DNA from: Fidelibacterota bacterium
GTDB taxonomy: Bacteria; Fidelibacterota; Marinisomatia; Marinisomatales; UBA1611
Direction: 5' to 3'
Assembly: GCA_018671775.1 (NCBI GenBank)
Contig: JABHGY010000023.1
Span: 1,249-65,248 of the forward strand
DNA length: 64,000 nucleotides
Shown: positions 1-64,000 of the stretch, in pieces
How the letters are laid out: each line of letters begins with the position of its first letter
Position numbering within the stretch: the stretch's first letter is position 1
The notes under the pieces: model-generated
What the model saw: the letters and a program-made list of their open reading frames with translations, nothing else
Database searches by the model: none
What the model was told of the DNA's origin: nothing
Position numbers and translations under genes: made by a program

Positions 1-1922
1 ATAGCATCACCAGAATTATTGAGAGAGGGGAAGCCTTCCTCATAGACAAAAATATGAGCATTTGGATTAACAGCGTTGAGCATTACAGAGTCGGATAACA
101 AAACAACAAAATTATTTTCATATACCATTCTATCTGGAATGGGAACAGGAGATTTTTGATTGTCAGAAAATTGCCAGTCTTTCATGTTTAAGTCCTGGCT
201 TACAATAAATTCTACAAATTCAGACTGATCATTATTGGGTAAAGCCATAAACTCATTTAACACTACCGTTTTAAATCTGTATTGAACTTTCAACGTATCC
301 ACCCAAGAATTATCGTCTAAATTATCATCCCCTGGAAGAAAAAGATCAATCGTAAGTTGATGGGATCCAGAGGTAAATCCAGGTAAATTCATTTCTACAA
401 AAGTCGTGTCACCTAATGCGCCAGAATTGAAGGACATCTCTGAAAGATCATCATCAAAATGTGAGATAGTCAGTGCTCCCAAAAAAGGTAATATTCCCGA
501 ATTTAGCACAGAAACCATTACAGAAAATGGCTGGTTTTCTTCAGGGTAAAGTGGATTAAAAACAAGCCCAGAGATGAGCGTTCCGTCTATTTCAAAAGGG
601 GTAACGGCATTGAGATACCCGGGTGTTTTCCCTATTTCTGCAGAACTTTGTCGCCAATTATTTGAAAGATGTGACAGAGAATCCATAAATATTTTTTCGG
701 TAGACTTTCCAGTAGTGTATCCAAAATCTGCGTCATAAGATAAGGAATCAATCACGGTTCCGAATGGATCTAAAAGACGAATATTGTCATCGGAATTATT
801 CAAACTGGGGAAGCCACCAATTGGAACAATATACGGAACCGAATCTGGGACGAGCGTCAAAAACGAAGAGTCATCGGCAACGATAAAATATTCATTGGGC
901 CCAATCATTTTTTCAGGGAAACGATAATTTGTATTGTCGCGACTATCTTTTAATTCCCAATTATTGATATTAATGCTGTCTTCTCCAAAATAAATAAATT
1001 CTATAAATTCTGGTTCTTCGCTTGTGGGCTTTGGGTAAAATTCATTGATGCGAAATAACTGCGTTTCATATCGAACCCCGAGATTGATAGAGTCGATATT
1101 ATTTATCAAATTTGAATCATCCGTGATAAGAAGAGAAACAGATAAACCGTGTTCTCCAAATCCAAAAGGGCCAATTTCCATTTCAAAACTTGTTGTGTCT
1201 AATTCAGATAAAATTTCTAAGAATTCTGTTGAAATAATATTCAAATTGTCGCTAATCTGAATTTGTCCTTCAAAGTTTTCTAATCCTTCGTTTACCACTC
1301 GTCCGATGATCGTGCTTGTGCCACCATTTTCAATAATGGCTGGCGATAAAGATAAAGAAGATTCGACCAATGCTCCGTCTATATTTTCAGGATAAACACT
1401 ATTAATCACGCCAGGTGTTCCGAGAGAATCGAGAGATGGAATCCAATTAAAGGATTCGTTTGGAAAATGAAGTCGCACTCGTTCTAAGGAAAAACCATCT
1501 GGCGAGACATCGGTCCATCCAAGCGAATCAATTAAAACACCACTTGAGTCATAGAGAAATAATGAATCTGAATTGGACAATCCATTTCCAATGCTGGAAT
1601 CATCCACCTTAATCAAGATGGTTTCAGTAGGAATAATATCTAAGTAGGCACCAGAGGAAAAATTATAATCGCCTTCCAAAATCAAAGCATAAGCTAAAGG
1701 CGGAATACTTAGTCCAAAGCCCGAGTCAACCAGCACATCAGAAGAGGATCGATCAACAATTGTCCATCCAGCTAAATGAACAGAATCGATTTCAGAGCTA
1801 TTAAATATTTCTACAAATTCATTTGGTGAATCGGTCCCGGGTAAATCATACATAATTTCAGTAAAAATAATTTGAGCTGAAATTGGGACAAAAAAAGAGA
1901 GTATAAGAAAAAGTGGTTTCAA
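1..1922 (-). CDS. Secreted multi-domain lamin-tail-domain (LTD) protein, N-terminal part only (C-terminus lies beyond the left window edge)
   Basis: The minus-strand frame is open from a TTG at 1922-1920 to position 1; I checked several stretches by hand for in-frame stops. It is missing from the ORF track only because it is truncated. The N-terminus LKPLFLILSFFVPISAQ is signal-peptide-like. It is followed by IIFTEIMYDLPGTDSPNEFVEIFN and later VVLNEFMALPNNDQSEFVEFIV, with recurring GNGLSNSDS / FPSLNNSGD motifs. These are hallmarks of repeated LTD modules. Confidence 0.75.
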   Translation of the reverse strand, partial: MKPLFLILSFFVPISAQIIFTEIMYDLPGTDSPNEFVEIFNSSEIDSVHLAGWTIVDRSSSDVLVDSGFGLSIPPLAYALILEGDYNFSSGAYLDIIPTETILIKVDDSSIGNGLSNSDSLFLYDSSGVLIDSLGWTDVSPDGFSLERVRLHFPNESFNWIPSLDSLGTPGVINSVYPENIDGALVESSLSLSPAIIENGGTSTIIGRVVNEGLENFEGQIQISDNLNIISTEFLEILSELDTTSFEMEIGPFGFGEHGLSVSLLITDDSNLINNIDSINLGVRYETQLFRINEFYPKPTSEEPEFIEFIYFGEDSININNWELKDSRDNTNYRFPEKMIGPNEYFIVADDSSFLTLVPDSVPYIVPIGGFPSLNNSDDNIRLLDPFGTVIDSLSYDADFGYTTGKSTEKIFMDSLSHLSNNWRQSSAEIGKTPGYLNAVTPFEIDGTLISGLVFNPLYPEENQPFSVMVSVLNSGILPFLGALTISHFDDDLSEMSFNSGALGDTTFVEMNLPGFTSGSHQLTIDLFLPGDDNLDDNSWVDTLKVQYRFKTVVLNEFMALPNNDQSEFVEFIVSQDLNMKDWQFSDNQKSPVPIPDRMVYENNFVVLLSDSVMLNAVNPNAHIFVYEEGFPSLNNSGDA

Positions 1923-1944
1923 TTTGATAATTAAGAAAAGGGAA

Positions 1945-2364
1945 TCATAATTTTGATAAAAAGATTTCTATCCGTTTTTTCAGGTCATTCCGTGTTTCTC
2001 GATATCGATCTTTGAATGCTTTTTCGTCACTCCAGCCACGAAAAGGATCATCCACGCTCCAATGAATTTTTTCTACATCGCCAGGAAATACAGGACAAAC
2101 TGCATTCGCATTATCGCAGACCGTAATCACAATATCAATATTTTGGTCAAGATATTTTTGGATAGAGTCAGAGCGGTGATGAGAAATATCGATACCCCAT
2201 TCTGCTAAAATTGCAATAGACATGGGATGAACTCTGGAGGGATGGCTTCCTGCGCTAAAGATTTGAAATCGATCTCCAGCTAAATCTCGAAGGATTCCTT
2301 CTGCCATTTGAGAACGACAAGAATTGCCGGTGCATACAAATAACACTTTTTTCTTTTGGCTCAT
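1945..2364 (-). CDS. arsC: Arsenate reductase, thioredoxin-coupled LMW-PTP family
   Basis: The P-loop VLFVCTGNSCRSQMAE (CX5R) is present, together with the downstream cysteine pair in VCDNANAVCP that is typical of the Trx-dependent ArsC clade. The ORF-track start at 2406 is probably over-extended. The internal Met giving MSQKKKVLFVCTGN fits family N-termini. Confidence 0.8.
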   Translation of the reverse strand: MSQKKKVLFVCTGNSCRSQMAEGILRDLAGDRFQIFSAGSHPSRVHPMSIAILAEWGIDISHHRSDSIQKYLDQNIDIVITVCDNANAVCPVFPGDVEKIHWSVDDPFRGWSDEKAFKDRYRETRNDLKKRIEIFLSKL

Positions 2365-2445
2365 AGATGGTGAAATTTCAGAACCAATAATGAAAGAATC
2401 AATCATTCAATTTTCTATTTTTAGGATTTTAGGATAAATTAAACC

Positions 2446-3270
2446 ATGTCAAGAGAATCAAAATCACCTTTTACGCCTTTATTTAGTAATCCGCTGGAGC
2501 CATATCCAGGTTTAACTATTAATGATTTAAATCGATATTTGCCTGCGGTTCGAACGGTAGATGATATTAAAATGACACCTGAAGGAATGTCCGAAGGTTT
2601 ATTTTTAGCAGAAACAATCGAAGGATTACAAAAATTGCCGGACAATACCATTGATTTATTGATTGCCAAACCGCCTGAAGATCCTTGGGCAAATATAGAA
2701 AATTCTCCACAAAAAATGACGCTGCAAGATTTCTATCAATGGAATGAAAAATGGTTGCAAGAATCGATGCGTGTTTTGCAACCCACGGGCGCAATATATT
2801 TACTATGTGGCTGGCGATATTCTGGTATGTATCATGCTTTATTGAATGATCATTTCAAAATTCAATCAAGAATTACATGGAATAATAAACCAGCAAAAGG
2901 TCAAGGGAAATCTCCGACGTGGCTCAATCAAAGTTCTGATATCTGGTTTGCCACGAAAAGTAATGATTTCCTTTTCAATCAGAATTATGTCCAAAAAGAA
3001 TCTTTGGAGATGAATTGGAATGACGACGAAATATCCCATTCAAATTTTTGGGCAGATATTCGCCCTTTGCCAGGTGACGAACATATTCCAGATCGTTTAT
3101 TAAATCGTATTCTAAAGGCAAGTAGCTTTAAACTCAATTGGGTTTTAGATCCATTTTTAGGAGAAGGAATTATTGGACGTATTACTAAAAAATCTGGGCG
3201 ACGATTTATTGGATTTGGAAACGATAAAGATAAACTGCTTATGGCTATGAAAAAAATCGATCAATCATAA
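2446..3270 (+). CDS. DNA methylase N-4/N-6 domain (beta-class) homologue with degenerate catalytic and SAM-binding motifs
   Basis: The beta-class motif order is kept, but each motif departs from consensus. Motif IV reads DLLIAKPPEDPW (nt 2665-2676 = AKPP) instead of (D/S/N)PP(Y/F). The HPxxKP-like segment reads EHIPDRLLNRIL. Motif I reads VLDPFLGEGIIG (nt 3148-3177) instead of DPFxGSGTT. Confidence 0.65.
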   Translation: MSRESKSPFTPLFSNPLEPYPGLTINDLNRYLPAVRTVDDIKMTPEGMSEGLFLAETIEGLQKLPDNTIDLLIAKPPEDPWANIENSPQKMTLQDFYQWNEKWLQESMRVLQPTGAIYLLCGWRYSGMYHALLNDHFKIQSRITWNNKPAKGQGKSPTWLNQSSDIWFATKSNDFLFNQNYVQKESLEMNWNDDEISHSNFWADIRPLPGDEHIPDRLLNRILKASSFKLNWVLDPFLGEGIIGRITKKSGRRFIGFGNDKDKLLMAMKKIDQS

Positions 3271-3286
3271 TAATTTGGGAAAAACA

Positions 3287-3730
3287 ATGAGCTTATTTGA
3301 AACAATTCAATCCGATATGTATCAAGCTATGAAGGCTGGAGAGAAACAGAAATCGATCACATTGCGTGGGCTTATCGCAAAATTAAAAGATAAAAAAATT
3401 GCGAAACGAGAAGATCTCACAGAATTTGAAGAAATCAAAACGATTCAAACCCTAGTAAAGCAACGCCGAGAATCTGAAAAAATATATGCGGATGCAGGAA
3501 GAGATGACTTATCAGAAATTGAAAAATTTGAAGCAGATTTATTGGAAAAATATTTACCTCAAATGTTCAGCGAAGATGAAACGCGTAATTTGGTGAAAGA
3601 TATTATTAAAAAAACTGGTGCAACAAGCATAAGTGATTTGGGTCAAGTGATGCCAGAAGTAATGAAGAAAGGGTCAGGAAAAATAGATGGAAAAGTTGCG
3701 AACTCTATTTTAAGAGAGCTGCTTGCCTGA
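3287..3730 (+). CDS. yqeY: GatB/YqeY domain-containing protein
   Basis: MSLFETIQSDMYQAMKAGEKQKSITLRGLIAKLKDKKI...IYADAGRDDLSEIEKFEADLLEKYLP and ...GKVANSILRELLA match the YqeY family end to end. The track start at 3275 is a TTG extension. Confidence 0.9.
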   Translation: MSLFETIQSDMYQAMKAGEKQKSITLRGLIAKLKDKKIAKREDLTEFEEIKTIQTLVKQRRESEKIYADAGRDDLSEIEKFEADLLEKYLPQMFSEDETRNLVKDIIKKTGATSISDLGQVMPEVMKKGSGKIDGKVANSILRELLA

Positions 3731-4267
3731 ATGGGATATTTCATTGATGGTCTTGCGGTTTTTTATCTTGTCGTTATGGGAATGATTGGATTTAAACGAG
3801 GATTAATTGAAGAATTGGGTAGATTGTTAGGGCTTGTTTTTGCAGCATTTTTTTCTTTTAAATATTACGTAGCGCTAGCATCAATTATTCATAAACAAGT
3901 TGCAATTGATCCATGGGTTGAAATTGTTTTAGCCTCATTTGGTATTTTTGCATTAGTTCTTTTCATCGCTCGTATTATTACGAAATTTCTTCAAATTGCA
4001 TTTTTATCTAAACAGAATAAATGGGTCAATCAATTTATGGGTGTTCTTTTTGGCGCAATAAAAGGGCTAACTATTATGTCTATTTTTATATGGATCATAG
4101 AGATATTGCCTTTAGATAAATGGTCAACAATTCTTATGAATGAATCTCAATTAGCCAAAACAAATATGATTATCCGAGAAAGCGTTATCGAAGAATTCGG
4201 TTGGGAAGATCCTGTAAAACAAGGAAAAAACTTTATTCAAACATTTTCAAATAAAAATGTAATTTAA
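3731..4267 (+). CDS. cvpA: CvpA family membrane protein
   Basis: Four predicted TM helices. The N-terminus FIDGLAVFYLVVMGMIGFKRGLIEELGRLLGLV is typical of CvpA (colicin V production protein family). Confidence 0.75.
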   Translation: MGYFIDGLAVFYLVVMGMIGFKRGLIEELGRLLGLVFAAFFSFKYYVALASIIHKQVAIDPWVEIVLASFGIFALVLFIARIITKFLQIAFLSKQNKWVNQFMGVLFGAIKGLTIMSIFIWIIEILPLDKWSTILMNESQLAKTNMIIRESVIEEFGWEDPVKQGKNFIQTFSNKNVI

Positions 4268-4271
4268 AATT

Positions 4272-6029
4272 ATGGCACAAATTCCACAGGAGACTATTGA
4301 TCATATTCGAGATACCGCCAACATTGTGGATGTGGTTTCTGATGTAGTTGAACTCAAAAAAAGAGGAGGTAACTTTTTTGGTTTATGTCCATTTCACCAT
4401 GAAAAAACAGGTTCTTTTAGTGTGGCACCAGCAAAACAGATTTACCATTGTTTTGGATGCGGGGCTGGAGGAAACGCCATAACTTTTTTAATGGAATATG
4501 AAAAAATTACATTTCCAGAAGCGGTTCAAAATTTAGGGCAAAGGTACGGCATCCAAGTTGATTTCTCTCATGACGAACAATCAAAAAATGATTATACTAA
4601 ATTGTATGAAATTCACGAAATTGCCACAAATTTATATCAGGATAATTTATTTTCACCTCGAGGAAAAAAAGCATTAGCCTATTTAACAAAACGAGGTTTT
4701 TCAGAAGACATATTAAAACAATTCAAAGTTGGTTTGGCTATCGATACTTGGGATCAACTTAGTAAGCATGCGAACGCAGAAAGTTTGAAGTCGGATTTTA
4801 TTTTAAAAACAGGACTTTTTGCAAGAACAGAAAAAGGAACTTTTGATCGATTCCGTTCAAGAATTATGGTTCCGATATTTAACCCAACGGGGAAAGTAAT
4901 TGCTTTTGGTGGACGTGTTTTTGATAATGAAGATCCAGCCAAGTATCTTAATTCGCCAGAGACACCTTTATATAAAAAGAGTGATATTTTTTATGGAGCA
5001 CATGCAACGCGAGATGCGATTCGTAAAGCAAGTTTCGCCATTGTTGTTGAAGGATATTTTGATTTTCTTCAACTATATCAAGCGGGATTTAGGAATGTTG
5101 TGGCAATTTCTGGAACAGCATTAACAGAGAAGCATGTTCAGAATTTGAGAAAACTTGTTTCTAAAACAGTTTTGTTTTATGATGGAGATCAAGCAGGTGG
5201 AAATGCGGCTGTGCGAGCAGGATTTTTATTGCTAAAAGGAGGCGTCGAGCCAAAAGTAACGACACCACCTTTAGGTAAAGATCCAGATGATTGGATATTA
5301 GAAGCAGGTCGAGAAGTAGTTGAATCTGCGATTAAAAAGAGTCAATCCTTTTTAGGATTCCATTTTGCATTTTATCAAATTCAAAAATTAGATGGCGTTG
5401 ATAAAAGCGATTATGTAAAAAATTTAATCCGAGAAATTATGGAGATAAATGATGGAATTATCCGAGACGAACTATTACGAACTGTTGGACAAAAACTTCA
5501 AATTGGAGATAAAGATTTAGAGAAATATATGCGTCAAACTCAGAGGCGTAGCAGTTATACTCGCCAAGAACCAGATGTAAAAATTAAAAAAGTTTTTTCG
5601 TTTACGACTGTTGAGCAACGGGCGCAATTGGAGCTGATTAAATTGTTAGCCAGTGATGATCCAGATCACCGCCAATTAGTAAAGATGCACGTACAAGCAG
5701 AAGATTTTACAGATACGTTATTAAAAAAGCTGGCGACTCGACTGATGAGTAAAGCAATGGTAATTGACCATTCAGCGTTGATTGAAGATTTTAAAGATAA
5801 AGACGAACGGGACGCCATTACAGAAATTTTGATTCAGGAAGAAATCCATGGCATACCAGAAGAAATTGTAATAGACTGTATAAATATCATAAAATCCAGA
5901 CCCATCAAAGAAAAAATCGAGTCCTTACGTTTATCAATTCGGGAAAAAGAGGCGAATGGCGCAAATGTTGAAAATGAGATTATAGAAGTAATCAGATTAC
6001 AAAAAACATTAAATGAACATTCCAAGTAA
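4272..6029 (+). CDS. dnaG: DNA primase
   Basis: Zinc-ribbon CPFHHEKTGSFSVAPAKQIYHCFGCGAGGNAITFL, TOPRIM region VVEGYFDFLQLYQAGFRNVVAISGTALT...LFYDGDQAG, and a C-terminal helicase-interaction region. Confidence 0.95.
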   Translation: MAQIPQETIDHIRDTANIVDVVSDVVELKKRGGNFFGLCPFHHEKTGSFSVAPAKQIYHCFGCGAGGNAITFLMEYEKITFPEAVQNLGQRYGIQVDFSHDEQSKNDYTKLYEIHEIATNLYQDNLFSPRGKKALAYLTKRGFSEDILKQFKVGLAIDTWDQLSKHANAESLKSDFILKTGLFARTEKGTFDRFRSRIMVPIFNPTGKVIAFGGRVFDNEDPAKYLNSPETPLYKKSDIFYGAHATRDAIRKASFAIVVEGYFDFLQLYQAGFRNVVAISGTALTEKHVQNLRKLVSKTVLFYDGDQAGGNAAVRAGFLLLKGGVEPKVTTPPLGKDPDDWILEAGREVVESAIKKSQSFLGFHFAFYQIQKLDGVDKSDYVKNLIREIMEINDGIIRDELLRTVGQKLQIGDKDLEKYMRQTQRRSSYTRQEPDVKIKKVFSFTTVEQRAQLELIKLLASDDPDHRQLVKMHVQAEDFTDTLLKKLATRLMSKAMVIDHSALIEDFKDKDERDAITEILIQEEIHGIPEEIVIDCINIIKSRPIKEKIESLRLSIREKEANGANVENEIIEVIRLQKTLNEHSK

Positions 6030-7071
6030 ACAGACAGTCCTTTTTATTTTTATTATGAACCTTGCTTTTAGTTTAGGTCATAATAAACTGGAAAAAATAT
6101 GGTATTATGAAAACACTCAAGGTGTTTTAATTCATCTGAAATTAGAAAGCACGATCAAAGCTGAAGACATTTCCGAGACGTTTTCAGAAAACACTAATCT
6201 TTACTTTACTTTAAATAACGTCTATAGCGATAGTGCAATAATAGGAGGATTGAAACCAAAACCACCAATCACTGAGATGAGAATTGAAAACAATGAAACG
6301 TCTCTGAAAATTGGTTTATTGATGAAAATGTCGATCGTTTCTTTCCAGGTTTTTTATTCAAATACTTGCTCTGAAATTTTGATACAAGTTCAAAACAATA
6401 AAGGACAGGGTGTCATTGATTCTTCAACAAAATCTGATGGCAATTTTGCTAAAAGTATAATTTTAGTTTCTGATGAAGGTTTAAAAGGCATGTCATTTAA
6501 AGATGCTTTTACAAAAGCGAGAAAGCAATATGGAAAAGATCAATATTTTTCATGGAAGCGCCATTGGTATAATACTAATATTGTGACTAAGAAGCGTAAA
6601 GAGAAACAGAAGGCTATAACGGCAAAGAAGAAAATTGTTTTGTCCGAAAGCAGTAATGATCCTAAACAATCGATTAATAAAAAAGACGACAAAATAGAAG
6701 AAGCGAATGTTCTTCAACGTATTGTTACAAAAAAGACGACTGGAATTATAGGCACAGAATATTTACCTCGTCTTCCAAAAACAAAAATAAAGTCAGATAC
6801 CAAAGCTAAGATTATTATTTATTGTAACATATCGGGACTGCCTGTTTTGCTCGATGGAAAAGCAATTGGAATTACGCCTATTAAAAAAAGTATTAATGTG
6901 CAGCAAGGATTTCACAATTTGGAAATAATGGTTCCTGAAGCATTAGAATCGGACTTATATTCAATTGAATCTTCTAATAAAAAAGAGATTTATATTCACG
7001 GCGGAAAAACCCAAAAACTAAGATTTAATTTCCCCGAACAATTACGTAAAAAATCGAAGAAAATTCAATGA
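6013..7071 (+). CDS. Secreted or membrane-anchored PEGA-domain protein, function unknown
   Basis: Hydrophobic N-terminus (TVLFIFIMNLAFSLG), a Lys-rich linker (TKKRKEKQKAITAKKK), and a C-terminal PEGA-type motif IIIYCNISGLPVLLDGKAIGITPIKKSINVQQGFHNLEI. The start overlaps the dnaG stop by 17 nt. Confidence 0.6.
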   Translation: MNIPSKQTVLFIFIMNLAFSLGHNKLEKIWYYENTQGVLIHLKLESTIKAEDISETFSENTNLYFTLNNVYSDSAIIGGLKPKPPITEMRIENNETSLKIGLLMKMSIVSFQVFYSNTCSEILIQVQNNKGQGVIDSSTKSDGNFAKSIILVSDEGLKGMSFKDAFTKARKQYGKDQYFSWKRHWYNTNIVTKKRKEKQKAITAKKKIVLSESSNDPKQSINKKDDKIEEANVLQRIVTKKTTGIIGTEYLPRLPKTKIKSDTKAKIIIYCNISGLPVLLDGKAIGITPIKKSINVQQGFHNLEIMVPEALESDLYSIESSNKKEIYIHGGKTQKLRFNFPEQLRKKSKKIQ

Positions 7072-7955
7072 ATCGAAAAGGCAGATTTGCCGAAAAATTA
7101 ATAATTTTTGTCACGTTATTAATTTTAAAATCATTGTTGTTTGGCGCTACAATCACAGCAATAAGTGCTACAGCAAAATCTGATAATGTGCTTCTTACTA
7201 TTCTTACTTCCGAAGCCCTTTCTGGAGATCAAATATCAAGCTGGATTGATCGAGATCATTGGTTAAATATAAAATTGAAGGGAGTGCCCTTTCTATCAAA
7301 TGATATATTAAGTCAAGAATTTCAATATCCAATTTTAGATTTATCTGCAAAAACAATAGAGGAATCAACGCTTTTATCTGTTCATATTTCAAAAAAAATT
7401 ACCAGTTTTTCCATTTTATATTTTCCGAAAATCTCAAGTATTCAAGTGGCAATTTCTTGGGGAAATGATAGCGTTCAGACGGCAACTGAAAGTGAAGTAT
7501 CGCAATCGTTTGTTTTTCCTGATCCAAACGAAGAAGACGGAACACAATTGAAACATCCCAAATCTTGGAGAGAAGCGAGGGTTAGATCGTATTTACATAT
7601 TTTGTGTGATACGCCAGATTTACCCATTTATGTTGATGGGCAATTTGTGGGAAAAACCCCTCTTGAAAATACGGTAGATGTTTTTCCTGGTTGGCATAAG
7701 GTTGGGTATTTCCCAGGAGGTCCAAGCGAAATAGCTCCACCCAAAACGCCAAAAGAGAAAATGTTAAATGATATCGTTCGCATGGGAATTTTGGATGTGT
7801 ACGTTGAAGAGGGAAAAACGCGAAGCGTTGCTTTGTCTTATCAGTCTCTAGATGAAGACGTTTATAATTATCAGAAAAAAGTAAACTCAGGCGCTTGGAT
7901 TGGCTTTGGTCTCTTTTTTATTACAATGCTCATTATCAGTTGGGGGATGGTGTAG
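7068..7955 (+). CDS. PEGA-domain protein with C-terminal TM anchor, function unknown
   Basis: N-terminal hydrophobic segment, PEGA-type motif LHILCDTPDLPIYVDGQFVGKTPLENTVDVFPGWHKVGY, and C-terminal TM GAWIGFGLFFITMLIISWG. ATGA overlap with the upstream gene. Confidence 0.6.
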   Translation: MNRKGRFAEKLIIFVTLLILKSLLFGATITAISATAKSDNVLLTILTSEALSGDQISSWIDRDHWLNIKLKGVPFLSNDILSQEFQYPILDLSAKTIEESTLLSVHISKKITSFSILYFPKISSIQVAISWGNDSVQTATESEVSQSFVFPDPNEEDGTQLKHPKSWREARVRSYLHILCDTPDLPIYVDGQFVGKTPLENTVDVFPGWHKVGYFPGGPSEIAPPKTPKEKMLNDIVRMGILDVYVEEGKTRSVALSYQSLDEDVYNYQKKVNSGAWIGFGLFFITMLIISWGMV

Positions 7956-7957
7956 CT

Positions 7958-8881
7958 TTGAGTCGAATTATCGTTTTCTTTTTAATACTAATGACAACTT
8001 TAATTGGTCAAGAGGAGAAAAAACAGTTTCCTTTATTTAAAATGCCAAGATGGATGATGCCAAAACCAGATTCCCCTTCTTTACCAGACATAAAATCTAT
8101 TGATTTTTCGCCAGATACAGTTGTCGTAACAAAAGAGATTAAAGCGGACACAGTTTTTTTTACAGATACACTTGTTCTTACAGATACAGTTCGGATAGAA
8201 TATCGCATCAATGCAAAAAACGAACGAAAAAAAATTATCCATGGAAAAGGCTATTTCTTAGAATGGGATCCTCTTGAAATTGAACTAAAAAATCAAAAAG
8301 ATTTAGAGGAACTCAGAGAAAAAGCATATTTCCAAGTCCAATTAAATAAAGATAAAAGAATCAAACGAGTGACCTATTATAATAAAGAACACCAAGCTCA
8401 ATATTCTTGGGAATTTATGTGGTCTAAAGATGGTTCTCGTCATGCGTATTCGATATTATTTCATCAAAATATGAGAATGACAGACTTAGATAGCACTCTT
8501 TTTACAGACGCATTAAGCGAAGTGAGAGTGAATTGGACAGCTCAATATAAACATAGGAAAAATGGGAAACTTGCCAGCCTCCTTGTCTATGACCATATCG
8601 GGTTTTTATCTTACCAATATCAATTTGCCTATTTGGGCGAAAAGGGCGAGGATGAAAGAATTCATTCGTCCTATTTTAGAAGTGATAGTTCAAAAGTAGG
8701 GAATCATATAATTTATTATAATGAAAATCAAATGCTAGAGAAAATTGACTATTTTGGCAAAAATGGAAATCTAAAGCGAAGCATCACGATGGATTATTGG
8801 CCCGGAAAAAGTGAAGTTCAAAAAACCATTCGAGATTCGATTGGTATTATTTTATCTCGAAGAATTATTCCTTGGAAGTGA
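7958..8881 (+). CDS. Hypothetical exported protein with repeated beta-hairpin (MORN/YwqK-like) character
   Basis: Long ORF. The likely start is the TTG at 7958, directly after the upstream stop, giving LSRIIVFFLILMTTLIGQ as a signal or anchor. The track start at 7895 would overlap the upstream gene by 61 nt. No recognisable catalytic motif. Confidence 0.5.
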   Translation: MSRIIVFFLILMTTLIGQEEKKQFPLFKMPRWMMPKPDSPSLPDIKSIDFSPDTVVVTKEIKADTVFFTDTLVLTDTVRIEYRINAKNERKKIIHGKGYFLEWDPLEIELKNQKDLEELREKAYFQVQLNKDKRIKRVTYYNKEHQAQYSWEFMWSKDGSRHAYSILFHQNMRMTDLDSTLFTDALSEVRVNWTAQYKHRKNGKLASLLVYDHIGFLSYQYQFAYLGEKGEDERIHSSYFRSDSSKVGNHIIYYNENQMLEKIDYFGKNGNLKRSITMDYWPGKSEVQKTIRDSIGIILSRRIIPWK

Positions 8882-8910
8882 TTTGTAAGCTATTACCAAG
8901 GCGTGTGCTA

Positions 8911-9003
8911 GTCGTAAGTAATTTTTATTTTCATCCAATCAAATCCCCAAATGTTGGGGATAAATGGGGGTTCTAAAAATAGGATGAAAATAAAAATTGC
9001 GAC
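8911..9003. terminator. Nested hairpin between convergent genes (probable bidirectional terminator)
   Basis: The outer arms are gtcg..atttttattttcatcc (8911-8936) and ggatgaaaataaaaat..cgac (8982-9003), with a perfect 16-bp core. The inner hairpin is tcccca-aatgt-tgggga (8944-8960). It sits between the + gene ending at 8881 and the - gene ending at 9024. Confidence 0.5.
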
Positions 9004-9023
9004 TAATCATCTTTGGCGTAATA

Positions 9024-9539
9024 TCATGTTTTTGATAGTTTCCGAACGAATGTAAAATTTGTTTTATCCAAAACCGTTGTCCATTGATTGCTGTCAAAAA
9101 ACTTGGCAATGAAAGGTTTATTTTTGGGCGTATCAGCGATTAAGATAAATCCATTATTTTTGACAGCAAATCGCATATTTTCTAAAACGGATTGTCTTTC
9201 CATGTCGCTTTTAAACATATGGAGCAATCGATCAATCACGATAATATCAAATTTTTCTTGTGGAACAAAATTTAAGGCGTCTGCCACTTTTCCTATAATA
9301 TTTAGATTGTTCTTTTTTGCTTGTTGCAGTATTTGTTGAATACCAGTTTTGGATAAATCAATACCCAAAACAAAATGACCTTTTTCAGCAATAAAGATAG
9401 CATCTCTTCCTTGTCCACAAGCTAAATCTAAAACGCGAAGATTTGAATCGTTGAGGTGCTCAAAAAAGTCAATAAACTCAATAAAAGGCTCTCCGCAAGC
9501 ATTCGCTTCTTTTTGATATATTTTTTCATAATCTGTCAC
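9024..9539 (-). CDS. Class I SAM-dependent methyltransferase (TehB-like small-molecule type)
   Basis: Motif I VLDLACGQGRDAIFIAEKGHFVLGIDLS and post-I/II segments ...FDIIVIDRLLHMF. Confidence 0.8.
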   Translation of the reverse strand: MTDYEKIYQKEANACGEPFIEFIDFFEHLNDSNLRVLDLACGQGRDAIFIAEKGHFVLGIDLSKTGIQQILQQAKKNNLNIIGKVADALNFVPQEKFDIIVIDRLLHMFKSDMERQSVLENMRFAVKNNGFILIADTPKNKPFIAKFFDSNQWTTVLDKTNFTFVRKLSKT

Positions 9540-9545
9540 TATAGA

Positions 9546-9695
9546 TTAATTTTTATTTAACGTATTTGACGTTTTCAATGATGCCTTAAATTCTTCAAAG
9601 TCTTGTTTTAATTTGTTAAGATCATTTTTTGCTGTTATCGCATAAGATAAACCTGTTAATCCAAAAATAAATCCTAATATTCCCATAGTTTCCAT
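9546..9695 (-). CDS. Unlisted small ORF (49 aa), predicted single-pass membrane protein
   Basis: Hand translation gives METMGILGFIFGLTGLSYAITAKNDLNKLKQDFEEFKASLKTSNTLNKN. A GAAAGGAAAT Shine-Dalgarno-like sequence ends about 4 nt before the ATG. It fills the otherwise empty gap between ftsB and the methyltransferase on the same strand. It is below the 60-aa cutoff of the ORF track. Confidence 0.4.
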   Translation of the reverse strand: METMGILGFIFGLTGLSYAITAKNDLNKLKQDFEEFKASLKTSNTLNKN

Positions 9696-9729
9696 ACTTA
9701 TTTCCTTTCAGAACCTTCATCAATAAAAA

Positions 9730-11393
<1,664 letters not shown>

Positions 11394-11467
11394 TCAAATT
11401 AGATTTAAGCATCAAATACAGCAACTCCCGATTTGGAACATTCAGAAAAACTTAGCATTTTTAATCT

Positions 11468-12457
11468 ATGATAAAAATTAAACCTTATACGTCCAGCGAT
11501 TTGGCGCAATGGAATGAACTGGTAAACCAATCGGATAATGGCACACTTTTTCATCTCCGTAATTTTTTAGATTATCATCCTCCTGAAAGATTCAAAGATC
11601 ATTCTCTCATGATTTATAATGATGAAAAATTGCTAGCCCTTATTCCCGGAGCCGAATTAGAAGAGAATGGCAAGAAAATTTATTTTTCCCATCCAGGAGC
11701 CAGCTATGGCGGGTTTGTTTTTCGTTCCAGTCCCTTTGCTCGTTGCGACCAATGGATTCGAGCATTTGATGTGTATTTAAAAGAACATCATTTTCATCGA
11801 GCAACACTTGTGCAAGTGCCAAGAATCTATGGGACATTTGAAGATGAGACTTTAGAATATGCATTGCTTTGGAATGGCTATGAAGTGAGTGAAAATTATA
11901 TTTCTTCTGTGATTCCCATTGATGCAGATTCTGATGAATTATGTCGACGAGTGTATAAAAGGAAAAATCGTTCAAAAAAATATTACGAAAACTTAATGGT
12001 TGATAGCGGTTTGACTTATCTATGGGAAAACGATTTTGAAAGATTTTATCCCATTCTTTTAGAGAACAAAGCCAAGTTTGACGCTAAACCTACTCACGCA
12101 CTGGAAGAATTATATAGATTAGATTCATTGGCCCCAAATCGTCTCAAACTTTTGCTTCTTTTAAAAGATGGGGAAATAATTGGTGGCACGTTAAATTTTA
12201 TTGCGAACGCTAAAACTGTGATAATATTTTACAATATGATGAATTATGATTACGCCGATTTACAGCCCGCCGTGTTTCAAGTTTTGGAAACAATTCGCTG
12301 GGCTTCTTCTCAAGGATTTCAATATCTTGATTTTGGAGTATCTCAAGACCCAAAAGCAGAAAATCCGCTTACACCTCATCCATCCCTGATTCGCTTTAAA
12401 GAAGAATTTGGGGCTTTTGGACTCGTAAGAAAAGTGTTTCAAAAGGATTATAAATAA
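11468..12457 (+). CDS. FemAB-like / GNAT (Acetyltransf_6-type) transferase, probably glycan-modifying
   Basis: N-terminus ...SDLAQWNELVNQSDNGTLFHLRNFLDYH and C-terminal ...LETIRWASSQGFQYLDFGVSQ...SLIRFKEEFGAFG resemble the FemAB/BioF2-like acetyltransferase fold family. It is the first gene of a glycan locus. Confidence 0.45.
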   Translation: MIKIKPYTSSDLAQWNELVNQSDNGTLFHLRNFLDYHPPERFKDHSLMIYNDEKLLALIPGAELEENGKKIYFSHPGASYGGFVFRSSPFARCDQWIRAFDVYLKEHHFHRATLVQVPRIYGTFEDETLEYALLWNGYEVSENYISSVIPIDADSDELCRRVYKRKNRSKKYYENLMVDSGLTYLWENDFERFYPILLENKAKFDAKPTHALEELYRLDSLAPNRLKLLLLLKDGEIIGGTLNFIANAKTVIIFYNMMNYDYADLQPAVFQVLETIRWASSQGFQYLDFGVSQDPKAENPLTPHPSLIRFKEEFGAFGLVRKVFQKDYK

Positions 12458-12460
12458 AGC

Positions 12461-12486
12461 ATTTTGAAAATATTTTTTTTCAAAAT
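12461..12486. repeat. Perfect 10-bp AT-only inverted repeat in intergenic spacer
   Basis: attttgaaaa (12461-12470), then loop tatttt, then ttttcaaaat (12477-12486), between the stop at 12457 and the flippase start at 12511. It could be a weak terminator or a protein-binding site. Confidence 0.3.
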
Positions 12487-12510
12487 AGAACTATTTTACG
12501 TACGAATTAG

Positions 12511-13929
12511 ATGTCAATAAAATCCCTGGGGAAACAATCGTTGATTTATGGGGCGGGGCACATTTTGGCTCGTTTGGTTACCTTCATCCTTTTGCCTGTT
12601 TACACCAACATTCTTACTCAAAGTGACTTTGGTATTATTTCACTCGTTTATACATTTTTAGGATTTATGACCGTGATTTTGCATTATGGTTTAGATGCTT
12701 CTTTGCTAAAGCATTATGTTCCAGCTGAGCCCAAAGAAAAAAAATCCATTTTGACCAATGCTTATTTTTCTTTTGTGATTACATCATTGATATTTTCTGT
12801 CGGACTTATCCTGTTTCGCCATCACGTTTCATTTTTTTTATTTGGGGCAGCTTTGCCAAAAATTGTTATGATGGTGGCAGCGATTTTATTTTTTGATGTA
12901 CTTTGGGCTATTCATGTGATGATTTTACGAGCAGAAGAGAAGCCAATCGCATTTGTAAGCACGAGTTTACTGAATGTCTGCTTAACTCTCGGGCTCAATA
13001 TCTATTTTGTCGTTTACCTTCACGAAGGTATTCTGGGTGTGGTAAAGAGTAATTTGGTTACATCAGGTCTTTTGTTTATCGGCTCTTTCCCCGTATTATT
13101 TTCCCGTATTTCACTAGCATCACTTTCGAAAGCTAAATGGAAAAAAATGATGAAATTTGGCATGCCCTTTTTACCGGCAGGAATTTTTTCCATGATTTTA
13201 GAATTATCTGACCGCTATATTTTAAATTATCTCACGGATTTAGAAACGGTTGGACTTTATAATGCTGGATATAAATTGGGGATGTTTATGTTGCTCGTTG
13301 CTATGGGGTTTAATATGGGCTGGCAACCGTATTTTCTCAAAAAGAGCCCCGATGACACAGGCTATATTTCAAAAATAACAACAGCTGTTTTATTTTTGAT
13401 GGGATTCTTTTGGTTTTTACTTGCTTTGTGGACGAAAGATTTGGTTCGACTTCAATTTGGGAATTATTCCTTTTTTGGCGAAGAATATTGGGCTGCTGTA
13501 AATATTGTTCCATTTGTTGCTGGTGCTTACGTTTTTCATGGCATGTATTTATTACAACTTCCTGGAGTTTATCTCAAAGAAAAACCGAGTTGGATTGCCC
13601 TAGTTCGTGGATTGGGAGCAATCTCTAATATTGGACTTAATTTTATGTTGATTCCAATATATGGAATTATGGGGGCGGCTTTGGCAACGTGTATTTCATT
13701 TTTTTTAATGGCAGTTTTTCTGTTTTTTATTAATAAACAAATTTTCCCCATAAACTATGAATGGAAGAACATCATTGTTATTTTCATTACGGCTTTGGGA
13801 TTTTATTTCTTATCTATTAATGTGGAATTATCCTTCTTGCAAAAATTATTAATGAGCCTATCTTTTCCTGTGATTCTTTTGCTTTTAGGCGTGGTTCGAA
13901 TCAAAGATTTAAAAACTATTGCCAATTAA
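12511..13929 (+). CDS. Oligosaccharide flippase (MOP/Wzx family)
   Basis: About 14 TM segments. The N-terminus SLIYGAGHILARLVTFILLPVYTNILTQSDFGIISL is typical of polysaccharide-biosynthesis Wzx-type flippases. Confidence 0.8.
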   Translation: MSIKSLGKQSLIYGAGHILARLVTFILLPVYTNILTQSDFGIISLVYTFLGFMTVILHYGLDASLLKHYVPAEPKEKKSILTNAYFSFVITSLIFSVGLILFRHHVSFFLFGAALPKIVMMVAAILFFDVLWAIHVMILRAEEKPIAFVSTSLLNVCLTLGLNIYFVVYLHEGILGVVKSNLVTSGLLFIGSFPVLFSRISLASLSKAKWKKMMKFGMPFLPAGIFSMILELSDRYILNYLTDLETVGLYNAGYKLGMFMLLVAMGFNMGWQPYFLKKSPDDTGYISKITTAVLFLMGFFWFLLALWTKDLVRLQFGNYSFFGEEYWAAVNIVPFVAGAYVFHGMYLLQLPGVYLKEKPSWIALVRGLGAISNIGLNFMLIPIYGIMGAALATCISFFLMAVFLFFINKQIFPINYEWKNIIVIFITALGFYFLSINVELSFLQKLLMSLSFPVILLLLGVVRIKDLKTIAN

Positions 13930-15304
13930 TTTTGTGAAATATCCTGCTAATATCATTAGAAGTATAGAAGATCAAGAGCCTATTGAATCAATATCAGCTC
14001 AGGGGCTAAAAATTTGGCCTATTCTTCGAAATGTGATTTTTGATAGATTAGAAAAGCGGGAAATCGAGCGTAAGAAAACTGGAATTAAAAAAGTGTTCTC
14101 CAGTTTACAGAATTACTTTTGGCAAGTAAAAAACAGGAACAAACATTTTTCTGCTTTGTTGTTTACAGATAGCTTGGAAGAGCAAAGAATTGATGGAAAA
14201 ATCTCGGATAAAATCGCTCATAATATATTGAAGGAGCTGGGCGATGATATTTTGCTCGTTACAAATACGCTTGGGGAAAAGCACAAACAGATTCAAAAAT
14301 ATGCTCATCCTCATTGTTTAAACACATCTTATTTTACCCTTCCTGCAAAATGGGCGAAAAAGATTTCCCCAATTGAGAACGGTCAAATTTTGAAGAGCAT
14401 CAATCAAACCTTGAATTTGGACATTGATTTTCAAGATACAATCAATCTGTTTTTTACTTATGTTCACATTTTTGATGCTTATCTTTTGAAAGCAAAACCC
14501 AATAATATTTTTATTAATTGTTCCTATTCTATTTTGCATCAAGCTCTTAATTATTCGGCAAAAAAACAGGACATTCAAACCATAGAACTTCAGCATGGTG
14601 TGATTTCGAAAATGCAATCTCCGTATATGCCAAGTAAGGATATATCTAGAAAAACTTATCCAGATTGTTTTTTAAGTTTTGGAAGGGACGAAAAAGATAG
14701 AATTAGTCCTAATTTTATTCCAAGCAAAAATATTTATCCAATTGGACATTTTTATCTTGAGAGGATGAAGAACAAGATTTTTGATAAAAAAACAGAAAAT
14801 TATTTTAAATCGCTTTATGACAAATATGAAAAAATTATCACCATATCATCCCAAGAAACCATTGAAAAAGAATTATTTAACTTTGTTAAAAAAGCGAGCG
14901 AACGCTTGCCTCATGTGGGATTTATTTTTGTGCCACGAAAGGATCATACCTTTTCATTCAAAAATAAGCTTCCAGAAAATATTATATTAAATTCTAAAAT
15001 AGACTTATATACGAACACACGATTTTCCGATTTTCATTCTAGTGTTTATTCTTCTTTTGCGAGTGAGGCTTTGTTTTTAGAAACGCCGAATATCATGATT
15101 AATATACAAGGATTATCAAGGGCATATTTTTCTGATGTCTTCAAAAATAACGCTTTGGTAAAGTTTGTAGAAACACCAGAGGAATATGCAAACCTAATTC
15201 AAAATTGGATGCCAAATCAATCTGAATTTAAAGAAAGAAACGATCAGCTTTTTGAACAAAACAATTTTGAAGCAGTGCAAAAATTTATGAAAATATTGTC
15301 ATGA
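13919..15304 (+). CDS. Uncharacterised soluble protein of the glycan locus, possibly a GT-B-like transferase
   Basis: Long ORF with no TM segments. IELQHGVISK and the C-terminal FHSSVYSSFASEALFLETPNIMI recall capsule/teichoic-type GT-B transferases. The assignment is weak. Confidence 0.35.
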   Translation: MPINFVKYPANIIRSIEDQEPIESISAQGLKIWPILRNVIFDRLEKREIERKKTGIKKVFSSLQNYFWQVKNRNKHFSALLFTDSLEEQRIDGKISDKIAHNILKELGDDILLVTNTLGEKHKQIQKYAHPHCLNTSYFTLPAKWAKKISPIENGQILKSINQTLNLDIDFQDTINLFFTYVHIFDAYLLKAKPNNIFINCSYSILHQALNYSAKKQDIQTIELQHGVISKMQSPYMPSKDISRKTYPDCFLSFGRDEKDRISPNFIPSKNIYPIGHFYLERMKNKIFDKKTENYFKSLYDKYEKIITISSQETIEKELFNFVKKASERLPHVGFIFVPRKDHTFSFKNKLPENIILNSKIDLYTNTRFSDFHSSVYSSFASEALFLETPNIMINIQGLSRAYFSDVFKNNALVKFVETPEEYANLIQNWMPNQSEFKERNDQLFEQNNFEAVQKFMKILS

Positions 15305-16389
15305 CAAAAATTTTATATATTTCCCCAGAAAATACCGTTGGCACGCTTTCTCAATGGAAAAAAATGCACGAAGCAAGAGGGAATCAGTGTGAGATTGTGA
15401 CTCTGTACCCAGCTAAGCATCAGTATGAAGAGGGAATCTGCCTCAATCTTCCTTTGATTTCAACTGATTCTTGGTACACAAAATTTCGCCACAAATACTA
15501 TCAAGTTCATCGCGGGAAATTGGGCGATTATCAAGAAAAAGAAGGCTTCCCTCCAACGTGGGAACCTCACTCATTTTTTGAAAAAAAATATTTCAAATTT
15601 CGAGATTGGATTTGGCATTTTTATATTGAACCAGCCATTAAAGAATATGGATTAATGGACTACGATATTTATCATTTTGAATGGGGGCTTGGATTATATC
15701 GAGATAGTCGTTTTGCCAAAAGGGTCGCGGAAGCGGGGAAGGCAATCGTCTGCACATATCACGGACAAGATATGCGAACCCGTGGCGTGATTCCCGAAAT
15801 GGATGCTTTGAGTCAATTGAATTTGACCAGCGAATTAGATTTGGTAGAAAAACATCCAAATTTAGATTATCTTTTTCTTCCTTTTGATACAGAGCAATAT
15901 AATATCATAGATACAGTTCGCTCGCCCGTAAAAGTGTGTCACAGCCCAACAAATCGACATTATAAAGGGAGCGAAGATATTATTCCAATTTGCCAAAAAT
16001 TAGCCGAAGAAGGATTGATTGCTTTTAATTTGATTGAAAATCAACCCTATGAACAAGTCATCAAACAAAAACAAGAAAGCGATATTCTTGTTGATCAAAT
16101 CCACAATCGTGGCGGATGGGGCTATGGTATGAATTCAGTAGAATCTTTGGCTATGGGTTTGGTTTGCATGACCGAATTGGTGGAACCTTATCAAACATTT
16201 ATCCCTGATCATCCTTTTATTCATATTACAGCAGAGACATTTGAACAATCGCTTCGAGATCTAATCTCTAATCCTGCGCTTTTAAAAGAAAAGAAACAAA
16301 AAAGTAAAGCATGGGTGGAAAAATATCATAGTCATAAAAGTGTATCAAAAGTGCTTTATGCTTATTACAAGCAAAAAGGATGGATTTAA
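15301..16389 (+). CDS. Glycosyltransferase (GT-B, family 4-like)
   Basis: The C-terminal half ...SDILVDQIHNRGGWGYGMNSVESLAMGLVCMTEL resembles the EX7E-region of GT4 enzymes. ATGA overlap with the upstream gene. Confidence 0.6.
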   Translation: MTKILYISPENTVGTLSQWKKMHEARGNQCEIVTLYPAKHQYEEGICLNLPLISTDSWYTKFRHKYYQVHRGKLGDYQEKEGFPPTWEPHSFFEKKYFKFRDWIWHFYIEPAIKEYGLMDYDIYHFEWGLGLYRDSRFAKRVAEAGKAIVCTYHGQDMRTRGVIPEMDALSQLNLTSELDLVEKHPNLDYLFLPFDTEQYNIIDTVRSPVKVCHSPTNRHYKGSEDIIPICQKLAEEGLIAFNLIENQPYEQVIKQKQESDILVDQIHNRGGWGYGMNSVESLAMGLVCMTELVEPYQTFIPDHPFIHITAETFEQSLRDLISNPALLKEKKQKSKAWVEKYHSHKSVSKVLYAYYKQKGWI

Positions 16390-16390
16390 A

Positions 16391-17506
16391 ATGAATCTTA
16401 ACATTGTCAGTTTAGACATTCCCTATCCTCCTAATTATGGTGGTGCGATTGATATTTTTTTCAGAATTAAGGCCTTAGCTGAATTAAACTGTAAAATCAC
16501 GCTTCATTGTTTTTACTCTGACCGACAGCCAGCTTTCTCATTAGAAGCCTATTGTGAAAAAGTATATTATTATCCCAGAAAACAAAAACGCATCACACGA
16601 TTTTTAAGCCTTAAGCCCTACTTGGTTGCATCTAGAGATTCCGTTGCTTTACTCAGTCGTCTATTAGAGAATAATTACCCCATTTTTTTTGATGGATTAC
16701 AAAGTACATTTTTAGCAGATAAACCCGATTTAATCAAGAGGAAAAAATATGTTCGGATTCATAATCTTGAATCTCAATATATGAAGCATTTAGCTTGTTC
16801 GGAAAAATCTATTATTATGAAAATGGGACTTTATTTAGAATCGATTAAATATAGGTTATTTGAGAAAAAGATAGGTTGTTTTGATTTTGTTTTTCCTATT
16901 TCAAATCCAGATAAAACCTTTTATGCTAAGTATAATAAAAAGATAAAAACCATTCCTCCTTTCCATGGAAATAAAGATGTTCAAAGTTTAATTGGGACGG
17001 GAAAATATATTTTATATCATGGGAATTTTAATGTGAGTGAAAATATAACGGCGATTAGATTCTTGTTAGATAACGTTTTTAATGGTTTAGATTTTTCTAT
17101 TATTATTGCTGGAATGAATGCAAGTGAGAAACTGTCTTCTTTTCAAAATGATAAGATAAAAATTGTCAATAATCCAAATAAGCATCATATGAATTTATTA
17201 ATCAGGGAAGCTCAGATTAACATTTTACCTACTTTTCAAGCAACGGGAGTAAAATTAAAATTAATTAATAGTTTATATATTGGGCGACATTGTCTTGTTA
17301 ATCCAAAAATGATAGAGCCAACACCAAACTTAGAGGAATTGTGTGTTATCTGTGACTCTCCTGATCACTTTATTACTAAAATTAGAGAATATATGGAAAA
17401 ACCGTTTAATCGCGAAATGGCACAAAAAAGGCAGGATATTTTATCAAAAATCTTAAATAATAGGGTGAATGCAAAACTAATATTCGAAGAGATGAAAGCA
17501 TATTAA
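16391..17506 (+). CDS. Glycosyltransferase family 1/4
   Basis: MNLNIVSLDIPYPPNYGGAIDIFFRIKAL is the typical GT4 N-terminal glycine-rich start. ATG 16391 lies directly after the upstream stop; the track start at 16340 is an extension into the preceding gene. Confidence 0.65.
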   Translation: MNLNIVSLDIPYPPNYGGAIDIFFRIKALAELNCKITLHCFYSDRQPAFSLEAYCEKVYYYPRKQKRITRFLSLKPYLVASRDSVALLSRLLENNYPIFFDGLQSTFLADKPDLIKRKKYVRIHNLESQYMKHLACSEKSIIMKMGLYLESIKYRLFEKKIGCFDFVFPISNPDKTFYAKYNKKIKTIPPFHGNKDVQSLIGTGKYILYHGNFNVSENITAIRFLLDNVFNGLDFSIIIAGMNASEKLSSFQNDKIKIVNNPNKHHMNLLIREAQINILPTFQATGVKLKLINSLYIGRHCLVNPKMIEPTPNLEELCVICDSPDHFITKIREYMEKPFNREMAQKRQDILSKILNNRVNAKLIFEEMKAY

Positions 17507-17652
17507 GACTTTTATAGAATAAATTTATTACAGGTTGAGATGATATTATTGACAATAATTACGGAGAGCAAAAAGTCAACAAAATGACCGTAAGATGCAA
17601 ATAATAATAATTATTGCTAATTTGAAGATTTTGTGTAAATTTAGACGATTGG

Positions 17653-17765
17653 AAAGGGACTAACCCTTTAAAATTAAAACATTTTGTTGTTTTATCTTTT
17701 GAAGGAGTGAGCGAGGCTCATATAACCCCCTTTTTATTTCTAGAATAAACCAAGGAGGTCATAGA
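17653..17765 (+). promoter_or_regulatory. Structured 5' leader upstream of the small-protein pair (hairpins, C5T5 tract, strong SD)
   Basis: Elements in order: hairpin aaaggg-actaa-cccttt (17653-17669); SD-like GAAGGAG (17701-17707); hairpin tgagc-gag-gctca (17708-17720); C5T5 tract (17726-17735), which is complementary to AAGGAGG with one mismatch; and the real SD AAGGAGGT (17752-17759), 6 nt before ATG 17766. Confidence 0.3.
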
Positions 17766-17975
17766 ATGGCAGATATCAACACAACCGTAAAGAATGCATC
17801 ATCAGGACTTGTTAGCGTAATAAAAGCGCTTATCGTTCTGTTTGTATTTGTTAACATTTTATATTCAACTGGATTTTCTCCAATTGATGGAATTGTTGAC
17901 TTGGTAAACATGTTTCTTGATGGTGGTTTTGCAGGCTTGCTAGCCCTGTTGGTCTTTCTCACATTCCTAGGATAA
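17766..17975 (+). CDS. Small hydrophobic membrane protein, paralogue 1 (69 aa), function unknown
   Basis: Perfect SD AAGGAGGT upstream and two predicted TM segments. It shares a gapless alignment with the next ORF, including DGGFAGLLAL versus DAGFAGLLAL. Confidence 0.75.
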   Translation: MADINTTVKNASSGLVSVIKALIVLFVFVNILYSTGFSPIDGIVDLVNMFLDGGFAGLLALLVFLTFLG

Positions 17976-18035
17976 TCATAGAATAGAATGGCTGTTATTT
18001 AGCCACTCACTATGTAAAATTAGGAGGAAAAACAC

Positions 18036-18251
18036 ATGCGAAAAGCTTTAGACACAGTTAACGAATGGTTGGGACTACTTACTGAACTCGCTAAGAGTTT
18101 AATCGTAGTCGGAATCGTCGTTGGCATCCTGTTTGACGATTACTTCGGCGTCATTGCTGGCATTGGCCGCTTGATGTCTCAGTTTGGAGATGCAGGATTT
18201 GCCGGACTTCTTGCATTAGCAGTCATGGTGATGTGGTATCAAAAGAAATAG
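18036..18251 (+). CDS. Small hydrophobic membrane protein, paralogue 2 (71 aa), function unknown
   Basis: SD AGGAGG (18022-18027) lies 8 nt before the ATG. By my manual gapless alignment, 27 of 69 positions are identical to paralogue 1. In the shared GFAGLLAL block, 7 of 8 codons differ synonymously, which indicates selection at the protein level. Confidence 0.8.
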   Translation: MRKALDTVNEWLGLLTELAKSLIVVGIVVGILFDDYFGVIAGIGRLMSQFGDAGFAGLLALAVMVMWYQKK

Positions 18252-18275
18252 ACGATACCTCGCAAGGAACTAAAA

Positions 18276-18316
18276 TTACGCCTCGCCTGATTTGTTGGGA
18301 CGAGGCGTAATTGTTT
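18276..18316 (+). terminator. Rho-independent terminator after the small-protein pair
   Basis: Perfect 10-bp stem ttacgcctcg (18276-18285) / cgaggcgtaa (18301-18310), followed by ttgttt. Confidence 0.6.
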
Positions 18317-18318
18317 AT

Positions 18319-19182
18319 ATGAGCTCATGCTTCTTAGTAAGGATAGGACAGCGTAATCTATTATTTATAAAAAGGGTTGTATATAATCTCTTAAGTATAT
18401 CTCTTTTATTTGGTGCCTTTGAAACAATTCCCAACTCAGCTTATAATTTAGCTTTAGGCAATCCAATCATTAATGTAAGCGGAATGGGGAATGGTGCATT
18501 TTATGATTCTGGGAGTTTATCCAAAAACCGAAAAATACATTTTTCAGGCACGGTAGGGAATAAATTTGGCTTGTCTGAATTAAAGGAATCATCCTGGTTG
18601 ATTGGCTTGCCTTATGGACAATATAATACTGGATTTGGCGTTCGGACATTTGGAAATCATTTATACCAAGAAACGGTCATCAATTTTTTTGGAGCAGGGC
18701 AATTAAAGAATAAATTGTCTTGGGGATGTTCGATAAACTATTATCATATTTTTATCCAGGATTATGGAAATACTTCTACCCTTGGTATTGGCTTATCTTG
18801 GCGGAGCAATCTTTCCAAAAATTTTACCTTTGTTGGATTACTAAACAATATTAATCATCCATCTTTAGGAAAAGACCAGGAGGCGCTTCCACAAATAATT
18901 TCATCGGGTTTGCTTTATAGATTTGAAAATAAGATAAAAGCGTATTTATCTTGGGAGCAAGATATAGAATATTCTGGCAGCATAAAATTTGGATGTTCCT
19001 ATTCCCCGCTACCATATTTAGGATTTGCAATAGGCGGTGGTTCGAATCCAGGCATAACTACGGCCGGCTTTTTTATTTCACCTTCAACCTTTCGTATAGA
19101 ATACGGGATTATTTCTTATGAAAGCATTGGAAGATATTCCCATAAAATTAGTATATCTTACTTTATTCCTTTTTCTTATTGA
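18319..19182 (+). CDS. Putative outer-membrane beta-barrel protein (distantly PorP/SprF-like?)
   Basis: Alternating beta-strand pattern throughout, Gly/aromatic-rich, with a C-terminal ...ISISYFIPFSY. The N-terminal AYNLALGNPIINVSG weakly recalls the NPAxxG start of PorP/SprF barrels. The track start at 18292 lies inside the terminator stem-loop, so ATG 18319 is preferred. Confidence 0.45.
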   Translation: MSSCFLVRIGQRNLLFIKRVVYNLLSISLLFGAFETIPNSAYNLALGNPIINVSGMGNGAFYDSGSLSKNRKIHFSGTVGNKFGLSELKESSWLIGLPYGQYNTGFGVRTFGNHLYQETVINFFGAGQLKNKLSWGCSINYYHIFIQDYGNTSTLGIGLSWRSNLSKNFTFVGLLNNINHPSLGKDQEALPQIISSGLLYRFENKIKAYLSWEQDIEYSGSIKFGCSYSPLPYLGFAIGGGSNPGITTAGFFISPSTFRIEYGIISYESIGRYSHKISISYFIPFSY

Positions 19183-20917
19183 TTTAGGACAAGCCCAGGG
19201 TTTAAATCATTTTTTATCTCAGATAAATCGTGATGAAGAAAATCCTTTACCAGAAGATGATATTTATGCTTTAGAGTATATTGAAAATCACTTTCGAGAG
19301 TTAAATCCATTTTTTATTTCACAAATTGAAAAAATGACATTTCTAGATGAAAACGATATTCAACAATTCAAATCTCAAAAAGAACTTAGCGCTATCTCAA
19401 AAAAGCAATTATCAAATAACGGAGAACTATTTTTTGAATTTATAGAAACTTTAAATAAACAACGGTCCATTGGCGATATTCATATTAAACAATATTTTAC
19501 ATTTAAAAATGATGTTCAGTATCGCTGGACAAGTCGATTAAATAAAGAAAATAAAGCAATTGGACTTTTAGTAGAACGAGATGCGTTTGAAACCCAAGCT
19601 TTGGACCATGTTGGCTTATATATAGGAATAAAGACAGATAAAGGAGAAATAATTGTTGGAGACTATCAAATTAATCATGCTTATGGCTTATTACTTTGGC
19701 GTTCCGTACCTGTTAAAAAAGGTATTGGTTCAATAGGCCAATTATCTCGACGAGGCAAAGGACTTCGCCCATATAAATCAAGCCATGAAAATTGGGCGAT
19801 TAGAGGGTTGGCGTATCAGTGGGGAACAGAGAAAGGGCAATTCTTAGTTTCGATTGGCTATACAGATAGAGATGGTTCTATTGATACTTTGGGATCTTAT
19901 TCGATTTATGAAACAGGGATTCACGTTTCTGCAACAGAGTTGGGCAGGAAAGACGGGATTTCTGAAAATTCACTTATTGTAAATTACGAGCACACATTTA
20001 AGTTAGGCGTTTTTGGCTTATGCGTCCTTTATGCAAATCTAAAAGATAAGGGTAAAAACTTTGTTGAAACCAAAGGTCAATCAATATATTTTGATAGTAA
20101 AATCAAGCAAGTCCGTTTATTTGGAGAATTTGCCTTAGGACATCAAAATACATCTGCTTCATATTTTGGGATAAAAACAGATAATAGACAATTTAAATAT
20201 GTAGCAATTTTGAGAAATTATTCACCTGAATACTTTTCTTTGCGTTCCAATCCTTCTACCGAATGGTCTTCTAAATCGGCAGGAGAAAGGGGGATATATC
20301 AAGGGTTTACTTTCAAACTCAATCGCCATCGTATTACCTTTTATAATGATTTATTTCGAAAGCAAATAAGTACATCAATAGAAGCTTTTCCTGAATCCGG
20401 GCTTGAGTCGGGCATCCAATACGAATGGCGCGCATCAAAAACAATTGTTCGCGTTCGTTTTAAAACTGAGAAGAAGACACGCTCAACACCACAATTTATA
20501 GGCGAAGTTTATTCGAATAATAATTTAACGAATCGCTACCAAGCAACCACGTATCACTCTTATGCGAAAGATTTGAAATCTAAATTGCAAATCAATATTA
20601 CTGAAAGTAATGAGGATATCGGATATGGAATTAATTATCGACTAGATAAAAATTGGCATCAATGGAATTTTATATTTGATGGCACATCCTCTTCTGTAGA
20701 ATCTTTTGATGCCCGCATCTATTTTTGGGATGTTAATCTGCCAGGTGAAATGAGATCTCGAATGGTATCGTTTTCGGGGCACAATTTAGGGTTTAGATTC
20801 TCATATAGTAATAATAGTTATCGATTGAGTATGCGCTTGTCATCCACATGGAAAAATCTCAATTTTAAGATAAAGCCTGTAGTGTCATCGGGCTTATTAT
20901 TAGAATCGTTTTTTTAA
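19118..20917 (+). CDS. Large outer-membrane beta-barrel protein with N-terminal helical (HhH-like?) module
   Basis: Signal peptide IKLVYLTLFLFLIDLGQAQG, about 100 aa of helical region, then a long beta-strand-rich region ending in ...SSGLLLESFF (terminal Phe as in OMP sorting signals). It overlaps the upstream gene by 65 nt. Confidence 0.5.
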   Translation: MKALEDIPIKLVYLTLFLFLIDLGQAQGLNHFLSQINRDEENPLPEDDIYALEYIENHFRELNPFFISQIEKMTFLDENDIQQFKSQKELSAISKKQLSNNGELFFEFIETLNKQRSIGDIHIKQYFTFKNDVQYRWTSRLNKENKAIGLLVERDAFETQALDHVGLYIGIKTDKGEIIVGDYQINHAYGLLLWRSVPVKKGIGSIGQLSRRGKGLRPYKSSHENWAIRGLAYQWGTEKGQFLVSIGYTDRDGSIDTLGSYSIYETGIHVSATELGRKDGISENSLIVNYEHTFKLGVFGLCVLYANLKDKGKNFVETKGQSIYFDSKIKQVRLFGEFALGHQNTSASYFGIKTDNRQFKYVAILRNYSPEYFSLRSNPSTEWSSKSAGERGIYQGFTFKLNRHRITFYNDLFRKQISTSIEAFPESGLESGIQYEWRASKTIVRVRFKTEKKTRSTPQFIGEVYSNNNLTNRYQATTYHSYAKDLKSKLQINITESNEDIGYGINYRLDKNWHQWNFIFDGTSSSVESFDARIYFWDVNLPGEMRSRMVSFSGHNLGFRFSYSNNSYRLSMRLSSTWKNLNFKIKPVVSSGLLLESFF

Positions 20918-20963
20918 TTCCCCTTATTGTAATACAGTAAATCTTACTGATAAATTCGCCACT

Positions 20964-22454
20964 ATGTTTATGCGAAAATATATCATTTATTTTGCCCTTA
21001 CTATTTTGTCTTTTTTAATGGGTGATTCACCTATTCGTGTTTTTAATCGGAGCACAGGCATAAACTCAGAGTTAAAAACATTTTCTAAATCGAAAGAAGT
21101 GATGGTATCTGCAAAAGAATTTGCCCATGCCTTATCTCTGAAAGTTTATGAGAATATAGACCGAAAAAAGATTGTTCTTTATATCGCAGGTCGTCGAGTT
21201 AAAATTTCGGGGAATTCTAGTTTTATTCTTGTGGATGAACAAATATTTCAAATGCAAACGTATGTAAAATATGCAGATAACGAATTATTTATACCCGTCG
21301 AAGCATTTATAAAAATCATGCGCTCATCTGCCTTACCAGGGATTTCCTATGACGCTCGCCGCGGACTTTTAGATGTAGATGTTGTGGGTCATAATATTAC
21401 AGGAATGCTTATTGAAGAAAAATCAAATGGGACCATTATTCGCATTCAAACCAAGAAACTATTTTCTGAGAGGAATATTAGCTCTTTTATGAATAAAAAT
21501 GGATGGTATTATCTGACAATTTCAGGTGGTTCCATTGATACTTTTAATGTAAACATTACCCCAACAAGAGGTGTTGTAAGAAAAATTGAAGCAGATCAAT
21601 TAGGACAATCAGCTCAAGTGGCTTTCAAGCTTGGAGGAAAAATCATTAGCCATGAATGGGTTCAAAGCCGCGATCCAGATGAAATTATTCTTACACTCCG
21701 AACGCCCCTTGGAAAAGGTTCAGCTCGAATTAAAACAGCAAAAGAACGTTGGCATTTAAATACCATTGTTCTAGATGCAGGCCATGGCGGTAAAGATGCA
21801 GGCACTACGGGGAAAAGAGGAACAAAAGAAAAAGACATTACTTTAGATATAGTGAAAAGATTGGGCAAAATAATAGAAAAGAAACTCCGAACGCGTGTGG
21901 TGTATACGCGAGAGGAAGATGTTTTTGTACCTCTGTGGAAAAGGACCAAAATCGCCAATGAATCAAATGGTAAATTATTTGTGAGTATCCATGCAAATGC
22001 TAATCCGAATCGAACGATAAAAGGATTTGAAACTTATTTGTTGAGCCCAGGTAAAAATAAGGATGCCGTTGAGGTCGCGTCTCGCGAGAACTCAGCCATA
22101 AAATTGGAAGAAATCAATGGAAAATATCAACGTTTAACAGGAGAGAATCTTATAATGGCCACGATGGCACAAAGTATGTTTTTAAAAGAAAGTGAAGATT
22201 TGGCGTCTATTATTCAAATGGAATTAGACAAAAAATTAGATTCATCGCCAAATCGAGGGATTAAGCAAGCAGGCTTTTACGTATTGATTGGTGCAAGCAT
22301 GCCCAATGTTTTGGTTGAAGTTGGTTTTGTCTCAAATCCACAGGAAGAAATAAAATTAACGAAGGCGTCATATAGACAAAAAATTGCTGAATCAATTTAT
22401 AATAGCATTCGAATATTTAAAACATCAAGGGAAAAGGTATTAGCCAATGAATAA
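20964..22454 (+). CDS. N-acetylmuramoyl-L-alanine amidase (AmiC-type, with N-terminal targeting domains)
   Basis: Amidase_3 core: VLDAGHGGKDAGTTGKRGTKEKDITLDI...LFVSIHANANPNRTIKGFETYLL...GFYVLIGASMPNVLVEVGFVSNPQE. Confidence 0.9.
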   Translation: MFMRKYIIYFALTILSFLMGDSPIRVFNRSTGINSELKTFSKSKEVMVSAKEFAHALSLKVYENIDRKKIVLYIAGRRVKISGNSSFILVDEQIFQMQTYVKYADNELFIPVEAFIKIMRSSALPGISYDARRGLLDVDVVGHNITGMLIEEKSNGTIIRIQTKKLFSERNISSFMNKNGWYYLTISGGSIDTFNVNITPTRGVVRKIEADQLGQSAQVAFKLGGKIISHEWVQSRDPDEIILTLRTPLGKGSARIKTAKERWHLNTIVLDAGHGGKDAGTTGKRGTKEKDITLDIVKRLGKIIEKKLRTRVVYTREEDVFVPLWKRTKIANESNGKLFVSIHANANPNRTIKGFETYLLSPGKNKDAVEVASRENSAIKLEEINGKYQRLTGENLIMATMAQSMFLKESEDLASIIQMELDKKLDSSPNRGIKQAGFYVLIGASMPNVLVEVGFVSNPQEEIKLTKASYRQKIAESIYNSIRIFKTSREKVLANE

Positions 22455-23259
22455 AAATTCAAATTCACGTCCGATTGGAATTTTTGATTCAGGCGTTGGG
22501 GGATTAACAGTTCTCAATGCTTTAAAAAAACAACTACCGTTTGAAAATATGATTTACGTTGGGGATACAGCAAGAGTGCCTTACGGCAATAAAAGCGAGA
22601 AGTTAATTCAACAGTATGCACGAGAAATCTGTGATTTATTAATCTCACTCGATTGTAAGATGATTGTTATTGCTTGTAATACAGCGTCATCATTGGCCTT
22701 AACATATTTACGTTCATCGTATGCACTTCCGATAGAAGGCGTGATTGAGCCTGGCGTAGAAGAAGCCATAAAACATTCAAGAAACAAACATATTGGCGTT
22801 TTGGGGACGCACGCTACGATACGATCTAACGTTTATGAAAGCAAATTAAAAAAATTAAATCCAGATTTGATGGTTACAAATCAAGCCTGTCCATTATTTG
22901 TGCCCTTAGCAGAGGAAGGTTGGGTTGATGGTGAAATTCCTGAAAAAATCGCAAAATACTATCTGAATCCCCTAGTGAAAAATAAAGTTGACACTGTCAT
23001 TTTGGGTTGCACACATTATCCCATTTTAAAAGCTACAATTACAAATATTTTACCAAAGAATGTCCATTTGATTGATTCTGCAGAAGTTGTGGCTCAAAAA
23101 GTAAAGCAAATTTTAGCGCAAAATAAATTTGCTACAGAATCGAAAACGGAGGGTCATTTAGAATGTTTAGTGACAGATATGCCAAATCAATTTTCTCTTG
23201 TTGCGGATAGATTTGTGGATTTTGCAATTGGCGAAATAAAGGCCATTGAACTCCATTGA
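22447..23259 (+). CDS. murI: Glutamate racemase
   Basis: IGIFDSGVGGLTVL, the VIACNTAS catalytic Cys, and the LGCTHYP second Cys motif. Confidence 0.95.
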   Translation: MNKNSNSRPIGIFDSGVGGLTVLNALKKQLPFENMIYVGDTARVPYGNKSEKLIQQYAREICDLLISLDCKMIVIACNTASSLALTYLRSSYALPIEGVIEPGVEEAIKHSRNKHIGVLGTHATIRSNVYESKLKKLNPDLMVTNQACPLFVPLAEEGWVDGEIPEKIAKYYLNPLVKNKVDTVILGCTHYPILKATITNILPKNVHLIDSAEVVAQKVKQILAQNKFATESKTEGHLECLVTDMPNQFSLVADRFVDFAIGEIKAIELH

Positions 23260-24514
23260 TATAGAAAAAGTTCTTTCTCATTTGTATGCGTTGAGAAGGG
23301 ACGAAATTAAATTAGGCTTAGCGCATACTTTCCAACTACTGGAAGTCTGCGGAAATCCTCAAAAGCACTTTAAGGCGATCCATATTGCGGGCACAAATGG
23401 AAAAGGCTCTACAGGGAAGATCCTAGCTTCGATTTTTAGGCAAGCAGGCAAATCTGTAGGGCATTATTCTTCACCTCATCTTATTCGATTTAATGAACGA
23501 ATTTGTATCAATAATGGCACAATCACAGATGCATATATTCTTAATTTTATGTCAAATTTTAAATCTGCTATTTCTGAGATAAATGCCACCTATTTTGAAG
23601 TAACAACCGCATTGGCTTTTTGTTATTTTCGAGATAATTATATTGAACTTGCTATCGTTGAGACTGGATTGGGTGGTAGGCTTGATTCTACAAATGTTCT
23701 TTCTCCGAAAATAGTTGCGATGACTCCCATCTCTCTGGATCATCGTGAAATGCTTGGTAATTCAATTGAAGAAATTGCGGAAGAAAAAGCAGGCATCATA
23801 AAACCCAATGTCTCTGTGATTTCATCACCACAACGAAAGTCTGTACAGTCCATTATAGAGCACAGAAGTAAAGCCAATGATGTAAAAGCACAATTTATCG
23901 ATGAAGCACAAATATCGGGAATTCATTTGAAAACGGATGGGACATATTTTCAATATTTTGGAATAGAGTATTTTATCCCTATCGTGGGGGAATTTCAAGC
24001 TACGAATGCAAGCTTAGCTATTGAAGTTGCAAAAAGTTTCAACCCAAAAATGTCAAAGAAAACGATTCAAAAAGGATTAGCAAATAGTCATTGGTTTGGC
24101 CGTCTTCAAAAAATGTCGGAAAAACCAACAATTTATTATGATGTCTCTCACAATCAAGAAGGCATAAAAAAAACTATATCAAGTTTAAGGCAACTCTACT
24201 CTGGAAATATAATGGGAATCATTGCGCTTAAAGGGGACAAAGAATTGGATTTAATTTGCACAGAAATAAAAAATAAATTTGATTCACTGGTAGCTGTTTC
24301 TGATATAAATGGATTATTATTGAATCAAAATGTATTAACAAAAAGATTACGTGAATATGAGATTAACTGTGCTTCAGCGCCATCATTTGTGAATGCGATT
24401 GATCAGTTAAAAGATAAGCTTTTAGAGGAAGATTCAATCGGTTTAATTTTTGGTAGCCATTATATCGCTTCTGAGGTTTTTGACTATTTTGAATTTTCCT
24501 TTGACAATATTTAG
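23246..24514 (+). CDS. folC: Bifunctional folylpolyglutamate synthase / dihydrofolate synthase
   Basis: P-loop IHIAGTNGKGST, then ...VETGLGGRLDSTNV... It uses a TTG start that overlaps the murI end by 14 nt. Confidence 0.9.
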   Translation: MNSIDIEKVLSHLYALRRDEIKLGLAHTFQLLEVCGNPQKHFKAIHIAGTNGKGSTGKILASIFRQAGKSVGHYSSPHLIRFNERICINNGTITDAYILNFMSNFKSAISEINATYFEVTTALAFCYFRDNYIELAIVETGLGGRLDSTNVLSPKIVAMTPISLDHREMLGNSIEEIAEEKAGIIKPNVSVISSPQRKSVQSIIEHRSKANDVKAQFIDEAQISGIHLKTDGTYFQYFGIEYFIPIVGEFQATNASLAIEVAKSFNPKMSKKTIQKGLANSHWFGRLQKMSEKPTIYYDVSHNQEGIKKTISSLRQLYSGNIMGIIALKGDKELDLICTEIKNKFDSLVAVSDINGLLLNQNVLTKRLREYEINCASAPSFVNAIDQLKDKLLEEDSIGLIFGSHYIASEVFDYFEFSFDNI

Positions 24515-24596
24515 ATTTTACGTAACTTAAGTTTCAATTTTTACATAGAACCAAGTTCTACCTTTCAAAATTTAACCCAATCACAACCCGGCAGAG

Positions 24597-25856
24597 GTGC
24601 CAATTATGAATCTAAATGAACTACAGATTCTCCGTATCAAAGATCTGACGAAAGTCGCACAGGAATTAGATATCAATGGAGGAATCTCAAGTCTAAACAA
24701 GCAGGAATTAATTGTAAAAATCCTAGAAGCTCAAGCAACAAAAGATGGCGCATTGTTTGCTCATGGCGTTTTAGAGGTCATGAAAGATGGATATGGATTT
24801 TTACGTAGTCCAAATTTCAATTATATGCCAGGACCAGACGATATATACGTTAGCCCATCCCAAATAAAGAGATTTCGCTTAAAAACAGGGCATTCGATTT
24901 CTGGACAAATTCGTCCACCAAAAAAGAAAGAGCGATTTTATGCATTGCTCAAAGTTGAAATGGTAAATGAAGGTCCACCAGAAGATCTCCGAAAAGCTAT
25001 TTTATTTGAAAATTATACACCACTTTATCCAGAAGAAAAATTCACTTTAGAAGTAGATAAAACTGATTATTCTATGAGAATAATGGATTTGATGTCCCCT
25101 GTAGGGAAAGGGCAAAGAGGTTTGATTGTTGCTCAGCCCAAGACAGGGAAAACAGTTTTAATTCAAAAACTTGCAAATGCAATCAGCAAAAATCATCCTG
25201 AAACGAAACGCATTGTTTTATTGATTGATGAGCGCCCCGAAGAAGTGACCGATATGAAACGAAATGTGGATGCGGAAGTTGTGAGCTCTACTTTTGATGA
25301 ACCACCAGAACGGCATGTATCCGTGGCGGACATGGTGATTCAAAAAGCAAAAAGGATGGTAGAGTTTGGCGATGATGTTGTGATTTTGTTGGATAGCATT
25401 ACGCGTTTAGCTAGAGCTTATAACGCGGTCACGCCTCACAGCGGAAAAATATTATCTGGTGGTGTTGATTTTAATGCATTGAAAAAACCCAAACAATTTT
25501 TTGGTGCAGCACGAAATACGGAAGAAGGAGGAAGTCTAACCATCATTGCAACAGCATTGATCGATACAGGTTCTCGAGCAGATGAAGTGATTTTTGAAGA
25601 ATTCAAAGGCACGGGGAATATGGAACTTGTTTTAGATCGTAAGCTAAGTGATAGACGGGTTTTCCCCTCTTTTAATCTAATAAAATCTGGCACTCGGAAA
25701 GAAGAATTGCTTCTGACGCGAAAAGAATTAGGTCGAATGTGGATTTTGCGAAAATTATTGAATGAAATGAATGTAGAAGAAGCGATGACATTCATGTTAG
25801 ACAGAATGAAGCGATCAAAAAGTAATTTAGAATTCCTTGACACTATGAGTATGTAG
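24597..25856 (+). CDS. rho: Transcription termination factor Rho
   Basis: N-terminal [18 protein letters not shown]-binding [15 protein letters not shown], Walker A AQPKTGKT, and [13 protein letters not shown]. The start may be GTG 24597 or ATG 24606. Confidence 0.96.
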
Positions 25857-25902
25857 TTCATAGTTTCAGCCCACTTAAAACACTTTAACTTTCTATTTGA
25901 AT

Positions 25903-26955
25903 ATGACTGACGTTAAATATCCTAATGTAGAAACTGTAATTGCTAAAGTAGTAACTGATAAACCAGTTCGAAAAACACCCTATCAGGTGAAAGGTGTTTT
26001 TATGAGGCAATTCGCAAAAGAGCCTGTAATCCCATTTATGGATGGCTCGTATCGTGAGCGGTTTCTTTATCCTCGCGTTCAAGTTAAAATCTTGAATGAA
26101 CAAATCTATATTATCGGAATCAATGAAGGTGCCGATTCGGTGAGTGCTCTATCTGAAAAGATGGAACATCTTGATTTTGGGAATATCTCTTTTGAAGTCC
26201 ATGGAGTTGATATCGAGAGAGCAAAAAATCAATTTACCCCATCAGAACAACTGATAAGATATAAATTTATCACACCATGGGTTGCCTTAAATCAGATGAC
26301 AGGTGGACGTTATCGATTTTTGACGAATCAGGAAAAACCAACATTTTTACATCGCCTTTTAGGACAAAATATTTTGTTTATTGCAAATGAAATGGGACTA
26401 ATAACGGATGAAAAAATATACACGAAAGTAAGAGTGAGTTCTCTTTTCCCTCGCCCAGTTGATGAAAATAATTGGGGCGCTTTCATGGGAGAATTTAAAA
26501 CCAACATTCGCTTACCAAATTATATTGGAATTGGCAATGGAATCACAAGAGGATACGGCTCCATTTATGGTATGTTTAAACCAGAAGCATTCCAATTTGA
26601 TGAAGATGAATTAAAATCTGAAGTCTCACAGAAGCCCAAAAAAGAAGAGCATAAAGACCCAAGCGATAATTTTAGCGATGAAATAAGCGAAGACATGGAA
26701 GCCATTAGCATGGAAGATGTGCCTAAACCGCGCAGGACAAGAACAGCTAAAGAAAAAGTAACCCCAACCCCAAAACCGAAGAAAAAAACAGCCCCAAAAA
26801 AGCCTAGAAAAGCTTCAAGTAAACGATTGCTCACTGAAGAATTTGATATTGAGGAAGAAGTAAGCTTCAATAAAAAAGGTTCTGAAGATATTAATGATAT
26901 TGACGATTCAAAATTTAATTCTGAAAAATATCATAAGCGCCAGCACAAATCTTGA
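25903..26955 (+). CDS. Cas6-like (RAMP-fold) protein with C-terminal acidic then Lys/Pro-rich disordered tail; no CRISPR context
   Basis: About 230 aa fit a two-ferredoxin-like-halves layout that ends in GIGNGITRGYG (nt 26527-26559). This is an exact fit to the Cas6 glycine-rich loop pattern G-h-G-x5-G-h-G. The tail contains KPRRTRTAKEKVTPTPKPKKKTAPKKPRKASSKR. The family call rests on motif and pattern only. Confidence 0.5.
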   Translation: MTDVKYPNVETVIAKVVTDKPVRKTPYQVKGVFMRQFAKEPVIPFMDGSYRERFLYPRVQVKILNEQIYIIGINEGADSVSALSEKMEHLDFGNISFEVHGVDIERAKNQFTPSEQLIRYKFITPWVALNQMTGGRYRFLTNQEKPTFLHRLLGQNILFIANEMGLITDEKIYTKVRVSSLFPRPVDENNWGAFMGEFKTNIRLPNYIGIGNGITRGYGSIYGMFKPEAFQFDEDELKSEVSQKPKKEEHKDPSDNFSDEISEDMEAISMEDVPKPRRTRTAKEKVTPTPKPKKKTAPKKPRKASSKRLLTEEFDIEEEVSFNKKGSEDINDIDDSKFNSEKYHKRQHKS

Positions 26956-28154
26956 AATATAAATTTTCAGATAGAGTCCTCAATGTAAATCCATCCTTTA
27001 CTCTGCAAATGGCTACACGAGCAGCCGAAATGAGAGCTAAAGGAATTCCAGTAGTTAATTTTGGCGTAGGGGAACCAGATTTTAATACACCTGCTCATAT
27101 TCGTAATGCCGGGAAAAAAGCCATGGATGATGGTTTTACAAAATATACAGCAGGTCCAGGAATGATAGAACTACGTGAAGCTATTATTCAAAAATTAAAA
27201 CGAGAGAATGGTTTGGATTTCAATCTGGATCAAATCCTGGTTTCCAATGGCGAAAAACAAAGTCTTTATAATGTTTGCCAAGCCTTATTTCAAGAAGGCG
27301 ATGAAGTCATTAATTTTTCTCCGTATTGGGTTTCCTTTCCGGAGATGGTAAAATTAGCATCAGCAAATCCTATCATTGTAAAAACGGATTCAAAACAAAA
27401 CTTCGAACCAGATTTTGCAGATTTAGAATCAAAGATTACTCCCAATATCAAAGGGATAATCATGAATTCTCCCTCTAATCCGACTGGTGGCGTTTGGCGT
27501 GAAGAGGCGATTGTTAAATTGTTAAAATTAGCCAAACAACATAATTGGATTATTATCTCTGATGAATGTTATGAGCGACTTGTCTTTGAAGAATCCTTTG
27601 TAAGTATTGAAAAAATTAATCAGAATCATCAAATTGGCGCTGAAGTATTAACGTGCATGAGCCTGTCAAAAACTTATGCAATGACGGGATGGCGCATTGG
27701 CTATACGGCAGGAGATAAAGCGTTGACAAAAGCCATGGCTAAGATTCAAGGGCAGGCAACTTCATGTGCGAATTCTATTGGACAAAAAGCAGCCATCGAA
27801 GCCCTAACGGGCGACCAATCCTGCGTAGATGAAATGCGTGGCAACTATAAAGCCAGAAGAGATGTTATGGTATCTTTATTGAATAATCTCCCAGGCGTGG
27901 AATGTGAAAATCCAGGCGGCGCTTTTTATGCTTTCCCAGATTTCTCATTTTATTTAGGTAAAAAAGCTGATGGGAAAATCTTGGAGGATTCTTTTGATAT
28001 TTCTGAGTATATTTTGGGCTCTGCAAAGGTCGTAACAATACCAGGTGATGGCTTTGGTGCACCAGGTTATGTTCGGTTTTCTTTTGCAACGAGTATTGAA
28101 ATTATCCAGGATGGACTGGAAAAAGTAAAATCTGCATTGGAGCAGATTGTCTAA
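26952..28154 (+). CDS. Pyridoxal-phosphate-dependent aminotransferase (aspartate aminotransferase class I)
   Basis: [19 protein letters not shown], and [15 protein letters not shown] (the PLP lysine). The conserved N-terminal region [14 protein letters not shown] lies upstream of the first ATG, so the TTG at 26952 is the supported start; it forms a TTGA overlap with the previous stop. Confidence 0.9.
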
Positions 28155-28168
28155 AGGAGACAAAAAAA

Positions 28169-28420
28169 ATGAAAAAAGGAATACATCCGGAATCTTATCG
28201 CTTGGTTGTTTTTAAAGACACATCATGTGATTATTCGTTTTTAACACGATCAACTGTTGAAACAAAGGACACTGTAACTTGGGACGATGGGAAAGAATAT
28301 CCTTTGTGTAAAATTGAAATTTCAGATAAATCGCACCCATTTTTTACAGGCCAACAAAATTTAGTTGATACTGCAGGACGGATCGAGAAATTTAATCGGA
28401 AATACGGTAGCAATAAATAA
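28169..28420 (+). CDS. rpmE: 50S ribosomal protein L31, type B (no zinc-binding CxxC pair)
   Basis: [19 protein letters not shown]...[25 protein letters not shown]. The SD AAGGAG lies upstream. Confidence 0.93.
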
Positions 28421-28434
28421 GCGAAATTACATTA

Positions 28435-28478
28435 ATGGCTTTGACGGTAGTCTTACTACTCTCAGAGCCATTTTTTTA
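28435..28478 (+). terminator. Rho-independent terminator after rpmE
   Basis: 9-bp stem atggctttg (28435-28443) / cagagccat (28463-28471) with one G-U pair, followed by a run of T residues up to 28478. Confidence 0.65.
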
Positions 28479-28481
28479 TCT

Positions 28482-29450
28482 ATGAAGATACCATTGTTAC
28501 GCGTTTTAAGCTCCGCTTCTAATATTTTGGTGGGAGGGCAAGCTGTCATTGAAGGTGTAATGATGCGCGTTCCCGGCGCTTATGCAACTGCGGTGAGAGA
28601 TCCACAGGGTGATATTCAAATTAAGCGTAAAGATTTCGTTGCAATTACGGAAAGGTCCCCTTTTTGGAAAAAACCGATACTACGCGGAATGGCTTCTTTA
28701 TTTGAAGCAATGAAAATTGGAATGGGCACATTACAATGGTCTGCAGATATTGCGATTCCATTAGAAGAAGGAGAAAAAGAACCTGGAAAAATATCAAATT
28801 TTCTAACCACTGTATTTTCGATAGCCTTAGCAATTCTCCTCTTTATGATTGCCCCAATGTGGATTACGACGAAATTGCTCATGATTGAGAAAGAGGCGTT
28901 GATGTTTAATTTGGTTTCAGGGGGATTTCGCATTTTATTTTTTGTTGTATATCTCGGGCTCATTTCTCTTATCAAGGATGTGCGGAGATTATTTCAATAT
29001 CATGGCGCTGAACACAGAGTTGTGTATAATTTTGAATCAGGCAAAGAGCTCACGGTTAAAAATGCCCAATCTTTTCCAACGCAACATCCACGATGTGGCA
29101 CCAGCTTTTTATTCATTGTTCTTTTATCAGCGATTCTAGTTTTTGCTCTGATCGATTTAATTGTCATCCATTTTTTGGGAACGATTTCCCTGCCAATTCG
29201 CTTATTATTTCATCTGCCATTAATTCCATTTGTTTCAGGCATTGGATATGAAGTGATCAAGTTGACAGCAAAGAAAAATAATTTATTTTTTCGTGCACTA
29301 AAGCAACCAGGTTTGTGGTTACAAAATATAACGACACGGGAGCCAGAAGATGAAATGGTTGAAGTAGCAATAACGGCATTAAAAGAAGCTTTTGGGGATG
29401 AGTTTGATTCGGTATCAGGGAAAAAATATGTTGCAGAGGCAATCGGTTGA
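28482..29450 (+). CDS. DUF1385 domain-containing membrane protein (PrmC-associated, YqhQ-like)
   Basis: VGGQAVIEGVMMR...YHGAEHRVV... signature, and the classical position just upstream of prfA-prmC. The track start at 28365 would overlap rpmE and the terminator. Confidence 0.85.
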   Translation: MKIPLLRVLSSASNILVGGQAVIEGVMMRVPGAYATAVRDPQGDIQIKRKDFVAITERSPFWKKPILRGMASLFEAMKIGMGTLQWSADIAIPLEEGEKEPGKISNFLTTVFSIALAILLFMIAPMWITTKLLMIEKEALMFNLVSGGFRILFFVVYLGLISLIKDVRRLFQYHGAEHRVVYNFESGKELTVKNAQSFPTQHPRCGTSFLFIVLLSAILVFALIDLIVIHFLGTISLPIRLLFHLPLIPFVSGIGYEVIKLTAKKNNLFFRALKQPGLWLQNITTREPEDEMVEVAITALKEAFGDEFDSVSGKKYVAEAIG

Positions 29451-30514
29451 AACAAAAACTCATATCAATAATAGAAAAATATGATCGCATTTCAGAGAAA
29501 ATGGCAGAACCGGATATTGTAACCAATGTTGAAAAAATTAAAGAATTATCTCAAGAACAAAAGCAGTTAGAAGAAATTGTAATTGTGGCAAAAGCCTACA
29601 TTTTACTTTTGGAGCAGATTGAAGAATATAAAGAATTGAGCGATAGCGATGATGATGAATTAAAAATGATGGCCGAGGAAGAGCTCATATCTTCTGAAGA
29701 GAACCAAATAAAATTAGAAGATCAGATAAAAGTTTTACTCCTTCCAAAAAATCCACATGATAATAAAAATCTCATTTTGGAAATTCGCGCAGGAACGGGT
29801 GGCGATGAAGCTGCCCTTTTTGCGGCTGATTTATATCGTTTGTATACAAGGTTCTCGGAAAGAAATAATTGGAAGCTAAAAGTCATTCAATCAAGTGGAA
29901 CAGGTATTGGGGGATTCAAAGAAATCATCGTTGCATTGGAGGGGAAAGGCGCTTACGGAAAGCTAAAATATGAAAGTGGTGTTCATCGCGTCCAACGTGT
30001 ACCTAAAACAGAAACGAGTGGAAGAGTGCACACGTCTGCTGCGACAGTTGCTGTCATGCCAGAAGCCAAAGATGTTGATGTGAGCGTAAATGAAGGTGAT
30101 TTAAAAATTGATACTTATCGTGCGAGTGGAGCTGGCGGACAGCATGTAAATAAAACGGAATCAGCGATTCGTATAACGCATATTCCAACTGGATTAGTTG
30201 TGACATGCCAGGATCAATCCTCTCAGCATAAAAACCGTGCAGCTGCGTTAAAAGTATTAAAATCAAGACTACTTGCGGCAGAGCAAGATAAAGTTGCAAA
30301 AAAACGTGCTGCTGAAAGAAAAAGTCTTGTTTCTACGGGGGACCGTTCAGCGAAGATTAGAACCTATAATTTTCCACAGGGACGGGTCACAGATCACCGT
30401 ATTCATTTTACGACACATCGTCTCAACGAAATTTTAGATGGCGATATAATCGAACTGATTGAGGAATTAAAAATAGCCGAACAGCAAGAATTGTTGGCAG
30501 CAGAAGTAGAATAA
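29447..30514 (+). CDS. prfA: Peptide chain release factor 1
   Basis: PxT-region and SGAGGQHVNKTESAIRITHIPTG (GGQ). TTG start in a TTGA overlap. The conserved N-terminal helix LISIIEKYDRISEKMAEPDIV lies upstream of the first ATG. Confidence 0.96.
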   Translation: MKQKLISIIEKYDRISEKMAEPDIVTNVEKIKELSQEQKQLEEIVIVAKAYILLLEQIEEYKELSDSDDDELKMMAEEELISSEENQIKLEDQIKVLLLPKNPHDNKNLILEIRAGTGGDEAALFAADLYRLYTRFSERNNWKLKVIQSSGTGIGGFKEIIVALEGKGAYGKLKYESGVHRVQRVPKTETSGRVHTSAATVAVMPEAKDVDVSVNEGDLKIDTYRASGAGGQHVNKTESAIRITHIPTGLVVTCQDQSSQHKNRAAALKVLKSRLLAAEQDKVAKKRAAERKSLVSTGDRSAKIRTYNFPQGRVTDHRIHFTTHRLNEILDGDIIELIEELKIAEQQELLAAEVE

Positions 30515-31387
30515 ATGTCTCGGCCTGTCCAAGAAAAAACTTGGCGTGTAATTGATATCATTCATTGGGCAGAGGACTATTTTAAAGAAAAAGATTTTGA
30601 TAATCCCAGAAGAGAGATTGAGTGGTTTCTTCGCGAATTATTGGCATGTTCACGCATGGATATCTATTTGCGATTTGAAGAAGCCCTTTCCAAAACACAG
30701 CTTTCCACATTGCGTAAATGGGTTAATCGCCGAATAGAAAATGAACCATTACAATATATTACAGGCTCAACAGCATTTTATGGAAGGAAGTATTTTGTAA
30801 CGGACCAGGTTCTTATCCCAAGACCAGAGACGGAGCGTTTGATTGAAATAGCGCTAGAAAAAATGTCAGCAAAACAATCTTGGGAAGGGACAGACATTGG
30901 AACAGGCTCTGGTTGCATTGGCATTACTATGGCGCTTGAATGTCCGGACTCGAAATTCTTAGGCTTGGATATTTCTAAGAAGTCTCTAGAAATTGCACAA
31001 AAAAATGCCAACCTTCACCAGGTAGAAAATATTCATTTTGAAGAAAAAGATATCTTGAAAAATGGATTTGAAAAACCAGTAGATCTAATCGTTTGTAATC
31101 CGCCATATATTCCTATTGAAGAAATGGAAACGCTAATGCCGGATGTAAAAAATCATGAGCCTTTTTTAGCATTGACAGATAACGAAGATGGATTAACTTT
31201 TTATCGACGCTTATCAAAAATGGCAGATCAATGGATTAAACCAAATGGGTGGCTAATCATGGAAGTGGGTTTAGGGAATCACCCAAAAAAGGCCATGGAT
31301 ATCTTTCGATCATCTGGATTTAAACAGGTGGAATTAATAAAGGATTATAATGGCGATGATAGAATATTGCTTGTTAATATCACTTAA
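30515..31387 (+). CDS. prmC: Release-factor glutamine N5-methyltransferase
   Basis: PLQYITGSTAFYGRKYFV, DIGTGSGCIGI, and the VCNPPYI (NPPY) motif. Confidence 0.93.
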   Translation: MSRPVQEKTWRVIDIIHWAEDYFKEKDFDNPRREIEWFLRELLACSRMDIYLRFEEALSKTQLSTLRKWVNRRIENEPLQYITGSTAFYGRKYFVTDQVLIPRPETERLIEIALEKMSAKQSWEGTDIGTGSGCIGITMALECPDSKFLGLDISKKSLEIAQKNANLHQVENIHFEEKDILKNGFEKPVDLIVCNPPYIPIEEMETLMPDVKNHEPFLALTDNEDGLTFYRRLSKMADQWIKPNGWLIMEVGLGNHPKKAMDIFRSSGFKQVELIKDYNGDDRILLVNIT

Positions 31388-32235
31388 TGAATAAGGGGCT
31401 GGCACATCTAAAATTAATTCGTCCAATGAATCTACTCACGGGCGGTATGGCGGTCTATTTTTCATCTCATATTGTTGGATTTTCTGGAGAGTCTGTTATT
31501 CTAATTTTCGCAATGCTGGTTGTGGTGTGTTTTAACGCAGGCGCCAATGCTTATAATGATTATATTGATTTTGAAACGGACAAAATTAATCGCCCTTTAC
31601 GTCCTTTGAGCTTAGGCATTATCTCAAAAAATTCAGCTTTATATTCTGCTATCTTTTTCTTTTTGCTTGGAACGATTTTTGCTTTTCAATTGAGCGATGA
31701 ATCCAAAATAATTGGGATAGGGATTGCCCTTCCCTTGATGATTTTATATAGCAGATATCTAAAAGGACGACCCTTAATTGGAAATTTTATAATCGCCTTG
31801 ATTTTGGGATTAACGTTTCTTTTTTCTGGTGCAGCATTTGGAAACATATCGGCTCTATTCCTTCCTGCTATTTTGGCCTTTGGTCTAACGTTCATTCGAG
31901 AGTTAGTAAAAGACATTGCAGATTTAGAGGGAGATAAGCAATCTCAACTTCATACGTACCCAATTATGGCTGGCACTGAAAAGAGCGTACGCTTGGTTGC
32001 GATTTTTTCCGCAATCGTTGGTGTTGGTGCTTTTATTCCATATCTTATAGGAATGTATAGTTTAGTTTATGGCATATTATTGATTTTGGGCGTTGAGATT
32101 CCTTTGGGAATCGTTGTAGCTTCACTGCTGAAAAACCCAGAGAAAAAGACAGCAATCCACGCTGCGAAATTATTAAAAATGAGCACCATCATTGGTTTGC
32201 TTGCAATTTATTTAGGCTCTATTTATGACATCTGA
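31387..32235 (+). CDS. UbiA-family prenyltransferase, closest in motif pattern to archaeal-type (di)geranylgeranylglyceryl-phosphate synthases
   Basis: LIRPMNLLTGGMAV, the first Asp-rich motif NAYNDYIDFETDKINRPLRPL, and the second motif VKDIADLEGDKQ. About 8-9 TM helices. Confidence 0.7.
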   Translation: MNKGLAHLKLIRPMNLLTGGMAVYFSSHIVGFSGESVILIFAMLVVVCFNAGANAYNDYIDFETDKINRPLRPLSLGIISKNSALYSAIFFFLLGTIFAFQLSDESKIIGIGIALPLMILYSRYLKGRPLIGNFIIALILGLTFLFSGAAFGNISALFLPAILAFGLTFIRELVKDIADLEGDKQSQLHTYPIMAGTEKSVRLVAIFSAIVGVGAFIPYLIGMYSLVYGILLILGVEIPLGIVVASLLKNPEKKTAIHAAKLLKMSTIIGLLAIYLGSIYDI

Positions 32236-35200
32236 ATTCGTACATCTTCATAATCACTCAGACTATAGTTTATTAGATGGAGCACAACGGGTTGATCAGC
32301 TTGTGAATACGATTGGTGATTTGAATATGGATTCTGTTGCCCTAACGGAACATGGGAATATGTTCAGCGTAGTGCCTTATTATAAAGCAGCGAAAAAAGC
32401 AAAAATTAAGCCCATTATTGGCTGTGAAGTTTATGTGGCTGTAGGCAGTCGCTTTGAAAAGAAGACAACCCAAGAACATGGTTGGGGAAATAACCATCTT
32501 GTTTTACTCGTCCAAAATAAAACCGGTTATAAAAATTTGATGAAGTTAGTCACTGCAGGTTATTTGGAAGGATTTTATTATCGCCCTCGGATCGACATGG
32601 AGATGCTTGCTGAATTTAGTGAAGGTCTAATTTGCCTTTCGGGTTGTTTAAAAGGGGCCGTCCCAGAGAAAATGTTGAAAGGAGATTATCAGGGTGCACG
32701 CGCATTAGCGCTCAAATTTTCAGAAATGTTTCCCGATCGATATTATTTGGAAATTCAGAATCATGGCATCCCAGAAGAAGCAGAAAATATTAAAAATATG
32801 GAAAAACTATCGGCAGATTTGGGTTTGCCATTGGTGTGCACTAATGATGCCCATTATGCAAAAAAAGAACATTCAGATGCTCATGACATTCATATTTGCC
32901 TTGGAACAGGAAAAGAACGGAGTGATGTCAATAGGCTCCGCTATGCTACGCCAGAATTTTATTTTAAGACACAAGATGAGATGCATCATCTTTTTAAGGA
33001 TTATTCTGGTGCATTAGAAAATACGCGTCGTATCGCGGATAGCATTGATATGGATTTAACTTTTGGGAATCTACTCTTGCCAAAATATATGATTCCAGAA
33101 AATGCAAGCACGCAAGACCCAGATAATTATTTAAAATTTTTGTCCGATTCGGGGACTGAAAATCTATTGGGCGAAATTGCGCCTGATACTCGAAAACGGC
33201 TTGACCATGAGTTGGCGGTGATTAAAAAAATGGGATACGCGGGCTACTTTTTAATTACAGCGGACTTTGTCAAATATGCGAAAAATAATGACATTCCTGT
33301 TGGCCCAGGTCGTGGATCGGCAGCTGGATCTTTGGTATCTTATGCTTTAGGCATTACAAGTATTAATCCTTTAAAACATGATTTACTTTTTGAACGATTT
33401 TTAAATCCTGACCGTGTTAGTATGCCCGATATTGATATTGATTTTTGTATTGAAAGACGTGGCGAGGTGATTGATTATATTAAAGGGCAATATGGAGAAA
33501 ACTCTGTTACTCAAATTATTACTTTTGGAAAAATGAAAGCGAAACAGGTGGTGCGAGATGTTGGCCGTGTATTAAGCTTTTCTTATAATGAAGTAGATCG
33601 TATTGCAAAAGCGATTCCAAACGAATTAAATATTACCCTAGATGCCGCATTGAAAAAAAGCCCCGAGCTTCAGAAAATGGCAGAAGGCACATACAAGGAA
33701 CTCATTGAGCAAGCTAAAATTCTAGAAGGGATGAATCGACACGCATCCACCCATGCCGCTGGGGTTGTTGTTGTTCCTGGGAATCTTACAGATTACGTTC
33801 CACTTTATAAATCGAGCGCGGGGGACGTTACCAGTCAATATGATATGAAAGGTTTGGAAGCATTAGGTCTATTAAAAATGGACTTTTTAGGACTTCGAAA
33901 TCTGACTGTTATTGATAAAGCGATCCAATTAATCAAGACAAAAGGTGAATCGATTGATATTGAAAAAATTGATATGGAAGATCCAAAAATCTATGAATTG
34001 TTTGCAAAAGGCCTAACTATTGGTGTTTTTCAATTTGAATCATCTGGGATGAGGGAATTCCTAAAGAAGTTGAAGCCAACCGTATTAGAAGATTTGGTGG
34101 CGATGAATGCATTATACCGTCCAGGTCCGATGCAAAATATTTCAGAATTTATCGATCGAAAGCATGGAAAAAAAGCGATTGATTATCCTCATCCCATTAT
34201 GGAAAAAATCCTGAAAGAGACTTACGGAATTATAGTATATCAAGAACAGGTAATGCAGATTGCGCATGAGGTTGCGGATTTTACATTAGCTGAAGCAGAT
34301 TTGATGCGTCGAGCCATGGGGAAAAAAATTACAGCCCTTATGGATGAAATGGGGCAAAAATTCATTAAAGGTGCTAGAAAAAAAGGTATCTCTGAAAAAA
34401 AAGCGCAGAGTATTTTTGCCTTGATAGAAAAATTTGCCCAGTATGGTTTTAATAAAAGTCACTCAGTGGCTTACGCTTATATTGCTTATCAAACGGCTTG
34501 GCTTAAAGTGCATCATCCCGCAGAATTTTTATCAGCAAACTTAACTAGTGAAATGTCCACTACGGATCGGATTGTAATATTACTCAATGAATGTAGAAAA
34601 TCAAATATCGAGGTAAATCTTCCTGATATTAATGTGTCTGATGTGCATTTTAAACCCGTGAACGAAAAAGTAATTTCCTATGGGTTAAACGCCATAAAAA
34701 ATGTAGGGATTAAAGCGTTGGAAAATATGGTTGCAGACAGAGAAGAGAATGGTTCGTTTGAATCTATTTATGATTTGTGTGCAAGAGCGGACCAAAGGAC
34801 CGTCAATAAAAAAGTCTTGGAGAGCCTCATCCTTGCTGGCGCTATGGATAATTTTGAAGGCACAAGGACTCAAATGTTTCATGCCGTTGATGATGCCATT
34901 CGGTATGGGCAACAAATGCAAAGCAGTAAAGATAAAAATCAGGTAGATATGTTTGGAAATGCAGATGGCCAAAGTAATTTAATTAGAACGCCACGATTAC
35001 CGGATATTTCTGAATGGTCAGAACAAGAAACATTAGAAAAAGAGAAAGAAGTTTTAGGCCTATATCTAACGGGGCATCCGTTACTTAAGCACGCAGAAGA
35101 CTTAGAAGAATTTTCCAATGCAGATTTTGATAGCGATATGGTTTTGTCTAAAAACGATGTTGTTACGATTGGAGGCCTCATTACAGGTATAACTCGTCGT

Positions 35201-35659
35201 TTTGACAAAAGAAATAATCCCATGGCATTTTTCAGTTTGGATTGTTTGGGCGGACGTGCCGAGATCGTCGTTTTTAGTCGCTGTTTCAAAGACTATGGAG
35301 AATTAGTTGAAGAAGGAAAAGTTGTTTTTGTAAAAGGAAAACCCTCTGACAACACTGATTTCTCTGATTTTAAAATGTTGGCTGATGAAATCATACCCAT
35401 AAATCGCGTTAGAGATTTACTTTCTTCAAGGTTGAATATTCGATTTCAATCTGATTTATCCAATGCGGAATCTGTCGAGCAAGTTTATTCCTTAGCCCAT
35501 CGGTTCCCTGGAAACTGTAGTATGGTTTTTTATCTTTCAAATGGAAAAGAAACCAAACCAACGCGAGTTTTAGCGCATAATATAAAAGTTTCTACCGAGA
35601 GAGAATTTTTAAGGCAGCTGAGAGAGATCTACGGTAAAGAAAATATTTGGATCGAATGA
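32225..35659 (+). CDS. dnaE: DNA polymerase III alpha subunit
   Basis: PHP domain [15 protein letters not shown], palm PDIDIDF, fingers, and an OB-fold. 1144 aa full length. Confidence 0.97.
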
Positions 35660-36102
35660 TTGCTGTAATTCAACGTTGCTCCAAAGCAAAAGTATCTATT
35701 CGAGATACGGTTGTGGGCGAGATCGGAAATGGTTTACTTGTCTTGTTGGGCGTTGAGAAAAACGATTCTGAATCTGACGCAGAATATTTAGTAAAAAAAA
35801 TAACAAAGTTGCGCATTTTTAATGATAAAAATGCGAAAATGAATCTGTCATTATTAGATGTGAAGGGGTCCGCCTTGGTCGTAAGTCAATTTACCCTTTG
35901 TGGAAATACACAAAAAGGTCGCCGTCCAAGTTTTATCCACGCGGCCTCGCCAAAAGAAGCTAACCGACTTTATATTTATTTTATGGAAAAATTAAAAGAA
36001 CAAAAGGTTCCTGTTTCTTCGGGGGAATTTGGTGAAACAATGGATGTCTCTTTAGTGAATAATGGTCCTGTTACTTTTGTTTTAAATAGCATCAAAAAGT
36101 AA
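35656..36102 (+). CDS. dtd: D-aminoacyl-tRNA deacylase
   Basis: [15 protein letters not shown]...GLLVLLGV...VSQFTLCG...KGRRPSF...NNGPVT. ATGA overlap with the dnaE stop. Confidence 0.93.
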
Positions 36103-36151
36103 AATGAATTTGCTTATGAACTCAGATTGAGACATTTTAAATTTAACACTT

Positions 36152-36556
36152 ATGAAAAGAAAAATACGAATACTCATGGCAAAGCCAGGCTTAGATGGTC
36201 ACGATCGTGGCATCAAAGTTTTAGCAGCAGCTTATCGTGATGCTGGAATGGAAGTGATATATCTCGGCTTACGTCAAACACCTGAAATGATCGTATCAGC
36301 AGCTTTACAAGAAGACGTTGATGTGATTGCCTTATCTAGTTTAAACAATGTCCATATGACCATTTTCCCTCGTGTCCTTGGTTTAATGAAAGAAAAAGGG
36401 ATTGATGATATCCTCTTGGTGGGAGGCGGAATAATTCCACAAAAAGATAGCGATGCATTGAAAGCACTTGGAGTTGGAGGATTGTTTGGACCGGGTACAC
36501 CCGTTCAGGAAACAGTTGATTTTATTACAAATTGGGTTTCAGAAAACCGTCGATAA
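36152..36556 (+). CDS. Cobalamin-binding domain protein (methylmalonyl-CoA mutase small / C-terminal subunit type)
   Basis: [29 protein letters not shown] carries the DxHxxG B12-binding motif. There is a Rossmann-like remainder ending in GPGT. Confidence 0.88.
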
Positions 36557-37324
36557 ATGAATATTCATAGTTTAGTTGATTTAGAAATTTATTTCGCGGA
36601 TCATATGGAGAGCATTTTATTTCCTGTTCTGGCGGATAAATATTATGAGAATGAAGATTTTACGCGAGCAAAACAAGTATGTGAAATTGGATTGTCGCAT
36701 CATGAAAATGATCAAAGTGGTTATTATATTTTAGGTTTGATTGAAAAACAAACGGGAAATTATAAGGAAGCAGAGAAAGCATTATTAAAATGCATTAATC
36801 ATCCTACTGAGCATTTATCTGCTCGATTGATCTTATGTCAAGTTCAGATGGAATTAGAGCGATCGCCTAAGACACTCCAGACCCATTGGAAGAAAGTTTT
36901 GGAACTGGATCCTGAAAATGAAGCTGCTCAAGTTTTTGTGCAAAGGATGGAAATGGAGCATAAAAAAGTAAAGCAGACAAAACAAAAATCTCCTAAAAAA
37001 CAAGCTAAAGCACCTAAAAAGAAGATAGAAAAAAAATCAGCTAAGACAAAAGATAAAAAGCTGGTCGTTAAAAAAACAAAAAAGGTAAAAGCATCCAAAA
37101 AAGTAAAAACAAAAGCTGTAGTAATCCCCGCCTATCAAAAAGATAGTGAGCCATTAAAAATCAGTTCAAGATTAGCCACATTTACGATGGTTACCGTTTT
37201 GAAAAATCAGGGGCTTTTAGATCAAGCATTAGAAGTATTAAATATTTTGGAAGAAAAAAACGAATCAAAAAAGCAAATTAAAGGAGAGCGGAAAGCAATC
37301 AAAGCATTGATTTCTAAAAGCTAA
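36557..37324 (+). CDS. TPR-like protein with histone-H1-like Lys-rich central segment
   Basis: N-terminal TPR-like helices, then KKVKQTKQKSPKKQAKAPKKKIEKKSAKTKDKKLVVKKTKKVKASKKVKTK, then a C-terminal ATFTMVTVLKNQGLLDQALEVLNIL helix pair. Confidence 0.6.
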   Translation: MNIHSLVDLEIYFADHMESILFPVLADKYYENEDFTRAKQVCEIGLSHHENDQSGYYILGLIEKQTGNYKEAEKALLKCINHPTEHLSARLILCQVQMELERSPKTLQTHWKKVLELDPENEAAQVFVQRMEMEHKKVKQTKQKSPKKQAKAPKKKIEKKSAKTKDKKLVVKKTKKVKASKKVKTKAVVIPAYQKDSEPLKISSRLATFTMVTVLKNQGLLDQALEVLNILEEKNESKKQIKGERKAIKALISKS

Positions 37325-37330
37325 AAAATT

Positions 37331-38413
37331 ATGAGTGAAAATATTTATTCTCGGCGTTTAACCCAACTCAAAGCAGTATTGTCAAATCAAAAACTTGATG
37401 GTATCTATATTACTAATTTAACAAATGTCCGGTATATCTCTGGATTTACTGGATCATCCGGCTCATGTTTAATTACCATGGATAAGGAATATTTTTTTAC
37501 GGATGGTCGTTATCTTACTCAATCAAAAAATGAAGTTAAAGGCTTTAGGTGTGTCATTGGCAATGACTCTCACCTAAAAATGATGGCCAAAGAGAATCTA
37601 ATGAGCGATGGAATTTCCATTGGATTTGAATCTGATTTTGTCTCTGTAAATTTATTTGAAAGCATTAAAAATTCCTTCCCAAAAGTAAAGTGGGAAAAAA
37701 CCAGTAGAATAATTGAAACACTCGCAGCGGTAAAAGATGAGACGGAATTAGACGCGCTCCGCACGGCTGTAGAAATTACAGATCAAGTTTATACAGAAGT
37801 GCTTCCTATGATAAAAGTGGGTGTTACAGAAAAAGAAATCGCCAACGAATTATCTTTTCGTTATCGTGCTTACGGAGATGGGGAAGCGTATTCTCCCATT
37901 GTCGCTACGGGACCAAATAGCGCTTTACCTCACGCCGTTTCTGGAGATCGACCATTTGCAAAAGGGGATTTTATCGTAATTGATGCGGCAGCAAAATATG
38001 CTGGTTATCATGCAGACATGACGCGAACACCAGTTGTGGGCGAAGCAACGGATCGCCATCGCGAGATATATGAAATTGTAAGGGAGGCTCAGCAAAAAGG
38101 GCTGAATGGCGTTAAGGCAGGTTTGGCCTGCAAAGAGGCTGATGCTTTAACCAGAACTCACATCGAAGCAGCGGGCTATGGAGAATATTATATTCACTCT
38201 ACAGGACATGGTCTTGGGCTTGAAATTCACACCATGCCACGATTGAGTGCCATGAGTACTGATACCTTGCAGGAAAATTATGTCGTTACCATTGAGCCGG
38301 GTATTTACATTCCTGAATTTGGCGGTGTCCGGATTGAAGATGATGTTATTATCCAAAAAGATGGTTGTGAAGTTTTGAATCAAACGACCAAAGAACTCGT
38401 TATTCTTAAGTAA
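37331..38413 (+). CDS. Xaa-Pro aminopeptidase / M24 family peptidase
   Basis: Creatinase-like N-domain, then the pita-bread metal ligands in DFIVIDAAAKYAGYHADMTRT, HSTGHGLGLEIHT and TIEPGIY...GGVRIEDD. Confidence 0.9.
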   Translation: MSENIYSRRLTQLKAVLSNQKLDGIYITNLTNVRYISGFTGSSGSCLITMDKEYFFTDGRYLTQSKNEVKGFRCVIGNDSHLKMMAKENLMSDGISIGFESDFVSVNLFESIKNSFPKVKWEKTSRIIETLAAVKDETELDALRTAVEITDQVYTEVLPMIKVGVTEKEIANELSFRYRAYGDGEAYSPIVATGPNSALPHAVSGDRPFAKGDFIVIDAAAKYAGYHADMTRTPVVGEATDRHREIYEIVREAQQKGLNGVKAGLACKEADALTRTHIEAAGYGEYYIHSTGHGLGLEIHTMPRLSAMSTDTLQENYVVTIEPGIYIPEFGGVRIEDDVIIQKDGCEVLNQTTKELVILK

Positions 38414-38430
38414 ATAATTCTCACCCAATT

Positions 38431-39177
38431 ATGAGTCGGAATATTTATTCAGAGCCCGCATTATATGATGCGGTCAATTGGTGGAAAAATAATGATGTAG
38501 CTTTTATTACTGGATTGGCAGATGAAATTAATGGATCCGTATTAGAATTAGCCGCAGGGACAGGACGCTTGGGTTTGGAGATAATGGCAAAAGGTCATTC
38601 CTATTTAGGCGTGGATTCCAGTCAAGAATATGTTGATTTTGCCAATCAAAAAATCCAGTCCAAAGGTTATTCAGGGAAAGTCGTTCTTGGAGATATGCGA
38701 AATTTTTCTTTGGGAAAGAAATTTGATTTTATATTTATTGGTTTTAATTCATTTTTTCATTTATTGAACAATAAAGAGGCATTCCAATGTTTAGAATCTG
38801 TATTTGATCATTTATCCGATGGCGGGAAGTTTTTAATCGATTTATTTATTCCAGATCCCAGTTTTTTATATAAAGACGATACTAAATTATATCATGTCAC
38901 AAATTTCACGTGGCCAGAAGATGGGTTAAAAGGTATGGTAAAAGAGAGGAATCATTATGAGGCAGAAACCCAGATAAATCATATTTACTGGTATTTTTAT
39001 AAAACGGGAATTGATGAAGCATCCTTATTTGAATTTGATATGCATATGATTTTTCCAGATACGATGGATAGGCTACTCTGTGACGCCGGTTTTACCATTC
39101 TGAATAAATATGGTGATCATGACAAATCGCCCTTTAACGAAGAAAGTGATTATCAGATTTATGTCTGTGAAAAATAA
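38431..39177 (+). CDS. Class I SAM-dependent methyltransferase
   Basis: Motif I VLELAAGTGRLGLEI, and ...FDFIFIGFNSFFHL. Confidence 0.8.
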   Translation: MSRNIYSEPALYDAVNWWKNNDVAFITGLADEINGSVLELAAGTGRLGLEIMAKGHSYLGVDSSQEYVDFANQKIQSKGYSGKVVLGDMRNFSLGKKFDFIFIGFNSFFHLLNNKEAFQCLESVFDHLSDGGKFLIDLFIPDPSFLYKDDTKLYHVTNFTWPEDGLKGMVKERNHYEAETQINHIYWYFYKTGIDEASLFEFDMHMIFPDTMDRLLCDAGFTILNKYGDHDKSPFNEESDYQIYVCEK

Positions 39178-39799
39178 AAACGGATTTGAAGTCTCAGAGG
39201 CACTCCAATTTCTCAAAAATGTAGACAAAGAAATTATTCCATTATTCGAGCAATTAACCTTAACTAAGCTTTCAAGAGAATATGATTATTTTCATTCTTT
39301 GACTCGTGCGATTATTTATCAACAATTAAGCGGGAAAGCGGCGAAGACTATTTCTGATCGATTTATTGCCCTTTACCATGGCAAAGATTATCCAAGTCCG
39401 AAAGATGTATTTGATACAGAGCATGAAATATTGAGATCTGTTGGTTTATCTAACGCCAAGTCCCATTATGTGAAAAATATCGCTCAAGCTTTTATGGGCT
39501 GCGCGATTGATGCTGAGAACATAGATAACTTAGAAGATGAAAAAATTATTCAACAATTAACTTCCATCAAAGGTGTGGGGCCTTGGACAGCTGAAATGTT
39601 TTTAATTTTCACATTAAATCGTCCGGATGTTTTCCCTTTGGGAGATTTAGGCGTGCAAAAAGGGTTTCAACAATTTTTTAAGTTGCCGGACTTACCTAAG
39701 CCAAACGAGATGGAAAAGAGAGCTGAAAAGTGGAGACCTTTTCGCACAATCATGAGTTTATATTTTTGGAAAGTTGTGGATGGTCCGTTTGAATGGTAA
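39161..39799 (+). CDS. HhH-GPD family DNA glycosylase (3-methyladenine glycosylase II-like)
   Basis: LTSIKGVGPWTAEMFLIFTLNRPDVFPLGDLGVQKG contains the helix-hairpin-helix plus the catalytic Asp. ATG 39161 is preferred over the track start at 39110, which lies deep inside the upstream gene. Confidence 0.85.
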   Translation: MSVKNKNGFEVSEALQFLKNVDKEIIPLFEQLTLTKLSREYDYFHSLTRAIIYQQLSGKAAKTISDRFIALYHGKDYPSPKDVFDTEHEILRSVGLSNAKSHYVKNIAQAFMGCAIDAENIDNLEDEKIIQQLTSIKGVGPWTAEMFLIFTLNRPDVFPLGDLGVQKGFQQFFKLPDLPKPNEMEKRAEKWRPFRTIMSLYFWKVVDGPFEW

Positions 39800-40403
39800 A
39801 AAAATAGATACCGTATTTTTTGATATTGGTGGTGTTTTATTGGATATTTCGCCAGAAGCGGCCCACAAACAACTCTCTATTTATACAGGATTGGACATAA
39901 AAATTATTCAAAAAACATTTCCTGGAAAAGCACATGATGCTTATGAAAAAGGAGAAATAGATGACGACACTTTTTTTGAAGCTTATCGTGAAAACCTGCC
40001 TTATCATAACGGCTTAACAAGTGGACAATTTTGGCAGGCTTGGTCTAGGTACATTGTAAAGGAAACACCTGTTGTTGAACTTTTGGAAAAGGTTTCCAAA
40101 AATAAAAAAACGTGGCTTTTGTCTAACACAAATCCCATGCATATTCATAAAGATATATCAGCCTATTCTTTTCCGAAACTGATTGATGGAGCAGTTTATT
40201 CTTTTGAAGTTGGTTTAAGAAAACCGGATGAACAGATTTATTTGAAAGCAGTAGAAATTGCAGAGACAAAATTGGAAAGTAGTCTATTTATTGATGATCT
40301 CAAGGAGAACATTGAATCTGCCAAAAAAGTGGGAATGAATGCTATTCAATTCATCCACCCTAAACAATTAGAAGAAGCATTAGCAGATTTTAATTGCATC
40401 TAA
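39774..40403 (+). CDS. HAD-superfamily hydrolase (subfamily IA)
   Basis: Motif I DTVFFDIGGVLL, motif II WLLSNTN, and motif III/IV KPDEQIY...LFIDDLKENI. The exact start is uncertain (39774-39789). Confidence 0.8.
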   Translation: MWMVRLNGKKIDTVFFDIGGVLLDISPEAAHKQLSIYTGLDIKIIQKTFPGKAHDAYEKGEIDDDTFFEAYRENLPYHNGLTSGQFWQAWSRYIVKETPVVELLEKVSKNKKTWLLSNTNPMHIHKDISAYSFPKLIDGAVYSFEVGLRKPDEQIYLKAVEIAETKLESSLFIDDLKENIESAKKVGMNAIQFIHPKQLEEALADFNCI

Positions 40404-40405
40404 TC

Positions 40406-40963
40406 ATGAGCAAAACTTTAGGGAAAATCGGTTTTCTTTATTTGTATCTAATTATTTTTACCATAGGATATGGGCAGGATATTTCCTGTAGTGAAATAGC
40501 ACAATATTATGATAATGGCACAATCGAATTTTGTCGTTTGGCAAAAGCGGATACAATTTCTGGACAAATCTTTCCTAAGGGAACAGGGGTACATTTTACA
40601 AAAGAGGGTTCAATGAATTGGTGTTTTTTACCAGAAGATATGATGATACAAGGACATTATTGTCTGGGCGGGGGACACAGTTTTATGACCGGTTTTTATC
40701 CCAATGGGCAATTAAAGACTGCATGGCTTGTGCAGGATGAAATCATTCAAGAGATTCCTTGTTCAAAATTTAGATTTTTCTCTGCCATATTTCATGGATT
40801 CCACGGGAAAGATGGAAGCACAAATTTTTACAACAATGGCCAATTGATGTATTGTGAATTATCAAGGGATATTACCATACAAGGGCAAAGTTTTAAGATC
40901 AGAGATAGTATCCGATTTGATAGAAGTGGTAAATTAATTTTATCAAAGAAGCCATTACAGTAA
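40406..40963 (+). CDS. Hypothetical secreted Cys-containing repeat protein
   Basis: Signal-like IGFLYLYLIIFTIGYGQ. Repeated YxNGxxxxC-type units (YYDNGTIEFC, FYPNGQLKTA, FYNNGQLMYC) are reminiscent of MORN-variant/YwqK-like repeats. Confidence 0.5.
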   Translation: MSKTLGKIGFLYLYLIIFTIGYGQDISCSEIAQYYDNGTIEFCRLAKADTISGQIFPKGTGVHFTKEGSMNWCFLPEDMMIQGHYCLGGGHSFMTGFYPNGQLKTAWLVQDEIIQEIPCSKFRFFSAIFHGFHGKDGSTNFYNNGQLMYCELSRDITIQGQSFKIRDSIRFDRSGKLILSKKPLQ

Positions 40964-40994
40964 AGATTTGACTCACGCAAAAAGGAAACGCAGA

Positions 40995-41609
40995 ATGATA
41001 AAAAAAGTAATACTTACCTTCTTTATTTTGTCTTGTTTTATATTTTGGAGCTGTAAGCCCAAAAAATACGAAAATACAACAAACCGACCGAGCCATATTT
41101 TAAAACGAGACAATGGTGGGATGGGCGTCGATCATATTTATTTCACTCCAAATTTACATATAGAATCCTCCTCTGGTTTACAGTTTACAGATTCAACAAT
41201 AATTCACGAATCAAACGAAGAAGCAAACCTAATCACAGTTCCAATCGAATTTGATGTTTTATTTCATGAAATGACTGTGACATACGAAGTAAGCGATCTT
41301 TTAGTGCCGATTGGTGGTATTAGTGAACATGTGCAAAAGCTTGAAATGTATTTTAGATTTGCTGATTCGAATGACGAATGGACTGACTGGCATTCTTTAA
41401 GCAATCTGAGAGGACTTGATGATATGGAAATGAGGTTCCTCATGAGATATAACCCTGCACGTATTTCAATGTTTGATTATTCTTTATTTGAATTTGCTCA
41501 AGTTAAAATTGTTTCAGTTCCTGAAAACCAAGGAAAAATGATAATAAAGGATTTAAGATTTGGGGTCTTGAAACAAAGAAATGTAAACAGAAGTAAAAAA
41601 AAAGACTAA
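40995..41609 (+). CDS. Hypothetical lipoprotein
   Basis: MIKKVILTFFILSCFIFWSC contains a lipobox-like FWSC. The purine-rich stretch AAAAGGAAACGCAGA ends immediately before ATG 40995. No recognisable domain. Confidence 0.5.
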   Translation: MIKKVILTFFILSCFIFWSCKPKKYENTTNRPSHILKRDNGGMGVDHIYFTPNLHIESSSGLQFTDSTIIHESNEEANLITVPIEFDVLFHEMTVTYEVSDLLVPIGGISEHVQKLEMYFRFADSNDEWTDWHSLSNLRGLDDMEMRFLMRYNPARISMFDYSLFEFAQVKIVSVPENQGKMIIKDLRFGVLKQRNVNRSKKKD

Positions 41610-41709
41610 AACAATTAAGAGAGACAAATTCATGCGAAATCCCTTTTGATTATCTTTCAAGGTTTGACTGGGGTTTAACTTTCAGCATCAATAACAATAA
41701 GAGGAAAAA

Positions 41710-44634
41710 ATGTTTAAAAAAACAATCATATTACTCATAACGATAAACAGTTTATTTGCCACAGGAGCGTGGATGATGAATGGTCGCGTGCACCCGGAAT
41801 TAAAATGGAAGACAATTGAGTCTGAGCATTTCAATATCCATTACCATCAGGGCATTGAAGACATCGCAAAGCGAGGTGCTTCCATCGCGGAACAAGTTCG
41901 CCCAATACTCATGAAGCAAGTTGATTTAGATACCTTGCCACGCATTGATATTGTTTTTACGGCCGAAGATGAAATTATGAATGGATTTGCCATGCCCAGC
42001 AACCATACGGTCATTTGGGTAGATCAAAACGAAGTAGCCGTTTGGACAGAAGACGAAAAATGGCTTCGAACGGTTTTAGCACATGAGCTTCAGCATATTG
42101 TCTTTTTTAATGTAACAAAATCTTGGTTGCCTCGCGGAATGGATATGCTATTTTCAGGGACGCCTGGTTGGGTTGTTGAGGGTTTGGCGGAGTATTTTAC
42201 CGAACGCTGGAGACCCCATCGTTATGATTTATCTCATAAGGCACATGTCCTTCGTGGAACCGTTCATAAAATAAAAGATCCTCATAATGATGGATTTTCC
42301 AAAACCTTATATTGGGCAGATCGCTTTGGTGATTCAAGCATCGTTAAGATACTGAACGATCGAAATAAAGTGGGATTGTTCTTTTTTGAAAATGCATTCG
42401 AAAAGCATACGGGCATCAGTTTAAAACAATTTCAAGAAGATTGGCGTCGCCACATGAATACATATTTTTATGGATATCGCGCGCAAAAGGAAGCCTTAGA
42501 AGAAGTGGGCTCTGTTTATAAATTTCCTGTGAAAAAGGCTTGGGGATTCGACTATTTTTCAGATAGTTTGAAAATCGCATTTGTAGGACAAAATAAAAAA
42601 GGACAAGGTGATATTTCTCTGATGCTAACCGTTCGAGATACGGCGAGCGAAAATAAAGCACGATTGAAAGCACTTAAAGACGCAAAGAAAAAAGAAGAAA
42701 AACCAAAAACAATTAAACCTATTTGGACGACGAGCGAACTTGATTTTGGTCGAATTCATTCCTTTATCGATGTGGCGCCCAATGATTCGAGTATCGCGTA
42801 TGCTAAATTTCGTTTTGGCAAAAATCAAAGCTTACTTTGGGATATTTGGACGGTCAATCTTGAGACTAAAAAGAAAACACGTCTCACCTCCTCTGCCCGA
42901 GCTTCATTTCCTCAATGGCATCCCAATGGAAAGACAATTTTATTTGTCGCCCACAAAGCCAGTATCTCAAATTTATTTACCATTAATTCTGTCGGTGATT
43001 CTCTCATCCAAATCACGCATTTCCAAGAAGATGTCCAAATTATTACGCCAGCTTGGAGTCCGGATGGACATAAGATTGCTTATGCTCAGTCGGGTGTGGA
43101 TGGAAATGTGGATATTCATATTTTAGATTTAAAAACAAATGAGGAAAGGGTCATCACAAATAATCCGGAAGTGGATTATTTGCCCTTATGGCATCCTGAT
43201 GGAAGCAAAATATCCTATACGTCTCATCTTGGTTCTACGCCCAATTTACACACCATTGATTTAGTAAATAATGCCACAATTCGGAATACAGATGTAGGAG
43301 AAGCGGTTTGGGGTCGTTCTTGGAGTGTAGATAAATCGGCAATAACAGCTTTGACTTTAGGCGATGTAGATTCAGTGCGCGTTGTGGATATTTCACCGGA
43401 GCGAAAAGTAGAAGAAATCACTTTACAGACACGTGAGCATTATTCTTCTTGGCGGACAAAAACGCCAGACCATCCGCTGGTCAACATAGATCCTTATCAA
43501 TCGGTTTCCCTTTCCAAGCCCAAAAAATATGGGTTTCATCGTCATGTTAAGTTATTGCAAGCGATGATTTTTCCAGATGGCAAGAGTTTTTCAAGTTTGG
43601 GCGTATGGACAGATGCAACAGGGCGACATACTTTAGCAGGAACATTTTATACGGATTATGATACTAGTGCAACCATGATTCAATATCAAAATGCAGAACA
43701 TGCACTTTTTCGTGGATTTTGGGGATTTAACTATTATCAAAATATCAACTACACATGGCGGCCTTATGACAAGAGCAGAACGGGATTATTTGAGGTTTTT
43801 GATGGTTGGTCTTTTTGGGGAAAAATCCCTTTTAACTTTGGGCGAAACCTTTCTTCCAGTCACACCTTAAATTATGGATTGCAATTTTTAAACCGTTCAG
43901 CCATGATTCCGGTAGATTTTGAAGACGATACTAATGTGTTTTCAGATAATGGACTTCCAGAACCAGAGTCAGGCAAAGAGGGGACCATGTATTTTCGCTA
44001 CATGTGGTCAAATAAAAGGCCTCATCGTGATAATCTATTATTGCCTAAAAATGGGTTTGGCCTTTCCGTTTCTTATTACAATATCAGTGAAAAGTTATGG
44101 GGAGATTTTACCTATAATCGATTTTCTGCAGATTTGTATAAAAATGTGGGTTTAGGACCTTTTGCGCTTTATGGTCGATTCAAATCTGAAGCATTGACAG
44201 GAGATAATTACCCGAGTCAGGAATTTGTTGGCATAACAAAAGACGCAAATTTTTATCTGATGGGAGGGACATTGCCATGGAAAGAAAATATGAACTTACG
44301 AGGTTGGGATGATAATCGTTTGGGAAATCGTGCTTTTATGGGAACGGTTGAGTTTCGTTCGCCAGGGATTAAATTAAATTTAGCCCAAGCATTAATATTT
44401 CAATTGAGCGATTTATCTTTTGCTTTGATTTCCGATTTTGGAAATGCGTGGCAATCTGGAGAAACACAAGAGGATATACTTGTAACGGCAGGATACGAAT
44501 TAAGAGCGACGTTAAGGTTGATGAAAATGCCACTGTTTGTCATAGGATTCGGACAAGCACAAACGATAGATGCATGGAAAAATGAAGTCTCACCTTCAAG
44601 CTATTTTCGTTTAACTTTAATTAATCCTTTTTAA
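41710..44634 (+). CDS. Tripartite envelope protein: HExxH metallopeptidase-like module, PD40/TolB-like beta-propeller, and C-terminal outer-membrane beta-barrel
   Basis: Signal peptide; LAHELQHIVF (HELQH at nt 42082-42096); PD40-type repeats WHPNGKTILFVA, WSPDGHKIAYAQ and WHPDGSKISYTS; a strand-rich C-terminal third ending in ...YFRLTLINPF. Confidence 0.6.
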   Translation: MFKKTIILLITINSLFATGAWMMNGRVHPELKWKTIESEHFNIHYHQGIEDIAKRGASIAEQVRPILMKQVDLDTLPRIDIVFTAEDEIMNGFAMPSNHTVIWVDQNEVAVWTEDEKWLRTVLAHELQHIVFFNVTKSWLPRGMDMLFSGTPGWVVEGLAEYFTERWRPHRYDLSHKAHVLRGTVHKIKDPHNDGFSKTLYWADRFGDSSIVKILNDRNKVGLFFFENAFEKHTGISLKQFQEDWRRHMNTYFYGYRAQKEALEEVGSVYKFPVKKAWGFDYFSDSLKIAFVGQNKKGQGDISLMLTVRDTASENKARLKALKDAKKKEEKPKTIKPIWTTSELDFGRIHSFIDVAPNDSSIAYAKFRFGKNQSLLWDIWTVNLETKKKTRLTSSARASFPQWHPNGKTILFVAHKASISNLFTINSVGDSLIQITHFQEDVQIITPAWSPDGHKIAYAQSGVDGNVDIHILDLKTNEERVITNNPEVDYLPLWHPDGSKISYTSHLGSTPNLHTIDLVNNATIRNTDVGEAVWGRSWSVDKSAITALTLGDVDSVRVVDISPERKVEEITLQTREHYSSWRTKTPDHPLVNIDPYQSVSLSKPKKYGFHRHVKLLQAMIFPDGKSFSSLGVWTDATGRHTLAGTFYTDYDTSATMIQYQNAEHALFRGFWGFNYYQNINYTWRPYDKSRTGLFEVFDGWSFWGKIPFNFGRNLSSSHTLNYGLQFLNRSAMIPVDFEDDTNVFSDNGLPEPESGKEGTMYFRYMWSNKRPHRDNLLLPKNGFGLSVSYYNISEKLWGDFTYNRFSADLYKNVGLGPFALYGRFKSEALTGDNYPSQEFVGITKDANFYLMGGTLPWKENMNLRGWDDNRLGNRAFMGTVEFRSPGIKLNLAQALIFQLSDLSFALISDFGNAWQSGETQEDILVTAGYELRATLRLMKMPLFVIGFGQAQTIDAWKNEVSPSSYFRLTLINPF

Positions 44635-44644
44635 TCAAAGGATT
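44623..44644. terminator. Hairpin spanning the stop codon between convergent genes
   Basis: Perfect 8-bp stem aatccttt (44623-44630) / aaaggatt (44637-44644) with loop ttaatc. It lies between the + gene ending at 44634 and the - gene ending at 44656. Confidence 0.4.
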
Positions 44645-44655
44645 CTCTTGCGAGT

Positions 44656-46089
44656 TTAAAAAGAAATAAAGCGTAAGCCGATACTAAAGTGAAGTCCTGT
44701 TAAATTCACTTTGGGTTCAGGCTTATCCCAGACCGCATCCAATGTTTTGAGCTCTCCGTCTTCATCATCAGAATTTTCAGTATAAGTCCATTTCCCTTGT
44801 AAACTAGTAAAGGTATAATGTGTAGTAATAAAAAGATCTTTCGTTTTTCCTATTAAGATACTGATTTCACCACCGATTTCCGGCGAAAAAATAAAAGAAG
44901 AAACGGTATGAGCATCGTCATCTTCTGTAAAGGTAAAGCGAATAGGAAAATTGATTCCAAAGCGAGGTGAAATTGGACCCAATTGAAATAGTTGAACTTG
45001 TCCCCCAATACCAAGCCCAAGAAAAAGGTCCATGTCCTCTCGACTATCTTCTACCGTGCCTAAGCCGCCAGAAATATTCCATGTATATTTATTAAATGGG
45101 TTTACCCAAAGTCGGGATTCAATTTTTATTCCATTTGCTGTATTTTGCCCTATTTCTATATCGACAACAGTAGGAGGATCAATGAGCTCATACACTTTAT
45201 TCCCTTCTTGAACTGATCTCCATTTTCGAACAATAACGCCAAAACTTGCATCAGGCCCCACATCCGTAATCCGCAATAACCCTCGAGGCTTTCCTGGCAA
45301 GGTAATGGTTCTCCCTTTAATTGTTTTTTGTCGATCATTTGAACTTATTTCGAAAATTGAATTTTGTTTTAAACCTAAATTTTCCCCAGAAAAAATACTG
45401 ATTTTCCTTCCATCCAGTTCTATAATTTCACTAGAAAGTATATATAATTGTTTTAGTTTTTTTCGGGCTTGCCATCTAAGCGTTTTTAAAGCTTTATTTA
45501 ATGAAACAGCTTTTATGCCACCGGTATGATGCCCATATAATTGAAATGAGCGTATGGCGCTTCCTGTTTCGATATTGATAAGACGCACTTCTGCTTGAAT
45601 AACCGTCTGAATATTATTTGGATATCGTTCAACGCCATCCAATTTTTTATCGATGGTGGCCGTAATTGCTTCTTTTACAATCCATTCCAAAAGTGAATCA
45701 TCTTCGTCCTCTTTTTCCTTCTTCTTATCATTCTTTTCTTTGGGTGGGACTCCTTTCTGTCCAAAGGTATTAATTTTAATAAAGAGTGCTTCCTCAGCAG
45801 AAGAAAGATTTCCTACTTCAATAATATCATCCTCGTTCATTAAGCCGGAAAGCTGAAGTTTTTGTTCTGCTAAAATAGCGTCTAATAAAGAACGATCAAT
45901 CACATCGAAGCGCCCTAGCTTTATAGCCTCAGATGCAATAATGTTTGTGGTTTTTGAAGAAATAGAATTTGGATCTTCATAATTTTCCGCGGGAAGAATG
46001 AGTAATTTTTTTTGTTCAAGTGCAAGTGCATTCTCTTGAGGGTAGAGAAATGAAGCCACAAAGAGAAAACTGTAAATTATTTTTTTCAT
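44656..46089 (-). CDS. CsgG-like N-terminal domain fused to a C-terminal beta-barrel, function unknown
   Basis: MKKIIYSFLFVASFLYPQ is a signal peptide. GRFDVIDRSLLDAILAEQKLQLSGLM...VGNLSSAEEALFIKI fits the CsgG-type motif. A Lys/Glu-rich insert (KEKNDKKKEKEDEDD) is present, and the strand-rich C-terminus ends in ...SIGLRFISF. ATGA overlap with the upstream gene supports the start at 46089. Confidence 0.5.
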   Translation of the reverse strand: MKKIIYSFLFVASFLYPQENALALEQKKLLILPAENYEDPNSISSKTTNIIASEAIKLGRFDVIDRSLLDAILAEQKLQLSGLMNEDDIIEVGNLSSAEEALFIKINTFGQKGVPPKEKNDKKKEKEDEDDSLLEWIVKEAITATIDKKLDGVERYPNNIQTVIQAEVRLINIETGSAIRSFQLYGHHTGGIKAVSLNKALKTLRWQARKKLKQLYILSSEIIELDGRKISIFSGENLGLKQNSIFEISSNDRQKTIKGRTITLPGKPRGLLRITDVGPDASFGVIVRKWRSVQEGNKVYELIDPPTVVDIEIGQNTANGIKIESRLWVNPFNKYTWNISGGLGTVEDSREDMDLFLGLGIGGQVQLFQLGPISPRFGINFPIRFTFTEDDDAHTVSSFIFSPEIGGEISILIGKTKDLFITTHYTFTSLQGKWTYTENSDDEDGELKTLDAVWDKPEPKVNLTGLHFSIGLRFISF

Positions 46090-46811
46090 TTGAAATATTT
46101 TCCTTTTAATGGTTTTTCCCATCCAATTGAATAGGATATTGTTGTTGCACCTCGGTTATACTGAGTATTTTTATCGAGCTCTTGAATAAAAGTGACAAAA
46201 AACGAGACGTTTTCCCAAATATGAAATTGTAATTCTCCTAGTCCTTGGAATCTAGATAAATCGGATTCATTAATATCACTAATTTGGGAAAAATATTCTA
46301 ATTCCATTTTTGATTCAATTTTAGAAAATTTGGCATCCCAGGTAAATGCATATTTAATATATGAAGTTTTCCAGCTCGCATTCAAATAATCAGACATATC
46401 GTAAGCAATCCCTAATTCTGACGTTATATTACCCTGATTATTTTTTTGAATGAAATAGCCAAAACCATTATTATAATGGTATCTTACATTTAAATCAGCA
46501 AGCGTATTTTGTTCATATGAAACGGTTATAAAACGATAAAATTTATTATAGCTAGAAAAAATGTGACTGGATTTATGCCTCAAATAAAGATAAGAATCAT
46601 TGTTTAAATAATTTCCAAATAAACGAAAATCATTAAATTGGTTTCCATTCACACGTTTGACTCTAAAATAAAAACCAAGCCCAGATTGAGACTCTAAATC
46701 TTGAACAACACTTAGCTGAGAGTAATATTTCCAATTTGGAAGACTATCTTGATTCGTCGTGTGTGCGCAGAGAAAAGAAAAGCTGAGCAAAATAAAAAAT
46801 ATTCGATTCAT
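46086..46811 (-). CDS. Putative outer-membrane beta-barrel protein (DUF481/YdiY-like?)
   Basis: Signal peptide MNRIFFILLSFSFLCA, with alternating aromatic/polar strands throughout. The family assignment is tentative. Confidence 0.4.
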   Translation of the reverse strand: MNRIFFILLSFSFLCAHTTNQDSLPNWKYYSQLSVVQDLESQSGLGFYFRVKRVNGNQFNDFRLFGNYLNNDSYLYLRHKSSHIFSSYNKFYRFITVSYEQNTLADLNVRYHYNNGFGYFIQKNNQGNITSELGIAYDMSDYLNASWKTSYIKYAFTWDAKFSKIESKMELEYFSQISDINESDLSRFQGLGELQFHIWENVSFFVTFIQELDKNTQYNRGATTISYSIGWEKPLKGKYFK

Positions 46812-46816
46812 TAGAA

Positions 46817-47578
46817 TTATTGTTTAATTTTTTTCCCGCTTGTCATCGCAAATATTGCGGTCGTAGAAAAAAGAATAGTCATGGCTAGTGCCATTAAAAA
46901 ACTTGTTGCAGGTGCAGAATCTGAAACGCCCAATACCGTATATCGAATACCATTAATCATATAATAAATAGGGTTAAATAGGCTGATAGATTGCGCCCAA
47001 TCTGGGAGCATTTTAATGGAATAAAATATGCCACCTAGAAAAGATAAGGGCGTAAGTATAAAATTTTGCATGGTAGATAAATGATCCCACGTATCCGCAA
47101 TTTGTCCAAGGAGTAACCCCATACTGGCAAAGGCCCAAGAGACTAAGAAAATAAAACCTAATGTTCCTATCAAATTTTCTACAGGCATATCGATAAGTAA
47201 AATACCAACCAGCATTACCATCAAACCATTAATGAAGCCACGAAGTGCGCCACCAACAATATATGCAAGAGAAATTTCAAACCCAGATAAAGGTGCGGTC
47301 AAAAGATCGGGTAATTGCTGAAGTAACTTCATTTGCAACATGGAAGATGCCGTATTTGATGTTGCGTTAGTAAGCGTCGTCATCATGATTAAGCCGGGCA
47401 AAATAAATAAAGTATAAGGTACGCCATTGATTTCTGAAATGCGTTGCTCAAGGGTGAAACCAAAAACAACAATATATAATCCCGATGAAATAACGCCAGG
47501 AAGAATTGTTTGTTTATACACAGATAAAAATCGACCCACTTCCCGCTTGATGAGTGTCCAAAGTCCTATCCAATTCAT
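46817..47578 (-). CDS. ABC-2 type transporter permease
   Basis: Six TM segments. WTLIKREVGRFLSVYKQTILPGVISSGLYIVVFG is typical of YadH-like ABC-2 permeases. Confidence 0.85.
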   Translation of the reverse strand: MNWIGLWTLIKREVGRFLSVYKQTILPGVISSGLYIVVFGFTLEQRISEINGVPYTLFILPGLIMMTTLTNATSNTASSMLQMKLLQQLPDLLTAPLSGFEISLAYIVGGALRGFINGLMVMLVGILLIDMPVENLIGTLGFIFLVSWAFASMGLLLGQIADTWDHLSTMQNFILTPLSFLGGIFYSIKMLPDWAQSISLFNPIYYMINGIRYTVLGVSDSAPATSFLMALAMTILFSTTAIFAMTSGKKIKQ

Positions 47579-48504
47579 TGATTTATTCCTTTTCCTGTTA
47601 AACTTAGAAAAACATCTTCTAATGAAGAAGTTGAAGCTTCAACACGTTGAATATGAATATCACATGCACTGATTTTTTTAATAATATTTGGGAGGGCTGA
47701 ATCAGGATCTTCTACAGAAAAATGAAGACGATTTTCTTGACGTGTGTAAGAATAGTCCTCTAAACACGAACTGAGTTTATCATCATCGCCGGATAATTGA
47801 ATTGTAATGCCAGATTGACCTAATTCCCGTGTTAAGGCTTTGGGCGACCCTTCTTTTAGTATTTTCCCTTCATCTATAATCGCCACTTTTTCACAAAGCA
47901 ATTCTGCTTCTTCAATGTAGTGCGTGGTGAGTAAAATTGTTGTGCCCTCTTGATGCAAATCGCGAAGATATTGCCAAAGATCATGACGCAATTCCACATC
48001 CACACCGGCGGTGGGTTCATCTAAAATAAGAATATTTGGTTTGTGCACCAGTGCTTTTGCAATTTGGAATCGCCTTTTCATTCCACCCGATAGTTGCCTC
48101 AATCTTGAATTTTTCTTTTTACTTAGCCCCAATCTATCAAGTAATTGATCAATTTGTGCTTTTGCAAATTTTGGTGAAATCCCATAATAGCCCGCTTGAA
48201 AATAGAGGAGTTTTTCGATGGGAAAAAACCAATCTACAGAAAGTTCCTGTGCCGCAATCCCAACTTGAGAACGGGTAAACCGGTAATCTTTTACCGTATC
48301 TTTTCCCATGATTTTTGTCATCCCACTTTCTCTAAGAACTAAGCCGGTAAGGATATTAATGATTGTCGTTTTCCCCGCACCATTTGGGCCTAATAGACCA
48401 AAAAACTGACCCTGTTCAATGTTGATATTTACCCCATTTAAGGCACGAACATCATCATAAGATTTTTTAAGTTCTGAAATTTGGATTGCTGGTGCTGACA
48501 TCAA
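47575..48504 (-). CDS. ABC transporter ATP-binding protein
   Basis: Walker A GPNGAGKTT, signature LSGGMKRR, and Walker B ILILDEPT. Confidence 0.92.
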   Translation of the reverse strand: MMSAPAIQISELKKSYDDVRALNGVNINIEQGQFFGLLGPNGAGKTTIINILTGLVLRESGMTKIMGKDTVKDYRFTRSQVGIAAQELSVDWFFPIEKLLYFQAGYYGISPKFAKAQIDQLLDRLGLSKKKNSRLRQLSGGMKRRFQIAKALVHKPNILILDEPTAGVDVELRHDLWQYLRDLHQEGTTILLTTHYIEEAELLCEKVAIIDEGKILKEGSPKALTRELGQSGITIQLSGDDDKLSSCLEDYSYTRQENRLHFSVEDPDSALPNIIKKISACDIHIQRVEASTSSLEDVFLSLTGKGINQ

Positions 48505-48825
48505 TTAGAATCCAATTTCTTGATCAAAGGGCGAAGGAAAATCGTAACCTTCTTCTCCGGGGAAATGGGCAATCGAGACAATGAATCCCCAGGGGATTAA
48601 AATGGAAGCCTCAACTTTTTTTGTTTTTGCTTTCCCTTTTCCGGTGAGATTTGGAATCCGAAATTTCGGGTGATGAATCCACATCCCATTTTCATCATAA
48701 CCATTCACATAAACATAAATTTTATCGCTATCGATACCAATTTTTTTTAAAGGTTCATGCCCATCTAAGACTAGCAAAATAAGATCGCCAACTACCTCTT
48801 TTATTTCCATCATTTTTTTATCCAT
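48505..48825 (-). CDS. Hypothetical protein (106 aa)
   Basis: An ORF packed with no gap against the ABC ATPase start. No recognisable motif. Confidence 0.5.
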   Translation of the reverse strand: MDKKMMEIKEVVGDLILLVLDGHEPLKKIGIDSDKIYVYVNGYDENGMWIHHPKFRIPNLTGKGKAKTKKVEASILIPWGFIVSIAHFPGEEGYDFPSPFDQEIGF

Positions 48826-48855
48826 TACAGCCTCTTTTTTTATTGTTATGCATTA

Positions 48856-51329
<2,474 letters not shown>

Positions 51330-51342
51330 TTAATTTTGCCTA

Positions 51343-51894
51343 TCATTTTTTTAAACATTCGAACCAAGGACCTGAATGAAGATCAGAAAAAAAATATTTT
51401 TTATCTTCTTCTGATTCGATATCATTCCCCGCTTCTTTAGCTAAATTAAAATATTTTTCCATATTTTTAGTTTGCTTGAGAATGGCATAAGCTCTAGCTA
51501 ATCCTTCATAAGCGTAAGCCAAATCAAACCCTTTATAATCATTTTTTTTCGTGAGCTTTAGACAAGTGGAGGCATATTTCAAAGCAAGTTCCCCGTCTCC
51601 TAAAACTGCATAAACATGAGAAATAAGCCAATCGCCACGCTGCTCATTGATCTCTTGAAATTGAGAAGAACGTTTCCAATGATATTTGGATGCTTTTGCA
51701 AAATACATCATTCGAATATCATCATTTTCATCACGATTATTTTTTTCTAGTAACGTCCATGTTTGCTGATTCATTTCAATACCAAGATAGTGGTGTATTT
51801 TGGGATTCATCGTAGTTTCCTTTTTTAAACATCCGAGTTGAACGCATATAATTAGAACAGCACTTATGCTTATGATTGTTTTCAAATTCATCAT
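51343..51894 (-). CDS. Hypothetical lipoprotein, helical (TPR-like)
   Basis: Lipobox-like VQLGC after a hydrophobic N-terminus. The rest is predicted helical (…ALKYASTCLKL…AYAYEGLARAYAILK…). Confidence 0.5.
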   Translation of the reverse strand: MMNLKTIISISAVLIICVQLGCLKKETTMNPKIHHYLGIEMNQQTWTLLEKNNRDENDDIRMMYFAKASKYHWKRSSQFQEINEQRGDWLISHVYAVLGDGELALKYASTCLKLTKKNDYKGFDLAYAYEGLARAYAILKQTKNMEKYFNLAKEAGNDIESEEDKKYFFSDLHSGPWFECLKK

Positions 51895-52862
51895 CTGTGT
51901 TTGCTTTTACTTTTTCTGAAAATTATCCAGATACCAATTAGTAAAAAAAGCGTGCTTAAAATTATGATTTTTTGAAAGTCTTTCACAGAATAGATCATAC
52001 TTTTTGCAGTCATATTATAATCTTGATTGAGGAAATCTTTCAATGTGAATTCCCACTGAAGTGTGTCGCCATTGAGTGTTTTGGCATTGGATTGAAAAAT
52101 GGCGCCAGGTAAAATAAGAGAAAGCTTGAAATGGTCATCCTTAAGATGAATAATATTTTCAATTTTTGACTCATAAGATTTCATTTTTGCTTCGAATATT
52201 TGTATAAAGTTTGAGTTTAATAGAGGAAAAGGTTTTAAAGTACGTGTAATAAAAGTTTTGCGATTTTCACTGAGTTCATTCAAAAGCAATTCTGATTGAA
52301 TATGATAGAAAGTGTTCATAAAATGATTTGAAAGTCGATCTTGTTCATAGGGCATATTTTGGAAATCGGGCATTTGATAAATTTGGGTTAAAGTAGAATC
52401 TATAATATTCATCAAGGCTTCTGGTACCCATTGAATGCTATCCATTTTGTCAGTGAGCAAAGATTCGGATAATAATGGGGATTTATATTTATCTAACACT
52501 TTTGGAAAATGGGCATGAAATATATAATGTTTTGAAAACCATTTTTTTCTTATAGTGCTTGTAATCGTATAATCAAGGGCTTGCTTTAAGGAATCAGGCC
52601 TTACTTTTATCCCGGGCATTACAAACCCAGCCGAATTTTTAATCCAAACAATTTCACCATCCTTCTTTATGGTTGATTTTGTTTCTATATGCCATGCAGG
52701 TGAATTTGGATGGGAAAAATCAGAATTAAAAATATCCGTTGAATCCCCTTTAGAAATAAATTGAAGATGAGATCGCCCATCAGGGTGAACCCGAATTGTG
52801 ATGATATTTTCAACACAAGCAGGAAAAAAGATTAATATGAATATGAGGGCAAGTTTCTTCAT
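51891..52862 (-). CDS. Hypothetical lipoprotein with C-terminal TM anchor
   Basis: The internal Met giving MKKLALIFILIFFPAC (lipobox) is preferred over the track start at 52928. The C-terminus is IIILSTLFLLIGIWIIFRKSKSKHR. Confidence 0.5.
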   Translation of the reverse strand: MKKLALIFILIFFPACVENIITIRVHPDGRSHLQFISKGDSTDIFNSDFSHPNSPAWHIETKSTIKKDGEIVWIKNSAGFVMPGIKVRPDSLKQALDYTITSTIRKKWFSKHYIFHAHFPKVLDKYKSPLLSESLLTDKMDSIQWVPEALMNIIDSTLTQIYQMPDFQNMPYEQDRLSNHFMNTFYHIQSELLLNELSENRKTFITRTLKPFPLLNSNFIQIFEAKMKSYESKIENIIHLKDDHFKLSLILPGAIFQSNAKTLNGDTLQWEFTLKDFLNQDYNMTAKSMIYSVKDFQKIIILSTLFLLIGIWIIFRKSKSKHR

Positions 52863-52954
52863 TTTATCTGCAATACTGAAACTACAAAAAAGATTAGACA
52901 TTGCAGTGGATTCATTTGGATTTTTCAATAGAAAATAATTACCTTCTATGCGCT

Positions 52955-53815
52955 ATGATTATGAATTTTTTACATAAAAGCATTTCTCTTGGGATATGCA
53001 TAGTTTTTAGCGGTACCTATATCTTTGCTCAGTCAGCACTTATTTATAATATGGCTAGTGGATTTATTGATTATGAAGGACGAATTATTGTCGGTGAAGG
53101 AAAAGCAATGGTTCGTCTTTCTGAAAATGGAACGGCATCACCCAATGATAAAGAAATAAAATTTGCACAAGCTCTTGCAAAAAAGAAAGCAAGAGAAAAC
53201 ATTAGTCAATTAGTCAAACAAGTAAATTATAATGGAATTACACTTGAAGAATTTATGCAATATGATCCTATCGTTGAAAAACAAATAGCATCATATATCT
53301 CAAGTGCTTTTCAATATAGTGAAGTCGAGATTCTTAATAACGGTCATATTCAAGTTGAAATGGCCATTTCAATGATAGGATTGTCCGAAATTGTTTTTCC
53401 TAGTGTGGGCTTTGCCATTGAAGCGCCCAAAAATGTACAATATCTCATGACAAAATCGTTAATCCCCAAGACCAATAGGATTACGGGGATTATTATTGAT
53501 GCACGAAACACATCTATCAAACCAGCGTTGGCGCCAAGAATTGTAGATGAAAATGGAAACCCAATTTATGGAATGAATAGCCTAACCCGGAGCAATGCAA
53601 TTAACAAAGGATTGGTTGCTTATGCCAGCTCATTAGGACTGACTAAACAAGAAAAACGCGTCGGCAATAATCCCATAATTATTAAAGCATTAAACCAAGA
53701 TATATTCGGAAGCACAAATCCAGTTGTCTCTCTTAACGCTAGCGCTAAATTAAAATCTGCAAATAAATCATTTCATTTATTTGATGATTGCAAAGTTTTG
53801 ATTCTTGTTGATTAA
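52955..53815 (+). CDS. Hypothetical secreted protein
   Basis: Signal peptide MIMNFLHKSISLGICIVFSGTYIFAQ. The C-terminal half ITGIIIDARNTSIKPALAPRIVDENGNPIYG looks like a conserved module seen in uncharacterised envelope proteins. I cannot name the family with confidence. Confidence 0.5.
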   Translation: MIMNFLHKSISLGICIVFSGTYIFAQSALIYNMASGFIDYEGRIIVGEGKAMVRLSENGTASPNDKEIKFAQALAKKKARENISQLVKQVNYNGITLEEFMQYDPIVEKQIASYISSAFQYSEVEILNNGHIQVEMAISMIGLSEIVFPSVGFAIEAPKNVQYLMTKSLIPKTNRITGIIIDARNTSIKPALAPRIVDENGNPIYGMNSLTRSNAINKGLVAYASSLGLTKQEKRVGNNPIIIKALNQDIFGSTNPVVSLNASAKLKSANKSFHLFDDCKVLILVD

Positions 53816-53855
53816 ATTCATTTTTTTCTTGGTTTGAATTATCTCAAATTCAGCT

Positions 53856-54947
53856 ATGGAAATTAATTCAATGGCCGTTCTTTTGTTGCAAGATGGCCGT
53901 TTTTTTTATGGTGATATTTTTGGAGCAGAAGGAGAAACTATTGGCGAGGTCTGTTTCAATACTGGGATGACTGGCTATCAGGAGATTCTAACTGATCCAT
54001 CCTATTGTAAGCAAATTGTTACCATGACATCGCCACATATTGGGAATTACGGCGTGAATTCAGAAGATATTGAATCAGACAAAATTCAAGTTGCTGGTTT
54101 TGTGATAAAAGAGGAAACCGAAATACCATCCAATTGGCGTTCGAGACAATCTCTTGGCGAATATCTAAAAGAACAAAACATTGTTGGAATTCAAGGAATT
54201 GACACACGAGCATTGACGCGACATATCCGAGATCATGGTGCTATGAATGGAATTATTTCTACAATTAATTCTGATATTGAAAGTTTAAAAATAAAATTAA
54301 CTCAAGCACCCAAAATGGCGGGGTTAGATTTAGCCAAAGAAGTGAGTTGTAAAAATTTCTATCAATATACTCAAAATAATAATTATCCTTACAAAATAGC
54401 CGCCATTGATTTTGGTATTAAATTAAATATTCTTCGACTATTGGAAAGTAATAACTGTGATGTAACTGTTTTTCCAGCAAATGTAACATCAAGAGAAATA
54501 ATAAACTTTAATCCGGACGGTGTCTTTTTAAGCAATGGACCCGGTGATCCGGAAGCGGTAAAATATGGGATTAAAACCGTAAAAGAACTATTAGGGAAAA
54601 AACCCATATTTGGAATTTGCCTTGGGCATCAAATATTAGCATTAGCATTAGGAGCCAAAACATTCAAATTGAAATTTGGACATCGTGGGATTAATCATCC
54701 AGTAAAAAACTTGGATACTGGGAAAGTTGAAATCACGAGTCAAAATCATGGTTTTGTAGTGGATTTGGATTCGCTTCCAGCTAATGTGAATCCGACTCAT
54801 GTAAACCTAAATGATAATACGTCTGCCGGAATCCGCTGTGATGAATTTCGGGCTTTTTCAGTTCAATATCACCCCGAGTCAAGTCCTGGACCCCATGATA
54901 GTCGTTATTTATTTGAGCAATTTATTGATATGATGAAAAAAAACTAA
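53856..54947 (+). CDS. carA: Carbamoyl-phosphate synthase small (glutaminase) subunit
   Basis: LLLQDGRFFYG..., TDPSY, and the GATase triad region GICLGHQ...QYHPE. The start could be Met6 (53871). Confidence 0.95.
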   Translation: MEINSMAVLLLQDGRFFYGDIFGAEGETIGEVCFNTGMTGYQEILTDPSYCKQIVTMTSPHIGNYGVNSEDIESDKIQVAGFVIKEETEIPSNWRSRQSLGEYLKEQNIVGIQGIDTRALTRHIRDHGAMNGIISTINSDIESLKIKLTQAPKMAGLDLAKEVSCKNFYQYTQNNNYPYKIAAIDFGIKLNILRLLESNNCDVTVFPANVTSREIINFNPDGVFLSNGPGDPEAVKYGIKTVKELLGKKPIFGICLGHQILALALGAKTFKLKFGHRGINHPVKNLDTGKVEITSQNHGFVVDLDSLPANVNPTHVNLNDNTSAGIRCDEFRAFSVQYHPESSPGPHDSRYLFEQFIDMMKKN

Positions 54948-55033
54948 CCACAGAGAAAAAAAACAAATGGAAAGTAAAAAACATTCATTGATAAAAAACT
55001 CTGCGAACTTTGTGTTTTTGAGGCAATTATAAA

Positions 55034-55936
55034 ATGATACTTGAAACAAAAAATCTAAGTAAATCTTTTGGACCAAGCAAAGCAGTTGACAATCTTTCGT
55101 TGGAAATTCCTGAAGGATCTGTATTTGGATTCTTAGGTCCAAATGGAAGTGGAAAATCCACAACTATTCGTATGATGACAGATTTGATTCGTCCGGATGA
55201 AGGAGAAGTATTTATTCAAGGCCAATCTGTTCAAAAAAAGCATCAAAAGGCTTTGGGGAAGGTAGGCGCATTTATTGAACGAGCAGATTTTTATAAACAT
55301 CTTTCTGCTAAAACCAACCTTGAAATGTTGGCAAGAATGGATGGAAAAGGGTATAGCCAAATTCCAATTGTCTTGGAAAGAGTGGGTCTCTCAAGCAGGG
55401 CAAATGACAAAGTAAAACATTATTCTCAAGGAATGCGCCAACGCTTAGGAATCGCTCAAGCATTATTGGCTAAACCAAAATTATTGATACTAGATGAACC
55501 TACAAATGGATTAGACCCACAAGGAATGAAAGAAGTTCGAGATTTAATAAAAGAATTAAATAATGAGGGGATTACCATTTTTATATCGTCCCATTTATTA
55601 AATGAAGTTCAAAAAATGTGTACCCACGTGGCCATCATATTTGAAGGGAAATTGATAACATCTGGTTCTATGAATACTCTTTTAACGGAATCAGAAATAT
55701 TTACGACAGAAATAAGTGTTGAACCGATTGAAAAAGCAAAATCTATTCTATATCCACTAGATTGGATTATCAAATGTGATGAACGAAATGGTGTGCTTAT
55801 GGTAAATACATCGCAGGATAAGATAAGTGACATAATATTTATTCTTGTTCAAAATGGATGTGCGGTGAATTCGGTTATTTCCAAAACATCTCTTGAAGAT
55901 TTATATCTTTCCAAAACAGGAACAAATGGCGCTTGA
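55034..55936 (+). CDS. ABC transporter ATP-binding protein (ABC-2 exporter type)
   Basis: Walker A GPNGSGKST, signature YSQGMRQR, and Walker B LLILDEPT. Confidence 0.9.
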   Translation: MILETKNLSKSFGPSKAVDNLSLEIPEGSVFGFLGPNGSGKSTTIRMMTDLIRPDEGEVFIQGQSVQKKHQKALGKVGAFIERADFYKHLSAKTNLEMLARMDGKGYSQIPIVLERVGLSSRANDKVKHYSQGMRQRLGIAQALLAKPKLLILDEPTNGLDPQGMKEVRDLIKELNNEGITIFISSHLLNEVQKMCTHVAIIFEGKLITSGSMNTLLTESEIFTTEISVEPIEKAKSILYPLDWIIKCDERNGVLMVNTSQDKISDIIFILVQNGCAVNSVISKTSLEDLYLSKTGTNGA

Positions 55937-56774
55937 TATGATTGGATTGATTCATAATGAATTATTGAAAATAATCGGGCGATGGCGGAGTTATATTGGC
56001 TTTATCGGAATTGCTATTTTGATGCCATTGATTCTTTGGGGCTTTTCCTATGGTGGCGGTGAAATCCATGATGAATATGCCAGTGAACTGGGGAACAATT
56101 TTCTTATCGTTGGGTCCATTTTTAATGCCTTTTTAGCTACTTATATCGTCATGAACGCGTTCTGGATTCATATGCCATTCCTGGTGGCGCTGGCAGCAGG
56201 AGATGCAGTAGCAGCAGAAGGTGCATCTGGAACATTTCGGATTATATTAACGCGCTCTACAAGTCGGATTAAAATTTTATTTGCAAAATTATTTGCTACA
56301 TGGATTTATACAGCATTACTCATTTTATTCTTGGCATTTATGAGCTTAGGAATCGGGTCTTTGTGGCTGGGCAGTGGCGACTTAATTGTGTTCGATAAAG
56401 GTATTCTGATTTTAGATCAGAGTGAAGCCTGGGTTCGAATGGCGCTTTCTTTTGGATTGGCAATTTTTGTTATGTGTGTTGTGGCGACCTTATGTTTTAT
56501 GTTTTCAGCTATGGTGGATAATGCAATTGGTCCGATTGTTGGCGCCATTTTTCTCATTGTGATTGGATATATTATAATGGCAATACCAATTGAATTATTT
56601 GAAAAAATGGAGCCTTATATTTTTGTCACATATTTTGATGTTTGGCAGCAGGCGTTTAAAGATCCAATTCCGTGGGATCATATCATAAAAAGTTTGAGTA
56701 TTTTAGTAATTTATACAGTCGGGTTTATTGGAATAAGTATAGCAGTATTTTTGAAAAGAGATATCAAATCATGA
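55926..56774 (+). CDS. ABC-2 family transporter permease
   Basis: Six hydrophobic segments. Start MALDMIGLIHNELLKI, with a short overlap onto the ATPase stop. Confidence 0.75.
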   Translation: MALDMIGLIHNELLKIIGRWRSYIGFIGIAILMPLILWGFSYGGGEIHDEYASELGNNFLIVGSIFNAFLATYIVMNAFWIHMPFLVALAAGDAVAAEGASGTFRIILTRSTSRIKILFAKLFATWIYTALLILFLAFMSLGIGSLWLGSGDLIVFDKGILILDQSEAWVRMALSFGLAIFVMCVVATLCFMFSAMVDNAIGPIVGAIFLIVIGYIIMAIPIELFEKMEPYIFVTYFDVWQQAFKDPIPWDHIIKSLSILVIYTVGFIGISIAVFLKRDIKS

Positions 56775-57505
56775 TCAAATATTTTATTTTAATTTCGGGC
56801 TTGCTTTTCGCTGGAACACCCACAGTTGAATCTATTCAAGATAGTCTTATTACGCGCTTTAACCGCATTGAAGATTATTCAGTGAAAATCAAAGTATCTG
56901 TTAAAATGACCGGCCTGCGCATGCCACGAAAAAAAATCAAACTCTATTACAAAGCACCAGATAAGGTAAAAGTGAAATCCAGGGGATTTGCAATTCTGCC
57001 CAAAACAGGATTGAGCGGTTCTCCAAAGCAATATTTGAAAATGCTTGATTCTGTTCGTGTGTCTGGAAATGATGTATTGAATGGACGAAATCATTGGATA
57101 TTGTTCGGCTCAGTCAATCCAGATTCAATCGATATTGATTTGGATGAAAAAGATTTTCCAAATATAAAAATGCGTCTTTGGGTTGATACAGAATCGTGGG
57201 TGATTTCAAAAGCTGAAACCGTCATTGATTCACAAAAGGTATTTAAACTCATTTCCGAATATGATGAAGTGGATGGCGTATTTTTACCAATAAAAACTAT
57301 ATTATCAATTGGATTTAAAGGGATGGGGAAATGGTCTATGCGAGATCCATTTGGTGGTCCAGGAGCAGACAGGCAAGAGATTGAAGACCTTGCAAAGGAT
57401 TCTGGAATTAATCCTGAGAAAAAAGAATTTGCAGGAACGGTTGTGATGGAATTTTCAAAATATAAAATAAATCAAGGCTTAGATGATTCATTATTTGAAG
57501 AATAG
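56771..57505 (+). CDS. LolA-like outer-membrane lipoprotein-sorting / carrier fold protein
   Basis: Signal MIKYFILISGLLFAG, then IQDSLITRFNRIEDYSVKIKVSVKM...KIKLYYKAPDKVKV..., the typical opening of LolA-like (open beta-barrel) proteins. ATGA overlap with the permease stop. Confidence 0.55.
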   Translation: MIKYFILISGLLFAGTPTVESIQDSLITRFNRIEDYSVKIKVSVKMTGLRMPRKKIKLYYKAPDKVKVKSRGFAILPKTGLSGSPKQYLKMLDSVRVSGNDVLNGRNHWILFGSVNPDSIDIDLDEKDFPNIKMRLWVDTESWVISKAETVIDSQKVFKLISEYDEVDGVFLPIKTILSIGFKGMGKWSMRDPFGGPGADRQEIEDLAKDSGINPEKKEFAGTVVMEFSKYKINQGLDDSLFEE

Positions 57506-57548
57506 TCACAGAGCTGCTGAACTTAGTGATTCTGTAGCAAAATAGATT

Positions 57549-60500
57549 ATGCCTAAAAGAACAGACATAAAATCCATATTAATTATTGGTGCCGGTCCTA
57601 TCATCATTGGGCAAGCTTGTGAATTTGACTATTCCGGGACGCAAGCAACACGAGCCCTAAAAGAAGAAGGTTACCGGGTGATTTTGGTGAATTCAAATCC
57701 TGCTACCATTATGACGGATCCGGATTTGGCGGATGCTACTTATATTGAACCCTTAACCATTGAATATGTAACAGCTATTATTGAAAAAGAACATCCGGAT
57801 GCAATTTTGCCAACGGTGGGTGGGCAAACTGCACTCAATTTGACGATGGATTTACATAAAGAAGAAATTCTTGAAAAATTTAATGTTCAATTAATTGGTG
57901 CCCAAATTGATGCTATTGATAAAGCGGAAGATAGGGAACGATTCAAAAAAGCCATGAATGAAGTGGGGATTGATACAGCCAAAGGTGGTTTTGTTCATAA
58001 TTGGGAAGAAGCCAAATCATTGTTAGAAGCAATGCAATTCCCCGTCATAATTCGTCCATCCTTTACCATGGGCGGAACGGGCGGTTCAGTGGCGTATAAC
58101 GGGGATGAATTTCAGGAATTAATTGAAAATGGACTCAATGCAAGTCCAACTACAGAAGTGCTCATGGAAGAATCACTTTTGGGATGGAAAGAGTTCGAAA
58201 TGGAAGTGGTGCGAGACAACGTGGACAATGCCATTATTATTTGCTCCATTGAGAATATTGATCCAATGGGCATCCATACTGGCGATTCGGTTACAGTGGC
58301 GCCAGCCATGACTTTATCAGATAAAGAATATCAACAAATGCGGAATTGGTCAATCCAATGTTTGCGAACCATTGGCGTAGAAACCGGGGGATCCAATGTT
58401 CAATTTGCGGTGAATCCTGAAGACGGTAGAATGATTGTTATTGAAATGAACCCAAGAGTAAGCCGATCATCTGCATTGGCTTCTAAAGCCACAGGATTTC
58501 CCATTGCAAAAATTGCCGCGAAATTGGCTGTGGGTTATACTCTGGATGAACTTCCAAATGATATTACGGGAAAAACTTTAGCAGCATTTGAACCAACCAT
58601 TGATTATATTGTAACAAAGGTGCCCCGATTTGATTTTGAAAAATTTCCAAGTGCATCAGGACATTTGGGCGTCCAAATGCAAAGTGTGGGCGAAGTCATG
58701 TCTATTGGGCGAACATTCCGAGAAAGTTTGCAAAAAGCATTCCGTTCGTTGGAAGTTGGCTTAGATGGACTTGAGCCAAAACCCCTTGCAGATGGAGACG
58801 AAGATGTGAGCCGAGCAAGATCTTTGGATATGTCCACTTTACGTTTTGGGACTGCATTTCGATTGTTAAAAGTTCGTCAAGCATTTATGGAAGGAAAATC
58901 AGTAGAAGAAATCTATTCAATCACCAAAATAGATCCGTGGTTTTTAAATCAAATTAAATTATTGGTAGATATACGGAAAACCTTGTCTTTACGGGAGTTG
59001 AAAGAAAATGGGTTTTCCGATAAACAAATTGGACGATTGTGGAATAAAACTGAGTTGGAAATCCGAGATTTACGAAAAAAAGAAAATATAATTCCATCAT
59101 TTAAAGTAGTGGATACTTGTGCCGCTGAATTTGAAGCGCAAACACCATATTGTTATTCTACTTATGATGAAGAAAATGAAGTTGAACCATTAGTAGGAAA
59201 AAAGATTATAATTTTGGGAGGTGGCCCAAACCGAATTGGGCAAGGGATTGAATTTGATTATTGTTGCGTTCAAGCTGTATTTGGATTGCAAGATTTAGAT
59301 TATAAAACCATTATGGTAAATTGTAATCCGGAAACAGTTAGCACCGATTTTGATTTATGCGATCGACTTTATTTCGAGCCCGTGACCTTTGAAGATGTCT
59401 TAAATATTGTGGAATTTGAAAAACCGGATGGCGTGTTAGTTCAGTTTGGAGGACAGACACCATTGAAGATTGCACAAGCATTATCAGATGCAGGTGTCAC
59501 CATTATTGGGACTTCACCGGAAAATATTGATTTGGCCGAAGATAGAGAAAAATTTGGAGATATTTTAGATAAACTAAATGTGATTTGCCCAGAATATGGA
59601 ACAGGTAGAACGCTTGATGAAGTGGTATCCATTGCGGAGAAAATTGGATTTCCTGTATTGGCCAGACCCAGTTATGTTTTGGGCGGTCGTGCTATGGAAA
59701 TTGTTTATTCTAAAGAACAATTGATCGATTATATCGCACGTTCAGCCGATGTTACAGCGGGGCATCCTATATTGATTGATGAATTTCTCGAAGATGCTTT
59801 TGAATTTGATGTGGATGCTTTGTCCGACGGTGAAACGGTTCATATCGGTGCCATTATGCAACATATTGAAGAAGCAGGAATCCACTCAGGGGATTCAGCG
59901 TGTGTTCTACCACCCTATCGAATTACAACAAAAGCCATGGAAGAAATTATTCGAATCACCAAATCTCTTGCTTTGGAATTAAAAGTAATTGGATTAATCA
60001 ATCTCCAATTTGCTTACAAAGATAATCAAGTTTATGTTTTGGAAGTGAATCCGAGAGCTAGCCGAACGGTTCCATTTGTGAGCAAGGCAACAAATGTTCC
60101 ATTAGCTCGAATTTCTGCGAAATTGGCAGTCGGAAAAAAATTAAAAAATATGGATTTAAAACAATGGGATCACATCAATCATATTGCAGTCAAAGAAGCG
60201 GTTCTCCCATTCAATAAATTCCCAGAAGAGTCCATATTTTTAAGCCCAGAAATGAAATCTACAGGTGAAGTAATGGGAATTTCCAATACATTTGGGGGGT
60301 CATTTCGGAGGGCCACCATCAGCGCCGGGAATCAATTTCCTGAAAGCGGGCGTGTATTTTTGTCCGTGAATAATCAGGACAAAATGAATGCCATTCCCTT
60401 GGCGAGAGATTTACATGAATTTGGATTCGATATTGTTGCAACATCTGGAACCGCATTGGAATTAAATAGAAATGGCATTCCTACAGGATCGGTTTTTAAA

Positions 60501-60731
60501 GTGGGTGAAGGTCGTCCCAATGTGGTGGATGGGATAAAAAATGGAGAAATTAATTTAGTGATTAACACGCCCTTGGGGGCGCAATCGAGATTTGATGAAG
60601 AAGCAATCGGACGTGCATGTATTCAAAAAGGAATTATGGCGATTACCACTTTATCTGGCGCGGAAGCGGTGGTTCGTGCTATTCGATCCAAACGGAAAAT
60701 TGTTGTAAAGTCCATTCAAGAATATCATTAA
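57549..60731 (+). CDS. carB: Carbamoyl-phosphate synthase large subunit
   Basis: Duplicated ATP-grasp halves ([24 protein letters not shown] and [22 protein letters not shown]), an oligomerisation domain, and a C-terminal MGS-like domain. Confidence 0.97.
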
Positions 60732-60991
60732 ATATTTAAAAAATTCCTGTTTGCTTATTCATAAATAAATCAATAGAATCCTTTGCAAAACCCTGTGCGT
60801 AAAGAAAAAATAGATACCATTTTTCTGATTAAGGCGGAAAATGAAGCCAATAATGGTTTTATGGTCAAGTTTCCCAACGAAAAACAGGGGAATTGTAGCC
60901 TTTTTAATTTGCGTATCAGGTTTTTCAAAAGATTCCAAAAGCATATAAAACTTGATTTCATAGAAAATTTGTCAAGCAGAGCATAAATACG

Positions 60992-62341
60992 ATGTCAGAA
61001 AATAATTTCAGCGAACAGATAAAAGAAACCTTGAAGAAAGACGAAGATGTCTTTTCTCAGCTAAATCAATTATCAGAAATAGAAATGTCCAAGATTATTG
61101 ATGAAGATCTGCCTGGGAAAAACTATCAAGAAGAAAAGAGCGGCATATCAGCACGGATGTCATTTTTCGCAAAAAATTTCTATTCAAATAATGATTTATT
61201 CCGATATGCCTTATGGGCAATAGCGATGTTAATCATTTCCTCGATCGTTTTAACGATTGCTGAATATGATACATTTAAAAATTCAGTAAGTGAGCACATT
61301 GGGAAAGATAATCCAAATATTTTAGATACATTCTATAATACATTTTGGTGGTCGGTCGTTACCTTTACAACGGTAGGTTATGGAGACATAAGTCCAGTGA
61401 CCCATTTAGGAAAATTTTTAGCGATTATTATCATGCTATTAGATTTTGGTATTGTTACATTGTTAGGTGGAGCAGTTGCATCTGTGTTAGTTGCTCAGAG
61501 ATTAAAAGGAGATGATAAATTGGACGAAAATAAATATAATGGTCATTTAATCATAGCAGGATGGAACCCGTTTGTGGTGCCGGTTTTGCGACTTTTGAAT
61601 GAAAACAGGAAAGCAAACCCAATCGTAATATTAATAAACGAAACGGATCGAGAAATTATTAAACGTGGGATTTCAGGTTTTCAGCGATTAGATATTACGC
61701 ACCTTTTAGAGAATTTTACTCAAGAGCCTGTTTTGCGAAAAGCTTTTATGGAGCGTGCAGGGATGCTTATTATAGTTCCCGATTATTCCGGTTTACTTCC
61801 CAATGAAATGCCCGATGAAGAAAAATCAGTTTTAACGACTTTAACCGCAAAAGCCATTGCTGAAAATGTGCAAGTTATAGTCCATGTATTGAATGGGGAG
61901 AATGTTTCTCATCTTCAAAGAGCCAATGTAAATGAAATTATTTTTGCGGATGAGCATGTTCCTCATCTCATGGCAGGACATATTACCGATCCGGGTGTCC
62001 CCCAGTTATTTGAAAAGCTCATCAACGAAAAAAGATCTGATAGAGGGATTTATGTTTCTAAAATTCCAAAAGGATTGATAGGCTTAACGCATAATAAAAT
62101 TTCCGCTTTTTATAAATTCAAACATAAACAAATTCTTTTAGGTTATGCAATTCAAAAATCTGGATTTAGCTTAGAAGATCAAATGGGAGAAAGCGGAAGC
62201 CCTCTCATTAGAGACATGATTACTGAACAGCTTGATAGCGCAGGGATTAATTTAAACAGCGATGAACACATTGCGGTTGAGATTAATCCAGCTGATGACT
62301 ATATCGTCGATGCAAAACATCAAGCACTGGTTTTGAGTTAA
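60992..62341 (+). CDS. Two-TM potassium channel with cytoplasmic RCK/TrkA-N-like domain
   Basis: Pore helix and selectivity filter WWSVVTFTTVGYGD, followed by HLIIAGWNPFVVPVLRLL (Rossmann-like gating-ring start). Confidence 0.88.
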   Translation: MSENNFSEQIKETLKKDEDVFSQLNQLSEIEMSKIIDEDLPGKNYQEEKSGISARMSFFAKNFYSNNDLFRYALWAIAMLIISSIVLTIAEYDTFKNSVSEHIGKDNPNILDTFYNTFWWSVVTFTTVGYGDISPVTHLGKFLAIIIMLLDFGIVTLLGGAVASVLVAQRLKGDDKLDENKYNGHLIIAGWNPFVVPVLRLLNENRKANPIVILINETDREIIKRGISGFQRLDITHLLENFTQEPVLRKAFMERAGMLIIVPDYSGLLPNEMPDEEKSVLTTLTAKAIAENVQVIVHVLNGENVSHLQRANVNEIIFADEHVPHLMAGHITDPGVPQLFEKLINEKRSDRGIYVSKIPKGLIGLTHNKISAFYKFKHKQILLGYAIQKSGFSLEDQMGESGSPLIRDMITEQLDSAGINLNSDEHIAVEINPADDYIVDAKHQALVLS

Positions 62342-62344
62342 GTT

Positions 62345-62908
62345 ATGAATCCAAGTCACCAACAAATCAAAAAAATTAATTACTTCAGCGAGCTGACTGA
62401 AGAAATGTGTAATAAAATCGCAGAACGCGTTATGTTAAAAGAATGTAAACCTAAGGAATGCCTATTTAAAGAAGGTGAAACAGGTGATTCAATGTTATTG
62501 ATTTTTCAAGGCCAGGTAGAGGTTTCAAAAAATATTATGGTCAAAACGGCTAATGGTTTTACCATGTCACGTAAATCTATCATTAGACTTGAAACGACGG
62601 ATCCACCGCCATCAACTGACCCTGTAACAGAATCAACCGTTTTTGTGTCTAAGGTTCCAGCTTTTGGTATTGGAGAATTTTCTTTGGTACTTGATAATGC
62701 TATAAGGACAGCTCATGTCCATGCAACAACGCCCCTGAAGTATGGCGTTTTAAACTTGAAAGATTTTACGAAAATTGTAGATGAGAATCCATCCATTGGA
62801 GGCTCAGTTTATTTCGAAGTGGCAAAGTCTGCTGTAGAAAACTTAGCAACAGCAAGTCAGGATATTTCTAATTTAACCCAGGCTTTCTTTTTTGTTCTGA
62901 CGCATTAA
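62345..62908 (+). CDS. Stand-alone cyclic-nucleotide-binding domain protein
   Basis: LFKEGETGDSMLLIFQGQVEV, and a phosphate-binding cassette-like FGIGEFSLVLDNAIRTAHVHA (G-E...R-T-A). A Pro/Thr-rich insertion (TTDPPPSTDPVTEST) sits in the beta-roll. It starts 3 nt after the channel gene. Confidence 0.7.
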   Translation: MNPSHQQIKKINYFSELTEEMCNKIAERVMLKECKPKECLFKEGETGDSMLLIFQGQVEVSKNIMVKTANGFTMSRKSIIRLETTDPPPSTDPVTESTVFVSKVPAFGIGEFSLVLDNAIRTAHVHATTPLKYGVLNLKDFTKIVDENPSIGGSVYFEVAKSAVENLATASQDISNLTQAFFFVLTH

Positions 62909-62972
62909 TTATTGAGTAAATGATATAGAGTAATTAATATATACCAATCATGATTACCTATTATTAGTAAAG

Positions 62973-64000
62973 ATGAAGAAAAATTATATTATCCTTCTAT
63001 TCTATTTATTTGTTTCACAGATTGTGGGGCAAGAGCGCATTGCTGTTCTGCAATTTGATGGAAGCGGAGTTGATGCGATTACCGCAAAAAATATCTCCAA
63101 AAGATTTTCCTACTATCTTTCTACAACCAATCGATTTGATATTGTAGAACGGGAGATGATGGACAAAATTCTTGAAGAACAAAAATTTCAAAACTCCGGA
63201 TGTGTTGCAGATGAATGTGCCGTTGAGATTGGTGAATTAATTGGCGTGAGTCAGATTGTAGCCGGGAGTGTTGATAAGATTTTAGATTCGTATTCTTTAA
63301 ATATAAAGTTGGTTGACGTGGCGACTGGGAAGATTATTTATCAAGATATGGATGATTACGAGGGGCGGGTAACGGATTTCATAAAGGTGACCATAAAAAA
63401 TATGGCCATGCGTTTGGCGGCGGAAGCGAAGGTTGGTGAAGTGCAAGAAGGAGGTGATCTCACCCAATACGCATCAACAAAAAAAGGTAAAGTTATTTTT
63501 AACGTCGATCAGAATAATGTTGCAATTTTTATTGATGGGCAATACAACAGTCGAAGTTCAGGGAATCAGGTAGTCTTATCTATTGCTGAAGGTCTACATA
63601 CGATTAAATTTTCTCGCTCTAGTTTCAAGGATTGGGAGAAGAAATTCAATGTCATAGCAAATGAAGAAATGACCTATGATGTGAAGCTCATTCCGGGAAT
63701 TGCGGCAAAAGTGGAAGCGACCACTGGTATTCTGCTTGTACGATCTGAACCCGGCGATGCTTCCGTTTATGTGGATGGTATTGAAAAAGGAATGACCACT
63801 TTGCAAATTACAGATATTGGGATTGGGGATCATGAAATCAGGGTTGAAAAAAACCTGTATTATGCCTACACGGAAATTGTCACTATTCACCCAGATATGA
63901 TTGGTGAAGTCAAAGCGATACTCAAACCAAATTTTGGGAGTTTATCAATTAAGTCTAACCCCACAGCATCGGTTGTCATGATTAATGGGCAGGTGAAAGG
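62973..64000 (+). CDS. CsgG-like N-terminal domain followed by at least three PEGA domains (3' end beyond window)
   Basis: Hand translation is open from ATG 62973 to the window edge. Signal MKKNYIILLFYLFVSQIVGQ. NRFDIVEREMMDKILEEQKFQNSGCVADECAVEIGELIGVSQIVAGSV is the CsgG-like part. PEGA-type units include VAIFIDGQY...GLHTIKF, ASVYVDGIEKGMTTL...GDHEIRV and SLSIKSNPTASVVMINGQ. Confidence 0.7.
   Translation, partial: MKKNYIILLFYLFVSQIVGQERIAVLQFDGSGVDAITAKNISKRFSYYLSTTNRFDIVEREMMDKILEEQKFQNSGCVADECAVEIGELIGVSQIVAGSVDKILDSYSLNIKLVDVATGKIIYQDMDDYEGRVTDFIKVTIKNMAMRLAAEAKVGEVQEGGDLTQYASTKKGKVIFNVDQNNVAIFIDGQYNSRSSGNQVVLSIAEGLHTIKFSRSSFKDWEKKFNVIANEEMTYDVKLIPGIAAKVEATTGILLVRSEPGDASVYVDGIEKGMTTLQITDIGIGDHEIRVEKNLYYAYTEIVTIHPDMIGEVKAILKPNFGSLSIKSNPTASVVMINGQVK

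Follow-up and report, generated by a model that had tools for sequence, protein, structure and literature searches.

In the 64-kb stretch of DNA analysed here (the window), the gene for transcription termination factor Rho (positions 24606-25856, + strand, 416 aa, with the Pfam domains Rho_N, Rho_RNA_bind and ATP-synt_ab) is followed on the same strand by a gene encoding a Cas6b-like protein. The latter occupies positions 25903-26955 and encodes 350 aa from its ATG, the start chosen by gene callers on identical public contigs; an alternative TTG start at 25897 would give a product of 352 aa. A previous interpretation of the same DNA, made from its letters only (the sequence-only reading), had placed this gene about 40 nt past rho, with its stop overlapping the TTG start of an aminotransferase gene. 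Both statements hold: the TTG lies 40 nt and the ATG 46 nt beyond the rho stop codon (25854-25856), and the TGA stop (26953-26955) overlaps in TTGA with the start at 26952 of the aminotransferase gene (Aminotran_1_2, 26952-28154, + strand). No + strand terminator was found in the 46-nt spacer between rho and the Cas6b-like gene (25857-25902, + strand). Translation genes are common nearby (rpmE, prfA and prmC).

The open reading frame 25903-26955 encodes a true member of the Cas6b family, and the resemblance is far above chance. Pfam detected an N-terminal RRM/ferredoxin-like domain (Cas6b_N, 25927-26223, + strand, E = 3.1e-10) with 40.5 bits and a C-terminal RRM domain (Cas6b_C, 26242-26565, + strand, E = 9.6e-24) with 84.2 bits, exceeding the respective curated cut-offs of 25 and 39.4 bits. 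The PADLOC profiles for Cas6 and Cas6b matched the protein at about 1e-41 (1.4e-41 for Cas6b), and comparison of a profile of the protein with the PDB pointed to Cas6b 4z7k at 1.6e-30. The AlphaFold model has a pLDDT above 90 over residues 10-220, with a beta-alpha-beta-beta-alpha-beta order of secondary structure in the N-terminal domain. A Foldseek search with this model, which the sequence-only reading had proposed, returned Cas6b 4z7k as the best match (E = 8.5e-18), and the best five matches were all 4z7k or 4z7l, with target-normalised TM scores of 0.80-0.86. The glycine-rich loop GIGNGITRGYG is encoded at 26527-26559 (+ strand) and conforms to G-h-G-x5-G-h-G; its four framework glycines (G209, G211, G217 and G219) are invariant in an alignment of 40 sequences that includes canonical Cas6b. 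In Haloferax Cas6b, the corresponding glycines are essential (PMC6546412). The predicted structure and the alignments thus show a protein with the two-RRM fold of Cas6b and an intact glycine-rich RNA-binding loop. The sequence-only reading had recognized a Cas6-like RAMP protein made of two tandem ferredoxin-like halves, with an exact Cas6 glycine loop at this very position, and it was right on all of these points.

Sequence comparison suggests that the core of the protein is under strong purifying selection: among 15 sequences sharing 52-75% identity with the window protein, about 100 core residues are invariant. This degree of conservation rules out a pseudogene or relic. Identity to the canonical Cas6b of M. 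maripaludis is about 24% over 194-230 aligned positions. In that enzyme the catalytic pair is H38/H40, the H38A/H40A double mutation drastically lowers activity in vitro, and single histidine mutations are tolerated (PMC3479195). Alignment with Cas6b shows that a PFMDG loop (26032-26046, + strand) replaces the HxH dyad in the window protein. No member of its clade has a histidine at either dyad column, the clade consensus there being P-[F/M]-[L/M/I]-[D/N]-G, and the clade core has no invariant histidine anywhere. In the same alignment, at least one of the two histidines is retained by about 80 of approximately 86 canonical Cas6b proteins. The protein is best read as an RNA binder that probably does not cleave. 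By analogy with the Sulfolobus Cas6, which cleaves without the canonical histidine (PMC3652601), loss of the dyad is not proof that catalysis has been lost.

Besides lacking the catalytic histidines, the protein is not encoded next to a cas operon or a CRISPR array, as a functional Cas6 would be. The sequence-only reading had seen neither an array nor another cas gene in 64 kb, and our scans likewise came back empty. Searches of the window for tandem or interspaced repeats (TRF, and direct repeats both over short distances and without a distance limit) found no array, dispersed repeats gave chance matches only, and Rfam, including its CRISPR-DR families, gave no match at gathering score. Neither another Cas family nor any other defence gene was found with Pfam and PADLOC among the 50 window ORFs of at least 150 aa, and the precomputed Pfam list held no Cas family either. 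The search was extended to flanks of at most 10 kb per side at about 95 rho-linked loci (about 1.7 Mb in total) and revealed no cas genes or arrays; the detector used on these loci did recover the CRISPR array of P0278, which served as a control. This array lies directly downstream of the gene for a canonical, HxH-bearing relative, and another such relative (P0284) heads a type I-B Cas8b-Cas7-Cas5-Cas3-Cas1-Cas2-Cas4 operon.

The gene is present in at least 170 GTDB species. The rho-linked proteins form a single clade (NJ bootstrap 87/100, or 75/100 when two long-branch members are added), and its named members are nearly all Fidelibacterota (Marinimicrobia/SAR406), including the cultured Fidelibacter multiformis. 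While cas genes are patchily distributed and horizontally mobile, this distribution suggests that the Cas6b-like gene has been vertically inherited within one phylum. The gene directly upstream is rho at all of the approximately 80 loci from GTDB species whose DNA extends that far. The same linkage was found in eight divergent lineages with 25-39% identity (P0135, P0149, P0150, P0152, P0156, P0158, P0218 and P0272); several of these have other neighbouring genes, and the adjacency to rho stays. In the divergent lineages, Rho is 67-78% identical, compared to 25-38% for the Cas6b-like protein. Outside the window, the two genes are on the same strand and typically 12-76 nt apart, with distances of up to about 150 nt. 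Orthologue distribution and conservation of the rho linkage were among the checks suggested by the sequence-only reading. That reading had set the gene between rho and an aminotransferase, of which the first half stands at every locus that includes upstream DNA. The conserved partner is rho, and not the aminotransferase; the latter is a frequent but not universal 3' neighbour, and in several lineages lspA, ubiA or another gene takes its place. The rho linkage also outlasts rearrangements that take away the translation genes. Since most of the phylum shares the whole block amidase-murI-folC-rho-X-aat-rpmE-DUF1385-prfA, part of the adjacency could be inherited synteny.

Following the core, the window protein carries a charged tail of 128 aa (26569-26952, + strand), which is found only in marine clades, where it measures 101-162 aa. 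The sequence-only reading had described an acidic, then Lys/Pro-rich low-complexity tail. The tail is indeed charged and mostly of low confidence or disordered in the AlphaFold model, with blocks of alternating charge (about -7, +8, -5 and +3), but it also contains three conserved motifs. The motif DVPKPRR (26716-26736, + strand, pLDDT about 75) has V273, P274, P276 and R278 invariant or nearly so, and VP[KR]P occurs in 109 of the 117 tails. An acidic motif, EEFDIEE (26836-26859, + strand), is present in equally many (109/117). A C-terminal motif of 14 residues with the consensus FNxEKHHKKQH (26911-26952, + strand) is found in 116 of the 117 family members; N339, H344 and H348 are invariant, and a helix is predicted here with a pLDDT of about 64. 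A basic block rich in Lys, Pro and Arg (26737-26826, + strand) varies between species in sequence and length. Overall, its charge pattern makes the tail a block polyampholyte, and one region (KPKK) is H1-like. No significant match to it was found in PDB, Pfam or PHROGs; weak compositional PDB matches to basic extensions of ribosomal proteins (E = 0.2-1.7) were not significant. Conservation of the tail, another check proposed earlier, thus extends to the three motifs within the marine clades and not to the deep-branching members (218-264 aa, including Fidelibacter multiformis), whose core and rho linkage are preserved although they have no tail. Because these members exist without it, the core function cannot depend on the tail.

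Two non-coding motifs are conserved beside rho: GTAAyTT in the rho leader and GGTGTAG in the spacer between rho and the Cas6b-like gene. They are absent or altered in the window's own spacer. The idea that rho might be the "spacer" of a two-repeat mini-array was ruled out, since the two motifs differ and barely overlap. RNAalifold predicted no conserved pairs in the rho leader or in the spacer, and a 4-bp stem drawn by hand in the leader is weakly supported. No RNA target of the Cas6b-like protein was identified, and no dispersed repeat was detected in the window. These results, and the state of the motifs in the window's own spacer, count against the Rho-linked role proposed below.

The fold and profile matches, the loss of the dyad, monophyly, the constant adjacency to rho and the lack of cas genes or arrays nearby together make exaptation outside adaptive immunity, as first put forward in the sequence-only reading, a well supported conclusion. 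The more specific proposal, that a Cas6b-derived RNA binder has left CRISPR immunity and become a fixed downstream partner of rho in Fidelibacterota, is one to which we would give an even chance of being correct. From gene adjacency, we infer a role in Rho-linked RNA handling. The two genes would be co-transcribed, since no + strand terminator separates them in the window. The protein may then bind a specific RNA, likeliest an unstructured or weakly structured one, as for Cas6b, mostly without cutting it. Once bound, it could mark or shield transcripts for Rho, acting as a specificity or anti-termination accessory; alternatively, it could feed back on the mRNA of the rho operon. In the marine clades, the basic block of the tail would probably provide non-specific affinity for nucleic acids, and the three short motifs would probably dock to a partner such as Rho, RNA polymerase or the ribosome. 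It is tempting to speculate further that a domesticated, catalytically silenced Cas6 serves Rho throughout the phylum as an adaptor that recognises RNA by sequence or structure and selects the transcripts that Rho terminates or spares, those of the rho operon included, with the marine tail docking to the transcription or translation machinery. We advance this extended version only tentatively, and it may well be wrong.

Should the protein still be a nuclease, it would be a housekeeping endoribonuclease with a non-histidine active site (Arg, Lys or Tyr), like that of crenarchaeal Cas6, and would cut cellular RNAs such as polycistronic mRNAs, precursors of rRNA or tRNA, or a small RNA. Its position after rho would reflect co-expression with core genes of gene expression and not a partnership with Rho. 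The active site of Cas6 is plastic and in some cases works without histidine (PMC3652601; PMC6546412). In addition, the clade retains an aromatic residue at the Y47 position, all tailed members have the basic residue R51 near the missing dyad, and the surrounding genes rpmE, prfA and prmC would suit such an activity. However, R51 is replaced by Gly in P0152 and by His in P0139 and is thus not kept in deep lineages, both histidines have disappeared clade-wide whereas nearly all canonical Cas6b proteins keep at least one, and the linkage to rho survives where the translation genes are gone. On balance we find this reading rather unlikely. A different possibility, which we hold to be improbable, assigns the activity to the tail: the protein would be a general nucleic-acid binder at the nucleoid or ribosome, in which the RAMP domains are a scaffold and the tail forms condensates or tethers ribosomes, with no specific RNA and no tie to Rho. 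The polyampholyte character of the tail, its H1-like region and its faint, non-significant resemblance to ribosomal protein extensions would fit with this. The deep lineages, with core and rho linkage but no tail, do not, and the most conserved part of the protein is the core with its RNA-binding glycine loop rather than the tail.

Finally, an ordinary Cas6 could mature crRNAs from a CRISPR-Cas locus located elsewhere in the genome. The fold and the glycine loop are canonical, the NCBI pipeline names some clade members "CRISPR-associated endonuclease Cas6", and, beyond the window, our scan for cas genes and arrays covered the surroundings of the loci, up to 21 kb per genome. Nevertheless, the catalytic dyad is gone, rho adjacency is invariant in at least 88 lineages with no cas genes or arrays within about 10 kb, and the canonical relatives sit in cas operons. 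Vertical, phylum-wide inheritance in at least 170 species is also at odds with the patchy, mobile behaviour of cas genes. We therefore consider a distal CRISPR function highly improbable, and the pipeline's label would wrongly imply CRISPR immunity in these genomes.

If a Cas6b-derived RNA binder has indeed become the partner of rho, it would constitute a clean case of one Cas protein domesticated alone into housekeeping. As an RNA adaptor for Rho in the extended version, it would be the first known instance in which a lone RAMP protein of CRISPR origin was recruited to control core transcription. It would also represent a new kind of Rho accessory factor, possibly a protein-encoded specificity determinant. 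In the literature we found no paper describing a Cas6 of Marinimicrobia that is an orphan or linked to rho. In the dark ocean, SAR406/Fidelibacterota rank with the most abundant of the uncultured bacteria, and a protein that the phylum carries alongside rho suggests that their gene expression has a layer not yet recognised. The tail-less form in the cultured Fidelibacter multiformis IA91 makes the hypothesis open to experiment.

Known protein modulators of Rho include NusG, Rof/YaeO, Psu of phage P4 and Hfq, and the Rho of Bacteroides has a disordered insertion. The likeness to these systems would lie in the proposed role only, that is in tuning Rho and in having a charged disordered region; neither sequence nor fold is related, and no homology to NusG/Spt5, Rof/YaeO, Psu or Hfq was detected, with Pfam at E<=10 giving only Cas6b_N and Cas6b_C and NCBIfam giving no match. 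We know of no Rho factor among NusG, Rof/YaeO, Psu and Hfq that is a RAMP protein or a fixed rho-adjacent gene across a phylum. Closer in structure is the M. maripaludis Cas6b (type I-B; PDB 4z7k/4z7l; PF17955 and PF17262), which has in common with the window protein the two-RRM fold, both Pfam domains and the signatures YP-x-Q-x-K, Y-x-F-x-TPW-x-x-LN and G-x-G-x5-G-x-G. By contrast, the window protein has no counterpart of H38/H40, its gene follows rho instead of cas8b-cas7-cas5-cas3 or an array, its clade is inherited vertically in one phylum, and the marine members add a tail of 101-162 aa. Like the window protein, the Sulfolobus solfataricus Cas6 (Sso1437) has a Cas6 fold without the canonical histidine; the study of it argues that in this family catalysis may be no more important than recognition of RNA and binding of a chaperone-like kind (PMC3652601). 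However, Sso1437 performs bona fide crRNA processing in a CRISPR-rich archaeon and belongs to another Cas6 subfamily; the Foldseek match of our model to it (3zfv) was distant (E = 1.9e-3). Exaptation of Cas components, Cas6 included, is exemplified by the Tn7-associated type I-F, I-B and V-K systems, by type IV systems and by the Streptomyces cas5-6-7-8 genes with a STAND protein (PMC8730458). These are multi-subunit, Cascade-like modules, usually with crRNA or arrays, and they lie on mobile elements or defence islands, whereas here a lone Cas6 gene, with no cas gene nearby, resides inside a core housekeeping operon.

The Cas6b-like gene (X) occupies the + strand from a TTG at 25897 or an ATG at 25903 to 26955, in a window of 36% G+C. 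Gene callers chose the ATG, giving 350 aa, in three public contigs encoding the identical protein, which is found in Candidatus Marinimicrobia MAGs (e.g. GCA_018663215.1). By several independent measures the protein is indeed Cas6-like, as the sequence-only reading had claimed. Both Pfam domains exceed their curated cut-offs (Cas6b_N, 3.1e-10; Cas6b_C, 9.6e-24), PADLOC Cas6 and Cas6b match residues 13-224 at about 1e-41, and a 15-orthologue profile matched a single sequence in the PDB, the M. maripaludis Cas6b (4z7k/4z7l, 1.6e-30). An AlphaFold model based on a 40-sequence alignment has pLDDT >90 across residues 10-220, and among its PDB matches Foldseek ranks the five Cas6b chains highest (E 8.5e-18 to 1.7e-13, target-normalised TM 0.80-0.86), with other Cas6 enzymes next. 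The glycine-rich loop GIGNGITRGYG was confirmed at exactly the coordinates first reported (26527-26559, +). Its four framework glycines are invariant in 40 sequences, canonical Cas6b among them, and in Haloferax Cas6b the corresponding glycines are essential (PMC6546412).

In M. maripaludis Cas6b the catalytic residues H38 and H40 are interchangeable, and activity is drastically lost only in the double mutant (PMC3479195). We aligned 132 family members with 4z7k. At least one of the two histidines is present in about 80 of the approximately 86 canonical Cas6b, and both in about 75. By contrast, no member of the window protein's group has a histidine at either column. The position reads P/S/D/Q-[F/M/Y]-[L/M/I/V]-[D/N/A]-G in this group, and PFMDG in the window protein (26032-26046, +); the core has no invariant histidine at any position. 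A neighbour-joining distance tree, computed on about 190 core columns, places the His-less sequences in one split, with bootstrap support of 87/100 after removal of four ambiguous long-branch sequences and 75/100 when two of these were put back. Two further Cas6b-family proteins, P0167 and P0225, also lack the dyad and fall outside this clade in the tree.

The window protein is not a one-genome oddity. A 90%-clustered database holds 1221 proteins matching at E <1e-3, and every one of the best 120 of these has 322-383 aa and both Cas6b domains. Judged by two strict peptide patterns, at least 170 GTDB species genomes encode relatives. When 1.84 billion representatives were searched exhaustively with HMMER, the result was a graded series, from tailed proteins with identity reaching down to about 45%, through tail-less proteins of 218-264 aa (24-39%), to ordinary Cas6b of about 220 aa (24-31%). 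The sources are all named Marinimicrobia, Neomarinimicrobiota, Fidelibacterota or "FCB group", apart from unclassified "bacterium" labels and one "Lentisphaeria". The protein that NCBI labels "Lentisphaeria bacterium" (P0306) clusters with Marinimicrobia proteins in the rho-linked P0158 cluster, and its label probably reflects a mis-binned contig, not transfer. Fidelibacter multiformis IA91, the sole cultured species of the phylum (PMC11652737), carries a member of 231 aa (WP_400166801.1). In 15 sequences the core is very strongly conserved, with about 100 invariant positions at an overall identity to the window protein of 52-75%.

After the glycine-rich loop follows a tail of 128 residues (26569-26952, +), which had been described as low-complexity. 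It has alternating charge blocks (about -7, +8, -5, +3) and a variable basic block, but also three short conserved motifs, all on the + strand: [D]VPKPRR (26716-26736) and EEFDIEE (26836-26859), each in 109 of 117 orthologues, and the C-terminal FNxEKHHKKQHxx (26911-26952), in 116. The tail is 101-162 aa long in the 117 orthologues and mostly modelled at low confidence, and searches of Pfam, PDB and PHROGs gave it no significant relative. In the model, residues 261-280 form a helix and a short strand around MEAISMEDVPKPRR in the VPKPRR region (pLDDT about 75), and residues 333-349 form two C-terminal helices (pLDDT about 64). Segments of intermediate confidence within disorder typify peptide motifs that fold upon binding, and the model thus suggests that these are docking segments. 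The conservation of the tail does not extend to deep lineages, F. multiformis included, which lack it; it is therefore a later addition of the marine clades and no part of the core function.

Immediately upstream of X lies rho (24606-25856, +; Rho_N, Rho_RNA_bind and ATP-synt_ab families). Its stop lies 46 nt upstream of the ATG and 40 nt upstream of the TTG, the latter matching the gap of about 40 nt first noted, and the TTG start of the downstream aminotransferase gene (aat, Aminotran_1_2) does overlap the TGA stop of X. No intrinsic-terminator-like site was found on the + strand between rho and X. In all of the approximately 80 GTDB species loci holding upstream DNA, rho is the immediate 5' gene on the same strand, with a spacer typically of 12-76 nt and of about 150 nt in one lineage. 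In one locus (L026:2747-3151) the apparent 399-nt "spacer" is really rho coding sequence, whose 3' part a frameshift or assembly error in this MAG has moved into another frame. Since most of these loci also keep a larger block, amidase-murI-folC-rho-X-aat-rpmE-DUF1385-prfA-prmC, the adjacency might be inherited synteny alone. Two observations argue against this. In four loci (L053, L063, L066, L077) rho-X is intact although the aminotransferase gene has been lost or inverted. Moreover, rho is directly upstream in 8/8 divergent His-less lineages (P0135, P0149, P0150, P0152, P0156, P0158, P0218, P0272), in which identity to the window protein is 25-39% and Rho is 67-78% identical, and the other neighbours differ in several: P0135 has two different downstream arrangements, P0150 a divergent pyrB upstream and lspA downstream, P0272 unrelated upstream genes and lspA downstream, and P0156 (the F. 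multiformis cluster) ubiA-dnaE downstream. The rho linkage, whose conservation the sequence-only reading had proposed to check, is the conserved feature.

The claimed lack of CRISPR context was borne out by every scan. Repeat searches of the 64 kb found no tandem or interspaced array, no Rfam family reached its gathering score (CRISPR-DR families among those scanned), and neither Pfam and PADLOC on 50 window ORFs of at least 150 aa nor the precomputed Pfam list gave a Cas or defence family. The window is ordinary core genome, with dnaG, eno, murI, folC, rho, rpmE, prfA, prmC, dnaE, dtd, ligA and carA. It also has four runs of conserved ORFs of 154-599 aa (6013-8878, 13919-17503, 18292-20914, 50862-53812) with no Pfam family at E <= 1e-5 and 0/8 PADLOC-tested ORFs matched; these encode uncharacterised Marinimicrobia proteins, several of them syntenic in the related loci L001-L003. 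An N6_N4_Mtase DNA methylase (2446-3267) may be an orphan methyltransferase, since the neighbouring ORFs scanned hold no restriction partner.

Two short motifs recur around rho. In many genomes the rho leader opens with GTAAyTT, right behind the folC stop (GTAACTT at 24522-24528, 10 nt after the stop, in the window). The looser GT[AT]A[ACT]TT occurs at the equivalent position in 49 of 80 related loci (L004-L083), and after the rho stop in 13 of 94, but it never follows any of the approximately 680 stops of the ten other syntenic genes (against a background of about 0.008 per site). In 34 of 83 loci (L019, L022, L024, L028, L031-L083, around locus positions 9940-9985) the rho-X spacer contains GGTGTAG(C), a motif found in none of 74 rho leaders; the window's own clade lacks it, the window spacer (25857-25902) included. 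Neither motif occurs in 257 other intergenic regions of these loci. In some clades GGTGTAG(C) has short complementary flanking arms and then a T-rich run, and in the L063 spacer (9845-9979) a unit of about 48 nt containing it is tandemly duplicated (TAATTACTYCC.TATATTTAAYGACTGGTGTAGATAATAAATAATTTGTT, two copies). RNAalifold gave no consensus structure in the leader or the spacer. Just before the window's rho start (24588-24603), a small hairpin, GGCA-GAGG-TGCC, carries a Shine-Dalgarno-like GAGG in its loop. For the leader in other clades, a 4-bp stem (89% paired, few compensatory changes) closing a C-rich loop of 11-12 nt was drawn by hand and is only weakly supported. Such structures might be rut-like or attenuator elements for rho autoregulation. 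GTAAyTT could be a rho-specific element (promoter, attenuator or protein-binding), and GGTGTAG(C) is a candidate internal promoter, attenuator or autoregulatory binding site; either may be bound by the Cas6b-like protein, and we offer both as leads only.

The gene has been inherited vertically within one phylum in an obligate position after rho, and its product combines a Cas6b fold and an intact RNA-binding loop with the loss of the dyad. This product is very probably an exapted Cas6b derivative fixed in the rho operon and working, as first proposed, outside CRISPR immunity. We infer that the gene would be co-transcribed with rho and that the protein would bind RNA specifically, probably without cutting it. 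Gene pairs that stay together over large evolutionary distances and despite local rearrangement usually have products that interact or share a function, and on this ground its function may be tied to Rho. The protein may guide Rho to certain transcripts, protect certain transcripts from Rho, or exert feedback on the mRNA of the rho operon itself. The specific Rho-accessory mechanism is somewhat less likely than not, and exaptation together with a Rho-tied role has about an even chance of being right.

The main rival, a housekeeping RNase still active through a non-histidine site, is unlikely. Cas6 active sites are plastic, Sulfolobus Cas6 cleaving RNA without the canonical histidine (PMC3652601), and for this reason the loss of catalysis in the His-less clade is likely rather than certain. 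That the protein is an ordinary distal Cas6 is very improbable, even though some members are automatically named "CRISPR-associated endonuclease Cas6" (most are "hypothetical"). Of the two canonical HxH relatives checked for context, P0284 is the first gene of a complete type I-B operon (Cas8b, Cas7, Cas5, Cas3, Cas1, Cas2, Cas4), and a CRISPR array lies directly downstream of P0278; the simple array detector that caught this array found none in any rho-linked locus (about 1.7 Mb in total).

Full-text literature searches returned no paper describing a Cas6 that is orphan, rho-linked or His-less, whether in Marinimicrobia or in other organisms, and a 2022 review of CRISPR exaptations describes only multi-gene derived modules (PMC8730458). 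The fold family and the sequences were already known; what is new is the housekeeping, non-CRISPR setting.
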